Source: Bacteroidia bacterium
Lineage (GTDB): Bacteria > Bacteroidota > Bacteroidia > Bacteroidales > VadinHA17
Reading direction: 5' to 3'
NCBI GenBank assembly: GCA_026391215.1
Contig: JAPLDX010000047.1
Span: forward strand, 1-51,211
Length of the DNA: 51,211 nucleotides
Positions within the stretch are counted from its first letter, which is position 1. Each line of letters starts with the position of its first letter. Below, piece after piece: positions 1 through 51,211 of the stretch. A program made the position numbers and the translations under genes. The notes under the pieces are model-generated. The model searched no databases. It was not told where the DNA came from and saw nothing but the letters and a program-made list of their open reading frames with translations.

Positions 1-171
1 AGCATCTTCAGTTGACCACTTCAGGGAATGTCCGTTCGGATTACCTTTGATCATCCTGTCAGCTTTTTCTTTTGTAGTAGTTGCAACTGTTAAACCGAAT
101 CCGCGTTCCAGCAGAAATTCCACCATTGGCTTTACAACCAGTCCGGCTCCAAGAATCAAAACTTTTTTCAT
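1..171 (-). CDS. Saccharopine dehydrogenase-like NAD(P)-dependent oxidoreductase, N-terminal part (runs off the left edge)
   Basis: Hand translation from ATG at 171: MKKVLILGAGLVVKPMVEFLLERGFGLTVATTTKEKADRMIKG..., with a Rossmann GAG motif; frame is open to base 1. Confidence 0.7.
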   Translation of the reverse strand, partial: MKKVLILGAGLVVKPMVEFLLERGFGLTVATTTKEKADRMIKGNPNGHSLKWSTEDA

Positions 172-243
172 ATCTAACCTGGATTAATTAATTGGGCAAG
201 TTATAAAACTCACACCATAAAAAACATGACTTTTCTCTGTCTG

Positions 244-360
244 CCTCATCCCCCCGGCCCCCTTCTCTCGTTTTTCAACCTCTCCCCCCGACCCCCTCCC
301 CCGGTGAGGGAGGGGGAGTTTTTAAGCCCCTCTCCCCCGGGAGAGGGGTTTGGGGTGAGG
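244..360. repeat. GC-rich nested palindromic intergenic element (REP/CIR-like)
   Basis: Perfect inverted repeats CCCCCTCCC(292-300)/GGGAGGGGG(308-316) and CCCCTCTCCC(327-336)/GGGAGAGGGG(339-348); outer CCTCATCCCC(244-253) is near-complementary to GGGGTGAGG(352-360). Confidence 0.75.
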
Positions 361-373
361 TAAAAAATAATTG

Positions 374-381
374 TATCTTTG
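374..381 (+). promoter_or_regulatory. Bacteroidota -7 promoter box upstream of mutS
   Basis: TATCTTTG matches TAnnTTTG, 42 nt before the mutS ATG. Confidence 0.55.
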
Positions 382-423
382 TTTATGATCTATTAATTAA
401 TTGTCTTCGCCGTCATAATTTCA

Positions 424-3033
424 ATGTCAGAAAATCATAAATATGTCGAAACACCGCTGATGAAGCAGTATTACAGCGTCAAGGCAAAGCATCCTGATGC
501 GATACTTCTTTTCAGAGTAGGTGATTTTTATGAGACATTCGGCGAAGATGCCATCCGTACATCTGAACTACTCGGAATAACTCTGACGCGCAGGGCTAAT
601 GGATCAGCTTCTTTTGTCGAGCTGGCAGGATTTCCTTACCATGCACTTGACATTTATCTTCCCAGGCTGGTAAGGGCAGGGCAGAGGGTTGCTATCTGCG
701 AACAGCTTGAAGATCCGAAACTGGCAAAAAAGATTGTAAAAAGAGGGATCACAGAACTGGTGACTCCCGGGGTTCTATTGAATGAAAATGTTCTTGATCA
801 TAAAGAAAATAATTTCCTGGCAGCAGTACACATAGAAAAGAAAATTGCAGGAGCAGCATTCCTGGATATATCCACCGGCGAGTTCCTTGTCTCGGAAGGT
901 ACTGTGGATTATATAGATCAGATGCTGAATAACTTACAACCTAAAGAGGTGCTTTACGAAAAGAATAAAAAAGATCTTTTTATCGAAAGCTTCGGCACAA
1001 AATTCTATACCTTCAAACTGGATGACTGGATTTTTACACCGGAAGCAGCCAATGACAGGCTTTTGAAACAATTCGAGACAAGCTCGCTTAAAGGATTCGG
1101 CATACAAAATTTGCAATCCGGGATAATTGCTGCAGGCGCCATCCTTCATTATCTTGATATAACCCAGCATGAGCAGCTTGGGCATATCACAACTATATCA
1201 AGGATTGAAGAAGACAGGTATGTATGGCTCGACAAGTTCACCATTAAAAACCTTGAACTGTTCCATTCACCATATGAGGGCGCAAAAACACTAATCGATG
1301 TGATGGACCGGACAATCTCGCCGATGGGAGGGAGGATGCTTAAGCGATGGATCTCACTCCCGCTTAAGGATATTCAGCCTATCAATGAACGACTGGATAT
1401 TGTGGAGCACCTTGTTGAGAATAAAACTTTCAGGGAAGAGATATCAGGACTGATAAGACAGATCGGTGATATTGAAAGACTCATTTCAAAAGTTGCTGTG
1501 AGCAGGATCAATCCGAGGGAGGTCGTGCACCTGAAGAAAGCGCTGAAAGCCATTGAACCTCTTAAATTGCTCTGCAGCCAGAGCGGATGCGCACCTCTTG
1601 TTAAGCTGGCTGAACAGATGAATCCATGTAAATTACTGGCCGACAGGATAGAGCACGATCTTAATAATGATCCTCCTGTTCAGATCAACAGGGGAAACAT
1701 AATTGCAAAGGGAGTTTCTCAGGAGCTTGATGAGCTCAGAACGATACTTTACAGCGGAAAAGATTATCTCACTGATCTCCAGAACCGTGAAAGCCAGCGC
1801 ACCGGGATTACCTCACTGAAAATAAGTTACAATAATGTCTTCGGATATTATATTGAAGTAAGAAATACTCACAAGGATAAAGTTCCTCCTGACTGGATCA
1901 GGAAGCAAACCCTGGTGAATGCTGAACGCTATATTACAGAGGAGCTGAAGGAATATGAAAGTAAAATTTTTGGAGCGGAAGAAAAGATCCTTGACCTGGA
2001 AACAAAATTATTCAATGATCTTGTACTGTCAATAATTGAATATATCCCTCCTGTTCAGCTGAACTCATCCCTGATCGGAAGGCTCGATTGTCTTCAGTCA
2101 TTTGCCGTTCTCTCTGAGGAAAATGACTATGTAAGGCCTGTTCTTGATGATTCAAGGAAAATTGAAATTACTGACGGGCGTCATCCTGTTATTGAGAAAC
2201 AATTGCCTGTTGGCGAATCATATGTTCCGAATGACCTGTTCCTCGACACGGATGATCAGCAGATAATTATTCTTACAGGGCCGAACATGTCAGGGAAATC
2301 CGCTTTACTAAGGCAGACAGCCCTTATCGTGTTGATGGCTCAGACAGGATGCTATGTCCCGGCAAAGGCTGCAAAGATCGGAATCGTGGATAAGATATTT
2401 ACCAGGGTTGGAGCATCTGATAATATAAGCCTTGGAGAGTCCACCTTTATGGTTGAAATGAATGAAACTGCCAGCATCCTTAATAACCTGTCGGACCGGA
2501 GCCTTATTCTGCTTGATTAGATAGGACGGGGAACAAGCACATATGATGGCATATCGATTGCCGGGGCAATGGTTGAGTACCTGCATGAGAACAAGCTGAG
2601 AGCCAAGACTCTGTTTGCAACTCATTATCATGAGCTTAATGAGATGGAAAACTCATTTTCAAGAGTTAAGAACTTCAATATTTCGATAAAGGAGCTGAAT
2701 AACAAAGTCATTTTTCTCAGGAAATTAAAAAGGGGAGGGAGCGAGCACAGCTTTGGGATACATGTGGCAAAAATGGCCGGAATGCCCAGAAGCATTGTGA
2801 ACCGTGCTGATGAGATCCTTAAGGAGCTTGAGCAGAGCCATGAGAAGCAGGAGCTTACAAAACCGATTGCAGATTTAGCAGGTCACAGGGAAGGATTGCA
2901 GCTCAGCATCTTCCAGCTTGATGATCCTGTTCTTAAGCAGATCCGTGATGAAATTCTGGAGATTGATATCGATAACCTGACACCCGTTGAGGCTTTAAAT
3001 AAGCTTTACAACATAAAAAAACTACTTAAATAA
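424..3033 (+). pseudogene. mutS: DNA mismatch repair protein MutS, interrupted by an in-frame TAG at 2518-2520 (nonsense mutation or sequence error)
   Basis: MutS motifs [24 protein letters not shown] and FATHYHEL. The reading frame continues as [15 protein letters not shown], where * replaces the Walker B Glu. ORFs 424-2520 and 2569-3033 are in the same frame. Confidence 0.9.
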
Positions 3034-3050
3034 ATAATAAATAAACATCC

Positions 3051-5834
3051 ATGAAAAGAATTTTTTGCATTGCAGTAATTCTTGTGACATATTTTATGTC
3101 CACTCCCTTAATATTTTCCCAGCCTGGTACAGTAAAGCAGGTGAAGCTGACTCAGTTCGACCTGCAGTCCTCTTCACTGATAAAAGCATCGGGTGAAGAA
3201 ATATCAACAACAGGATACAAATCGAATGTTTACTGGTTCTCTGTTTCAGTCCCTTCAACAGTTCTTTCAGGACTCGTTGCCAACGGTGTTTATCCTGATC
3301 CATATACTGGATTGAACAACATGTATATACCGGATGCATCCGATGAATTTAACAAACAGTACGATCTTGAAAAATTCAGCCATCTTCCGAATGATCCCAA
3401 TCCATGGAAGAAGCCGTACTGGTACCGGACAACATTTAATATTCCTTCAGCAGATAAAGGGAGGAATTTCCAGCTGATATTCAAGGGAATAAACTACAGG
3501 GCAGCCGTCTGGGTTAACGGAAAACAGATTGCAGATTCAACACAAATGGCAGGAATGTTTGCACAGTACAGCCTGGATATAAGCAAATATGTCAAAGCAG
3601 GTGAGGATAATGTCATGGCGGTCAGGATTTACCCTCTTGATTATCCCGGGCTGCCTTCAAAAGAACAATTAGAAGCGCTTGGAGATTTTTACCCGAACGG
3701 AGGACCCACCGGAGACATTGGCAAAAACGTTACCATGCTTTGCTCCGTCGGATGGGACTGGATACCACCTGTCAGAGACCGTAATATAGGGCTCTGGCTT
3801 CCGGTTTACCTGAAGACATCAGGAGGAGTTACATTCAGTGATCCGAAACTTGTAACAGAGCTTCCTCTTCTTCCTGATACAAGTCTCGCAAACCTCTCTC
3901 TGAGCGTAACTTTATTGAATCATAACCAGGAGCAGGAGAATGGCGATCTGAAAGTCACTATTGGACCTGAGAATTTTAAAGGCGCTGTTATAAGGTTTTC
4001 AAAATCAGCATCTATAGCCCCTGACGGATCGCTCAAAATTGACCTCAATAGTGAAAATACAAAGGAACTCGGCATTTCAAATCCCGTACTCTGGTGGCCA
4101 AACGGACATGGAAAGCCAAATCTTTACAGAATGAGGCTTCAGTATGCTGATGCTTCAGGAATTGTCAACGATACATCATTTATTTTCGGGATCAGGACCG
4201 TTGCCTCTAAAGCTGTCCAGGTTAAAGATTTCTGGCGACGCGATTTCTATGTAAATGGTTTCAGGGTCCATCTTGTCGGCGGCGCATGGGTCCCGGATAT
4301 GCTGCTTAACCGTGATTCAGCCAGGTATGATCATGAAATGCACCTGTGCCGCAATGCAAATGTCAACCTGGTAAGGATATGGGGAGGGGGAGTAACACCC
4401 TGTGATGAATTCTTTGAAGCAGCGGACAGATATGGATTGCTCGTATGGTCCGACTTCTGGGTGACAGGAGATACACAGGGCGAATTCAAGGGTTCTCCTG
4501 ACTGGCCCCTTGACGGGGAGATATTTAAAAAGAATGTGGTAAGCACAATATACAGAATACGTAATCATCCCAGCCTCCTGGTATGGACAGGCGGCAATGA
4601 GGGACATGCAAGAAGGGAACTATATGATTTTATGAGGAACAGCATAACAGAGCTGGATGGAACACGTCCATATATTCCCAGTTCATCAGGATTCGCAAGA
4701 CTACCTGAAGGCTTTCCCGGAGCATGGCCCGATAATCTTCCGACGGGCGTCTATAGTGGCGGCCCCTATACATGGCAGGATCCTGCAAGTTATTATACAA
4801 GGGCAATTGACGGAAAAGACTGGGTGTTCAAAGATGAAACGGGAATACCTTCAATGGTCCCATATAACATCCTTCCTAAAATAATCCCGAACCTCGTATG
4901 GGATAAGAAACTTCCTTTCCCCCTTAATAATTCATGGGGTTATCATGATGCAGCCACAGGAAACGGGAAATGGGATATGTACTATAAAGAAATGGTAAAA
5001 AGATATGGGGAACCGTTATCCATGGAAGATTTCTGCGATAAGATGCAGCTGATGAATGCCACAGGTTACCAGGGTATCTTTGAAGCAGCAGGTCATAAGC
5101 TGAATGATATAGGAGGCGTGATGCTGTGGAAGCTGAATGCAGCATTTCCAAGCGTAGTATGGCAGGTGTATGACTGGTACCTTCAGCCAAATGCAGGATA
5201 TTATTTCATGCAGAATGCATGTGAACCGGTTCATATACAACTTAATCTGGCTAACAAGATAGTCACAGTACTTAACAGAACATATATGCCGGTTTCAGGA
5301 CTCACTGCAAATATTGAGGTGTTCAGCACGGAATCAAAATCGCTCTACAAGGATCATGCAGCCATAAACCTTGGTCCTTCAGAGGTTAAGGAGACTTTGT
5401 CGTTAAATAAGCTAATAAAAGAAACAAACGAAATTGCATTTGTTGTTCTGAACCTTGTTAATTCTTCAGGGGAAACGATATCACGAAATACCTACTGGCT
5501 CTCTCCCGATACAGATTTTAAGGCAATGAACAATATGCCGGAATCGGAGGTATTGTTAAGCGTTTTCTCAGGAAACGACCCGCAAAAAGAAAACCAATGG
5601 TCAGTCCGGGTCACAAATAAAAGTGACAAACTGGCTTTCTTTACGAGGGTACAACTGATGTCAGATGGTGAGGAAATACTCCCCAGCTATTGGTCTGGAA
5701 ATTACTTTACACTTACGCCGTCGGAGAAAATCAACGTCACAGTCAGCTGCCCGGAAACTGTAATAAAAGGTAAGAAACTGTACTTACGGGTTTCAGGGTG
5801 GAATATTGAAGCGCAGGAGATTAAATTGAATTAA
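3051..5834 (+). CDS. Secreted glycoside hydrolase family 2, beta-mannosidase/endo-beta-mannosidase-like
   Basis: Signal peptide; GWDWIPPVRDRN, LWWPNGHGKPNLY, RIWGGG and RNHPSLLVWTGGNE (acid/base NE) motifs. Confidence 0.85.
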   Translation: MKRIFCIAVILVTYFMSTPLIFSQPGTVKQVKLTQFDLQSSSLIKASGEEISTTGYKSNVYWFSVSVPSTVLSGLVANGVYPDPYTGLNNMYIPDASDEFNKQYDLEKFSHLPNDPNPWKKPYWYRTTFNIPSADKGRNFQLIFKGINYRAAVWVNGKQIADSTQMAGMFAQYSLDISKYVKAGEDNVMAVRIYPLDYPGLPSKEQLEALGDFYPNGGPTGDIGKNVTMLCSVGWDWIPPVRDRNIGLWLPVYLKTSGGVTFSDPKLVTELPLLPDTSLANLSLSVTLLNHNQEQENGDLKVTIGPENFKGAVIRFSKSASIAPDGSLKIDLNSENTKELGISNPVLWWPNGHGKPNLYRMRLQYADASGIVNDTSFIFGIRTVASKAVQVKDFWRRDFYVNGFRVHLVGGAWVPDMLLNRDSARYDHEMHLCRNANVNLVRIWGGGVTPCDEFFEAADRYGLLVWSDFWVTGDTQGEFKGSPDWPLDGEIFKKNVVSTIYRIRNHPSLLVWTGGNEGHARRELYDFMRNSITELDGTRPYIPSSSGFARLPEGFPGAWPDNLPTGVYSGGPYTWQDPASYYTRAIDGKDWVFKDETGIPSMVPYNILPKIIPNLVWDKKLPFPLNNSWGYHDAATGNGKWDMYYKEMVKRYGEPLSMEDFCDKMQLMNATGYQGIFEAAGHKLNDIGGVMLWKLNAAFPSVVWQVYDWYLQPNAGYYFMQNACEPVHIQLNLANKIVTVLNRTYMPVSGLTANIEVFSTESKSLYKDHAAINLGPSEVKETLSLNKLIKETNEIAFVVLNLVNSSGETISRNTYWLSPDTDFKAMNNMPESEVLLSVFSGNDPQKENQWSVRVTNKSDKLAFFTRVQLMSDGEEILPSYWSGNYFTLTPSEKINVTVSCPETVIKGKKLYLRVSGWNIEAQEIKLN

Positions 5835-5836
5835 AT

Positions 5837-6799
5837 ATGCTGGTACTTGGGATTGACCTGGGAGCTACAAAGCTGGCATCAGCCATCTTTACACGGGAGG
5901 GAAAGCTGCTAAGCAAGGAAACAGCTACCCTCGGAAACCGGACAGGCAGTGATGTAGGGGAACTCATTACAGATCTGATAATCAGGTTAATAGATACAAC
6001 CATACTGGGAGGATCCAGGATAGAATCTATTGGCATCTCTGTCCCGGGTATCAGTCATACAGATTCAGGTACAGTATGGGCGCCAAATATTCCCGGCTGG
6101 GAAAACTACCCTTTGATGGCTGAGGTAAAAGCGGTTTGCAGCGATATACCTGTTACAATCGGCTGTGACAGGACATGCTATATCCTTGGAGAGTTATGGC
6201 AGGGCAATGCACAGGGATGCAGCGATGCTGTGTTCCTGGCAGTTGGAACGGGTATCGGTGCCGGCATAATGGTAAATGGTGAGGTGCTGCGCGGCAGTAA
6301 CGATATTGCAGGCGCAATAGGCTGGCTGGCGCTTGACCGGCCATTCCTGGATCAGTATAAAGGGTGCGGATGTTTTGAGCACTATGCTTCAGGCGAAGGT
6401 ATCGCAAGGATGGCAAGGGCAATTCTGAAAGAGGAAAATACATATGCCGGAGAACTGAAAAATAAGAATCCTGAGGAAATAACGTCCTATGATGTGTTTA
6501 CAGCCTTTGAATACAGGGACCCGGTGGCGGTTAAAGTCATTGATTTATGTATTGAATTCTGGGGAATGGCTGTTGCAAACCTGGTTAGCCTGTTTAATCC
6601 AGAGAAAATAATTATGGGCGGCGGAGTTTTTGGTCCGGCTATACCACTTATACCTGCTATCAGGGAAGAAGCGCTTAAATGGGCACAGCCTGTCAGCATT
6701 TACCAGGTCAGCATTGAACCTTCGGCATTGAGCGGAGAAGCAGGTGTGTATGGGGCGGGATTCCTGGCATTACGATCATTATCAAAGGTTAATATGTAA
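5837..6799 (+). CDS. ROK family sugar kinase
   Basis: GIDLGATK, VGTGIGAG, CGCFEHYASG and NPEKIIMGGG motifs; no N-terminal HTH. Confidence 0.9.
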   Translation: MLVLGIDLGATKLASAIFTREGKLLSKETATLGNRTGSDVGELITDLIIRLIDTTILGGSRIESIGISVPGISHTDSGTVWAPNIPGWENYPLMAEVKAVCSDIPVTIGCDRTCYILGELWQGNAQGCSDAVFLAVGTGIGAGIMVNGEVLRGSNDIAGAIGWLALDRPFLDQYKGCGCFEHYASGEGIARMARAILKEENTYAGELKNKNPEEITSYDVFTAFEYRDPVAVKVIDLCIEFWGMAVANLVSLFNPEKIIMGGGVFGPAIPLIPAIREEALKWAQPVSIYQVSIEPSALSGEAGVYGAGFLALRSLSKVNM

Positions 6800-6810
6800 A
6801 TTATTGAAAG

Positions 6811-7968
6811 ATGCATAGGAAGAAGGTGGTTTTCTGGTCATCATGCCTGGGAATGCTGTTATTCGGTATAGCGCTCATTACCCTTGGCTCCGTGGTCCCT
6901 GACCTGAAAGTGAAGCTGCAGCTCGATGAGATTTCCTCCGGGACACTTTTTTCTATTCTGCCATTCGGGGTGCTGGCAGGATCAATGATCTTCGGACCTG
7001 TAGTTGATAAATACAGTTACAGGATATTGCTTTCCGTATCATGTGTTTTCATGTTTGCAGGTTTCCTGGGAATTGCTGTTACGCAGTCACAGGGACTGCT
7101 AAGGTTTTGTGCCTTCCTGATAGGGTTTGGAGGAGGGGCTGTCAATGGCGCAACCAATGCGCTGGTTGCAGATATCAGCGATAAAGATAAAGGCGCAAAT
7201 TTAAGTCTGCTGGGTGTGTTTTTCGGGATTGGCGCCCTGGGTATGCCTCTGATACTCGGGATACTTAAAGACCATGTCAGCTTTGAAATTATTTTGACGG
7301 CGGTTGCAGTCGTAACGATTATAACAGGCATGATCTTTATGCTGGTAAAATTTCCTCCACCAAAGCAGCCTCATGGTTTCCCGGTAACCCGCAGCTTTAG
7401 GATGCTTAAAGACAATGTATTGATCCTGATAGCATTTTTTCTTTTCTTTCAGAGCAGCTTTGAAGGGATCCTGAATAACTGGACAACAACATATTTTATT
7501 GACCACCTTTCCGTACCTCAAAACAGTGCGCTATATGCGCTTTCTTCATTTGTTGCAGGAATGGTTGTGATGAGGCTGCTTATTGGAAGTGTTCTCAGAT
7601 CACTGTCAGTAAAAAATCTGTTATCGGTGTCGTTTATACTGATCCTTGCAGGTCTGATCTTCTTAAGATCAGCCACTTCCCTGACATTCGCTGTTGCCGG
7701 ATTAGTATTACTTGGTGCGGGACTTGCCGCCGGGTTCCCGGTAATGCTGGGACTGGTTGGTGAACGTTATGCAGAACTCTCGGGAACGGCATTCAGCCTT
7801 GTCCTGTTTATTGCATTGACAGGCAATATGATAATAAATTATATGATGGGAATAATTGCCAGAAATTCAGGGATACATCACCTGACAACTGTAGCTTTTG
7901 CAGAATTTTTCTTAATGATACTGTTGAGTATATTTATCTTCAGTAAAACAAAAAGGACAAATAAATAA
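6811..7968 (+). CDS. MFS transporter, probable sugar permease
   Basis: About 12 hydrophobic segments; GPVVDKYSYR resembles MFS motif A; lies within the sugar operon. Confidence 0.85.
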   Translation: MHRKKVVFWSSCLGMLLFGIALITLGSVVPDLKVKLQLDEISSGTLFSILPFGVLAGSMIFGPVVDKYSYRILLSVSCVFMFAGFLGIAVTQSQGLLRFCAFLIGFGGGAVNGATNALVADISDKDKGANLSLLGVFFGIGALGMPLILGILKDHVSFEIILTAVAVVTIITGMIFMLVKFPPPKQPHGFPVTRSFRMLKDNVLILIAFFLFFQSSFEGILNNWTTTYFIDHLSVPQNSALYALSSFVAGMVVMRLLIGSVLRSLSVKNLLSVSFILILAGLIFLRSATSLTFAVAGLVLLGAGLAAGFPVMLGLVGERYAELSGTAFSLVLFIALTGNMIINYMMGIIARNSGIHHLTTVAFAEFFLMILLSIFIFSKTKRTNK

Positions 7969-7985
7969 CTATAAAACAATTGATT

Positions 7986-8747
7986 ATGTTAGCAACACAA
8001 TGGCTTGATAATGTACGGGGGATAATGACCCGGATAGAAGAGACACAGATAGATAATATCAGGAAGGCTGCGGAGGCAATGGCAGATACTATTGAATGCA
8101 AGCGCTGGGTCCATACTTTCGGATGCGGTCACGCTACAATTCCTGTTGAGGAAATGTATCCGCGCATCGGAGGTTTTGTAGGATTTCATCCAATGATCGA
8201 GCTGCCGCTTACATTTTTTACGCGTATTACAGGCGAAATGGGAGTGCATCAGTTTATTTTTCTTGAGCGTGTTGAAGGATATGGGGTAGAGATCATGAAA
8301 GGTTACGATTTTGATAAACGTGATGTCATGTGGCTTTTCTCACATTCAGGAGTAAACAATGTAAATATTGACATAGCTCTGGAATCCCGTAAAAAAGGAA
8401 TGAAGGTGATTGTATTTGGTTCTGCTGCCGAAGCCAAAGGCAAAAAGACCAGGCACTCAAGCGGGAAAACGATATTTGACCTGGCAGATATAGTTGTTGA
8501 TACCTGCGCTCCTTTACAGGACGCCTCGGTAAATCTTAAGAACCATGTCGATAAAATAGGCCCGGTATCATCAATGGCATTTATAACATGTGTTTGGATG
8601 ACAATAACCACGGTGGCAGAAATACTTGCCGACAGAGGTGTTAAGCTGTACATCCACCCATCACATAATGTCCAGGGTGACGGGAATGAAAGAATACGTC
8701 TTGATGAAGCTCTGGCCGAATATAAACGGAGGATTACAGGAGTATAG
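7986..8747 (+). CDS. SIS-domain phosphosugar isomerase family protein
   Basis: HTFGCGH, FSHSGVN and LADIVVDT SIS motifs; ATG 7986 chosen (in-frame TTG at 7980). Confidence 0.8.
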   Translation: MLATQWLDNVRGIMTRIEETQIDNIRKAAEAMADTIECKRWVHTFGCGHATIPVEEMYPRIGGFVGFHPMIELPLTFFTRITGEMGVHQFIFLERVEGYGVEIMKGYDFDKRDVMWLFSHSGVNNVNIDIALESRKKGMKVIVFGSAAEAKGKKTRHSSGKTIFDLADIVVDTCAPLQDASVNLKNHVDKIGPVSSMAFITCVWMTITTVAEILADRGVKLYIHPSHNVQGDGNERIRLDEALAEYKRRITGV

Positions 8748-8851
8748 GAAAAGGGTTTTCAACGTTAAGATTCTTAAGATCTTTCATCTGTTCTTCATGT
8801 TTGAATTATTTCTTTGTGACAGTTATTATGCAAAGAAATAACCTCTTAAAT

Positions 8852-9700
8852 ATGAAGAACAACAAATCCAATATTCGTTTATTCCTTGCCGGGGCAATGG
8901 CAGTAATATCCTCATTTACTCTTTCAGCACAGGAAGATGCGACCTCAGATCATGCCCTTTATACGAGCCTCGGACTTGGGAACAACATGGTTTATATGGG
9001 TTCCTCAATATCAGGCGATAAACCTTATTATTTCGGGAGTCTGACCTATGGCTTCAAAGAAAAGCTATATGCGTCAGTATCATCTTTTCATTTATCAGCA
9101 TTTGATCCGTTTCTGGCTTTTAATACATTCTCTTTGAATTACAGCCATACTGTTAATTCATGGTTTGACCTGTCAGCCGGAGTATCAAGATACCAGGTTA
9201 ATAGTGAATTGACTGATACTCTGTTCAATCGCTTTTTCTATGGAGACCTTACACTTGGATTTGACTGGAAGATCCTTTACACAAAACTCTCGGCCGGAGG
9301 TGTATTCTCGGAATCTTCCGGTCTCTATTTACAGATGAGGAACTCCAGATATTTCCAGACTCCTCAGTTCTTTAACGATAAGGCATATATCTCATTTGAC
9401 CCGAATGTGAACATGTTGTTTGGGACACTCACTGAAACAACAACTTCCAGCGGGACCACAACAGGAGTAACACAACCTTTCAGCTCCAAAAAAAGTTCAG
9501 GTAAAAATCCTTCCGGAACAACCACTAAAGAATTCTTCAGCCTTATGGAGGTTGATCTGGGTGTCCCGGTTGCTTTTAATATGGGAAGGGTGACCGTTGA
9601 AGTTGATCCCGGATTTATAATCCCGTTATATTCCGACACGGATCCTTTAAATCCAAAAGGATTCTCTCTTCTGCTGAGCTGCTACGTGAAGATTTTTTAA
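8852..9700 (+). CDS. Hypothetical outer-membrane beta-barrel protein
   Basis: Signal peptide, alternating aromatic beta-strand pattern and C-terminal Phe (YVKIF); start uncertain (8828 or 8852). Confidence 0.6.
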   Translation: MKNNKSNIRLFLAGAMAVISSFTLSAQEDATSDHALYTSLGLGNNMVYMGSSISGDKPYYFGSLTYGFKEKLYASVSSFHLSAFDPFLAFNTFSLNYSHTVNSWFDLSAGVSRYQVNSELTDTLFNRFFYGDLTLGFDWKILYTKLSAGGVFSESSGLYLQMRNSRYFQTPQFFNDKAYISFDPNVNMLFGTLTETTTSSGTTTGVTQPFSSKKSSGKNPSGTTTKEFFSLMEVDLGVPVAFNMGRVTVEVDPGFIIPLYSDTDPLNPKGFSLLLSCYVKIF

Positions 9701-9788
9701 TCGTTTTTTCTGGAAATTCATAAATACTTCATTTTCACTAATATATTTTTGAACTGTTGACTTGAAAATAATGTTAAATCACACTAAG

Positions 9789-10199
9789 ATGAAAAGGAAA
9801 ATTTTATTTGCTGCCATTGCTCTTTTAATAAGCGCAGGCATCACAGCACAAACACAGACTAAGACTGGAACGCAGACAAAGACCAAGACTGAAGCTGGCG
9901 TACAAACCCAGACCAAGACTCAAACTGGAGAACAAACCAAGTACAAGAATCAGGGTCAGATGACCAGCGCTCAGAAACACGCAAGGAACGAGGAAAGAAA
10001 AGCCCAGAAGCGTGCTCAGAAAGAGGCTAAAAAACAGGCTAAAACTCAGGCTAAAACGCAAACCCAGACACAGGAAGGCATTCAGACCCAGGAAAAGGCA
10101 ATGACAAAGACAGCCACCCGGAATAAGGGAACAAACGCAGGTACCCCGGCAAAAAATGCTGCAAAGGTATCAAAAGGCGTTCCGGCAGGAAAGAAGTAA
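9789..10199 (+). CDS. Secreted low-complexity Q/T/K/A-rich basic protein
   Basis: Signal peptide MKRKILFAAIALLISAGITA followed by TQTK/TQTQ and QKxA repeats; terminator follows. Confidence 0.7.
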   Translation: MKRKILFAAIALLISAGITAQTQTKTGTQTKTKTEAGVQTQTKTQTGEQTKYKNQGQMTSAQKHARNEERKAQKRAQKEAKKQAKTQAKTQTQTQEGIQTQEKAMTKTATRNKGTNAGTPAKNAAKVSKGVPAGKK

Positions 10200-10216
10200 T
10201 TGCCCCGTGAGGCCAC

Positions 10217-10256
10217 AAAACCCTGCAAATCTTATATTTGCGGGGTTTTTGTTTTT
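10217..10256 (+). terminator. Rho-independent terminator
   Basis: Stem AAAACCCTGCAAAT / ATTTGCGGGGTTTT followed by a T-run, just after the stop at 10199. Confidence 0.8.
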
Positions 10257-10320
10257 AAAATAACAGCGAATTGGCATTGACCTCCGGAATATGTAATTTT
10301 GAAGGACATGTTTATTGCTA

Positions 10321-11454
10321 ATGAAGTATTTACTGATTATTGTGATAATAATGGGCTGTTTGAATTCAAATGCCCAAAAGCAAAGGCCAGGGGACTATGG
10401 CATAACAATCGGCATATTAAAACCAGGGAAAAATAATGCAATAACCGATGTCCCCGGTGTGAAAGTTGGCAATGTTACTTTAATTAAGGGTGACTCAATA
10501 TACACAGGTGTAACTGCAATATTACCTTATAAGGGCAACATTTTTCAGAATAAAGTACCTGCCGCAATATATATCGGTAACGGATTCGGAAAGCTTACAG
10601 GGTATCCCCAGGTTGAAGAATTGGGCAACATTGAAACTCCGATTATCTTAACTAATACCCTAAGCGTCCCTACAGCTATAGATGCATTGATCGACTTTAC
10701 ATTACAGTTCCCTGAGAATAGAAATGTCAGGAGTGTCAACCCGGTAGTGGGAGAGACAAACGATGGAGGATTAAATGATATCAGAGGGAGATATATTACT
10801 AAAGAACATGTTTTACAGGCAATTGCAATTGCAGATACAGGACTTATACAAGAAGGCAATGTTGGTGCAGGAACAGGCACTTCCTGCCTGGGATTTAAAG
10901 GTGGCATAGGAACTTCTTCAAGAATACTGCCTGAATCAAGAGGTGGCTATACTGTAGGTGTCCTGGTTCAGACCAATTTCGGAGGCATACTACAGATCAA
11001 TGGAGTACCTGTAGGAATAGAACTGGGAAAATACAGATTCAAAGAGATTAAAAACGAGTATTCTGAAGATGGATCATGCATGATAGTTATCATGACCGAT
11101 GCACCGTTAAGCCCGAAAAACCTGAAAAGACTGGCGGCAAGATCAATGTTCGGTATGGCCAGAACCGGCGGTATTGCTTCTAACAGCAGCGGAGACTTTG
11201 CGATTGCTGTTTCGACAGATGAAAGCATCAGGATTCCCAATTCGTCAGAATCAATGTTTGATGGATCAAAGGTTTTGAGAAATGACAGACTCGATTTGTT
11301 GTTTGAGGCGGTTATTGAAGCCACTGAGGAGGCAATAATAAATTCTTTATTCGCAGCTGAAACGGTGACCAGGAAGGGGAATGTAAAGGTTGAATCGTTA
11401 CCAATAGAAAAGACTTTAGAGATCCTGAAGAAATATAACAGGTTGAAATATTAA
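10321..11454 (+). CDS. DmpA-like (P1/S58 family) aminopeptidase, secreted
   Basis: NAITDVPGVKVG, NGFGKLTG, PVVGETNDG, GNVGAGTG, KGGIGTSSR and SGDFAIA motifs; TAATTTTG -7 box at 10294. Confidence 0.9.
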   Translation: MKYLLIIVIIMGCLNSNAQKQRPGDYGITIGILKPGKNNAITDVPGVKVGNVTLIKGDSIYTGVTAILPYKGNIFQNKVPAAIYIGNGFGKLTGYPQVEELGNIETPIILTNTLSVPTAIDALIDFTLQFPENRNVRSVNPVVGETNDGGLNDIRGRYITKEHVLQAIAIADTGLIQEGNVGAGTGTSCLGFKGGIGTSSRILPESRGGYTVGVLVQTNFGGILQINGVPVGIELGKYRFKEIKNEYSEDGSCMIVIMTDAPLSPKNLKRLAARSMFGMARTGGIASNSSGDFAIAVSTDESIRIPNSSESMFDGSKVLRNDRLDLLFEAVIEATEEAIINSLFAAETVTRKGNVKVESLPIEKTLEILKKYNRLKY

Positions 11455-11482
11455 AATTGAAAATAGAACTTAGCTAAATATC

Positions 11483-12094
11483 ATGATACGATTTGACAAA
11501 TTACTTTTTACTGTTTTGTTCGGAATTACAATTCCGATCCTTTGTTTTATAATCTCCTGGTGGGGAACATTTGTTTTAACAGTTGATCTCAGAATAATTA
11601 AAATTGCCGCATTATCAGGACTAGGCATTGGGATAATAATTTCAATCCTCATCAAGCTTTTCGCCAGGCCGGAAATATTCAGACTATCCAAACCGGTGCT
11701 GATAATGGTCTACCTGTTTTACAACTGCATTCTCTTTGCCATGTTCATGGGTATTCCTTTTTTTCACCTTTTTCTTGGCATTGCAGCAGGTTACTATTGG
11801 GCGAAATACATGATACACCATACAGAAATAACAGATTATAAGAATGAGATTCAGCGGATCTCGATATTTACCGCAGCAATTACCGGATTAATATGTATTG
11901 CTTCAGCTTCAATTGCGCTTATTACCAGGTCGACTGCCAGTGAAATTCAAAGCATGTTCAATCTGCCACTTGATATATCCCGGCCACTATTAGTAACTTC
12001 TGTTATAGCAGGAGGAATATTAATGATAGCCGTTCAGTACCTGCTTGTAAAGTTCACAATGAAAAGAACTTTATCGAAAAATATGACAGTGTGA
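11483..12094 (+). CDS. Hypothetical membrane protein
   Basis: 203-aa ORF with about 6 hydrophobic segments. Confidence 0.65.
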   Translation: MIRFDKLLFTVLFGITIPILCFIISWWGTFVLTVDLRIIKIAALSGLGIGIIISILIKLFARPEIFRLSKPVLIMVYLFYNCILFAMFMGIPFFHLFLGIAAGYYWAKYMIHHTEITDYKNEIQRISIFTAAITGLICIASASIALITRSTASEIQSMFNLPLDISRPLLVTSVIAGGILMIAVQYLLVKFTMKRTLSKNMTV

Positions 12095-15000
12095 CTATTT
12101 ATCTTCCCGCCACTTCGACCGGTCAGGCGGAGCAGGAGCATTGACCTTTTTGACTGGTTTATCTTTCAATTCCTGCAGCAGCACCTCTACAGCTTTTTCG
12201 ATACAGGGATCGATTCCTTTCGCAAGTTGTTCAGGACGGTCAACAACTTCGATATCGGGATAAACGCCAATCCCTTCAATTATCCATCCTTCATCATTAT
12301 CGAATGTACCAAACTGGGGAACGGATATATTACCACCGTCAACCAGCCTGGCATTACCGGAGATGCCAATCAAACCTCCCCATGTACGAGTGCCTATCAG
12401 CTTACCCAGTCCCATCTTTTTGAAGAAATAAGGGAAAGCATCGCCTCCGGATGCTGAGTATCCGTTTATAAGCATCGCTTTAGGCCCGTCATGCGAAATG
12501 GCAGGTGATTTGCCGGGCAGAAGCCCGTTTTGATGCCAGTAAACCAGGGTATGCCGATCGAGCAGATCAGCCATCCTGTCGGGAATGAATCCACCTCCGT
12601 TATAGCGTTCATCAATTATAAGAGCTTCTTTATTGAAGTATGTATACATACCCTGGAACAACTCCTGATTCCCCCTGGTTGAGGTATTAGGGACATGAAT
12701 ATAACCTATCCTTCCTCCTGAAAGCTTATCGACCATAGCCCTCCTCTCATTTACCCAGTTATAATATAAAAGCTCCAGTTCGCTCGAGATTGGTTTAACA
12801 AGTGAGGTACGCTTATTGTCGGCCGGAAACTTACTGCTTACTGTTATCTCAACACTCTTGACGGCATTATTTTCAAGAAGAGAGTATGGATTTACTGATA
12901 TTGGGACGTCCTTTCCGTTGATGCTGATAAGATAATCTCCTTCCTTTACATCCACTCCCTGCTCGGTAAGGGGAGAACGACGTGCAGGATTCCAGTTTTC
13001 GCCTTTATATATTTTAGTGATCCTGTAGAGTCCCGAGGCTTCATCAGCTGACAGTTCAGCTCCCAGTAGTCCATTATCAATCCTTTTTACCCTCTCAAAA
13101 TCACCCCAGTCTATATAAGTGTGACCTGCATTAATCTCTGCAACAATCTCATTCAGAATATAATCGAGATCAGCACGATGACTGACATAGGGTAATAACA
13201 CATTATACCGGTTCTTCATTTCATTCCAGTTTACCCCATGCAAATTGTTGACATAAAAATAATCACGGAAGATACGCCATGCATCAACATATATCTGATT
13301 CCATTCCTTTTGCGGGTCAATCTTCATTTCGAGTCCGTTAAGATCCATCTTACCGGCACCTGCTTTTTGTCCCGGCGTTAATTTTATGATACCGAAATCA
13401 CTGCCCGAACGGTATAGGGCGCACTTGTCGTCTGATGAAAGAGTTGCTGTAAATACACCGTCCATTATCTCTTCGGTTTTTTCATCTTTAAGGTTGAATT
13501 TCATCAGTTTATTATTGCTTATATAAATCAAACCATCCTCGACTGCGCCAATGGTACGGTAATTTCCGGGTTCGCCAGGGAGAACAGTAACGCGATTACT
13601 GATGTCATTGAAATCAATCTCAACTTTTACCTCTTTCTTCCCGGTGGAAGCAGTATCCTGAACATTGCTTTTATTCTTTTTGTCTTTTGCAGAAGCCGGG
13701 GATAATCCAGGAGTTTTTTCAGGACTGACAGGTTCGATATCGTTTTTATCCTTGAAGATTTTAGGACTTTTCTGAGTCAGTGAAAGAGCGTACAGACGGG
13801 TTGCCCTGTTGTAGATATAATCAAAATCATAATTTGAGAATTCAAGGTTAAAATCCCGGTTGGAAGCAAAGAATATATAGTTGCCGCATAAGCTGAAAAC
13901 CGGATTGTCATCTGAATATGTTCCATCGGTGACCTGCTGCTTCTTCCCGGTGGGAATTTCATACACCCAGATAGCAGGCTTTTCGTTGCTGCCTTCTTTT
14001 GTATATGCTATCCAGCGTGAATCGGGTGAAAAACTATAACTTCTCAATTCATTGGATGTAGCATGATCGATGTCAACGGTTTTACCTGTAGCAGCTTCCA
14101 CAAGCCTTAAATTGAGTGTTCTGTCAGAAAATAGAAGATAACGGCTGTCAGGAGACCAGAGCGGCTGGTATTTCCAGGCGGAGGAATTGAATGTCACCTG
14201 CCTGGATTTTGCTCCTTTCTTGTTCTCCAGAAGGTAAAGCTCATACTCACCCGTTACATCAGAATAATAGGAGATATATTTCCCATCCGGTGACCATGCA
14301 GGAAAAATTTCACGTACACCTTGAGTTTCTGTAAGGTTTTCAATGATTCCATTTTCAGCCGGGACAGAAAAAATATCGCCCCGTGCATCAAATAAGGCAC
14401 GTTTGCCGGTTGGAGAAATAGCGAAACTGTGAATATTATCCTTTACGTTTTTATAATACGGAATAAGATTGGGATTGTCGAAATTGATGCTCACTTTAAG
14501 TTTTTCTGACTGGCCGGACTGGAGGTTCAGTTTATAAATATATCCGCCATTCTCAAAAACAAGATGATCACCATTCCCTGAAGGCCACATGACATCAAAT
14601 TCTGTAAAACGGGTAATTTGTCTTGTATCTTTTGTAACCGTGCTGTATTGCCATATATTAAGTTTTGTGTCGCGGTCAGAGGCGAAGAAAATATTGTCAC
14701 CCGACCAGGTTGGCAGCTGATCGGTACCTTCGAAGTCTGTGACCTGTTCAGATGTATTGTCATTCAGATTATATATCCAAAGGTCTGTGGCACGGCCGCC
14801 TTTATAACGCTTCCAGTTCCGGAATTCACGATCGACCGGTGTGAAAACAATTCTGGAGCCATCGGGTGAAAGTACTCCAAATCCGCCATTGACCAGGGGA
14901 AGAGGTTTCTCGAGTCCTCCATCCATACTGACGAGATAGTATTTGCCATTACGGTCGCTGAACGGAGTTCGGTTGGCACGGATTAGAATTTGTTTGCTGT

Positions 15001-15388
15001 CGGGTGTCCAGTCAAGAACCACATTGTCATAACCTCCCCTTGGAGGCAATGTACCCACGGAATTATACCAGGTAAGCTGACGGGGCACTCCTCCGTTTGA
15101 AGGAATTACATATACCTGTCGGTTACCTGAATATTCGCCGGAAAATGCTATCCATTTCCCATCTGGCGAAATTTTTGGAAACAATTCCAGTCCTTCATGT
15201 GATGTAAGACGACGAGCCTCTCCGCCGTCTGAATTAACTGTCCAGATGTCCCCGGCATATACAAAAGCCACAAGGTTATTGTTTATATCGGGAAACCGCA
15301 GCAATCGTGCGTCATCTATTGCCGATAAACTAAATGACGTACTGATCGCCATTATTGATAACAACAACTTGCTAACAATCTTTTTCAT
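12095..15388 (-). CDS. Tricorn protease homolog (peptidase S41, PD40 propellers plus PDZ)
   Basis: ARLLRFPDI, WKRYKGG, GRIGYIHVPN, IIDERYNGGG, SASGGDAFP and GTRTWGG motifs. Confidence 0.92.
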   Translation of the reverse strand: MKKIVSKLLLSIMAISTSFSLSAIDDARLLRFPDINNNLVAFVYAGDIWTVNSDGGEARRLTSHEGLELFPKISPDGKWIAFSGEYSGNRQVYVIPSNGGVPRQLTWYNSVGTLPPRGGYDNVVLDWTPDSKQILIRANRTPFSDRNGKYYLVSMDGGLEKPLPLVNGGFGVLSPDGSRIVFTPVDREFRNWKRYKGGRATDLWIYNLNDNTSEQVTDFEGTDQLPTWSGDNIFFASDRDTKLNIWQYSTVTKDTRQITRFTEFDVMWPSGNGDHLVFENGGYIYKLNLQSGQSEKLKVSINFDNPNLIPYYKNVKDNIHSFAISPTGKRALFDARGDIFSVPAENGIIENLTETQGVREIFPAWSPDGKYISYYSDVTGEYELYLLENKKGAKSRQVTFNSSAWKYQPLWSPDSRYLLFSDRTLNLRLVEAATGKTVDIDHATSNELRSYSFSPDSRWIAYTKEGSNEKPAIWVYEIPTGKKQQVTDGTYSDDNPVFSLCGNYIFFASNRDFNLEFSNYDFDYIYNRATRLYALSLTQKSPKIFKDKNDIEPVSPEKTPGLSPASAKDKKNKSNVQDTASTGKKEVKVEIDFNDISNRVTVLPGEPGNYRTIGAVEDGLIYISNNKLMKFNLKDEKTEEIMDGVFTATLSSDDKCALYRSGSDFGIIKLTPGQKAGAGKMDLNGLEMKIDPQKEWNQIYVDAWRIFRDYFYVNNLHGVNWNEMKNRYNVLLPYVSHRADLDYILNEIVAEINAGHTYIDWGDFERVKRIDNGLLGAELSADEASGLYRITKIYKGENWNPARRSPLTEQGVDVKEGDYLISINGKDVPISVNPYSLLENNAVKSVEITVSSKFPADNKRTSLVKPISSELELLYYNWVNERRAMVDKLSGGRIGYIHVPNTSTRGNQELFQGMYTYFNKEALIIDERYNGGGFIPDRMADLLDRHTLVYWHQNGLLPGKSPAISHDGPKAMLINGYSASGGDAFPYFFKKMGLGKLIGTRTWGGLIGISGNARLVDGGNISVPQFGTFDNDEGWIIEGIGVYPDIEVVDRPEQLAKGIDPCIEKAVEVLLQELKDKPVKKVNAPAPPDRSKWREDK

Positions 15389-15417
15389 GACTTATGATTT
15401 GAGGTTAATAATTAATA

Positions 15418-17235
15418 TCAGCTTATAAAAGAATCTTTGTTTTTAGCTCTCTTACGGTCAATTTCACCCAGCATGATCTTCCTGAGGCGCATTGATTTTG
15501 GTGTGATCTCAATATATTCATCTGAAGCGATATACTCCATTGCCTCTTCAAGTGAAAAGCGTACCGGGGGAGCAAGAATTATTTTATCATCTGAGCCTGA
15601 GGCCCTCATATTGGTCAGCTTCTTTAGTTTGGTAACATTGACGGTGATGTCATCCTGCCGTGTGGTTTCGCCTACTACCTGACCCATATATACCTCTTCA
15701 CCTGGGAATATGAAGAATCTGCCGCGATCCTGCAGCTTATCAATTGCATAGGCTGCCGATGTCCCGGAATCCATAGCTATCAGAGAGCCATTTCGTTTTA
15801 CCGACATTTCGCCTTTCCATGGTTCATAGCCATCAAAACGGTGTGCCATCACTGCTTCGCCTTCAGTAGCAGTAAGCACCTGGTTCCTGAGGCCGATGAT
15901 CCCGCGTGCAGGGATTTTAAAATCGAGATGGGCACGTCCGTCTTTTATCTCAATATTTGCAATCTCCCCCTTGCGCTGTGTTACCTGCTCAATCACCTTG
16001 CCGGCAAAATTATCGGGTACCTGCACTGTCAGCGCTTCTATCGGCTCATGCCTTATGCCGCCAATATTCCTTATCAGGACATTAGGCTGTCCCACCTGCA
16101 GTTCAAAACCCTCACGCCGCATAGTTTCAATCAGAATTGATAAGTGAAGTATGCCTCGTCCGTAGACCATGAAAGTATCTGATGAGTCCGTCTCTTCAAC
16201 TCTTAATGCAAGGTTCTTTTCAGTCTCCCTGAAAAGCCTGTCTCTCAGCTGTCGTGAAGTTACTATTGTCCCTTCGCGACCGAAAAAAGGTGAATTGTTT
16301 GACGTAAATAGCATGCTCATGGTTGGTTCATCTACCGGAGTGTACAAAAGGCCTTCCGGGTTAAGATCATCAGCAATTGTATCGCCTATTTCGAAATCCT
16401 CGATACCGAAAACTGCACAGATTTCACCTGAGTGAACCGGTTTTTTAGTCTTCTGCTTCCCCAGCCCTTCAAAAAGATATACTTCTTTAACCGTGCTCTT
16501 GATATTACTTCCATCACGTTTAATGAGTGACACCTGGCTTCCGGGCACAAGCATCCCTCTTACTATTTTACCTACAGCTATGCGTCCGATGTAGGATGAA
16601 TAATCAAGCGATGAAATTCTCATCTGGAGAGTGCCTTCCATCATTTTTGCCGGTGGAATATATTCCAATATAGTATCCAGCAGGTAGCTGACATCGGTTG
16701 TCGGTTTCGACCAGTCAGGTCCCATCCAGCCCCTCTTTGCAGAACCGTATACAGTCGGGAAGTTAAGCTGGTCTTCACTTGCCTTAAGGCTGTACATCAG
16801 GTCAAAGACCCTTTCCTGTGCCTCTTCAGGCTTGCAGTTAGGCTTGTCTACTTTATTAATTACGACAATGGGTTTCAGCCCAAGCTCCACTGCTTTCTGG
16901 AGGACAAAACGAGTCTGTGGCATAGGTCCTTCAAAAGCATCGACTATCAGCAATACTCCCTCGGCCATATTAAGAACTCTTTCAACCTCTCCTCCAAAGT
17001 CAGAGTGGCCTGGAGTGTCAATAATATTGATCTTGACATTTTTGTACCGTACAGAGACATTTTTTGAGAGGATTGTGATACCTCTTTCCCTCTCGAGGTC
17101 GTTGCTGTCGAGAATAAGGTCTCCCATAATCTGGTTTTCACGGAAAAGCTTGACCTGGTATAAAATGCGGTCGACAAGCGTTGTTTTGCCGTGGTCAACA
17201 TGGGCAATGACAGCTATATTTCTTATTTCTTCCAT
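15418..17235 (-). CDS. typA: Translational GTPase TypA/BipA
   Basis: IAHVDHGKTTLVD, ERERGITI, DTPGHSDFGGEVER, GRGILHLSILIETMRREG and KKLTNMRASG motifs. Confidence 0.97.
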   Translation of the reverse strand: MEEIRNIAVIAHVDHGKTTLVDRILYQVKLFRENQIMGDLILDSNDLERERGITILSKNVSVRYKNVKINIIDTPGHSDFGGEVERVLNMAEGVLLIVDAFEGPMPQTRFVLQKAVELGLKPIVVINKVDKPNCKPEEAQERVFDLMYSLKASEDQLNFPTVYGSAKRGWMGPDWSKPTTDVSYLLDTILEYIPPAKMMEGTLQMRISSLDYSSYIGRIAVGKIVRGMLVPGSQVSLIKRDGSNIKSTVKEVYLFEGLGKQKTKKPVHSGEICAVFGIEDFEIGDTIADDLNPEGLLYTPVDEPTMSMLFTSNNSPFFGREGTIVTSRQLRDRLFRETEKNLALRVEETDSSDTFMVYGRGILHLSILIETMRREGFELQVGQPNVLIRNIGGIRHEPIEALTVQVPDNFAGKVIEQVTQRKGEIANIEIKDGRAHLDFKIPARGIIGLRNQVLTATEGEAVMAHRFDGYEPWKGEMSVKRNGSLIAMDSGTSAAYAIDKLQDRGRFFIFPGEEVYMGQVVGETTRQDDITVNVTKLKKLTNMRASGSDDKIILAPPVRFSLEEAMEYIASDEYIEITPKSMRLRKIMLGEIDRKRAKNKDSFIS

Positions 17236-17405
17236 TAACAGATACTTATGGGCTGCAAAAGTAGGAAAAGGATTGTCTTGTCAGACAGTTTTTGAAGACT
17301 ATTTTCTCCAAACAGGTTTTTATTCTCAATGTAAAAAAATTTGGCGTTGACTTAAGCAGAATGTAACTTTGATAGAAGTAGTTGTTTAATTAATAATCAT
17401 CTGAT

Positions 17406-19319
17406 ATGAATACCATCGAGGAATTGCTCGAGAACAGTGCCCTGAAATTTGCCGGCAACATCTACCTTTTGGAGAAGAAAACCGACAAATACGAGGGGAT
17501 CACCTATAAAGAAACAAAAGAACAAGCGTACAAGGTAGCAGCAGGTCTCCTGGCGCTTGGCATAAAAAAGGGTGACAGGATAGCATTATTGTCTGAATCC
17601 CGGACTGACTGGGTAATAAGCGAATTAGGTATACTGCATACAGGTGCTATAAGTGTACCTCTGTCCATCACACTTAAAGAGGGTGCTGACCTGAAATTCA
17701 GGCTTGATCATTCAGAATCCAGATGGATAATAGTCTCTGCCCTCCAGCTTGATAAAATAAACCCGATTAAAAAGGATCTGAGGAATCTTGAAAAAGTAAT
17801 TCTCCTTGATCCAAGGGAAAGTTATTCTCCGGATGAGATTTTTTTGGGTGAAGTGAAGAAAATAGGGGAGGAATACCTGAAGTATAGCCATGATACATTC
17901 TTAGAAACGATAAAATCAGTAGGACCTGATGATTATGCAAATATCACCTACACTTCCGGCACTACGGCCGATCCCAAAGGTATAATCCTGTCTCATAGAA
18001 ATTATACTGCAAATATTGAACAGGCGCTTACCCTGATTGATGTTCCTGAATGGTGGTCAACACTTCTTATCCTGCCATGGGATCACTCATTCGCTCATAC
18101 AGTCGGAATATATATAATGATGGCTGTCGGAGCAAGTCTGGCAGCTGTTCAATCCGGCAAATCTTATCTTGACAGCCTTAAAAACATCTCTGTGAATATC
18201 AAGGAGATAAAACCTGTCTTCCTTTTGAGTGCTCCGGCACTGGCAAAAAGTCTTCGTAAAGGAATTGAAAAAGGTATAAGGGACAATGGTGCTTTTGCAG
18301 AAAAGCTATTTAAACATGCACTGAAGGTTGCATACTGCTACAATGGCATTGGATGGAACAAAGGAAAAGGTTTCAGGATATTTCTCAAACCTCTGTATTT
18401 ACTTTATGATGTAATTCTGTTTAAAAAGATAAGAACCAGCCTCGGCGGGAGACTCAAATTTTTCTTCGGAGGTGCTGCATTGCTCGATATAGAACTACAG
18501 AAATTCTTTTCAGCCATCGGGATACCTATGCTGCAGGGATATGGTTTATCGGAGGCTTCACCGGTAATTTCAGGGAATATGGAAAAGAGACATAAACTGG
18601 GATCATCAGGTTTTCTGGTTAAAAATCTTGACCTGAAGATCTGTGATGAGGATGGAAATGAATTGGGTACAGGTAAAAAAGGTGAGATCGTAGTCCGTGG
18701 AGAAAATATAATGAAAGGATACTGGAAAAACGAAAGAACCACAAGAGAGACTATTCGCGAAGGATGGCTCCATACAGGCGATATGGGGTACATGGATGAG
18801 GATGGGTTCCTTTATGTACTGGGAAGATTTAAAAGCCTTCTCATTTCAGACGATGGTGAAAAATACAGCCCTGAAGGAATTGAAGAGACTATAACTGACA
18901 GGTCTCAGTATATAGACCAAATGATGCTTTATAATAACCAGAACAAGTATACTATTGCATTGCTTGTTCCAAACTCAGAGGCTTTAAAAAGATGGGCAAA
19001 AAACAATGGTATGAATCTGGCAGAGCCCAAAGCCCTGGAAGCTGCCTTAAATGAACTGGAAAAGGTTATCAATCAGTATAAGCAGGGAGGAGCATATGGC
19101 GATCTTTTCCCTTCGAGGTGGCTGCCTGCTGCTGTCGCAATCCTTGATGAACCATTCAGCTCTGATAATAAACAGATTAACAGTACAGGGAAAATGGTAA
19201 GAGGGAAAATAGTTGAGCAGTACAAAAATACAATAGATTACCTGTATACACCTGAAGCGAAAAATATTGTAAATCAAAGGAATATAGATGCAATAAAAAA
19301 GATCTTAGGGGTTATGTAG
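17406..19319 (+). CDS. Long-chain fatty acid--CoA ligase (AMP-binding)
   Basis: YTSGTTADPKG, QGYGLSEASP and GWLHTGDMG motifs; TAACTTTG -7 box at 17364. Confidence 0.9.
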   Translation: MNTIEELLENSALKFAGNIYLLEKKTDKYEGITYKETKEQAYKVAAGLLALGIKKGDRIALLSESRTDWVISELGILHTGAISVPLSITLKEGADLKFRLDHSESRWIIVSALQLDKINPIKKDLRNLEKVILLDPRESYSPDEIFLGEVKKIGEEYLKYSHDTFLETIKSVGPDDYANITYTSGTTADPKGIILSHRNYTANIEQALTLIDVPEWWSTLLILPWDHSFAHTVGIYIMMAVGASLAAVQSGKSYLDSLKNISVNIKEIKPVFLLSAPALAKSLRKGIEKGIRDNGAFAEKLFKHALKVAYCYNGIGWNKGKGFRIFLKPLYLLYDVILFKKIRTSLGGRLKFFFGGAALLDIELQKFFSAIGIPMLQGYGLSEASPVISGNMEKRHKLGSSGFLVKNLDLKICDEDGNELGTGKKGEIVVRGENIMKGYWKNERTTRETIREGWLHTGDMGYMDEDGFLYVLGRFKSLLISDDGEKYSPEGIEETITDRSQYIDQMMLYNNQNKYTIALLVPNSEALKRWAKNNGMNLAEPKALEAALNELEKVINQYKQGGAYGDLFPSRWLPAAVAILDEPFSSDNKQINSTGKMVRGKIVEQYKNTIDYLYTPEAKNIVNQRNIDAIKKILGVM

Positions 19320-19370
19320 TGAACATTGGCTAAAGCCAACGGACTTTGAAGCTTCCCCCTTATTGGTGCT

Positions 19371-22300
19371 TTAAAAACTAATTGATTTACCAGGATCCAC
19401 AGAATACAATGCACTCCTTCCTGTCACAAACAGAGTCTCCTTATTCCTGCCTCCGAAAACTATTGTACCTGGTCGTTCAGGGATATGTATAAATCCATTC
19501 TGCCTGCCTTCTTTATCGAAGATGTATATATCACCATCAGCTATAAATACGTTCCCTTTACTGTCCGGAACTGATGAAAACTCACCTTTTTCGGCAAATG
19601 GCATAAGACCGGAGAGATATCCATTTGCATCTACATCAAGCTTTACAGTTCTTTTGTCGTATTCGTTGCTTAAATAAACCGGCTTGCCGGGAAAGGCTTC
19701 GCTCAATCCGGATGATCTTGCAAGATCATAACAAACCGGGATGATTGTAACTTCATCCGGGGCAATAAAACACTCTTCATTTCTGTTCACTACAACTTTG
19801 TCAAAATCGTGATAATCCCGCCATCTGTTTGAGGGATACAGTGCTTTATAAACATTTGCGACTGATCCCATTCTGACTTTCTGTAAAGGCTGAAATGATT
19901 CGTCAGGATTGTCAGGATCTATCGCATAAGCCAGGGTCGTGAATCCTGAATTTCCCCACATGCTGAAAGAGGTTCCTGAAGCATCAGGAGGATTGGTGAA
20001 CTTCTCCTGCTCACCGTTCATCACATAACCAGGCTGAGGATTGTATCTGAAAATGACAAGAAGATTGTCTTTTGAATCGCATGCCATGGAAAGAGGCTCC
20101 CATGGATAGTCAGCAAGCAAATCGAGGGAATTAGTTTCGACTGACCACTTATAAATACGTTTAAGCCTCTGCTCAGAGAAATATACATTCCCTTTTGAAT
20201 CGCTGCAGATCCCCTCTGCAAACTCAAAACCTCCTGCAAGCATTTTAACAGATACCGCAGATGATGCAGAATTATTAACCGGAGTATTACCGCTAATGTA
20301 CAGTCTTGCCATTTCCACCGGCCGGACCTCAGTGCCGGTATTGATGTCGAATAAGGGATTATCAGTCGTATATTTAATCTGGCTGTAATTATGAATATTG
20401 AGAAATTCAATATCCCTGCAATCCCATGTCCTTATAGAATATGGCCAGGGTGTTTTGAACCTGATCACCCTGAAAAGGTAAAGATTTGCAAACATCATAT
20501 TTTCACAGTTGCTGATCTCCATCGGCTGGCACCAGATCCCTTCCCTGCTCTCTTCTTCAAGCTGAAGAGCATAGATCTTCCAGTTTGATACCCTGCTGAA
20601 TCTTACCTCATTCCTTACATGGTGTTCAACTGACATTGCATAAATCTTTCCCGGTGTTGAAGTGTTGGATACATAAAGTCCTGAATTTGCATAGCTGCTG
20701 GCTGTCCAGATATTTTTAATGATAGCGCCTCCTCCGTTTGTAATCCACAGACTCCAGTATTGTGTATCCCATGCAGGATCAAGACCAGGTATGGGAGAGG
20801 GTTTATTTCCCTGGTTCCCGGATCCACCCCTGCGGACTGATGGCCCTTTTACCATCGTCCCGTGTCCTCCCACAAACTTAACATCATCCAGCATAGATCC
20901 CTCCCCTGCCATCCACTTGCATGCAACAGCACGAAAATTATACTCTCCTGTAAAAAGACCAATACCGGATATTATGTTTGTCCCGCCTTGAGATGTTTCA
21001 ATAAGAGGTTTGGGAGCACCAAATCCGCTGAACGAATTTGTACTCTCACCTATAACAAATTGAGTAGCAATAGGATGTAATCCTATCAGAACTGTATTAG
21101 GTTTCAGAACAAGAGTTTCACTTATCCTGTATATACCCTGGGGAACATAGATTACCGGATGTTTATCTATCGCATCCTGAATAATCCTGGTATCATCATT
21201 CACACCATCACCTTTTGCCCCAAGATCCTTTATATTCACCCATTCATCCATTGCCGGGAGTGAGGGAATATCTGTACTCGCAGAAGGAGGAAGTTTTGCA
21301 AGCACCTCAGGCTCAAATATTATTCTGAACTCAGGATTTTCGGCAAGATCCTCCATTTGCAGGCCATAGACAAACTTTTTGATTTTATAGATTGGTGCCG
21401 GAGCTTTAGTCTGCTTGTTACTTTTAAGGTAATTGGCTATTACCGGAACATTCTGGCATGTAATATTACGAAGGTTGATCTGTAAAACATCATTTCCTTC
21501 ATTATCAAACGATATTGCAGCGTTTTTAACATTAATGAACTGACAATCCTCCATGAATAATTTTTCCCAGAAACCAGGATCTATATCAATAACTTTCGGT
21601 ACATTTTTCACGCTCATCCGTACAATCGTCAGACCTGCCTGCTGTGTCCTGATAGCTGCAATGCGCTGACCTTCAAAATAAGTGTCAAGCATCATGAACT
21701 GCCAGCCGGGAGACGCTTTGGTAGTATAAATTCCATAATCTCCTCCAAAAAAACGGACATCCTCCATCACGTTACCGATATCAAACAGTCCAGCTTTCCC
21801 ATTCCCGGTATGAATATCGCAATGCGCTACAAAGCTGTGTTGTGCATAGTGGGTTCTCAGTGCGACAGCTGAAGGATTTCCATCTTCAATCCGTATATCA
21901 ACATTTGAAAGGGCGCTGTAAAAAGTTCCGGCACCTGCGTCGTTTACAGGTGTTCCTTGTTCAGCCACACTGCTGGTGAACCAGAACATGTAATTTGCTT
22001 TTCCTTTATCCGTCAGGACAGGTGACTGATATCCGGGCGTATTCTTTCTCAGAACAAATAAGGGACGTTTCTGTCCATAGCCTATTATTCTGATGGCGGC
22101 AGGTATATAGATTGTACCCGATATTACATAAGTACCTTCCGGAATGAAGATAATACCAAAATTCTGCTCCAGCTTCAGCTTATTTATAGCTGCCTGAAGC
22201 TCGACAGTGACATCACTCTTTCCATCAGCGGAAATATTGAAATTCTCCGGAGTGAAATAGACAGCCTCTTGATCAACAGGCTTATTCCGGTAATAGGATG

Positions 22301-22382
22301 TACTCTTAATTACTTCTGCATCAACTGAAAGAATGGCAAAACTCGATAGGAAAAGCGCGAATATCAGATTTTTACAATTCAT
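19371..22382 (-). CDS. Secreted pectate-lyase-3/GH55-like beta-helix protein fused to a C-terminal SMP-30/gluconolactonase-like propeller
   Basis: Two beta-helix starts (ISADGKSDVTVELQAAI and LGAKGDGVNDDTRIIQDAI); C-terminal GGFEFAEG...DSKGNVYFSE and IVFGG...TLFVT. Confidence 0.75.
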   Translation of the reverse strand: MNCKNLIFALFLSSFAILSVDAEVIKSTSYYRNKPVDQEAVYFTPENFNISADGKSDVTVELQAAINKLKLEQNFGIIFIPEGTYVISGTIYIPAAIRIIGYGQKRPLFVLRKNTPGYQSPVLTDKGKANYMFWFTSSVAEQGTPVNDAGAGTFYSALSNVDIRIEDGNPSAVALRTHYAQHSFVAHCDIHTGNGKAGLFDIGNVMEDVRFFGGDYGIYTTKASPGWQFMMLDTYFEGQRIAAIRTQQAGLTIVRMSVKNVPKVIDIDPGFWEKLFMEDCQFINVKNAAISFDNEGNDVLQINLRNITCQNVPVIANYLKSNKQTKAPAPIYKIKKFVYGLQMEDLAENPEFRIIFEPEVLAKLPPSASTDIPSLPAMDEWVNIKDLGAKGDGVNDDTRIIQDAIDKHPVIYVPQGIYRISETLVLKPNTVLIGLHPIATQFVIGESTNSFSGFGAPKPLIETSQGGTNIISGIGLFTGEYNFRAVACKWMAGEGSMLDDVKFVGGHGTMVKGPSVRRGGSGNQGNKPSPIPGLDPAWDTQYWSLWITNGGGAIIKNIWTASSYANSGLYVSNTSTPGKIYAMSVEHHVRNEVRFSRVSNWKIYALQLEEESREGIWCQPMEISNCENMMFANLYLFRVIRFKTPWPYSIRTWDCRDIEFLNIHNYSQIKYTTDNPLFDINTGTEVRPVEMARLYISGNTPVNNSASSAVSVKMLAGGFEFAEGICSDSKGNVYFSEQRLKRIYKWSVETNSLDLLADYPWEPLSMACDSKDNLLVIFRYNPQPGYVMNGEQEKFTNPPDASGTSFSMWGNSGFTTLAYAIDPDNPDESFQPLQKVRMGSVANVYKALYPSNRWRDYHDFDKVVVNRNEECFIAPDEVTIIPVCYDLARSSGLSEAFPGKPVYLSNEYDKRTVKLDVDANGYLSGLMPFAEKGEFSSVPDSKGNVFIADGDIYIFDKEGRQNGFIHIPERPGTIVFGGRNKETLFVTGRSALYSVDPGKSISF

Positions 22383-22593
22383 GGATCAAAAGGATATAAT
22401 TATTAAAAGGATTTACCTGTTTTATAATGCCGGAGAATAAATATAAGCATATAAATTCAATTATAGCATTAATTTAGGTAGTGGAAAAAGATCTTTGAGG
22501 GTCTTATTAATGACTGTAAAATGCAATTTGAATTGACAAAAGTATCTCATAATTTTATTGCAGCAATATCAATTCTTTTAAAGACGCCATATA

Positions 22594-23658
22594 ATGCTTC
22601 ACTATAAAGAAATATTGTTTATCTGGATCGTCATGATCCTCTTATCAATAAATGCCTGTAGTCGCATTGAACCTGAACATAATCTTGTAATTACCACAAA
22701 TGATATAGAAGTCTTTTCCGAAGGGATTTACATATTCAGCGGCACAATAGTAAGCTTAGGGAATGAAACAATCTCTGAGCATGGATTCTGCTGGTCTGAA
22801 ACAGGAAATCCCATAATAGAAGGAACCTCAATCCAGCTGGGAGCCAGGAATTCAGTCGGAAGTTTCACCAGTACCGTATCTGATTTTACAGTGAGTACAA
22901 CTTATTATGTCAGAGCTTATGCAATAGCAGGTTCAATTCCTTATTACGGTGAGGAGAAAGCATTCACCACTCCTGAAACTTTAAGGCCTACAATAACTGA
23001 TATTGACCACAATATATACTATTCTGTAAACATCGGCGATCAGACCTGGGTGGCTGACAACCTTAAAGCAATCCGCTATCCTGATGGATCAAAAATTCCA
23101 TTGGTCGAAGACCGGCAGGCATGGTTTAACTTTTCAATGTATACTGAGGCATATTGCTGGTACGAAAATTATGCTGCCACTGGCACTATTTATGGAGCTC
23201 TTTACACATGGCCGACAGCAATGCATATTACTGCGGAAAGCGATATCAAACCGGGTGACATTCAGGGTGTTTGTCCGGATGGCTGGCATTTACCGAGCGA
23301 CAGTGAATGGAAGCAGCTTGAAATGTTTCTTGGCATGAGCCAGGCAGAAGCTGATGGAGAGAAGTGGCGGGGAACAGTTGAAGGCGGCAAGCTGAAATAT
23401 GAAGGAACCCAGAACTGGAGCTGGACAAGTCCGAATACAGGGGCAACCAATGAAAGCGATTTCCGTGCATTGCCCGGAGGATGGCGTGATGGCGCCGGCT
23501 ATTTCAAAAGTTTGGGGACAGCTACCAGATTCTGGTCATCTTCGAAAAGAGCTGATTATGCATGGGTACGGGAGCTGGATTACAATTCTTCCGGTATATT
23601 TCGTGATACCAAAGGTCTCTATGAAGCTAATTCAGTCCGTTGTATTAAGGATAAGTGA
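22594..23658 (+). CDS. FISUMP (Fibrobacter succinogenes major paralogous) domain lipoprotein with an FN3-like N-terminal domain
   Basis: Lipobox-like INAC; TTYYVRAYA; IGDQTWVADNL, YGALYTW, GVCPDGWHLPSDSEW and SVRCIKD motifs. Confidence 0.88.
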   Translation: MLHYKEILFIWIVMILLSINACSRIEPEHNLVITTNDIEVFSEGIYIFSGTIVSLGNETISEHGFCWSETGNPIIEGTSIQLGARNSVGSFTSTVSDFTVSTTYYVRAYAIAGSIPYYGEEKAFTTPETLRPTITDIDHNIYYSVNIGDQTWVADNLKAIRYPDGSKIPLVEDRQAWFNFSMYTEAYCWYENYAATGTIYGALYTWPTAMHITAESDIKPGDIQGVCPDGWHLPSDSEWKQLEMFLGMSQAEADGEKWRGTVEGGKLKYEGTQNWSWTSPNTGATNESDFRALPGGWRDGAGYFKSLGTATRFWSSSKRADYAWVRELDYNSSGIFRDTKGLYEANSVRCIKDK

Positions 23659-23734
23659 TTATCTCTGCCACCAATCCAAAATGAATTTTGATTGTTATTT
23701 CTGATTGCACAATAAAATGGACGTGAATAATAAT

Positions 23735-24418
23735 CTAATTCCCAAATCTATAGCCAATACCTGATTCCGTGATTAACAGCTCAGGCTTTGAGGGATTTTC
23801 TTCTATTTTTTTTCTGAGCTGAGCAATAAATACTCTCAGATATTGTGTTTGTTCAAGATAACTATAGCCCCAGATCTCTCTTAATAAAAACTGATAAGTC
23901 AGAACCCGTCCGCGATTTTTAGCCAGAAGCGCCAATAAAGAGAATTCTGTGGAAGTCAGTTTAATTATTTCAGTGTTTTTACGGACCACATGGTTTATCA
24001 TATCAATATTCAATGATCCAAACTCAAGTAAAGGACTATCTTTCTTTTCCTCACTAAATCTGATTGCAGCACGAATTCTTGCAATTAGTTCACCGCTTCT
24101 GAACGGTTTGGTTAAAAAGTCATTTGCTCCCCTGTCCAGAGCGTTAACAATATCTTCCTCAGTATTCCTGACGGATAATACTATAATTGGTTTAGAAAAC
24201 CACTCCCTGAGTTTTAACAACAGATCAAGTCCATCAATATCAGGTAATCCCAAGTCAAGAAGAATTAAAGACGGATGATAAGTTGCAGCCGCAATCAGAC
24301 CCTCTTTCCCATTCGAAGCAAAGATAGTGTTAAAGTTATGTGATGATAGTGATATCTCCAGAAGGCGACGAATCTGCACTTCATCATCAATAACCAATAT
24401 ATTGTTCTTTGTTTCCAA
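23735..24418 (-). CDS. kdpE: KdpE response regulator, copy 1 (TTG start)
   Basis: OmpR-family LDLGLPD, TKPF and YLRVFIAQLRKKIE...TESGIGYRF; directly after kdpD. Confidence 0.93.
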   Translation of the reverse strand: METKNNILVIDDEVQIRRLLEISLSSHNFNTIFASNGKEGLIAAATYHPSLILLDLGLPDIDGLDLLLKLREWFSKPIIVLSVRNTEEDIVNALDRGANDFLTKPFRSGELIARIRAAIRFSEEKKDSPLLEFGSLNIDMINHVVRKNTEIIKLTSTEFSLLALLAKNRGRVLTYQFLLREIWGYSYLEQTQYLRVFIAQLRKKIEENPSKPELLITESGIGYRFGN

Positions 24419-24425
24419 TTTCTAA

Positions 24426-27104
24426 TTATGATAAAATTTTATTTACATCAGTACTTTCGGTCGGTATCTTGACGGTTATTATTGCACCTCCATTTTTTCT
24501 GTTTTCAATTGTTACATTTCCATTATGAGCCTGAATAAACCCTTTAACTATTGAAAGCCCTAACCCGGTACCCCCTGAAACACTTCCTTCAAGCCTGTAG
24601 AATTTATTGAAAACGTTTTGCAACTCACCTGGAGGGAAACCAGGTCCTCTGTCCATAACCTGCATAATAAAACTCTGGTGGTCATAATACATTTTAATTC
24701 TGATAGTTGTTCCTGGGTTTGAATATTGAGTAGCATTAAGTACAAGGTTATTAAGGACATGCTCTATAAGTCCGATATCTATTTTTACAAGAGGCATTTC
24801 ATCGGGAATGCTGACTTCCAGATTAAATCTTTCGAGTTCTTTCTTCAGGACTTCAATGACTTTATTGGCAAGATCATGTACGTCATGCCAGTCAAGTCTG
24901 GGAGTGATCCTGCCAGACTCCAGCCTTGACATATTCAGCAGGTTATCTATAAGTCTGTTTAATCTTTCTGAAGCTTTATTAATCTCAACATATAAATGCA
25001 TATTTGTATTCTTATCAAATTCATCAGAAAGTAAGGTGTCAGATGCCCCCATTATTGTAGCTACAGGAATTCTCAATTCATGTGAAATTGAATTGAACAA
25101 GCTTTTATATAACTTATCTGATTCGTCAAGTACTGATGCTCTTCTTGCTATATCATTCAGAAATTCTCTCTCAAGCGCATTAGAGATTTGTGTCCTGTAA
25201 GCGTCCCAGAAGACTTCTTCGTCACCTGAAAGGGATTTCTTGTGTTTTAAAACTACAACCCCCAAATGTAACTTGTTCCCAATAAGAGGATAAAATGTAT
25301 ATTCGGTTGAAGGAAGAGTATCAGTAAACCGGCCAGCTTCCCTTGAGTGCTGAAAAGACCATTCGGCAATGCTTAGTTCCTGCTCAGAAAGGATTATAGA
25401 ATTCTCTGGTTTTATTATTTTCTCCAATACATTGTTTCCACCCTGAAGGATAATTGAACAATCAAGTCTTGAATACTTCCAGATGTACTTAACGGATGTT
25501 CTTATTACCTCCTCAATACCTGATGTCATTGATAGCTCCCTTGTCAACTGGTACAAAGCATTTGTCCGTAATTCTCTTTCCCTGGTAAGTCTTTCCTGTT
25601 TCCTCACTCGTGATGTCATTACTCCTCCTATAAGGGCTATTATAAAGTACATCATAAGCATTAATACATCTTCAAGTTTGTCTACATGAAGTGTAAAAGA
25701 GGGTGGTATGAAGAAGAAATCCCATATTAAGGCGCTTAAAGCAGCAGAAAGCAGAATTGGTCCTATTCCGACAAAAAGAGCCAGAATTGAAATTGCAAAT
25801 AATAATCCAAACGCAACAATCTGGTATCCAATGTACTCCTTTAGAGGATAAAAAATAATAGCTGTCAGAATAGTAAACAAGGCTGATACAATATAGTGGG
25901 AAATCCTGGAAGTGAATCCTGGCATGCTAAAGTACTTCATGTATTGATTATCCTCAGACTGACTAGATCCTAATACATATACATCAATATTGCCACTGTA
26001 CTTAATCAGCTTATTTATAAAATTTCTTAGAATAAAATATGACCACAGATTCCGGTATCTTGGTTTGCTGACAATGATATGCGTAATGTTTTCCCTTTGG
26101 CTGATATCCAGAATAGCCCTTACCAGATCATTCCCTGAAGTAGTTATGAATTCTGCCCCAAGCTGCTTTGTCAGGTTTATGTTTTTATTTAGTTGTTCCT
26201 GTTGACTTGAAGATAGCTTTCTGGTTGATTCCACATAAATAGCGAGAAGAGTAGCTCCCATTGTATAAGAAAGGTTTTTAGCCCAGCGAAGAAGTTTGGC
26301 TGATTGGGGACTTGGACCAATAACCGCTAACAAGCGCATGCCCGACTTCCAGGGTCCTCTTATTCGATTCTTCTGCATGTAAACCCGTAGTTGCTTGTCA
26401 ACCCTGTCCGCAACAATCCTCAGTGACATTTCCCGTAAGGCGGTAATATTCCCTTTTTTAAAAAAATTTCTGATTGCTTCTATTGATCGTTCGGGAGTAT
26501 ATACCTTGCCGTCCGCAAATCGTTGAAGAAGTTCATCGGGGGTAATATCAACCAGTTCCACTTCATCAGCTTTTTCAAAAATCTCATCAGGAACTGTTTC
26601 CCTTACAACGATACCTGTAATCTGAGAAACCGTATCTGATCTGCTTTCCAGGTGCTGGACATTCAGGGTGGTATACACATCAATTCCCATGTCAAGAATA
26701 TCAAGAATATCCTGGTATCGTTTAATATGCCGGCTCTCAGGTACATTGGTATGCGCAAGTTCATCAATGAGAACAATATCAGGCTTCCTGGTTATCACAG
26801 CTTCTATATCTGTATCCTCAAGTTTTGTTCCTTTATATTCAACAATTTTCCTTGGAATTATTTCGAAGCCTTTTAAAAGCTCAGAAGTATCAGGCCTGTT
26901 ATGAGTTTCAATATATCCTATAACAATATCTTTTCCGTTTGATTTATCAATGTGCGCAGATTCAAGCATTGAGAAAGTCTTGCCAACTCCTGCACACATT
27001 CCGAAAAAGATTTTCAGCTTGCCTCTTCTGCTCTCGTCTTCTTCGCGTTTTAATGAGGCAAGCAATTCATCAGGATCCGGCCGGATATTATCGTTATTGT
27101 TCAT
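24426..27104 (-). CDS. kdpD: KdpD sensor histidine kinase, full length (KdpD, Usp, TM, GAF and kinase domains)
   Basis: RPDPDELL, GKLKIFFGMCAGVGKT, DELAHTN, TTLNVQHLES, SISHELRIP and GTGLGLSI motifs. Confidence 0.96.
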   Translation of the reverse strand: MNNNDNIRPDPDELLASLKREEDESRRGKLKIFFGMCAGVGKTFSMLESAHIDKSNGKDIVIGYIETHNRPDTSELLKGFEIIPRKIVEYKGTKLEDTDIEAVITRKPDIVLIDELAHTNVPESRHIKRYQDILDILDMGIDVYTTLNVQHLESRSDTVSQITGIVVRETVPDEIFEKADEVELVDITPDELLQRFADGKVYTPERSIEAIRNFFKKGNITALREMSLRIVADRVDKQLRVYMQKNRIRGPWKSGMRLLAVIGPSPQSAKLLRWAKNLSYTMGATLLAIYVESTRKLSSSQQEQLNKNINLTKQLGAEFITTSGNDLVRAILDISQRENITHIIVSKPRYRNLWSYFILRNFINKLIKYSGNIDVYVLGSSQSEDNQYMKYFSMPGFTSRISHYIVSALFTILTAIIFYPLKEYIGYQIVAFGLLFAISILALFVGIGPILLSAALSALIWDFFFIPPSFTLHVDKLEDVLMLMMYFIIALIGGVMTSRVRKQERLTRERELRTNALYQLTRELSMTSGIEEVIRTSVKYIWKYSRLDCSIILQGGNNVLEKIIKPENSIILSEQELSIAEWSFQHSREAGRFTDTLPSTEYTFYPLIGNKLHLGVVVLKHKKSLSGDEEVFWDAYRTQISNALEREFLNDIARRASVLDESDKLYKSLFNSISHELRIPVATIMGASDTLLSDEFDKNTNMHLYVEINKASERLNRLIDNLLNMSRLESGRITPRLDWHDVHDLANKVIEVLKKELERFNLEVSIPDEMPLVKIDIGLIEHVLNNLVLNATQYSNPGTTIRIKMYYDHQSFIMQVMDRGPGFPPGELQNVFNKFYRLEGSVSGGTGLGLSIVKGFIQAHNGNVTIENRKNGGAIITVKIPTESTDVNKILS

Positions 27105-27676
27105 TTAAGATTATCTACCTTCAAATTTAAGAGAAATACATTGATCCTTGGTTCACCAAGTAATGAAAACTGACGTTTTTCAGTCAATTCATTTATTAGA
27201 CTAACAAGTTGATCATGCCTTTCCTGGTTCATTCCTCTTGCCTTGGCTACCCTGTTAACTTGTAATAGAGCTGCTGTTGGAGAGATATGAGGATCCAGAC
27301 CACTGGCAGAAGCGGTAACCATTTCAGGAGGAATGTTTAAATTCCCTTTAATTTTATTACCCTGAAGGAATTCTTTCTCTCTCTGAATAATCTTATTTAT
27401 TAAAAGCGGATTTAAGAGACCAAGGTTTGATGCGCCTGAAGGGAGAGGATTATAATTATTGAATGAAGGTCTTGACCAAAAATATTCCGGACTGCTAAAA
27501 TTCTGCCCAATTAATTCTGATCCTAAAATTACTCCATTCCTCTCGACAAGACTTCCATGTACCTCTCTGTTAAAAAACAAGGAGGTAATAACTGTGACGA
27601 TCGCGGGATATACTATTCCGGTAAGAATTGTCATTAGTGTCAGGAATCTTAATCCTGTAATGATTTGTTTTTTCAT
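27101..27676 (-). CDS. kdpC: K+-transporting ATPase subunit C
   Basis: GSELIGQNF, YFWSRPS, SGASNLG and TASASGLDPHIS motifs. Confidence 0.95.
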   Translation of the reverse strand: MKKQIITGLRFLTLMTILTGIVYPAIVTVITSLFFNREVHGSLVERNGVILGSELIGQNFSSPEYFWSRPSFNNYNPLPSGASNLGLLNPLLINKIIQREKEFLQGNKIKGNLNIPPEMVTASASGLDPHISPTAALLQVNRVAKARGMNQERHDQLVSLINELTEKRQFSLLGEPRINVFLLNLKVDNLK

Positions 27677-27683
27677 TTCATCA

Positions 27684-29780
27684 TTAAATCAAATGAAGTG
27701 CATTCAGTAAAATGTCTATGAATTTAATACCTATAAATGGAGCCACTAGTCCACCTGCACCATAAATCAGAATATTTCCGGCAAGCACCTTGCTTGCCGG
27801 CAAAGGCCTGTACCTTATACCTTTAATAGCCAGGGGAATCAATGCAATAATTATTAATGCATTAAAGATAACTGCACTCAGAATTGCACTCTCGGGAGAT
27901 GCAAGGTGCATTATATTGAGGGCAGATAACGGACCTGAAACTCCGGCAGAAGCATAAAGCGGTAATGCCAAAGCTGGTATAATAGCAAAGTATTTTGCCA
28001 CATCATTTGCAATACTGAAGGTAGTTAATGCTCCGCGGGTCATAAGTAATTGTTTTCCGGTTTCAACTACTTCAATCAGCTTTGTCGGATTACTGTCAAG
28101 ATCTACCATATTTCCTGCTTCCCTGGCTGCTTGTGTCCCTGTATTCATTGCAATACCAACATCAGCCTGGGCAAGTGCAGGAGCATCATTTGTCCCATCA
28201 CCTATCATACCTACAAGATGCCCTTTTGCCTGTTCCAGACGAATACGCGATAATTTGTCTTCCGGTTTGGCTTCTGCCATAAAGTCATCTACTCCTGCCT
28301 CTGCAGCAATTGCTGCAGCAGTCAGGGGATTATCGCCGGTAATCATTATTGTTCTGATTCCCATAGCCCGAAGCTGTTCAAAGCGGGATTTAATGCCGCC
28401 CTTTACTATATCTTTCAGATTAATGACACCGAGGATTCTAATATTATCTGTCACTACTAAAGGAGTGACACCCTGCATGGCAAGGCGGATTACAGTGTCT
28501 TTTACATTTTGAGGAAAGAAACCATTATTATCTTCAATGAACTTTCTAACAGCATCCGGAGCACCTTTACGGTAACTTTTTATTTTCCCATCTTCCAACC
28601 TGATATCAATACCGCTTATCCGGGTTTTGGCTGAGAATTTTATTAAAACTGTATCTGCAGTATTTAAATTTCTCCCTCTCAGGTTGAATTTTTCCTTTGC
28701 AAATACGACGATAGAACGACCTTCAGGCGTTTCATCAGTTAAAGATGATAGCTGAGCAGCATCTGCCAGTTCATCGATTGTTACCCCGTCAGCCGGGATG
28801 AAATCTGTCGCCATCCTGTTGCCTAATGTTATGGTCCCCGTCTTATCCAGGAGTAAAACATCCACATCACCGGCAGCCTCAACTGCTTTTCCGCTTGTTG
28901 CGATCACATTTTTCTGCAACAGCCTGTCCATGCCACTTATTCCGATTGCACTTAAAAGTCCTCCAATAGTGGTTGGTATAAGGCATACCAGCAGTGAAAT
29001 AAGTACCGGAAGGGAAAGATTCATGTTTTGTGGCAATCCCGAAGATTTAAGACTATAAGAAAAAAAAGCAGGTAGTGTAGCCACAGCCATAAGGAAAATT
29101 ATTGTCAATCCGGATAATAGAATCGTCAGAGCAATTTCATTTGGGGTTTTTTGTCTGCTGGCACCCTCGACAAGGGAGATCATATGATCAAGAAATGTTT
29201 TGCCTTGCTCTGCTGTTATTCTTATAACAATTCTATCGCTTATAACCTTAGTTCCTCCGGTTACTGCACTTCTGTCACCCCCACTTTCGCGTATAACAGG
29301 AGCTGATTCACCAGTTATAGCCGATTCATCAACACTGGATATCCCTCCAACTACTTCTCCATCAGAAGGTATAACCGATCCTGCTGAACAAACTACCAGG
29401 TCTCCTTTTTTCAATTCTGTAGCCCAGATTTCCTCTTCGTTTCCTGAATCAAGCCGGATTGCTTTGATATTTATCTTACTTCTCCTGAGGCTTTCTGCCT
29501 GGGCTTTTCCTCTTCCTTCTGCTATTGCTTCTGAAAAATTTGCAAACAATACTGTAAACCACAACCATAAAGTAATCTGAAGGACAAATATGGAGAATTG
29601 ATCTGAAAACAGGTTATTAAAAAATACTACTGTTGTAACTATCGCTCCAACCAAAACAATAAATATTACCGGATTCTTGATCTGGTTTGCAGGCGCTAAC
29701 TTGATAAAAGACTCTTTCACAGAAGTAAGCAGAATTCTTCTTGTTAGAAGTTTTAATTCTTTCTTTTCCCCGGATTTCAT
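27684..29780 (-). CDS. kdpB: K+-transporting P-type ATPase subunit B
   Basis: [24 protein letters not shown] and [10 protein letters not shown] motifs. Confidence 0.97.
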
Positions 29781-29794
29781 TGAATACTAACTAA

Positions 29795-31471
29795 TTATTT
29801 AATAAGTAAAAGATGTTCCACTAACGGACCCAGCGATAAAGCCGGAAAGAATGTAAGCCCGCCTACTATTATTATAACAGAGAGCAGTAATAAACCAAAG
29901 AGCCATGTATCCGTTCTGAAAGTACCACCTGATAATGGAATAGTCTTCTTGCCGGCCATATTCCCTGCCATAGCCAGAACAGGAATAATGACCCCAAATC
30001 TTCCAATTACCATTCCCAGACCAGTGAGGATATTGTAAAATGAAGTATTCGAATTTAGCCCTGCAAAGGCACTTCCATTATTACCAGCTGCAGAACTGAA
30101 ACAATAGAGAATTTCAGATAGACCATGTGGCCCGGGATTATTGAGCCCTGTTATACCTGCTGTTGTCAGACAACTAATAGCTGAAAATGCCAGAATTACA
30201 AGATTTGGTGCAAGGATTGCCAGGATAGCCATTTTTACTTCAAAAGCTTCAACCTTTTTACCAAGAAATTCCGGAGATCTCCCAACCATTAAACCTGCAA
30301 TAAACACAGTCAGTATGATAAACATTATCATGCCGTAGATTCCTGATCCGACACCTCCAAATATTACCTCACCCAGCATAATATTGAACATGGCAACCAT
30401 TCCTGCAAGAGGCGTAAGACTATCCATCATTGCATTTATCGAACCATTTGATGCTGAAGTTGTTAAAACTGACCATAAAACACTGTTACTTAGCCCAAAA
30501 CGAGTCTCCTTTCCTTCCATATTATTTATTAAACCACCTATAGCAGAAAATTTGTACTCCGAATAATAAGATATCGACAGGCCAATTATTAAAAGAGTAA
30601 ACATTACCAGAAACATAGTCCAGCCCTGTCTGTTCGATCCGATGAGACGCCCATAAGTGAAGGTAAGAGCAGATGGTATTAAAAGAATTGCCAGCATTTC
30701 CAGAAAATTGGAAAATGGAGTGGGATTTTCAAAGGGATGGGCGCTGTTTGCATTGAAAAAACCTCCTCCATTCGTACCGAGCTGCTTTATGGCAATTTGT
30801 GATGATACCGGACCGAGCGGGATAATTTGTTCCGAACCCATTAATGTGGTTGCCTTAACATATGGATGAAATGTCTGAACGACTCCCTGGGCTGTAAGAA
30901 TAATTGCCAGGAGAATTGAAAGAGGTAATAAGATATAAAGTATAGATCTGGTAGAATCAACCCAGAAATTACCAATCTTATTGGTAGTTTTTCTTACCAG
31001 GCCTCTTATAATTGCCAGTAAAACCGCAATTCCTGTTGCTGCACTTAAAAAATTCTGAACTGTAAGACCTGCCATCTGTACGAGATAGCTTAAAGCCGTT
31101 TCCCCGCCGTATGATTGCCAGTTAGTATTTGTCACAAAGCTAATTGAGGTGTTTAATGCCAGCAACCAGGATGGAGCCGGCAACTTCTGTGGATTAAGGG
31201 GCAGATAATTTTGGCAGAGCTGAAGAAGAAATAAGAAGAGAATCCCCATGAAATTAAAAACCAGAAGGCTGAATGTATATTTCTTCCAGTCCATTTCCTC
31301 TTCTTTACATGAGATTAACCTGTAAATGGCTTTTTCAACAGGACTGACCATGGTTTTCAGAACATGATTCTCATCAAGAAAAACCCTGGCCATATATCTG
31401 CCGAGCAAAGGAGTCAGTATTATCAGTACCAGCAGGAAAAGAACGACCTGCGTAAAATCAGATATATTCAT
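29795..31471 (-). CDS. kdpA: K+-transporting ATPase subunit A
   Basis: TNTNWQSY, LGTNGGGFF, SNGS and GNNGSAFAG filter loops. Confidence 0.97.
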   Translation of the reverse strand: MNISDFTQVVLFLLVLIILTPLLGRYMARVFLDENHVLKTMVSPVEKAIYRLISCKEEEMDWKKYTFSLLVFNFMGILFLFLLQLCQNYLPLNPQKLPAPSWLLALNTSISFVTNTNWQSYGGETALSYLVQMAGLTVQNFLSAATGIAVLLAIIRGLVRKTTNKIGNFWVDSTRSILYILLPLSILLAIILTAQGVVQTFHPYVKATTLMGSEQIIPLGPVSSQIAIKQLGTNGGGFFNANSAHPFENPTPFSNFLEMLAILLIPSALTFTYGRLIGSNRQGWTMFLVMFTLLIIGLSISYYSEYKFSAIGGLINNMEGKETRFGLSNSVLWSVLTTSASNGSINAMMDSLTPLAGMVAMFNIMLGEVIFGGVGSGIYGMIMFIILTVFIAGLMVGRSPEFLGKKVEAFEVKMAILAILAPNLVILAFSAISCLTTAGITGLNNPGPHGLSEILYCFSSAAGNNGSAFAGLNSNTSFYNILTGLGMVIGRFGVIIPVLAMAGNMAGKKTIPLSGGTFRTDTWLFGLLLLSVIIIVGGLTFFPALSLGPLVEHLLLIK

Positions 31472-31474
31472 TGA

Positions 31475-31594
31475 TTACAATAAATGAATATGGAAAATTT
31501 TTTCAAGGAGTTTTGCCAGAAGATAACCTGCATAGAGAAAACCTGCTATTGAAATGAGGAATAAAATGACAATCAGAACAATTCTCCAGTTCAT
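31475..31594 (-). CDS. 39-aa single-TM microprotein in the kdpF position (divergent KdpF-like); not in the ORF track
   Basis: Hand translation MNWRIVLIVILFLISIAGFLYAGYLLAKLLEKIFHIHLL; stop is 3 nt before the kdpA ATG; ATG is 20 nt after promoter module A. Confidence 0.7.
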   Translation of the reverse strand: MNWRIVLIVILFLISIAGFLYAGYLLAKLLEKIFHIHLL

Positions 31595-31614
31595 TTTAAA
31601 ATTTTTTGGCATAA

Positions 31615-31681
31615 CAAAAATATACCGGAAGATATAAAGCCTTTATAAAGAATTGACTTACAGGTATAAAGAAATAATAAA
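31615..31681 (-). promoter_or_regulatory. Four-box KdpE-type promoter module A (kdpFABC)
   Basis: Minus strand TTTATT-atttc-TTTATA-N15-TTTATA-aaggc-TTTATA-N10-TATTTTTG. Confidence 0.8.
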
Positions 31682-31724
31682 TTTCAGGAGTTATATATTG
31701 CCGGCTGAAATACAATCTGAAATC

Positions 31725-31791
31725 TTTATAAAATCTTTATGCATTCCCGGGTCTTCTTTCTAACTTCTTAATAAGACTATATCTACTATGA
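31725..31791 (+). promoter_or_regulatory. Four-box KdpE-type promoter module B (degenerate -7 box), upstream of KimA-like remnant 1
   Basis: TTTATA-aaatc-TTTATG-N15-TTTCTA-acttc-TTAATA-N10-TACTATGA; 56/68 nt identical without gaps to the kup promoter (hand count). Confidence 0.7.
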
Positions 31792-31870
31792 CGGATTTAC
31801 TATATGGGAAGATTTGATTTAACAAACCTCAGTTGAGTCACCAGGTTTTACAACAATAAAGGGGAAAGGA

Positions 31871-32046
31871 ATAAATAGTACAGGTACAAGTTATTCGTTT
31901 GCCAGCAGACTGAAAGATAATTTTATAGGGAAAGCCAGAGCTATTCAGGACAAAAGGATATTTCACAAATTAACTCTGGTAGCATTTTTTACCTGGGTAG
32001 GTCTTGGGGCGATGGAATTTCATCTTCGTGCTGTGGGACTGAGGAG
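31871..32046 (+). pseudogene. 5' remnant of a KimA-like (APC-fold) K+ transporter gene
   Basis: INSTGTSYSFASRLKDNFIGKARAIQDKRIFHKLTLVAFFTWVGLGA, then a 1-nt frameshift near 32010 to DGISSSCCGTEE; ATA in place of a start codon; truncated after EE. Confidence 0.7.
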
Positions 32047-32121
32047 TTAGAGAATCTGGAACATTTTATTTTTCAAAGTTGTTGCATAACCACACTATCT
32101 TTTCTATTCAGAAGAGATTCT

Positions 32122-35100
32122 TTAAATTTCTTTCTTAACTTCTACAAGTTGTTTCCTGTCTTCATGTTTATAGATCAGGTGCAATATTGTTGGGAAAATT
32201 ATCAGAAGAAGAGGCAGGGCAACAACAAAACCACCAATAACGGAAATTGCAAGAGGCCGGTGCATCTGTGCTCCGGTTCCAATTCCTATTGCAAGAGGCA
32301 GCAACGCAATAATAGCTCCAAGCGCTGTCATTAATTTTGGCCGTAATCTTGTAGAAATAGCAAATACAACAGATTCATCAACAGATCCCTTTTGGCGGTT
32401 TGTCATGAATTGCTGAAATGTGAAGATCGCATTTTCACCAATTATACCCACAATCATAATCAAGCCGGTGTAGCTCCCGACATTTAATGGTGTATTGGTG
32501 ATAAACAGGGCGATCAGACTGCCGGAAAGGCCAAGGACGGCAATGAAAAGTATCGCACATGCAGCTCTGAAATCCCTGAAAAGGAATAACATAAGAGCAA
32601 ATACAAGGAGACTGGATAATATGAGTATCAGGAGGAGTTCATTAAATGATTTCTGCTGATCTGCATATTCCCCTCCATACTCAATATGGTATCCCTGGGG
32701 AAGGTATACATTCTTTTCTATCATCTTCTGAATATCCTTCATTGCACTTCCCAGGTCCCTGTTATTCAACCTTGCTGTAACAATTGTTACTGATTTCAGA
32801 TTTTCCCTTGTTATCTCTGCAACACCTTCCTGTACTTTAATATCAGCGAATGAAGAGAGAGGTCTTAATTTACCGTCAGGCATGAAAATATTTTGATTTT
32901 TAACCCGCACAAGAGCATTTTCTGTACTGCCGGGGTAGATCATTCTGATATCGGTCATCTGTTCCTTTTCCAGGATATTTCCAACAATATTCCCTTCCAT
33001 CATAGTCTGAACCTGATATTGAAAGGATTCCGGAGAAACATTAAAACGGGATAATTCCTGATGATCAGGAATAAATTCGATTGAAGGTCCTGCAATAACT
33101 ATCCCATCAAACACATCTTCTATTCCATTAATCTTTTCGATTTCACCGGCAACCTGTTGGCCCAGTTCATTCAGTTTAGCCTGTTCAGTGCCAAATATTT
33201 TGATCTCTATGGGCTGAACAGATGCCATCAGGTCCCCTAACATATCACCGATTATCTGTCCGAAATCCACGAGCAACGCCGGCTGTGTTGCTTCAATCCG
33301 TTGCCGTATATCATCTATTACCTCTTCTGTAGACCGGCCTCTGTTGTTCCTCAGCTGAATAAGATAATCACCGGTATTGGGTTCAGTGACAAAGAATCCC
33401 ATTTCTGTGCCGATCCGGCGTGAGTATGTCTCGACTTCGGGAATATCAACGATTATTCTTTCAACTTCTATAAGGATTCTTTCAGTCTCTTCAAGTGATG
33501 TTCCTGGCGGTGACCAATAATCAAGGATGATTGATCCTTCATCCATCTCTGGTAAAAAACCTGTCTCTATTTTTGGGATGATATAAATGATGGATCCAAT
33601 GAGACATAAAATAAAAAGGATGCTAATTACCGGTTTTTTTATAAAGAAGCTTACCCAGTTTCTTGTTTTGGTAAGTTTGACTGTATTTGTATTTCTTGCC
33701 GGGAATAATGGTCTTAACTGAGAGAACCACAGATAGATTACCGGAAGTCCGATCCACGTTACAAGGAAGGAGCAAATAAGGGTAATTACCATTGTATTGG
33801 TTAGCACATTAAAGTACGCACCTGCCACTCCTCCGAGAAGCATAAATGGAATAAAAATGACAATCGTGCTTATAGATGATCCGATCATGGAAGGCATAAG
33901 GTATTTTATTGCCTGATGAACGAGTTGATTGGATGGCCTGTCAGGAAACTCTTCATGGGTCCTGTGGATCTGTTCAACAACGACCACCGCATCATCAATT
34001 ATCAATCCTATGGCAGCAGCTATTGCACCAAATGTCATTACATTAAGTGTATAGCCGATGCTATAAAGAACAATAATTGTCAGGAAGATTGTTACCGGAA
34101 TTGTAACCATTATTGTCGCGCTGGCCCTGAAGGATCTGAGGAACAGAATAGCTACCAGGATGGCCAGAATGAGCCCTATCCACAAGCTGTCGCTCACACC
34201 TTTTATAGACCGGTTTACAAAATCTGCCTGATCATAATACAGTGATAAATGTACGTCAGCAGGAAGTATCTTTTCAAGCTCTTTCTTTTTTGATGCAAGG
34301 TTCTTTGAAAGATTCACAAGGTTTGCATTAGGCTGCTTCAGGATTGCTATCAGTAAACCCTGACGGCCATTTGCATTTATCCTGGTGTATTCTGTTTTTT
34401 CCCTTACATTGACACTTGCAATATCCTGTACTTTAATTATCCTTTTCCCGTCATTCCTTATAACAACATTTTGAATGTCATTAAGATTGTAAAGGCCGGC
34501 ATCAGTAATAGTCAGATATAATCTCTTGTAATCCGAAAGAAATCCGTTTGAGCTGATAAAATAATTTCTGTTAAGAACATCACCGATCATTTCCGGGGTG
34601 ATGGAAAAAGAACTCATTTTATGCTGGTCAAGCTCAATCCAGAATTCTTTTGTCTTTCCGCCAATTATGCCAATCTGAGATACTCCCTCAACCTGGGAAA
34701 GGAAAGGTTTAACAGTATAAGTTGCTAAAAGGTTTAGTTCAATCGGAGTTCTTTTATCACTTTCAATTGTATAGCCAATCACAGGCAAAATTGACGGATT
34801 CATTTTCTCAATCTGAATCTGAACATCAGGAGGGAGCTCGTTTTTTATCTGTGCTATCCGGGATTCCAGCATTTGCTGATTAATATTGATATCTGCATCC
34901 CAGTTCAGGAAGGCGGATATCTCACATGAACCGCGGCTGGTCATGCTTCGAAGCGTTTTCAGGTCAGGAATCTGTTTTATAGCATCCTCAAGAGGACGGG
35001 TAACAGTTACCATCATTTTATCGACGGGTTGTTCCCCGTTATCAGCAATTATTTTGAGTTTCGGAAAAGTTATTTCAGGAAAGAGAGATACCTGTATCTG

Positions 35101-35196
35101 GCTGTAAAGGAATAACCCACCTGCAATTATTGCTGCCAGAATTAATGAAACCGGACTTTTATATGAAAAGAAGAAATTCTTCATTACAATAATCAC
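32122..35196 (-). CDS. RND efflux permease, CusA/CzcA (heavy-metal efflux)-like
   Basis: LFPEITFP, GLIIDDAVVVVE, FLPEMDEGS and RLRPKLMT motifs; GTG start overlaps the adaptor stop (alternative ATG 35184). Confidence 0.9.
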   Translation of the reverse strand: MIIVMKNFFFSYKSPVSLILAAIIAGGLFLYSQIQVSLFPEITFPKLKIIADNGEQPVDKMMVTVTRPLEDAIKQIPDLKTLRSMTSRGSCEISAFLNWDADININQQMLESRIAQIKNELPPDVQIQIEKMNPSILPVIGYTIESDKRTPIELNLLATYTVKPFLSQVEGVSQIGIIGGKTKEFWIELDQHKMSSFSITPEMIGDVLNRNYFISSNGFLSDYKRLYLTITDAGLYNLNDIQNVVIRNDGKRIIKVQDIASVNVREKTEYTRINANGRQGLLIAILKQPNANLVNLSKNLASKKKELEKILPADVHLSLYYDQADFVNRSIKGVSDSLWIGLILAILVAILFLRSFRASATIMVTIPVTIFLTIIVLYSIGYTLNVMTFGAIAAAIGLIIDDAVVVVEQIHRTHEEFPDRPSNQLVHQAIKYLMPSMIGSSISTIVIFIPFMLLGGVAGAYFNVLTNTMVITLICSFLVTWIGLPVIYLWFSQLRPLFPARNTNTVKLTKTRNWVSFFIKKPVISILFILCLIGSIIYIIPKIETGFLPEMDEGSIILDYWSPPGTSLEETERILIEVERIIVDIPEVETYSRRIGTEMGFFVTEPNTGDYLIQLRNNRGRSTEEVIDDIRQRIEATQPALLVDFGQIIGDMLGDLMASVQPIEIKIFGTEQAKLNELGQQVAGEIEKINGIEDVFDGIVIAGPSIEFIPDHQELSRFNVSPESFQYQVQTMMEGNIVGNILEKEQMTDIRMIYPGSTENALVRVKNQNIFMPDGKLRPLSSFADIKVQEGVAEITRENLKSVTIVTARLNNRDLGSAMKDIQKMIEKNVYLPQGYHIEYGGEYADQQKSFNELLLILILSSLLVFALMLFLFRDFRAACAILFIAVLGLSGSLIALFITNTPLNVGSYTGLIMIVGIIGENAIFTFQQFMTNRQKGSVDESVVFAISTRLRPKLMTALGAIIALLPLAIGIGTGAQMHRPLAISVIGGFVVALPLLLIIFPTILHLIYKHEDRKQLVEVKKEI

Positions 35197-36119
35197 TTAA
35201 CTATAACTCTTGCAGTATCCGGAAGTCCATAGCTGCCTGTGAGAATAATTCTGTCGGTCTGAATAAATTCAGGATCTGTTATTTCAACCTCCTCATTATT
35301 TTCGTATCCTTTCTTAACAGGAATTTTTATAGCTATGGAGTCGTTTATCAGCTTCATCACCCAGAATTCAGTCTGGGTTTCATTGCTTAGGACAGCAGAT
35401 TTAGGCAGGACGAAAGCTTTGTCTTTGCTGCTTTTAACTATTCTGACAAGGGCATTCAAATTTGCAGGAAGACGTCCGGCAAAAACCGGTTTGATAACAT
35501 ACCTTACTGTCTGTGCCTGGGAATCCATTTCCGGAAGATTTCCGGTTATATTACCATTGATAATCTGATCACCCGGCAGTTGAATTTTGCAGTTCCTGTT
35601 TTTTTCGACATATTTTGCAAATTCAAACGGAGTGTCAAGAATAAAAACGAGACTGTTCTGATCCGAGATAACAGCAATTTCATCACCCTCCTGAACGAAG
35701 TCGCCATTCTGATGTGAAATAGAATTTATCACACCAGATGTTGGTGAAATGATGTCTATTCTGCCTTTAAAAGTAAATGTGCTGTCATCTATTAAGGAAT
35801 TATTCATTGCTGATGCCTCGCGGGTCCTGATTGTACAAAGAACCTGGCCTTTCTTAACATACTCTCCCGGAACTATGGAAATATTTTCGACAGTACCGGA
35901 AGTTGCAGACCGGACAATGCTTTTATTAAGAAAAGCAGATACTGCAGGAAGCTCTATGGTCTCTGTAACTGGTTTATTTATCACTTCTGCAATAGTTACC
36001 GGAGTAATAACAGATGCATCTGTTTCAGAAACTGTCTTATTCCGCCTGCATGCAGTTGTAAATAAAATCAGCAACAACAACAAACTGTAGAAGGGAGCGG
36101 TTATTTTTATTGACATCAT
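35193..36119 (-). CDS. RND periplasmic adaptor (membrane fusion protein), lipoprotein
   Basis: Lipobox-like TTAC; lipoyl half-motifs GEYVKKGQVL and SPTSGVI...GDFVQEGD. Confidence 0.88.
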   Translation of the reverse strand: MMSIKITAPFYSLLLLLILFTTACRRNKTVSETDASVITPVTIAEVINKPVTETIELPAVSAFLNKSIVRSATSGTVENISIVPGEYVKKGQVLCTIRTREASAMNNSLIDDSTFTFKGRIDIISPTSGVINSISHQNGDFVQEGDEIAVISDQNSLVFILDTPFEFAKYVEKNRNCKIQLPGDQIINGNITGNLPEMDSQAQTVRYVIKPVFAGRLPANLNALVRIVKSSKDKAFVLPKSAVLSNETQTEFWVMKLINDSIAIKIPVKKGYENNEEVEITDPEFIQTDRIILTGSYGLPDTARVIVK

Positions 36120-36132
36120 AGGGATTTTATGA

Positions 36133-37374
36133 TTATTGGGTGAGAAGAAAGTTTATTTCATTTATTACCTGTAAAATCCGTATCCGGTTATCGCTAAGAG
36201 TTTTAGTAACAGAACGATAGTTTTTCACCGCATTAATATATTCTGTCATCTGGATCACCCCCGATTCAAGCTGTTGCCTTAAAGCATTAACCAGTTGCTC
36301 AGAGGTCGCCAGCTGGTTCTGGAGCTGAACTTCAAGGTTTTTAAATGATTTTAATTCAGAATTAAGCTGCTGTATCTGCTGGTAATATCGCGTCGTAAAG
36401 TTATCGAGATATGAACTTCTTGTATTTTCAGCCAGTTTGAGCTTCTGTTTTTCCTTCTCTTTCTGATTACCATCATAGACAGGTATGCTGAGGTTTATCC
36501 CGGCACTGAAGCCGAAATGCCTGTAAAAATTAAATGGAGTGGCTGTAAGAAATCCGGCATCAGCAAACCAGTTCATTTTTGGCAGGTATCTCATATCAAT
36601 GCCAGCTATATCATTCACAATACGCAGACTGTCAATCTTATACTGCATAAAAAGAGGTGATTTACTGATCTCTGCCATGCCTGTTATTTCAAGAGCAGGT
36701 AAATTCAGATCATAAAATCCTGTATCATTCAGGCCGCATAACTGGTTAAGCAGCCTCATGTCAGTTTCATATTGATTTTTAAGCTGGTTTACGAGAATTT
36801 CCAGGGATTGTGTTTCAACTTGCAATGAAAGATAATCTGTCTGCTTGCAAAGACCATTTAAGACAAATTGATATGTAATCTTATTCTCTTTGTAATAAAG
36901 CTCAAGGAAAGATTTATTAAAGGAAAGGTCATTGTAATCGGCACAGGATATTAAATACTGTTCGGTAATGATCTTCTTTATTTCAGCAACAGATAGCTTT
37001 GTGGAATTATAAGCACCTTGTTTTTGTATATCAATTGCCTGAAACTTGTTTGAGATTTCTCTTTTATTAAGAATATTCTGCGATACGCTTACAACTGCCT
37101 GATAATTACCTCCATCTGTTACGACTTCATCGTACCCGAAATTTGTAAAAACAGGAGAATAAAGCAACTGGGATTTTGCTTCAACCTGTGGCATTTTTGA
37201 AGATCGGATGAGCAGACTATCTAACAGAGCTGAACTGACTTGATTATAATAATCCTTCAGAAGCGGACTGTTCTTTATTCCTTCCTGCAGGTAATAATCG
37301 AGTGTCCTTGACTGGCTCAGTGAGAGCACAGAAAAACAAAAGAATAACAGAACAACAATCGATCTCCTTTTCAT
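36133..37374 (-). CDS. TolC family outer-membrane efflux protein
   Basis: Signal peptide, KNSPLLK, GINLSIPVYDG and coiled-coil segments; in operon with the adaptor and RND genes. Confidence 0.85.
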   Translation of the reverse strand: MKRRSIVVLLFFCFSVLSLSQSRTLDYYLQEGIKNSPLLKDYYNQVSSALLDSLLIRSSKMPQVEAKSQLLYSPVFTNFGYDEVVTDGGNYQAVVSVSQNILNKREISNKFQAIDIQKQGAYNSTKLSVAEIKKIITEQYLISCADYNDLSFNKSFLELYYKENKITYQFVLNGLCKQTDYLSLQVETQSLEILVNQLKNQYETDMRLLNQLCGLNDTGFYDLNLPALEITGMAEISKSPLFMQYKIDSLRIVNDIAGIDMRYLPKMNWFADAGFLTATPFNFYRHFGFSAGINLSIPVYDGNQKEKEKQKLKLAENTRSSYLDNFTTRYYQQIQQLNSELKSFKNLEVQLQNQLATSEQLVNALRQQLESGVIQMTEYINAVKNYRSVTKTLSDNRIRILQVINEINFLLTQ

Positions 37375-37423
37375 ATAAAAGGACTTTCAATATTTTCAAT
37401 GCAAGGTAAGTAAAATCATTATA

Positions 37424-38461
37424 CTACTTTACAGGGGCCACATCCAGCACCATGAAAGTACCAGGCTTGACCGCAGGCCGGCGATTTGTATTTTCTGCAG
37501 ATGGATCCGGAGCTTCATATTCTGCAGTCGACATGAATATATGATGTGTCTTCCTGTCAACAGTTATTGTTCTTGCACCGTGAAGTGTCGGAACATTTTC
37601 AAGAACTGTGAACTTATCAGGACCGATTTCCTGAACCACCGTCATTGTACCCTCTCCATTTGAACTATAGACGCGTTTCAATTCAGGATCAAATGCAGCG
37701 CCGTCGCATCCATCGCCAATTGGAAGGGTTGTTATAATTTTCCCTGATAATGCATCCAGGACAACCATAAGCTTGTTGCTGCAGACTGTGAACAGACGGT
37801 GATTTTCATTATCAAGAGCCATGCCTCTGGCTTCTTCACCGGGTGCAATACTCCATGTTTGTTCGACTTTATCTGTTGTTGAATTAATAACAGAAATCAC
37901 GCTTTTATCTTCAATATTCACATATACTTTGCCCTTACCGTCTGTGACAGAGTTCTCAGGCTTACCATCAAGTTTAATTGTTGAAACAACTTTATTTGTT
38001 GTTCCATCTATCACTGTCGCATTTGCAGTTCTGCCATTATATACAAATACCTTATGGCTGAAGGGATCATATAAAATTGCATCAGGATTCTGGCCGGTTA
38101 CAGGCACTTTAGTTATAAATGCCAGGGATTTAAGATCAATAATAGTCACAGAGGAGTCTCTGCCGTTGCTTATAAATGCTTTATTCAGATCAGCTGCAAT
38201 GGCAATGCCATGAACTCCTTTTGTGTCAGGTATAGTTCCCAGCAGCGTCCCGTCTTTCTCATCAATGACCTGAACGACACTACTGTGCGAAATGAATATC
38301 CTGCCAGTAGATTCATCAACATTCAGATAATCCCAACCACCGTCTCCTTCAAGGTGGAACTTGTTTACTAATTTATATCCTGATGACTCTGTCTGAGCCT
38401 TCAGCAAGTTGCTGCTGCATATAAGAATGAAATAGCTGACAAAAAGAAAGTACTTCTTCAT
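37424..38461 (-). CDS. YncE-family (YVTN repeat) periplasmic beta-propeller
   Basis: GDGGWDYL, GVHGIA, GQNPDAILYDP and GARTITVD motifs; signal peptide begins at MKKYFLF (38461), although the track extends the ORF to 38560. Confidence 0.85.
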   Translation of the reverse strand: MKKYFLFVSYFILICSSNLLKAQTESSGYKLVNKFHLEGDGGWDYLNVDESTGRIFISHSSVVQVIDEKDGTLLGTIPDTKGVHGIAIAADLNKAFISNGRDSSVTIIDLKSLAFITKVPVTGQNPDAILYDPFSHKVFVYNGRTANATVIDGTTNKVVSTIKLDGKPENSVTDGKGKVYVNIEDKSVISVINSTTDKVEQTWSIAPGEEARGMALDNENHRLFTVCSNKLMVVLDALSGKIITTLPIGDGCDGAAFDPELKRVYSSNGEGTMTVVQEIGPDKFTVLENVPTLHGARTITVDRKTHHIFMSTAEYEAPDPSAENTNRRPAVKPGTFMVLDVAPVK

Positions 38462-38556
38462 CTTAATATATTTATTAATATTTAACATAAAAATAATCTT
38501 TTTAAATGAGGCTGATACAATGTATTTTATTGATTCAGCTAATAGCCATTTTATTC

Positions 38557-39360
38557 TCATCCGATTATTACGGATGTCATTGTCAATGAACCTGCTACAG
38601 CCTTATCATTAAATATATGTGCAATTTCATTTTCTTCCTTTAAGGCCAGGCAATAAAGCAATGGAAGAAAATGGTCAGGAGTGGGAACCGCCAGGTTAAA
38701 TGCCTTGCCCTGAGATTTGTAATCAATCAGCTTTTTGTGATCATTTGAAAGGATACAATTTTTAATTTTTTCGTTCGCCTCAATTGCCCAGTCATATCCA
38801 AATCCCGGATTGCCGATATTTTCCCAGCTGGCCATTCCAAGGTTGTGAACCATATTTCCGCTACCGACTATCAAAATACCCTTTTTACGTAGAGGCGAAA
38901 GTTCTTTTGCTAAATCATAGTGATATTGCGGATCTTTATAATAATCCATACTTAATTGAATGACAGGAACATTCGCTTCAGGGTAAAGATGCTTTATCAC
39001 AGACCATGTACCATGGTCAAGCCCCCATTTCTCATCCAGCCCGACTTCGGCCTTTATTATAATGCGTTTTATTTCCCTGGCTAACTCAGGGCTTCCGGGT
39101 GCAGGATAATGAACATTATACAGCTCCTCCGGGAATCCTCTAAAGTCATGGATTGTCTTCGGATTTTTCATTGCGGTTACGTAAGTCCCAGTTGTCTCCC
39201 AATGCGCTGATATACATAAAATAGCAATTGGTTTTGGTATGGTTTTCCCTATGTTCCGCCATCCGGTTACGAATTCATTTTCTTCAATTGCATTCATAGG
39301 GCTGCCATGTCCCAGAAACAGGACAGGCATTTTATCCGTGATAATATTTATTCCAGTCAT
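38557..39360 (-). CDS. ygiD: 4,5-DOPA extradiol dioxygenase (YgiD/LigB family)
   Basis: MPVLFLGHGSPMNA, ISAHW, TIHDF, GLDHGTW, GSGNMVHNL and PTPDHFLPL motifs. Confidence 0.92.
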   Translation of the reverse strand: MTGINIITDKMPVLFLGHGSPMNAIEENEFVTGWRNIGKTIPKPIAILCISAHWETTGTYVTAMKNPKTIHDFRGFPEELYNVHYPAPGSPELAREIKRIIIKAEVGLDEKWGLDHGTWSVIKHLYPEANVPVIQLSMDYYKDPQYHYDLAKELSPLRKKGILIVGSGNMVHNLGMASWENIGNPGFGYDWAIEANEKIKNCILSNDHKKLIDYKSQGKAFNLAVPTPDHFLPLLYCLALKEENEIAHIFNDKAVAGSLTMTSVIIG

Positions 39361-39672
39361 AGCAATTCTTTGCCTTATTTCATTGGAATTTCAATCAACT
39401 AAAGTTCAGGATCGGTAAATTCATAAACAGATAAGTGATTGAGGTTGTTCATACGGGACAAAACTAGTCAAATCTGTTTAATACCATGAATCAAGTTTAT
39501 GGAACTGCTTGTGCATTGATATCCTGATAAAATGTTAAATAATGCTAATTTTAGCAGTTTCAGGATGGTCAGGGAAAGATTTGCAAAATTAAAATTAAAT
39601 CTTTGATCGTTTGAAAAGATCCATATATTTTAACAGGATAAGGTTGACTCTACAAATTGAAATTTTCTGACC

Positions 39673-40965
39673 ATGAATAACCGAATAGTTTTACTCCGGA
39701 CATTTTTATTGTTACTGATTATTTTGCCAGAATCTGGCTTTAGCCAGGGAAATAAAATTATCACCGATACGCTGAGGCAGGGTGCTGTAAAGATCTTTTT
39801 GGATTGTAACGAATGCGATATGAACTATATACGGCAGGAGATACCTTATATTAATTATGTTCGGGATGTCCGTGAAGCACAGGTTTATATACTTGAAACA
39901 ACCCAGAATGCCGGAAGCGGTGGTGATCAATATACTTTTACTTTTCAGGGACAAAGAGAATTTAAGGGGATGAATGATACTCTTGCATTTACCAGCAGCC
40001 CCGACCAGACAAATACCATTATAAGGGAAAAAAGAACCAAGATTCTTAAGATGGGGCTAATGAGGTATGTTGCCAGAACTCCGCTGATAGATGAGATTGA
40101 GATAAACCACAATACTGAGCTTGAACAGGAAGAAGTGGTCGATAGATGGAATAACTGGGTATTTGAATTATCTACAGAACCTCAATATCAATCTGAAGAG
40201 GCAAATAAACGATTGGAGTTGAGAAATTCGATCAATATATCAAAGGTCACACCTGAAATAAAACTTGAAGTCGAAATGGACCAGTTTTATAACAGGGAGA
40301 GGTTCATTGAAAATGTTAATACTGATTCAGCCAGCTCAAATACCTACATAACAAATGAGAAATTCATGAATATGCTTTTTGTGAAAAGCCTTGGGGAACA
40401 CTGGTCTGCAGGAGTTAAATCAAATCTTGGATCCTCGACCCGTGAAAACTATGGCTTCAAAACCGGTTTTCTGCCATCAGTTGAATATGATATTTTCCCT
40501 TATTCGGAATCGACTCACAGACAATTACGAATTTTGTATAGTATTGGTTTTCAGTATAATAAATATATTGACACAACTATCTATAATAAAGTAAATGAAA
40601 GTTTATATTTACAAATGTTAAACATTGCATTCCAGGTGCAGAAGAAATGGGGATCGGTTAATCTGGCTTTGGTAGGTTCAAATTATTTCCATGATTTTTC
40701 GAAGAACAGAATTGAACTTCTCTCCTCAATAAATATAAGAGTTTTTAAAGGATTATCTTTCCAGATCGAAGGTGGAGTAGCTCACTTAAGCGATCAGCTG
40801 AATCTAAAAAAGGGAGGCATTTCCGAGGCTGAAAGATTGTTGCAGTTGAGAGAGCTGGCAACAAAATATCGTATACAAGGAGGTATTGAGATAACTTATA
40901 CTTTCGGATCAATCTATAATAATATTGTTAATCCAAGATTTAGTTCCAGCGACTTTCATTATTGA
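39673..40965 (+). CDS. Hypothetical outer-membrane protein (N-terminal CxxC domain plus probable beta-barrel)
   Basis: Signal peptide; FLDCNECD; beta-strand-rich C-terminus ending YTFGSIYNNIVNPRF. Confidence 0.65.
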   Translation: MNNRIVLLRTFLLLLIILPESGFSQGNKIITDTLRQGAVKIFLDCNECDMNYIRQEIPYINYVRDVREAQVYILETTQNAGSGGDQYTFTFQGQREFKGMNDTLAFTSSPDQTNTIIREKRTKILKMGLMRYVARTPLIDEIEINHNTELEQEEVVDRWNNWVFELSTEPQYQSEEANKRLELRNSINISKVTPEIKLEVEMDQFYNRERFIENVNTDSASSNTYITNEKFMNMLFVKSLGEHWSAGVKSNLGSSTRENYGFKTGFLPSVEYDIFPYSESTHRQLRILYSIGFQYNKYIDTTIYNKVNESLYLQMLNIAFQVQKKWGSVNLALVGSNYFHDFSKNRIELLSSINIRVFKGLSFQIEGGVAHLSDQLNLKKGGISEAERLLQLRELATKYRIQGGIEITYTFGSIYNNIVNPRFSSSDFHY

Positions 40966-41047
40966 GGCTTTTAATCCTGCCTGCAGTAAAAAATCGCTTC
41001 CCACCCTAAAATATTTTTATTATATAAATATGCGTTTATATAAACAT

Positions 41048-42436
41048 TCATTTATATGAATGATCTGAAAAAACTTCATTAGAGGAGTACTTTTGTATTT
41101 TTATTATTGCAGTTACTATATCTTCCATGTCTCTCATTGTACCCAGGAAAACTTTTTGTCCCAATGATAATCCTGTCTCCTTATCGATTCTTTCGTTGAC
41201 CGGGCACAAATTTTCTCTTCTGTATTTATCAAGTCGCTCTTTGGAAAAAACCTTCTGAAATCCCCGTAAGTTTAAGTAAGTTTCAATAAAGGGATCCAGA
41301 TGAAGTGAAGAATCGATCCCGCGTCCAAATGGGATTCCTTCAGCGCGCATAGCTTCCACGAACTTTGTTTTGGGCAAATCATTAAAATACTCCTTTTCAT
41401 ATATCAGTTGATATTCGTAGAAGGATCGCCTGGTTTGGCCAGAATATTTTTTAGTCGGACGGACGCCTTTAATTTCAGACAATAATTTTTCCAGGTAAAG
41501 GGAATTCTCATCACGTTGAGCGCTTTGTACCTCCAGACGACGTATTTGTCCCAGTAAAGTGGCTGCAACAAATGGTGTTATCCGAAAATTAGATCCGGGG
41601 AAGGATCTTCTCTGACCTCTGGGATCTCTTCCATTATTAGTGTACGCATCGACTTTAGCCATAATATTATCGTCATTCCCTATAACGGCACCGCCTTCAC
41701 CTCCGCAGAGACTCTTTCCTTCCTGGAAACTAAAACAACCCAGATCACCAATAGCCCCCAGTTTCTTATTCCTCCATTCGCCCATATGTGCCTGACAGGC
41801 ATCTTCAATGACCACCAGGTTATGCTTTTTTGCAATTGCCAGTATCTTATCCATATCTGCTGCAGCTCCTCCGATGTGTACAGGAAGAATAGCCCTGGTA
41901 TTTGGTGTTATTCGTTCTTCTATCAAATCGGCATTTATCATAAATGTTTCAGGATCTGAATCAACAAACACAGGTAATGCAAATAAATTGAATGTAGTCT
42001 GCGCAGTGGCAATAAATGTGTTTGTTTGTGTAATGACTTCATCACCAGGACCAATATCGAAGGCACGCTGCGCTGCATCCAGTGCATCGGTTCCGGAGTT
42101 GGTAGTGGCACAATAACTAACTCCCATAAGTTCTGCAAACTCCTTTTCAAACCTGACTGAAAGTTCTTTATCAGAATTACTGTATTCTGACCATTTCTTG
42201 CTTTTATAAGCATCCAGATACATTTGTACATCCGAATCTTCATATACAGGCCACGATCCTCCGAGAGCAGAACCTTTTTGGCGAACAGGAGAACCACCAA
42301 GTATTGCAGGTTTTTCAACATCCTGAATTATGTCAAGATAAACAGATGCCAATCCGGTTGAGGCAAGGGTAACTCCTGCTGCACCTATCGACGTCTTTTT
42401 AACAAACGTTCTGCGTGTTAATGGTTTATTTTTCAT
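41048..42436 (-). CDS. DegT/DnrJ/EryC1/StrS PLP aminotransferase with a twin-arginine (Tat) leader
   Basis: LTRRTFVKK leader; NSGTDAL, PVHIGG, IEDACQAH and FSFQEGKSL (PLP Lys) motifs; ATG 42436 chosen. Confidence 0.88.
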   Translation of the reverse strand: MKNKPLTRRTFVKKTSIGAAGVTLASTGLASVYLDIIQDVEKPAILGGSPVRQKGSALGGSWPVYEDSDVQMYLDAYKSKKWSEYSNSDKELSVRFEKEFAELMGVSYCATTNSGTDALDAAQRAFDIGPGDEVITQTNTFIATAQTTFNLFALPVFVDSDPETFMINADLIEERITPNTRAILPVHIGGAAADMDKILAIAKKHNLVVIEDACQAHMGEWRNKKLGAIGDLGCFSFQEGKSLCGGEGGAVIGNDDNIMAKVDAYTNNGRDPRGQRRSFPGSNFRITPFVAATLLGQIRRLEVQSAQRDENSLYLEKLLSEIKGVRPTKKYSGQTRRSFYEYQLIYEKEYFNDLPKTKFVEAMRAEGIPFGRGIDSSLHLDPFIETYLNLRGFQKVFSKERLDKYRRENLCPVNERIDKETGLSLGQKVFLGTMRDMEDIVTAIIKIQKYSSNEVFSDHSYK

Positions 42437-42468
42437 ATTTTTCACAGAGCTTGCTTTAGCTGATAATA

Positions 42469-43190
42469 TCATTCTTTTTTCTTTCTTTCCAATGGAATTA
42501 TTCCGGCCATCTCTCCAATGATATTTACCAATTCAGTTCCTGCCGGAACAACAATTTTAGCATTATTTCCAAGTGATGCTTCAAGAGCCTCTAACTTTCG
42601 CAATAACTGTGCACAGCTGTAGCAGAATCTATAGCCGCTATTTTTTCATTTTCAGCTTTTACCACTTTGTTCATGGTATCCTGTACATCACTTGGAGGGT
42701 CAATTTCTTTCAACTCTGTCCGGACAATTTCAATACCCCAGGTCTGGGTTTCATTATGGAGTGTCCTATATAGTTCAGAATTAATTTTTCCTCTTTCGCT
42801 GTTGGCCGATTTAAGCGTGAGTGTACCTATAATATTACGCAGAGTGGTGCGTGCCAGATTAACGATCTGCAATCTGTAATTATTAACATTGTATATTGAT
42901 CCCTTAACACTTTCTTCTTCAGATTTCACCCTGAAATAAACCTGTGCATCAACGCTTGCATTCAGATTATCGTTTGTGATTATTTCCTGTGGCTGGGCAT
43001 CTACCATCTGTTCGGTCACATTAACCAGGTATAGTTTGTCAATAATCGGTATAATCCAGTGAAATCCCGGATTTGCAAAATTATGGTATTTCCCAAGCCT
43101 CTCAATTAAAGCTCGTTGTGTTGGTCGTACAATTCTGATTCCGGCAAGAAATACCAGTACAATTGGAGTTATTACATACAAATAGTTCAT
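42469..43190 (-). pseudogene. SPFH/band 7 (QmcA-like) gene with an internal deletion and frameshift
   Basis: SPFH domain (IERLGKY...VDAQVYF...ARTTLRNIIG) is intact to AAIDSATA; a family-like C-terminus AQLLRKLEALEASLGNNAKIVVPAG...KKKE* follows in another frame at 42612-42469. Confidence 0.78.
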
Positions 43191-43469
43191 TTTAATTTCC
43201 TTTCTTTTAATAAATGATTATGTTTCAAAATGGGATTAACGAGCTCGCAAGCTCTATTGTATTTAGAATGAAATGATGTAACTCCTTAAATAATCCTTGA
43301 CAGCATTATAGAAAAGATAATAATCTATATGCCTTATTTTCTATAAAGATAACAATAAATATCTGAAAATCAATATGTATTGATTGTGACATAGCCAGAG
43401 TAACATTCTATATTAATCAGGATTAGCTCTATTTTGGCCATAACCGGCTGTGCGGGCCGGCAGGCAGGT

Positions 43470-43607
43470 TCATGTCGAATTTATCTCATGGGTAGTTTTG
43501 AAATAACCCTTTATCGTAATTTTCCTTGCCCTGCCAATAATAGCATTTTTCAATCGTTCTTTGAAGGAATAACTTTCATATAAACTCCCTATCTCTTTCC
43601 CATCCAT
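43470..43607 (-). pseudogene. Second 5' remnant of a KimA-like transporter (45-codon ORF, frameshifted)
   Basis: MDGKEIGSLYESYSFKERLKNAIIGRARKI then, in a shifted frame, DKGLFQ; aligns with remnant 1 (SYSFASRLKDNFIGKARAIQDKRIFH). Confidence 0.6.
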
Positions 43608-43673
43608 TATCTTGTTATTTAGATATACAATTTAAATCAGTTGCTCACCCTGTTTATTTATTCATAAACCGCG

Positions 43674-43740
43674 CAAAAGTATACAGCAGGAAATAAAGAC
43701 GTTATAAAGATTTGTCGGGGAGATATAATTATTTTACAAA
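43674..43740 (-). promoter_or_regulatory. Four-box KdpE-type promoter module C
   Basis: Minus strand TTTGTA-aaata-ATTATA-N15-TTTATA-acgtc-TTTATT-N10-TACTTTTG. Confidence 0.7.
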
Positions 43741-43788
43741 GGCACTGTGAATATTGTATGTGTCCCTGCTTCGGTTTGTAAAGTCATA

Positions 43789-43929
43789 TTAAATATGCTT
43801 CTTAGAATGGCTCTCCGGATCAAACTTCAGATATTCGTCTAATTTGAAAATATGCCCAATCAATTCCCCAATTGCAAAGATTAGGAACAAGCCACCGAAT
43901 AATTCAATTATTAATATCAGGCAGTCCAT
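43789..43929 (-). CDS. Unannotated 46-aa single-TM microprotein
   Basis: Hand translation MDCLILIIELFGGLFLIFAIGELIGHIFKLDEYLKFDPESHSKKHI; ATG is 26 nt after promoter module D, with an AT-rich leader. Confidence 0.6.
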   Translation of the reverse strand: MDCLILIIELFGGLFLIFAIGELIGHIFKLDEYLKFDPESHSKKHI

Positions 43930-43955
43930 AGTAATTTTGAAATTTATTGACGAAT

Positions 43956-44021
43956 CAAAATTACCAGGCAGTAAATAAAGGTTATATAAAGATTAACAGC
44001 AGGTTATAAATTTTTTATAAA
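43956..44021 (-). promoter_or_regulatory. Four-box KdpE-type promoter module D
   Basis: Minus strand TTTATA-aaaaa-TTTATA-N14-TTTATA-taacc-TTTATT-N10-TAATTTTG. Confidence 0.75.
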
Positions 44022-44041
44022 TAATTATCTTTTTAAATAAT

Positions 44042-44725
44042 TTAATTTCCAAATCTATATCCAATACCAGATTCTGTGATTAACAACTCAGGTTTTGAGG
44101 GATTTTCTTCTATCTTTTTCCTTAGTTGAGCTATAAAAACTCTGAGATATTGTGTTTGCTCATAATAACTATATCCCCATATCTCTCTTAATAAAAACTG
44201 ATGAGTCAAAACACGTCCTTGATTTTTAGCAAGAAGTGATAATAAGGAGAACTCTGTTGCAGTAAGTTTGACTATTTCGTTGTTTTTTCTCACTACATGG
44301 TTTATTAAGTCTATGCTCAGTGATCCAAACTCTAATATCGGGCTGTCAATCTTTTCTGTATTTAATCTTATTGCCGTACGAACTCTTGCAAGCAACTCTC
44401 CGCTCCTGAATGGTTTTGTTAAATAATCATTTGCCCCTTTATCTAATGCATAAATAATATCATCTTCAGAGTTTCTGACAGTTAATACAATTATTGGCTT
44501 ATTAAACCATTCCCTTAGTTTTACTAACAGTTCCAGCCCGTCAATATCAGGTAATCCAAGATCAAGGATTATTGCAGAGGGATTATGTGTTGCAGCAGAA
44601 GTAAGGCCCTCTTTACCGTCAGAAGCAAAGATGGTCTTGTATCCATTTGATGTAAGTGAGATTTCAAGGAGACGACGGATTTGTATCTCATCGTCAATTA
44701 TTAAGATGGTGTCGTTTTCATTCAT
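44042..44725 (-). CDS. kdpE: KdpE response regulator, copy 2
   Basis: About 80% identical to copy 1 by hand alignment, same length, last 39 aa identical. Confidence 0.9.
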   Translation of the reverse strand: MNENDTILIIDDEIQIRRLLEISLTSNGYKTIFASDGKEGLTSAATHNPSAIILDLGLPDIDGLELLVKLREWFNKPIIVLTVRNSEDDIIYALDKGANDYLTKPFRSGELLARVRTAIRLNTEKIDSPILEFGSLSIDLINHVVRKNNEIVKLTATEFSLLSLLAKNQGRVLTHQFLLREIWGYSYYEQTQYLRVFIAQLRKKIEENPSKPELLITESGIGYRFGN

Positions 44726-46251
44726 TCTTCGAGTTCTAAATTCTTTATATCAGGAATTTCAGTAGGTATTGTAATCGTAAATTTTGCCCCTTTTGTCTCC
44801 AGGTTCTCAACTTTAACAGTTCCTTTATGGGCTTCTACCAACCCTTTTACAATTGACAATCCTAAGCCCAGACCACCAGCTTTTAAACTATCAACCCTGA
44901 AAAATTTATTGAATATTTTGTCTAACGATTCTTGTGGGAATCCAGGACCATTGTCTTCAACAAGAATAATTAGATTACTTCCTCTATAATTGGCATTGAA
45001 TCTTATAATTGATCCAGCAGGGGTATATTGACAAGAGTTCAGAACCAGGTTATAAATAACTTGTTCCATCAAACCAAAATCCAGTCTTACTAATGGCATA
45101 TCAGTTGGGATTGAACTTAAAAGATGAAATTGTTCTAACTCCTGCTTAAGGATCTTAGTTACATTGTTCAAAAGATCATTAATATCACACCAATCTAACC
45201 GTGCAGATATTTTTCCACTTTCAAGACGTGACATATTTAAGAGATTCTCTACAAGGTGATTTAATCTTGCCGAGGCCTTGAATATTTCTTCAAAAAGTTG
45301 TGTTCTGTCTTTATCTGTAGTCTGTGGCATTAATAGGGTATCCGAAGCACCCATTATTGTAGCTATCGGTATTCTGAATTCATGGGAGATAAGTGTAAAA
45401 AGTGTTTTGTACAATTTATCCGATTCATCAAGTACCCGTGCTTTAAGCGCTAACTCACTCAGAAGTTCACGTTCAAGGGCATTTGATATCTGAGTAAAAT
45501 AACCAATCCAGAATATCTCTTTCTCACTTGAAAGTGATTTTTCGAATCCAATTGCGATTACTCCGGGACTAAGCTGCTTTCCAGTTAATGGGTAATATGT
45601 CAGGCTTGTCTCATTATAGAAATCCGTGAATCTCCCTGCTTTCATCGAATTTTTAAAGACCCATTCTGCTATTTTATAATCCACTCGAAAATGATCCTTT
45701 TCATTTCCTCGCTTGACCAATATTTCAATTTTGCTTTTCTTTTCCTGTAAGAAAAATATGGCGGAAGCATTGAAGTATTTCTTAACATCTAAAAATGCTA
45801 CATCTAATATTTCATTTACACCACTTGTATTTGACAGTTCTCTTGTTAATTTGAAAATTGCATTAGTCCGTTCTTCTCTTTCCAGAGCCAGCTTTTCCTG
45901 CCTGCGTATTCGATATGTCAAAATGCCATTAATCAGGGCAATAAAAAAGAAAGAGCCAAACATCAGCTTATCCTCTGTCTTTTCAATATGAAAAGCAAAG
46001 TGAGGAGGAATAAAAAAATAATTCCAAACAAGAGAGCTGATTGTTGAAGCAAGCAAAATAGGGCCTATACTCAAAAAAGCCGCCATTATCGAAACTACAA
46101 AAAGCAGAATGAATGAAACTATATAATATCCCTGCTGATTTGAAAGAGGCCTGCATAGTAATGCAGTTAATGCAATAATAAAAATTACAATTAAATACTG
46201 ATTGATCTTAGAGGTAAGTATTGAATATGATATTTTTTTAATCTCCTGCAT
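44722..46251 (-). CDS. Short KdpD-like sensor kinase (TM, GAF, HisKA, HATPase; lacks the N-terminal KdpD and Usp domains)
   Basis: WNYFFIPP TM motif, ISHEFRIPIATIMGASDTLL and GLGLGLSI; collinear with the C-terminal part of 24426-27104; own TAATTTTG -7 box at 46278-46285 (minus). Confidence 0.88.
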   Translation of the reverse strand: MQEIKKISYSILTSKINQYLIVIFIIALTALLCRPLSNQQGYYIVSFILLFVVSIMAAFLSIGPILLASTISSLVWNYFFIPPHFAFHIEKTEDKLMFGSFFFIALINGILTYRIRRQEKLALEREERTNAIFKLTRELSNTSGVNEILDVAFLDVKKYFNASAIFFLQEKKSKIEILVKRGNEKDHFRVDYKIAEWVFKNSMKAGRFTDFYNETSLTYYPLTGKQLSPGVIAIGFEKSLSSEKEIFWIGYFTQISNALERELLSELALKARVLDESDKLYKTLFTLISHEFRIPIATIMGASDTLLMPQTTDKDRTQLFEEIFKASARLNHLVENLLNMSRLESGKISARLDWCDINDLLNNVTKILKQELEQFHLLSSIPTDMPLVRLDFGLMEQVIYNLVLNSCQYTPAGSIIRFNANYRGSNLIILVEDNGPGFPQESLDKIFNKFFRVDSLKAGGLGLGLSIVKGLVEAHKGTVKVENLETKGAKFTITIPTEIPDIKNLELEE

Positions 46252-46372
46252 TTAAATCATTTAATCTCAGGTATATACAAAATTAGCTTATTAGTATCTA
46301 AGTTACTCATTATAACAAATGAAATAAAAAATATGTATTAATTATTATCTGAAGAAGACGTGATTTAAAATC

Positions 46373-46439
46373 TTTATAAAATCTTTATACATTCTATTGT
46401 CTTATTTTCAACTTCTTTATAATACTCCATCTACTTTTG
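46373..46439 (+). promoter_or_regulatory. Four-box KdpE-type promoter module E (kup)
   Basis: TTTATA-aaatc-TTTATA-N15-TTTTCA-acttc-TTTATA-N10-TACTTTTG. Confidence 0.8.
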
Positions 46440-46519
46440 CCAGGTTTATTCAATAAGAATAAGCTAAACATTTTTGATTTGAGCAACAGAAGTATTAAAT
46501 GCAACATTATAAGTGAATT

Positions 46520-48475
46520 GTGGATTTTGGAGGGAGGCATTTGGATATTAAGAAACTCTCATTAGCGGGAGTTGTTGTTGCATTGGGTATTGTTTTCGGA
46601 GATCTCGGAACAAGCCCTCTTTATGTAATGAAGGCAATAGTAGCTGGAGGAGGTGAATTCAATGAACTTCTAATTTATGGTTCTATGTCCTGTATATTTT
46701 GGACATTGACTCTCCAAACTACAATAAAATATGTACTTATAACCATGAGGGCAGACAATAAGGGAGAAGGTGGAATTTATGCCCTTTTTGCCCTTTTAAA
46801 AAGGAAACCTTCATGGGCTGCGATATTAACAATGATTGGCGCAAGTGCATTATTAGCTGATGGAGTAATAACTCCGGCAATTACTGTTACATCGTCAATC
46901 GAAGGGTTACAGCTGTACAATCCCGAAATACCTGTAATCGCCATAGTTCTATTAATATTTGCTGGTCTTTTCTTTATGCAGCAATATGGAACAAACATCG
47001 TTGGAACTTCATTTGGGCCTATTATGGTCATTTGGTTTTTAATGCTTTCATTTTTAGGTTTAAGTCAACTTATCAATCACCCTGAAGTACTAAAAGCATT
47101 AAATCCTTATTATACTATACTCTTCCTGACAAAATATCCCGGAGGATTTATATTACTGGGAGCTGTTTTTCTTGCCACTACCGGAGCAGAAGCCTTATAT
47201 TCTGACCTTGGGCATTGTGGAATAAAAAACATAAGGATATCATGGATATTTGTAAAAACTGCTCTTGTCCTTAACTATCTTGGTCAGTGTGCATGGTTAA
47301 TAACTAAAGAGGGTCTTCAAGCTGATGTAAATCCATTTTACGGGATAATGCCAGGATGGTTTTTAGTCCCGGGAATTTTTATTGCTACAGCAGCAGCTAT
47401 TATAGCCAGTCAGGCTCTTATAACCGGATCATTCACACTTATAAGTGAAGCAATATCCCTGAATTTCTGGCCAAAACTCAGAATCTTAAATCCCACTTTT
47501 TTAAAAGGACAGGTTTATGTACCGTATGTAAACTGGTTTTTATGGATTGCCTGCAGTTTCGTGGTTGTTTTCTTCAAAAAATCCTCTAATATGGAAGCTG
47601 CGTATGGCCTCTCTATAACTTTGACGATGATAATGACCACTCTGTTATTATCGTTCCATTTATATCAAAAAGGAATAAAACATAGATTTATACTTTTGCT
47701 TTTGCTTGTCTACCTGACCATAGAAGGTAGTTTCCTTATTGCCAATCTCCATAAATTCAGCAATGGAGGATGGTTTACATTACTTTTAGCTTCTCTGTTT
47801 TCTTTGATTATGTATGGTTGGTATTTTGGGAGAAAACTAAAGAACAGATATGTAACATTCGTCAGGCTGGATAAATACATTGAATTATTTAAGACGCTGG
47901 CAAAGGATAATTCAGTGCCAAAGATGGCAACCAACCTTGTTTATATCATTAAAGCAAACATACCTGATCAGGTTGAATCAAAAGTAATTCATTCAATATT
48001 CCACAAACAGCCTAAACGGGCAAATATATACTGGTTTATTCATGTTGATAGAACTGATGAACCAGATACTTTTAATTATAGGGTAACACATATCATCCCG
48101 GAAGTGTTGATCAGGATAGATTTTTACATAGGTTTTAGAGTCGTACCCAAAATTAATCTCTATTTCAAAGAGGTTCTGGAAGACCTGACTGAGTCAGGTG
48201 AGATTAAACTTGAAAGTAGCTTTGATTCTCTCAGGAAGCGGTCTTTCCCTTCAGATTTCATTTATATTCTTATTGACAGAGTCATGACTAAGGACTATCA
48301 ACTTTCATCTCTTGAAAACGTTACTCTTTTCCTTCATAATATTTCAAGATTAATATGTATTTCCGACGTAAATGCATTAAACCTTGATTCAACTAATACT
48401 ATTGAGGAGAAAGTCCCTATCACTATTAGCCAACCTCTAAATGGAAGAATTAGCAGGTCAGTGAAAACAGAATAG
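46520..48475 (+). CDS. kup: KUP/HAK/KT family K+ transporter (GTG start)
   Basis: GIVFGDLGTSPLY, ADNKGEGG, DGVITPAI, TGAEALYSDLGH and AAYG motifs. Confidence 0.96.
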   Translation: MDFGGRHLDIKKLSLAGVVVALGIVFGDLGTSPLYVMKAIVAGGGEFNELLIYGSMSCIFWTLTLQTTIKYVLITMRADNKGEGGIYALFALLKRKPSWAAILTMIGASALLADGVITPAITVTSSIEGLQLYNPEIPVIAIVLLIFAGLFFMQQYGTNIVGTSFGPIMVIWFLMLSFLGLSQLINHPEVLKALNPYYTILFLTKYPGGFILLGAVFLATTGAEALYSDLGHCGIKNIRISWIFVKTALVLNYLGQCAWLITKEGLQADVNPFYGIMPGWFLVPGIFIATAAAIIASQALITGSFTLISEAISLNFWPKLRILNPTFLKGQVYVPYVNWFLWIACSFVVVFFKKSSNMEAAYGLSITLTMIMTTLLLSFHLYQKGIKHRFILLLLLVYLTIEGSFLIANLHKFSNGGWFTLLLASLFSLIMYGWYFGRKLKNRYVTFVRLDKYIELFKTLAKDNSVPKMATNLVYIIKANIPDQVESKVIHSIFHKQPKRANIYWFIHVDRTDEPDTFNYRVTHIIPEVLIRIDFYIGFRVVPKINLYFKEVLEDLTESGEIKLESSFDSLRKRSFPSDFIYILIDRVMTKDYQLSSLENVTLFLHNISRLICISDVNALNLDSTNTIEEKVPITISQPLNGRISRSVKTE

Positions 48476-48546
48476 AATGATCATAAAGTTGAACACTTTT
48501 TTTTATCACCTCCAATTATTGATAGGTTTGTACTATATTTGCAGAC

Positions 48547-48852
48547 ATGGGGAAAATAAAAAAATCCAAACGCTATCTGTTTTTAACACTTACTTTTTTA
48601 TTGTTAATAGCTAATTGTGTATCTATTAATTTGATCCCCCAGAACGAAATAATTTTAACTTGTGAATGTCCGGATTTTTCAGACAATTGTGAACATTCAC
48701 ATAACCAAAGTCTGGAAGATGATGTCCTATACGTTGAAAAAACAATAAATCTCTGCAAATTAGAAATTCATAAGAATTTACTTTCATTTTCTAATTCTAA
48801 TTTCAAAAACATTTTCATTTCACAAATCTGGCAGCCACCAAAAAACTCTTAA
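48547..48852 (+). CDS. Small Cys/His-containing exported or membrane protein with C-terminal IWQPPK (candidate regulatory leader)
   Basis: N-terminal hydrophobic segment, CECPDFSDNCEHSH and ...SQIWQPPKNS*; TATATTTG -7 box at 48534-48541; ends 49 nt before the CDF gene. Confidence 0.7.
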   Translation: MGKIKKSKRYLFLTLTFLLLIANCVSINLIPQNEIILTCECPDFSDNCEHSHNQSLEDDVLYVEKTINLCKLEIHKNLLSFSNSNFKNIFISQIWQPPKNS

Positions 48853-48901
48853 TCCATTTCATTTGTTGTTCAGTAGAGTTTAATTATTCAACTTTTCTAA
48901 A

Positions 48902-49810
48902 ATGGTAAAAGAGAAAAAAAGGGTGGCGCTAATCTCTGTTTTTGCCGCTATATTTTTAACAGGATTTAAGTTGGTTATTGGCATTTTGACAGGCAGCCTG
49001 GGGATTCTATCCGAAGCATTGCATTCGGGACTCGATTTGGTTGCAGCTGTAATAACGTATTTTTCAGTCAGGATTTCTGATAAACCAGCCGACACGGAAC
49101 ATAACTATGGACATGGTAAGATCGAGAATTTCTCTGCCTTGATCGAAACCATCTTGCTTCTTATCACCTGTGGATGGATTATATCCGAAGCAATGGAAAG
49201 ACTTATATCCGGAAAGACTCAAATTGAGGTAAATGTTTGGAGTTATGTAGTTGTAATCAGCTCAATTATAATTGATACAACACGCTCACGAGCACTATAC
49301 AAAGTTGCAAAGAAGTACAATAGTCAGGCTCTTGAGGCGGATGCATTACATTTCTCGTCAGACATCTGGAGTTCAGCTGTCGTATTATTCGGTCTTATTT
49401 GTGCGAACTTTGGCTTTTTCTTTGCCGATTCTGTTGCTGCATTGGTTGTTGCTTTAATTGTATTGTTTGTCTCATATAAGCTGGGGAAAAGAGCTGTAGA
49501 TGTTTTACTCGATAAAGCGCCACAAGAGACAACTGAGAAAGTCAAACAAGTATTGACTACATATAACGAAGTGAAGAAATTCCATAGTTTAAAAATTCGA
49601 ACAGCGGGTGCTGATACTTTCATAAAGTTCAATATTCATTTAGAGCCGGATTCAAGCCTTAGAAATGTCCATGAATTATGCGATAAGATTGAAAAAGACT
49701 TAATTGGTATAATCCCAAGAAGTGAAGTATATATTCATGCCGAGCCTCAGGATATTAGCCACATTCAGGCAGAAACTATGACAACCTTTCCAACGAACGC
49801 GGGAGACTAA
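48902..49810 (+). CDS. Cation diffusion facilitator (FieF-like) metal transporter
   Basis: SEALHSGLD, KPADTEHNYGHGKIE, ADALHFSSD and IHAEP motifs. Confidence 0.93.
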   Translation: MVKEKKRVALISVFAAIFLTGFKLVIGILTGSLGILSEALHSGLDLVAAVITYFSVRISDKPADTEHNYGHGKIENFSALIETILLLITCGWIISEAMERLISGKTQIEVNVWSYVVVISSIIIDTTRSRALYKVAKKYNSQALEADALHFSSDIWSSAVVLFGLICANFGFFFADSVAALVVALIVLFVSYKLGKRAVDVLLDKAPQETTEKVKQVLTTYNEVKKFHSLKIRTAGADTFIKFNIHLEPDSSLRNVHELCDKIEKDLIGIIPRSEVYIHAEPQDISHIQAETMTTFPTNAGD

Positions 49811-49827
49811 TTACTTTATTGCTTGTG

Positions 49828-50532
49828 TTAATAGTTTTTCTTTTCTACTTGTTTTAAAATGTCGTTCATCATATCTATCTGAACTTTTTGTAACTCCAGG
49901 AGTTCTTGCTGTTGGTCCATAATAAAATGGTCAATTTTTTCATGTAGTGTCCTTATCTCTAATTCTGATTTAAGGTTTATCATATAGTCTTTCTTAGACC
50001 TATCCCTGTCTTTTTCTTCCTGTCGATTCTGACTCATCATAATCACTGGTGCTTGCAACGCTGCCAGACACGACAAAATTAGATTTAGAAGTATGAACGG
50101 ATAGGGGTCAAATCCTTTATTGATAAGCCAAAATATATTGATAGAAATCCAGATAACAATAAACACTCCAAATGAAATAATAAATGTCCAGCTGCCACCA
50201 AATGAAGCAACTTTGTCAGCAATTCTTTGTCCGGTAGTTAATATTTGTTTCTCGTCACCGTCTATTTTATCTGTTAAAGTATTATTGTTAGTTACTGAGG
50301 TTAACACGGTCTTTTCAAGTTCAGTCAGCTCTCCAATTTCTTTAACCAGATAATCCGAGATGGCCTTTTCTCTATAGCTATTTAGTTCGCTCAGAGAAAT
50401 ATAGCTCTCATGTGAAAACTGAGGATTATCTTTTTGAATTAAATTTAAAATAGAATGTCTGATTGTTTTAGCCGAAACTTTTTCAGAAATCGGAAAATCT
50501 ATGTTTGAGATATCACTACGAAAAGTTTTCAT
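49828..50532 (-). CDS. DUF1003 domain membrane protein
   Basis: GQRIADKVASFGGSWTFI and FDPYPFILLNLILSCLAALQAPVIMMSQNRQ motifs. Confidence 0.9.
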   Translation of the reverse strand: MKTFRSDISNIDFPISEKVSAKTIRHSILNLIQKDNPQFSHESYISLSELNSYREKAISDYLVKEIGELTELEKTVLTSVTNNNTLTDKIDGDEKQILTTGQRIADKVASFGGSWTFIISFGVFIVIWISINIFWLINKGFDPYPFILLNLILSCLAALQAPVIMMSQNRQEEKDRDRSKKDYMINLKSELEIRTLHEKIDHFIMDQQQELLELQKVQIDMMNDILKQVEKKNY

Positions 50533-50638
50533 ATTTTGATTTTTTGTTTTTTAAAATGGCGGATAACTCGTTTATATGTCTGCTAAAGGTAAATATAATT
50601 GATCATGCGGGTTTTGTGATTCCCCGATACACTCTTTT

Positions 50639-51211
50639 CTATTCCTGTCCTATCCTGTACAAATACTTTTGTGTTCTCAATATAACCGAATTTCTTAAAA
50701 TTGCAGGCGTTGCCCAAATCCCTGAATCCATTTGATTCTTTGCGACAACATCATATTTCCGATCTGCCTTTATTGCCAGAACCTCCCCTTTTACAGAGAA
50801 GAACCAGATATTACCATTTACATATATTGGTGAGGCGTCATAATTTGATGTCATGTGTGTTGACCAGATTTCTTCTCCTGTGGCTGCATCAAGACACATG
50901 AGAATGTTCCTGGTATTTACTGTAAAGATCAATCCGGCTTTAATTACAGGTGTCAGGCATTGGTTTCGTGACAGTTCATCCCTTTTTTTCCAGAGGACAT
51001 TTGTACCGGTTATATCACCATTGCCATCAGGATCAACTGCAAGTAATTCGTTATAATTGGTGCCGTCACAGGCAACCATATATCCGGTGTACCAGAATAA
51101 TACTCCTTTTTCTGTAAAGGGCATAGCCACTGTCGATTCGGCACCATCCACCACTCTCCATATTTCCTTGCCGGTATTGGGATCGTAAGCTATAGAGACG
51201 GCGGAACCGTT
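50639..51211 (-). CDS. PQQ-like/BamB-like beta-propeller protein, C-terminal part (runs off the right edge)
   Basis: Frame is open to the window end (NGSAVSIAYDPNTGKEIWR...); CLDAATGEEIW, ASPI and ATPAI propeller repeats. Confidence 0.85.
   Translation of the reverse strand, partial: NGSAVSIAYDPNTGKEIWRVVDGAESTVAMPFTEKGVLFWYTGYMVACDGTNYNELLAVDPDGNGDITGTNVLWKKRDELSRNQCLTPVIKAGLIFTVNTRNILMCLDAATGEEIWSTHMTSNYDASPIYVNGNIWFFSVKGEVLAIKADRKYDVVAKNQMDSGIWATPAILRNSVILRTQKYLYRIGQE

Follow-up and report, generated by a model that had tools for sequence, protein, structure and literature searches.

Five copies of a single four-box promoter layout were found in the window (the whole stretch of 51,211 nucleotides analysed here). 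Judged from sequence, they most probably constitute a KdpE-dependent K+-uptake regulon, in which each site would be a full promoter of the activator-dependent type, used by the primary sigma factor of Bacteroidota, with room for two KdpE dimers. The probability of this reading is put at roughly 0.85.

Geometry and Sequence of the Sites

The frame common to the sites is TTTATA-N5-TTTATA-N15-TTTATA-N5-TTTATA-N10-TANNTTTG, which specifies 30 positions and served as the consensus for a genome scan by mismatch count. Its half-sites, (TC)TTTATA, form two tandem pairs with offsets of 0, 11, 32, and 43, which places all four boxes on the same helical face. Exactly 10 nt after the last half-site follows a -7 box of the general form TAnnTTTG, and the composite promoter has a fixed length of 67 bp. 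The putative promoters, with their mismatches to the consensus and their scores against a PWM described below, are as follows.

31615..31681, minus strand: four-box promoter of the kdp operon; 1 mismatch; 53.8 bits
31725..31791, plus strand: four-box promoter facing away from that of the kdp operon; 6 mismatches; 34.7 bits
43674..43740, minus strand: four-box promoter whose -7 box, TACTTTTG, is intact; 3 mismatches; 43.2 bits
43956..44021, minus strand: four-box promoter directly after kdpE2, preceding a microprotein gene; N14 spacer; 1 mismatch; about 51 bits with the N14 PWM
46373..46439, plus strand: four-box promoter of kup; 2 mismatches; 51.1 bits

The kdp site reads TTTATT-N5-TTTATA-N15-TTTATA-N5-TTTATA-N10-TATTTTTG. 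All boxes in all sites are within 2 bases of TTTATA, and the -7 box is an exact TAnnTTTG in four of the five. The exception is 31725..31791, where three mismatches fall in the boxes and three in a decayed -7 box reading TACTATGA. An earlier note on this DNA had described five sites of this geometry with a single 1-nt spacer difference, and all of them read as it claimed. Sites 31725..31791 and 46373..46439 also have spacer sequence in common, which points to a common origin of these two.

The half-sites of E. coli KdpE, TTTATA and TTTACA, form a direct repeat with a 5-bp spacer, and residues R193, R200, and T215 of the regulator are required, according to PMC3264566. Comparison with this description and with the E. 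coli sequence confirmed that the box TTTATA-N5-TTTATA has the half-site and spacing of E. coli KdpE. Two pairs of AT-rich 6-bp repeats, TTTA(T/C)A with 5 bp between them, are present in each site, and the site at 31615..31681 occupies the expected position upstream of kdp(F)ABC. The consensus of the primary (sigma-ABfr) promoter of Bacteroidota, as quoted in PMC7366714, is TAnnTTTG at -7 and TTTG at -33. The TTTG at about -33 is absent from all five sites: none occurs ~17-25 nt ahead of the TA in the -7 box, a stretch made up of boxes 3 and 4 and the spacer between them. The claim that the proximal pair lies over the -33 region is thus supported.

Uniqueness in the Genome

The genome (3,388,213 bases, 3.39 Mb, in 135 contigs) was scanned on both strands with spacers of 13-16. 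The five best matches to the frame are the five sites, and the next best has 7 mismatches. With the N15 frame, three real sites were found at up to 3 mismatches and none with the reversed pattern up to 7. Ten local 70-nt block shuffles gave on average 0 matches at up to 4 mismatches and 0.5 at up to 6, so that site 31725..31791 is borderline on mismatch count alone. A PWM was trained on 52 sites from relatives, with the present genome excluded, and it picks out only the five sites. Over 6,758,066 positions, the N15 PWM scores the four N15 sites at the values listed above (34.7 bits being the lowest) and the next best position at 12.7; with the N14 PWM, the best position outside the five sites reaches 15.9. 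A single-pair site with 1 mismatch (contig C35, 16723-16757) precedes a gene for a 178-aa lipoprotein; shuffles give 0.1 such matches, and it was left out of the count.

Genes Downstream of the Sites

The genes and gene remnants associated with the sites are the following.

23735-24418, minus strand: kdpE1
24426-27104, minus strand: kdpD, full-length, 892 aa
27101-27676, minus strand: kdpC
27684-29780, minus strand: kdpB
29795-31471, minus strand: kdpA
31475..31612, minus strand: small hydrophobic ORF at the place of KdpF, listed as 45 aa, C-terminus ...EKIFHIHLL
31859..32129, plus strand: remnant of a gene for a KimA-like transporter, identified by tblastn with nine intact relatives
42591-43190, minus strand: next intact gene after the second remnant, SPFH/Band_7 protein, 199 aa (Band_7 match)
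43497..43607, minus strand: second KimA-like remnant, N-terminal residues ~3-38 only (tblastn E 3e-4; ORF 43470-43607)
43789..43929, minus strand: microprotein, 46 aa, single helix, conserved family
44042-44725, minus strand: kdpE2
44722-46251, minus strand: short KdpD-like histidine kinase, 509 aa (DUF4118, weak GAF, HisKA, HATPase)
46520..48475, plus strand: kup, K+ uptake permease, the only one of the genome's three kup paralogs that carries the motif

The kdp operon consists of the small ORF, kdpABC, kdpD, and kdpE1, and the genes from kdpA to kdpE1 span 23735..31471 on the minus strand. Because of the position of the -7 box, the true start of the small ORF is probably its second Met, at 31594, which would give 39 aa. 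Neither this ORF nor the microprotein matches a KdpF model in NCBIfam or Pfam, and the canonical KdpF C-terminal motif ...PEKF is absent from both; canonical ...YL.Y.L.PEKF peptides occur in some relatives. Members of the same family as the small ORF precede kdpA in loci L051-L054 and L075. The microprotein family has the consensus M....LILxLFGGLILxFGxGxLIGHxFKLDK, and in relatives it is encoded either just before kdpA or alone behind a four-box site; the stand-alone microprotein appears to be related to the small ORF before kdpA. A look-up of the microprotein in the ESM Atlas returned nothing but unnamed clusters below 0.9. Of the targets named in the earlier note, the kdp operon, kup, the microprotein, and the two KimA-like remnants hold up; its naming of the gene before kdpA as kdpF does not, as no KdpF model matches it.

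The remnant at 31859..32129 covers residues ~3-59, interrupted by a frameshift near 32008-32011, and continues directly with residues 632-656, so that ~570 codons are missing. An intact relative of 668 aa matches B. subtilis KimA (6S3K, E 3.9e-61, its sole PDB match) and also AA_permease_2. KimA homology is therefore established through this relative, to whose N- and C-terminus the fragments in the window correspond. The motif is absent at the two other kup paralogs and at both trkH-like genes of this genome. The operon of the short kinase and kdpE2 has no site of its own here, though sites of that kind are the largest class among the phylum matches listed (see below); a candidate at 46314-46380 on the minus strand was rejected at 8 mismatches. 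No Rfam family reached its gathering score in a scan of the window, so no riboswitch or leader accounts for the long leaders.

Conservation in Bacteroidota

The frame is present in 29 of 101 genomes of the genus (43 matches) and in 39 of 301 genomes of the order (35 of 208 genera, 50 matches); the reversed control gave 0 in both sets. Among public genome contigs, at least 120 loci carry it, nearly all labelled Bacteroidota, and it is retained across families and classes of the phylum. Flavobacterium isolates such as F. cucumis DSM 18830 and F. ponti are among the carriers, with the site ahead of their short-kinase/kdpE operon. In a search that did not start from the motif, the 5 kb upstream of kdpA were inspected at 40 loci of the genus, allowing up to 6 mismatches. 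A site was found at 35 of the 40, in 26 cases within 600 nt and on the kdpA strand; the upstream regions L061, L085, and L089, each with enough sequence, have none at this threshold. The spacer is N15 in 53 of 56 such sites and N14 in 3. Positions that the search left free are nevertheless conserved, namely a T and a C immediately 5' of each of the four boxes and an AAA following boxes 1 and 3; the sequence of the N15 spacer is not conserved. The divergent pairing of two sites seen at kdp recurs in genomes G038, G043, G044, and G096. Upstream of kup orthologs, a site occurs in only 1 of 19 relatives (L008), and the motif thus marks one kup lineage, not kup generally. A 17-mer, TTTATAAAATCTTTATA, at 1 mismatch was considered as a finer marker and dropped, the control being about half as frequent as the real matches in a rough tally.

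Among the phylum-wide matches listed, 113 of 122 sites directly precede K+ genes, and no such gene was found for the other 9. The short KdpD-like kinase, usually followed by kdpE, stands behind 43 of these sites, kdpA behind 24, kup behind 18, trkH behind 14, and KimA-like genes behind 6; BBP2 porins (6), kdpB (1), and an unnamed 273-aa family (1) make up the rest of the 113. The downstream genes in the genus include KimA-like transporters (9), Kup (2), TrkH (1), BBP2 porins (4), and 7 genes from two signal-peptide families without Pfam matches. These associations support the proposal that the regulon is wider than kdpFABC.

The KdpE and KdpD Paralogs

The window encodes two KdpE regulators, as had been proposed. 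KdpE1 and KdpE2 are 80% identical, and their DNA-binding domains are nearly identical. The best solved relative of KdpE2 is E. coli KdpE (4KNY, E 4e-60), and the residues aligned to the contact residues R193, R200, and T215 are kept (YLR...LR...IT), as expected of a cognate KdpE. Both paralogs fall below the NCBIfam equivalog cut-off for KdpE (KdpE2 scores 232.7 vs 325), and KdpD likewise falls below its own (677.3 vs 1123). The short kinase aligns to KdpD residues 398-891 and is devoid of the N-terminal KdpD sensor part.

With KdpE orthologs defined at E 1e-70 and the strict motif at up to 3 mismatches, the motif occurs in 27 of the 59 genomes of the genus that have an ortholog vs 2 of the 42 that do not. 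The two latter are G044 (84% complete) and G067 (97% complete). The remaining 32 genomes with KdpE have no site at this threshold, and many of them carry weaker sites. In 19 of the 59, no kdpA was detected, and there a short kinase without the KdpD N-terminal sensor pairs with KdpE. Four of five genomes with the motif and without kdpA keep a KdpE ortholog, one of them with stop codons, and in three of these four it lies on the contig of the site. A site adjoins kdpE in 14 of 14 picked loci, in 13 of which the order is kdpE, site, trkH-like gene; this sample is biased, since the loci were picked by 17-mer matches adjoining kdpE.

Proposed Mechanism and Alternatives

When K+ is scarce, full-length KdpD and/or the short KdpD-like kinase would phosphorylate KdpE1 and KdpE2, and one KdpE dimer would bind head-to-tail to each pair of boxes. 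With an assumed transcription start ~7 nt past the -7 box, the distal pair would lie at about -71 to -55, which is the frame of the single E. coli KdpE site, and the proximal pair at about -39 to -23, replacing the -33 element. The proximal dimer may then recruit RNA polymerase, by analogy with PhoB at pho boxes. Since only pseudogene remnants stand behind two of the five sites, the working regulon in this genome is predicted to comprise the kdp operon, the stand-alone small membrane protein, and one of the three kup genes; the other two copies would be relic promoters before deleted KimA-like genes.

A different outcome of KdpE binding is conceivable, in which the proximal pair represses, so that only the distal pair activates or additional targets such as kup are shut off. 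The proximal pair does overlap the core promoter region that RNA polymerase must contact, and kup of Caulobacter is described in the consulted part of 10.1101/2023.07.05.547876 as potentially down-regulated under K+ limitation. Repression is nonetheless improbable: the same frame, proximal pair included, precedes kdpA in the 26 of 40 relatives noted above, and this operon needs induction; the absence of the -33 TTTG from every site is typical of activator-dependent promoters; and all target classes have one architecture. Somewhat less probable again is that another response regulator of the OmpR/PhoB family, or some other factor, binds the boxes in place of KdpE. Direct repeats of 11 bp are common to that whole family, KdpE2 scores under the equivalog cut-off, and two genomes have the motif and no detected KdpE ortholog. 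On the other hand, the half-site is that of E. coli KdpE, unlike the PhoB half-site TGTCA(T/C) quoted in PMC3264566; the motif tracks KdpE orthologs; the kdpD-like/kdpE operon itself is the target of 43 of the 122 listed sites, and kdpE adjoins the site in all loci of the biased sample; and the remaining targets are all K+ transport genes. Least probable of all is that the sites resemble one another by chance, given AT-rich DNA, or through a recent duplication of one promoter, with no common regulator: the spacer shared by two sites and the 6 mismatches of 31725..31791, for which shuffles give 0.5 matches per genome, would fit it, but it is already contradicted by the empty reversed-pattern controls in 101 and in 301 genomes, by the conservation of boxes and TC flanks beside free spacers, by the PWM from other genomes that picks only these sites, and by the persistence of the frame across families and classes.

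Under the preferred reading, activation by two KdpE dimers, the range of genes behind the module across Bacteroidota (kdp, kup, kimA-like, trkH-like, porin, and short-kinase/kdpE genes) suggests that KdpE governs inducible K+ uptake as a whole, beyond the Kdp pump. A bolder generalization, to which we would give somewhat less than even odds, is that KdpE serves in Bacteroidota as the master switch for every inducible route of K+ acquisition (Kdp, Kup, KimA-like and TrkH-like transporters, porins, and small membrane peptides), acting through an obligate two-dimer promoter in which the proximal dimer takes the place of the -33 element. The system would then be uncoupled from the Kdp pump, as the KdpE-bearing genomes without detected kdpA (19 of 59) suggest, and the frame may be ancient, because the E. 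coli kdp promoter has hexamers starting with TTT and an AAATC spacer at the exact proximal positions.

KdpE is the textbook case of a single-target regulator; in the sites described here, its half-site would tie together several K+ uptake systems unrelated to one another, along with porins and small peptides, throughout a phylum that includes major gut and environmental bacteria. Promoter logic in Bacteroidota differs from that of E. coli, and this would be among the few activator-dependent architectures there that can be read from sequence. The motif could be used as it stands to predict which genes of uncultured genomes respond to K+, and also as a compact candidate K+-responsive promoter part, and it draws attention to a so far unstudied family of small proteins linked to Kdp.

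Comparison with Known Systems

No paper on a KdpE box or regulon in Bacteroidota was found in the literature searched, although members of the phylum could be among the various bacteria whose kdp upstream regions are aligned in Fig. S3 of PMC3264566. In E. coli K-12, PkdpF can be written in the same frame, TTTATA-N5-TTTACA-N15-TTTGCG-AAATC-TTTGCA-N10-TACCCT, and this reading agrees with the KdpE footprint of -72 to -50 given in PMC3264566. Relative to the -10/-7 hexamer, the distal pair of the window's sites thus keeps the frame of the E. coli site. The two differ in that E. coli has one consensus pair, its proximal positions TTTGCG and TTTGCA falling outside the published footprint, whereas the sites in the window have two. 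E. coli uses -10 and -35 elements, in contrast to the sigma-ABfr -7 box here, and its KdpE was described as a single-target regulator by genomic SELEX (PMC5934670, as far as its consulted part goes), vs several operons per genome in the present case. The typical sigma-ABfr promoter shares its -7 box with four of the five sites; in all five, its -33 TTTG is replaced by the proximal TTTATA pair.

PhoB is a winged-helix response regulator whose tandem 11-bp direct repeats replace the upstream promoter element, with the boxes in helical phase. Acting with sigma-70, it controls nutrient uptake through a regulon of several operons, its own two-component genes among them. The likeness of pho-box promoters to the sites described here is one of working, not of membership, as regulator, half-site, and sigma factor all differ.

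In Caulobacter crescentus, KdpE was likewise examined genome-wide and a K+ regulon beyond kdp was considered (10.1101/2023.07.05.547876). In the consulted part of that study, the chief target is Pkdp, the motif put forward, TCGAMRACGCSMKC, is unrelated to that of the window, and kup is not reported as activated by KdpE, whereas in Bacteroidota kup, kimA-like, and trkH-like genes share the site of kdp.

Four-box sites in the window

Five intergenic sites share one layout, TTTATA-N5-TTTATA-N15-TTTATA-N5-TTTATA-N10-TAnnTTTG, in which boxes 1 and 2 form a distal pair, boxes 3 and 4 a proximal pair, and the last element is the Bacteroidota -7 box. Direct reading found all five as first described in the earlier note.

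Four-box sites, given on the promoter strand; mismatches are counted over the 30 specified positions
31615-31681, - strand: TTTATT-ATTTC-TTTATA-N15-TTTATA-AAGGC-TTTATA-N10-TATTTTTG; 1 mismatch
31725-31791, + strand: TTTATA-AAATC-TTTATG-N15-TTTCTA-ACTTC-TTAATA-N10-TACTATGA; 6 mismatches
43674-43740, - strand: TTTGTA-AAATA-ATTATA-N15-TTTATA-ACGTC-TTTATT-N10-TACTTTTG; 3 mismatches
43956-44021, - strand: TTTATA-AAAAA-TTTATA-N14-TTTATA-TAACC-TTTATT-N10-TAATTTTG; 1 mismatch
46373-46439, + strand: TTTATA-AAATC-TTTATA-N15-TTTTCA-ACTTC-TTTATA-N10-TACTTTTG; 2 mismatches

The window is the entire contig C135 of a 3.39 Mb draft genome in 135 contigs. Its five sites rank first genome-wide, the next best having 7 mismatches (both strands, spacers 13-16). 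In the N15 frame, the reversed pattern gave zero matches up to 7 mismatches in the whole genome, and ten local shuffles of 70-nt blocks gave a mean of 0 matches at ≤4 mismatches and 0.5 at ≤6. Because of this last figure, 31725-31791 is weak on mismatch count alone. Its status as a real site is settled by a weight matrix trained on 52 sites, all from other genomes: over 6,758,066 positions, the four N15 sites scored 53.8, 51.1, 43.2 and 34.7 bits and no other position exceeded 12.7. For 43956-44021, a version of the matrix lacking one spacer column gave ~51 bits; elsewhere than at the five sites its highest score was 15.9.

Elsewhere in the genome, a lone TTTATA-N5-ATTATA pair (contig C35, 16723-16757, +; 1 mismatch) lies N10 before TACTTTTG and precedes a gene for a 178-aa putative lipoprotein; shuffles yield 0.1 such matches per genome. 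From its sequence, this is a possible sixth target, of a one-dimer type.

Genes behind the window sites

Site 31615-31681 is followed by a small hydrophobic ORF and then by kdpA, kdpB, kdpC, full-length kdpD and kdpE1, and 46373-46439 precedes kup. Site 43956-44021 begins 21 nt past the end of a second kdpE, kdpE2 (44042-44725, -), with a 46-aa ORF (43789-43929, -) downstream. kdpE2 is preceded by the gene for a 509-aa kinase that aligns to KdpD residues 398-891 only, and this operon has no four-box site of its own in the window. KdpE1 and KdpE2 are identical at 181/227 positions, and their DNA-binding halves are nearly identical; KdpE2 and KdpD fall below the NCBIfam curated equivalog thresholds. 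The two promoter clusters lie about 12 kb apart, with unrelated genes in between, among them those for an RND efflux system, a LigB-type enzyme and an aminotransferase. The motif is absent at this genome's two other kup paralogues and both trkH-like genes. Among the targets first proposed, kdpABC, kup and the 46-aa ORF do lie behind sites; the small ORF ahead of kdpA matches no KdpF model.

That ORF (31475-31612, -; 39/45 aa) belongs to a family ending EKIFHIHLL, and the window kdp operon is without canonical KdpF. Relatives of the 46-aa microprotein occur in 13 of 101 genomes of the genus and in other Bacteroidota (loci L212, L215, L198 and others). They stand directly before kdpA in genomes G059, G071, G110, G012 and G073, with a canonical KdpF (...PEKF) upstream in at least G059 and G012, and alone behind a four-box site in G007, G032, G045 and G110. 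By sequence the two families are related-looking, and the protein of locus L141 combines features of both. Judged from gene position only, the microprotein family may be an undescribed Kdp accessory peptide.

Sites 31615-31681 and 31725-31791 form a divergent, back-to-back promoter pair separated by 43 nt, of which one fronts kdp and its partner a transporter gene. Such pairing is also seen in G038, G043, G044 and G096, as well as in G255 and G370 from other families. The KimA-like remnants claimed previously are real, as the window pieces align to the termini of intact relatives. These relatives (647-682 aa) lie behind the same four-box promoter and match AA_permease_2, and their sole solved relative is Bacillus subtilis KimA (6S3K, E 3.9e-61). 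Positions 31859-32046 (+) encode the first ~59 residues, frameshifted and joined at 32055-32129 to residues 632-656, and 43497-43607 (-) encodes residues 3-38 only; queries with the intact relatives found no intact gene in the genome. Because the KimA-like genes behind them survive as fragments, two of the five promoters are relics, one of which (31725-31791) has lost its -7 box. The intact relic promoter 43674-43740 is followed ~480 nt on by a 199-aa SPFH/Band_7 gene (42591-43190, -), whose transcription might now start there and run through the KimA remnant.

Conservation of the module

At ≤3 mismatches, the full pattern was found in 29/101 genomes of the genus (43 matches) and in 39/301 genomes of the order (35/208 genera, 50 matches), with no match to the reversed control in either set. 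A stricter exact pattern hit at least 120 loci in public genome contigs. The matches listed carry the labels Flavobacterium, Chitinophagaceae, Cytophagaceae, Sphingobacteriaceae, Prolixibacteraceae, Rikenellaceae, Paludibacter and others, with one Ignavibacteriaceae and one Chloroflexota. The last (L150) has the motif before kup and a microprotein-family member on the same contig; its label seems doubtful given the Bacteroidota-type promoter.

In a sample chosen independently of the motif (5 kb upstream of kdpA, 40 genomes of the genus), 35/40 regions have a site at ≤6 mismatches, on the same strand and ≤600 nt from kdpA in 26/40. At this threshold none was found in L061, L085, L089 or the regions L051 and L065, which are cut by contig ends. 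Of the 56 sites, 53 have N15 and 3 have N14. The N15 spacer sequence is not conserved among the relatives' sites. AAA after boxes 1 and 3 is conserved, as are T and C directly 5' of all four boxes, though all were free in the search. Because of these T/C flanks, the repeat unit is read as (TC)TTTATA at offsets 0, 11, 32 and 43, on one helical face.

First gene downstream of 122 sites in the at least 120 loci phylum-wide, among the matches listed
Short KdpD-like kinase, usually then kdpE: 43/122
kdpA: 24/122
kup: 18/122
trkH-like: 14/122
KimA-like: 6/122
BBP2/OmpL-type porin: 6/122
kdpB: 1/122
Unnamed 273-aa family: 1/122
No recognised gene: 9/122, several within a few hundred bases of a sequence end

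The module thus often fronts the kinase/kdpE operon itself; autoregulation is usual in two-component systems. Additional targets in the genus are KimA-like genes (9 sites), BBP2 porins (4), Kup (2) and TrkH-like (1). Behind 7 genus sites upstream of kdp operons lie two protein families, 254-273 aa long, with no Pfam match (L057, L059, L067, L078; L066, L071, L072). All sequences read end in F and most have a signal-peptide-like start, which suggests small outer-membrane barrels, alongside the BBP2/OmpL-type porins in the same position. With kup, trkH-like, KimA-like, porin and kinase/kdpE genes also behind the module, the regulon appears wider than kdpFABC, as the earlier note had held.

Probable link to KdpE

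According to PMC3264566, Escherichia coli KdpE binds half-sites TTTATA and TTTACA with a 5-bp spacer (footprint -72 to -50) and requires R193, R200 and T215, R193 being KdpE-specific. In half-site and spacing the window sites match this E. coli site, and E. coli KdpE is also the best solved relative of KdpE2; residues aligned to R193, R200 and T215 are kept.

With a cut-off of E 1e-70 or better, 59 of the 101 genus genomes have a KdpE orthologue. The strict motif occurs in 27/59 of these versus 2/42 of the others, counts that are not independent as the genomes are related, so that a Fisher p-value carries no weight here. Five genus genomes have the motif without kdpA; four of them have a KdpE orthologue (one with stop codons), on the same contig as a site in three. 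Conversely, kdpA was not detected in 19 of the 59 KdpE genomes (G011, G013, G015, G031, G039, G049, G051, G052, G081, G103 and others). Among 14 kdpE loci (L221-L234), a biased sample chosen for a nearby distal element, 13 have kdpE, then a four-box site, then a trkH-like gene. In L232-L234, where sequence upstream of kdpE was included, kdpE comes after the gene for a short KdpD-like kinase. The 'Kdp' two-component system is thus found without the Kdp pump.

Comparison with known promoters

The E. coli K-12 PkdpF promoter (NC_000913.3, L235) reads in the same frame as TTTATA-CTTTT-TTTACA-N15-TTTGCG-AAATC-TTTGCA-N10-TACCCT. Relative to the core promoter, the Bacteroidota distal pair thus lies exactly where the E. 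coli pair does, and the proximal pair coincides with the -35 region of PkdpF. The proximal positions of PkdpF hold TTT-starting hexamers with an AAATC spacer, which may be a remnant of a common promoter design or mere chance.

Bacteroidota promoters carry TTTG near -33 (PMC7366714); the window sites differ in this respect, TTTG being absent there from 5/5 on direct reading. Given a transcription start ~7 nt past the -7 box, the distal pair would span about -71 to -55 and the proximal pair about -39 to -23. By analogy, the four-box layout would mark a PhoB-type promoter that depends on an activator.

E. coli KdpE is a single-target factor by genomic SELEX, according to PMC5934670. A search covering one literature library turned up no account of either a KdpE box or a KdpE regulon in Bacteroidota. 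The regulator KdpE and its half-site are known, and the double-dimer promoter and a multi-transporter regulon conserved across the phylum, as predicted here from sequence, would be new.
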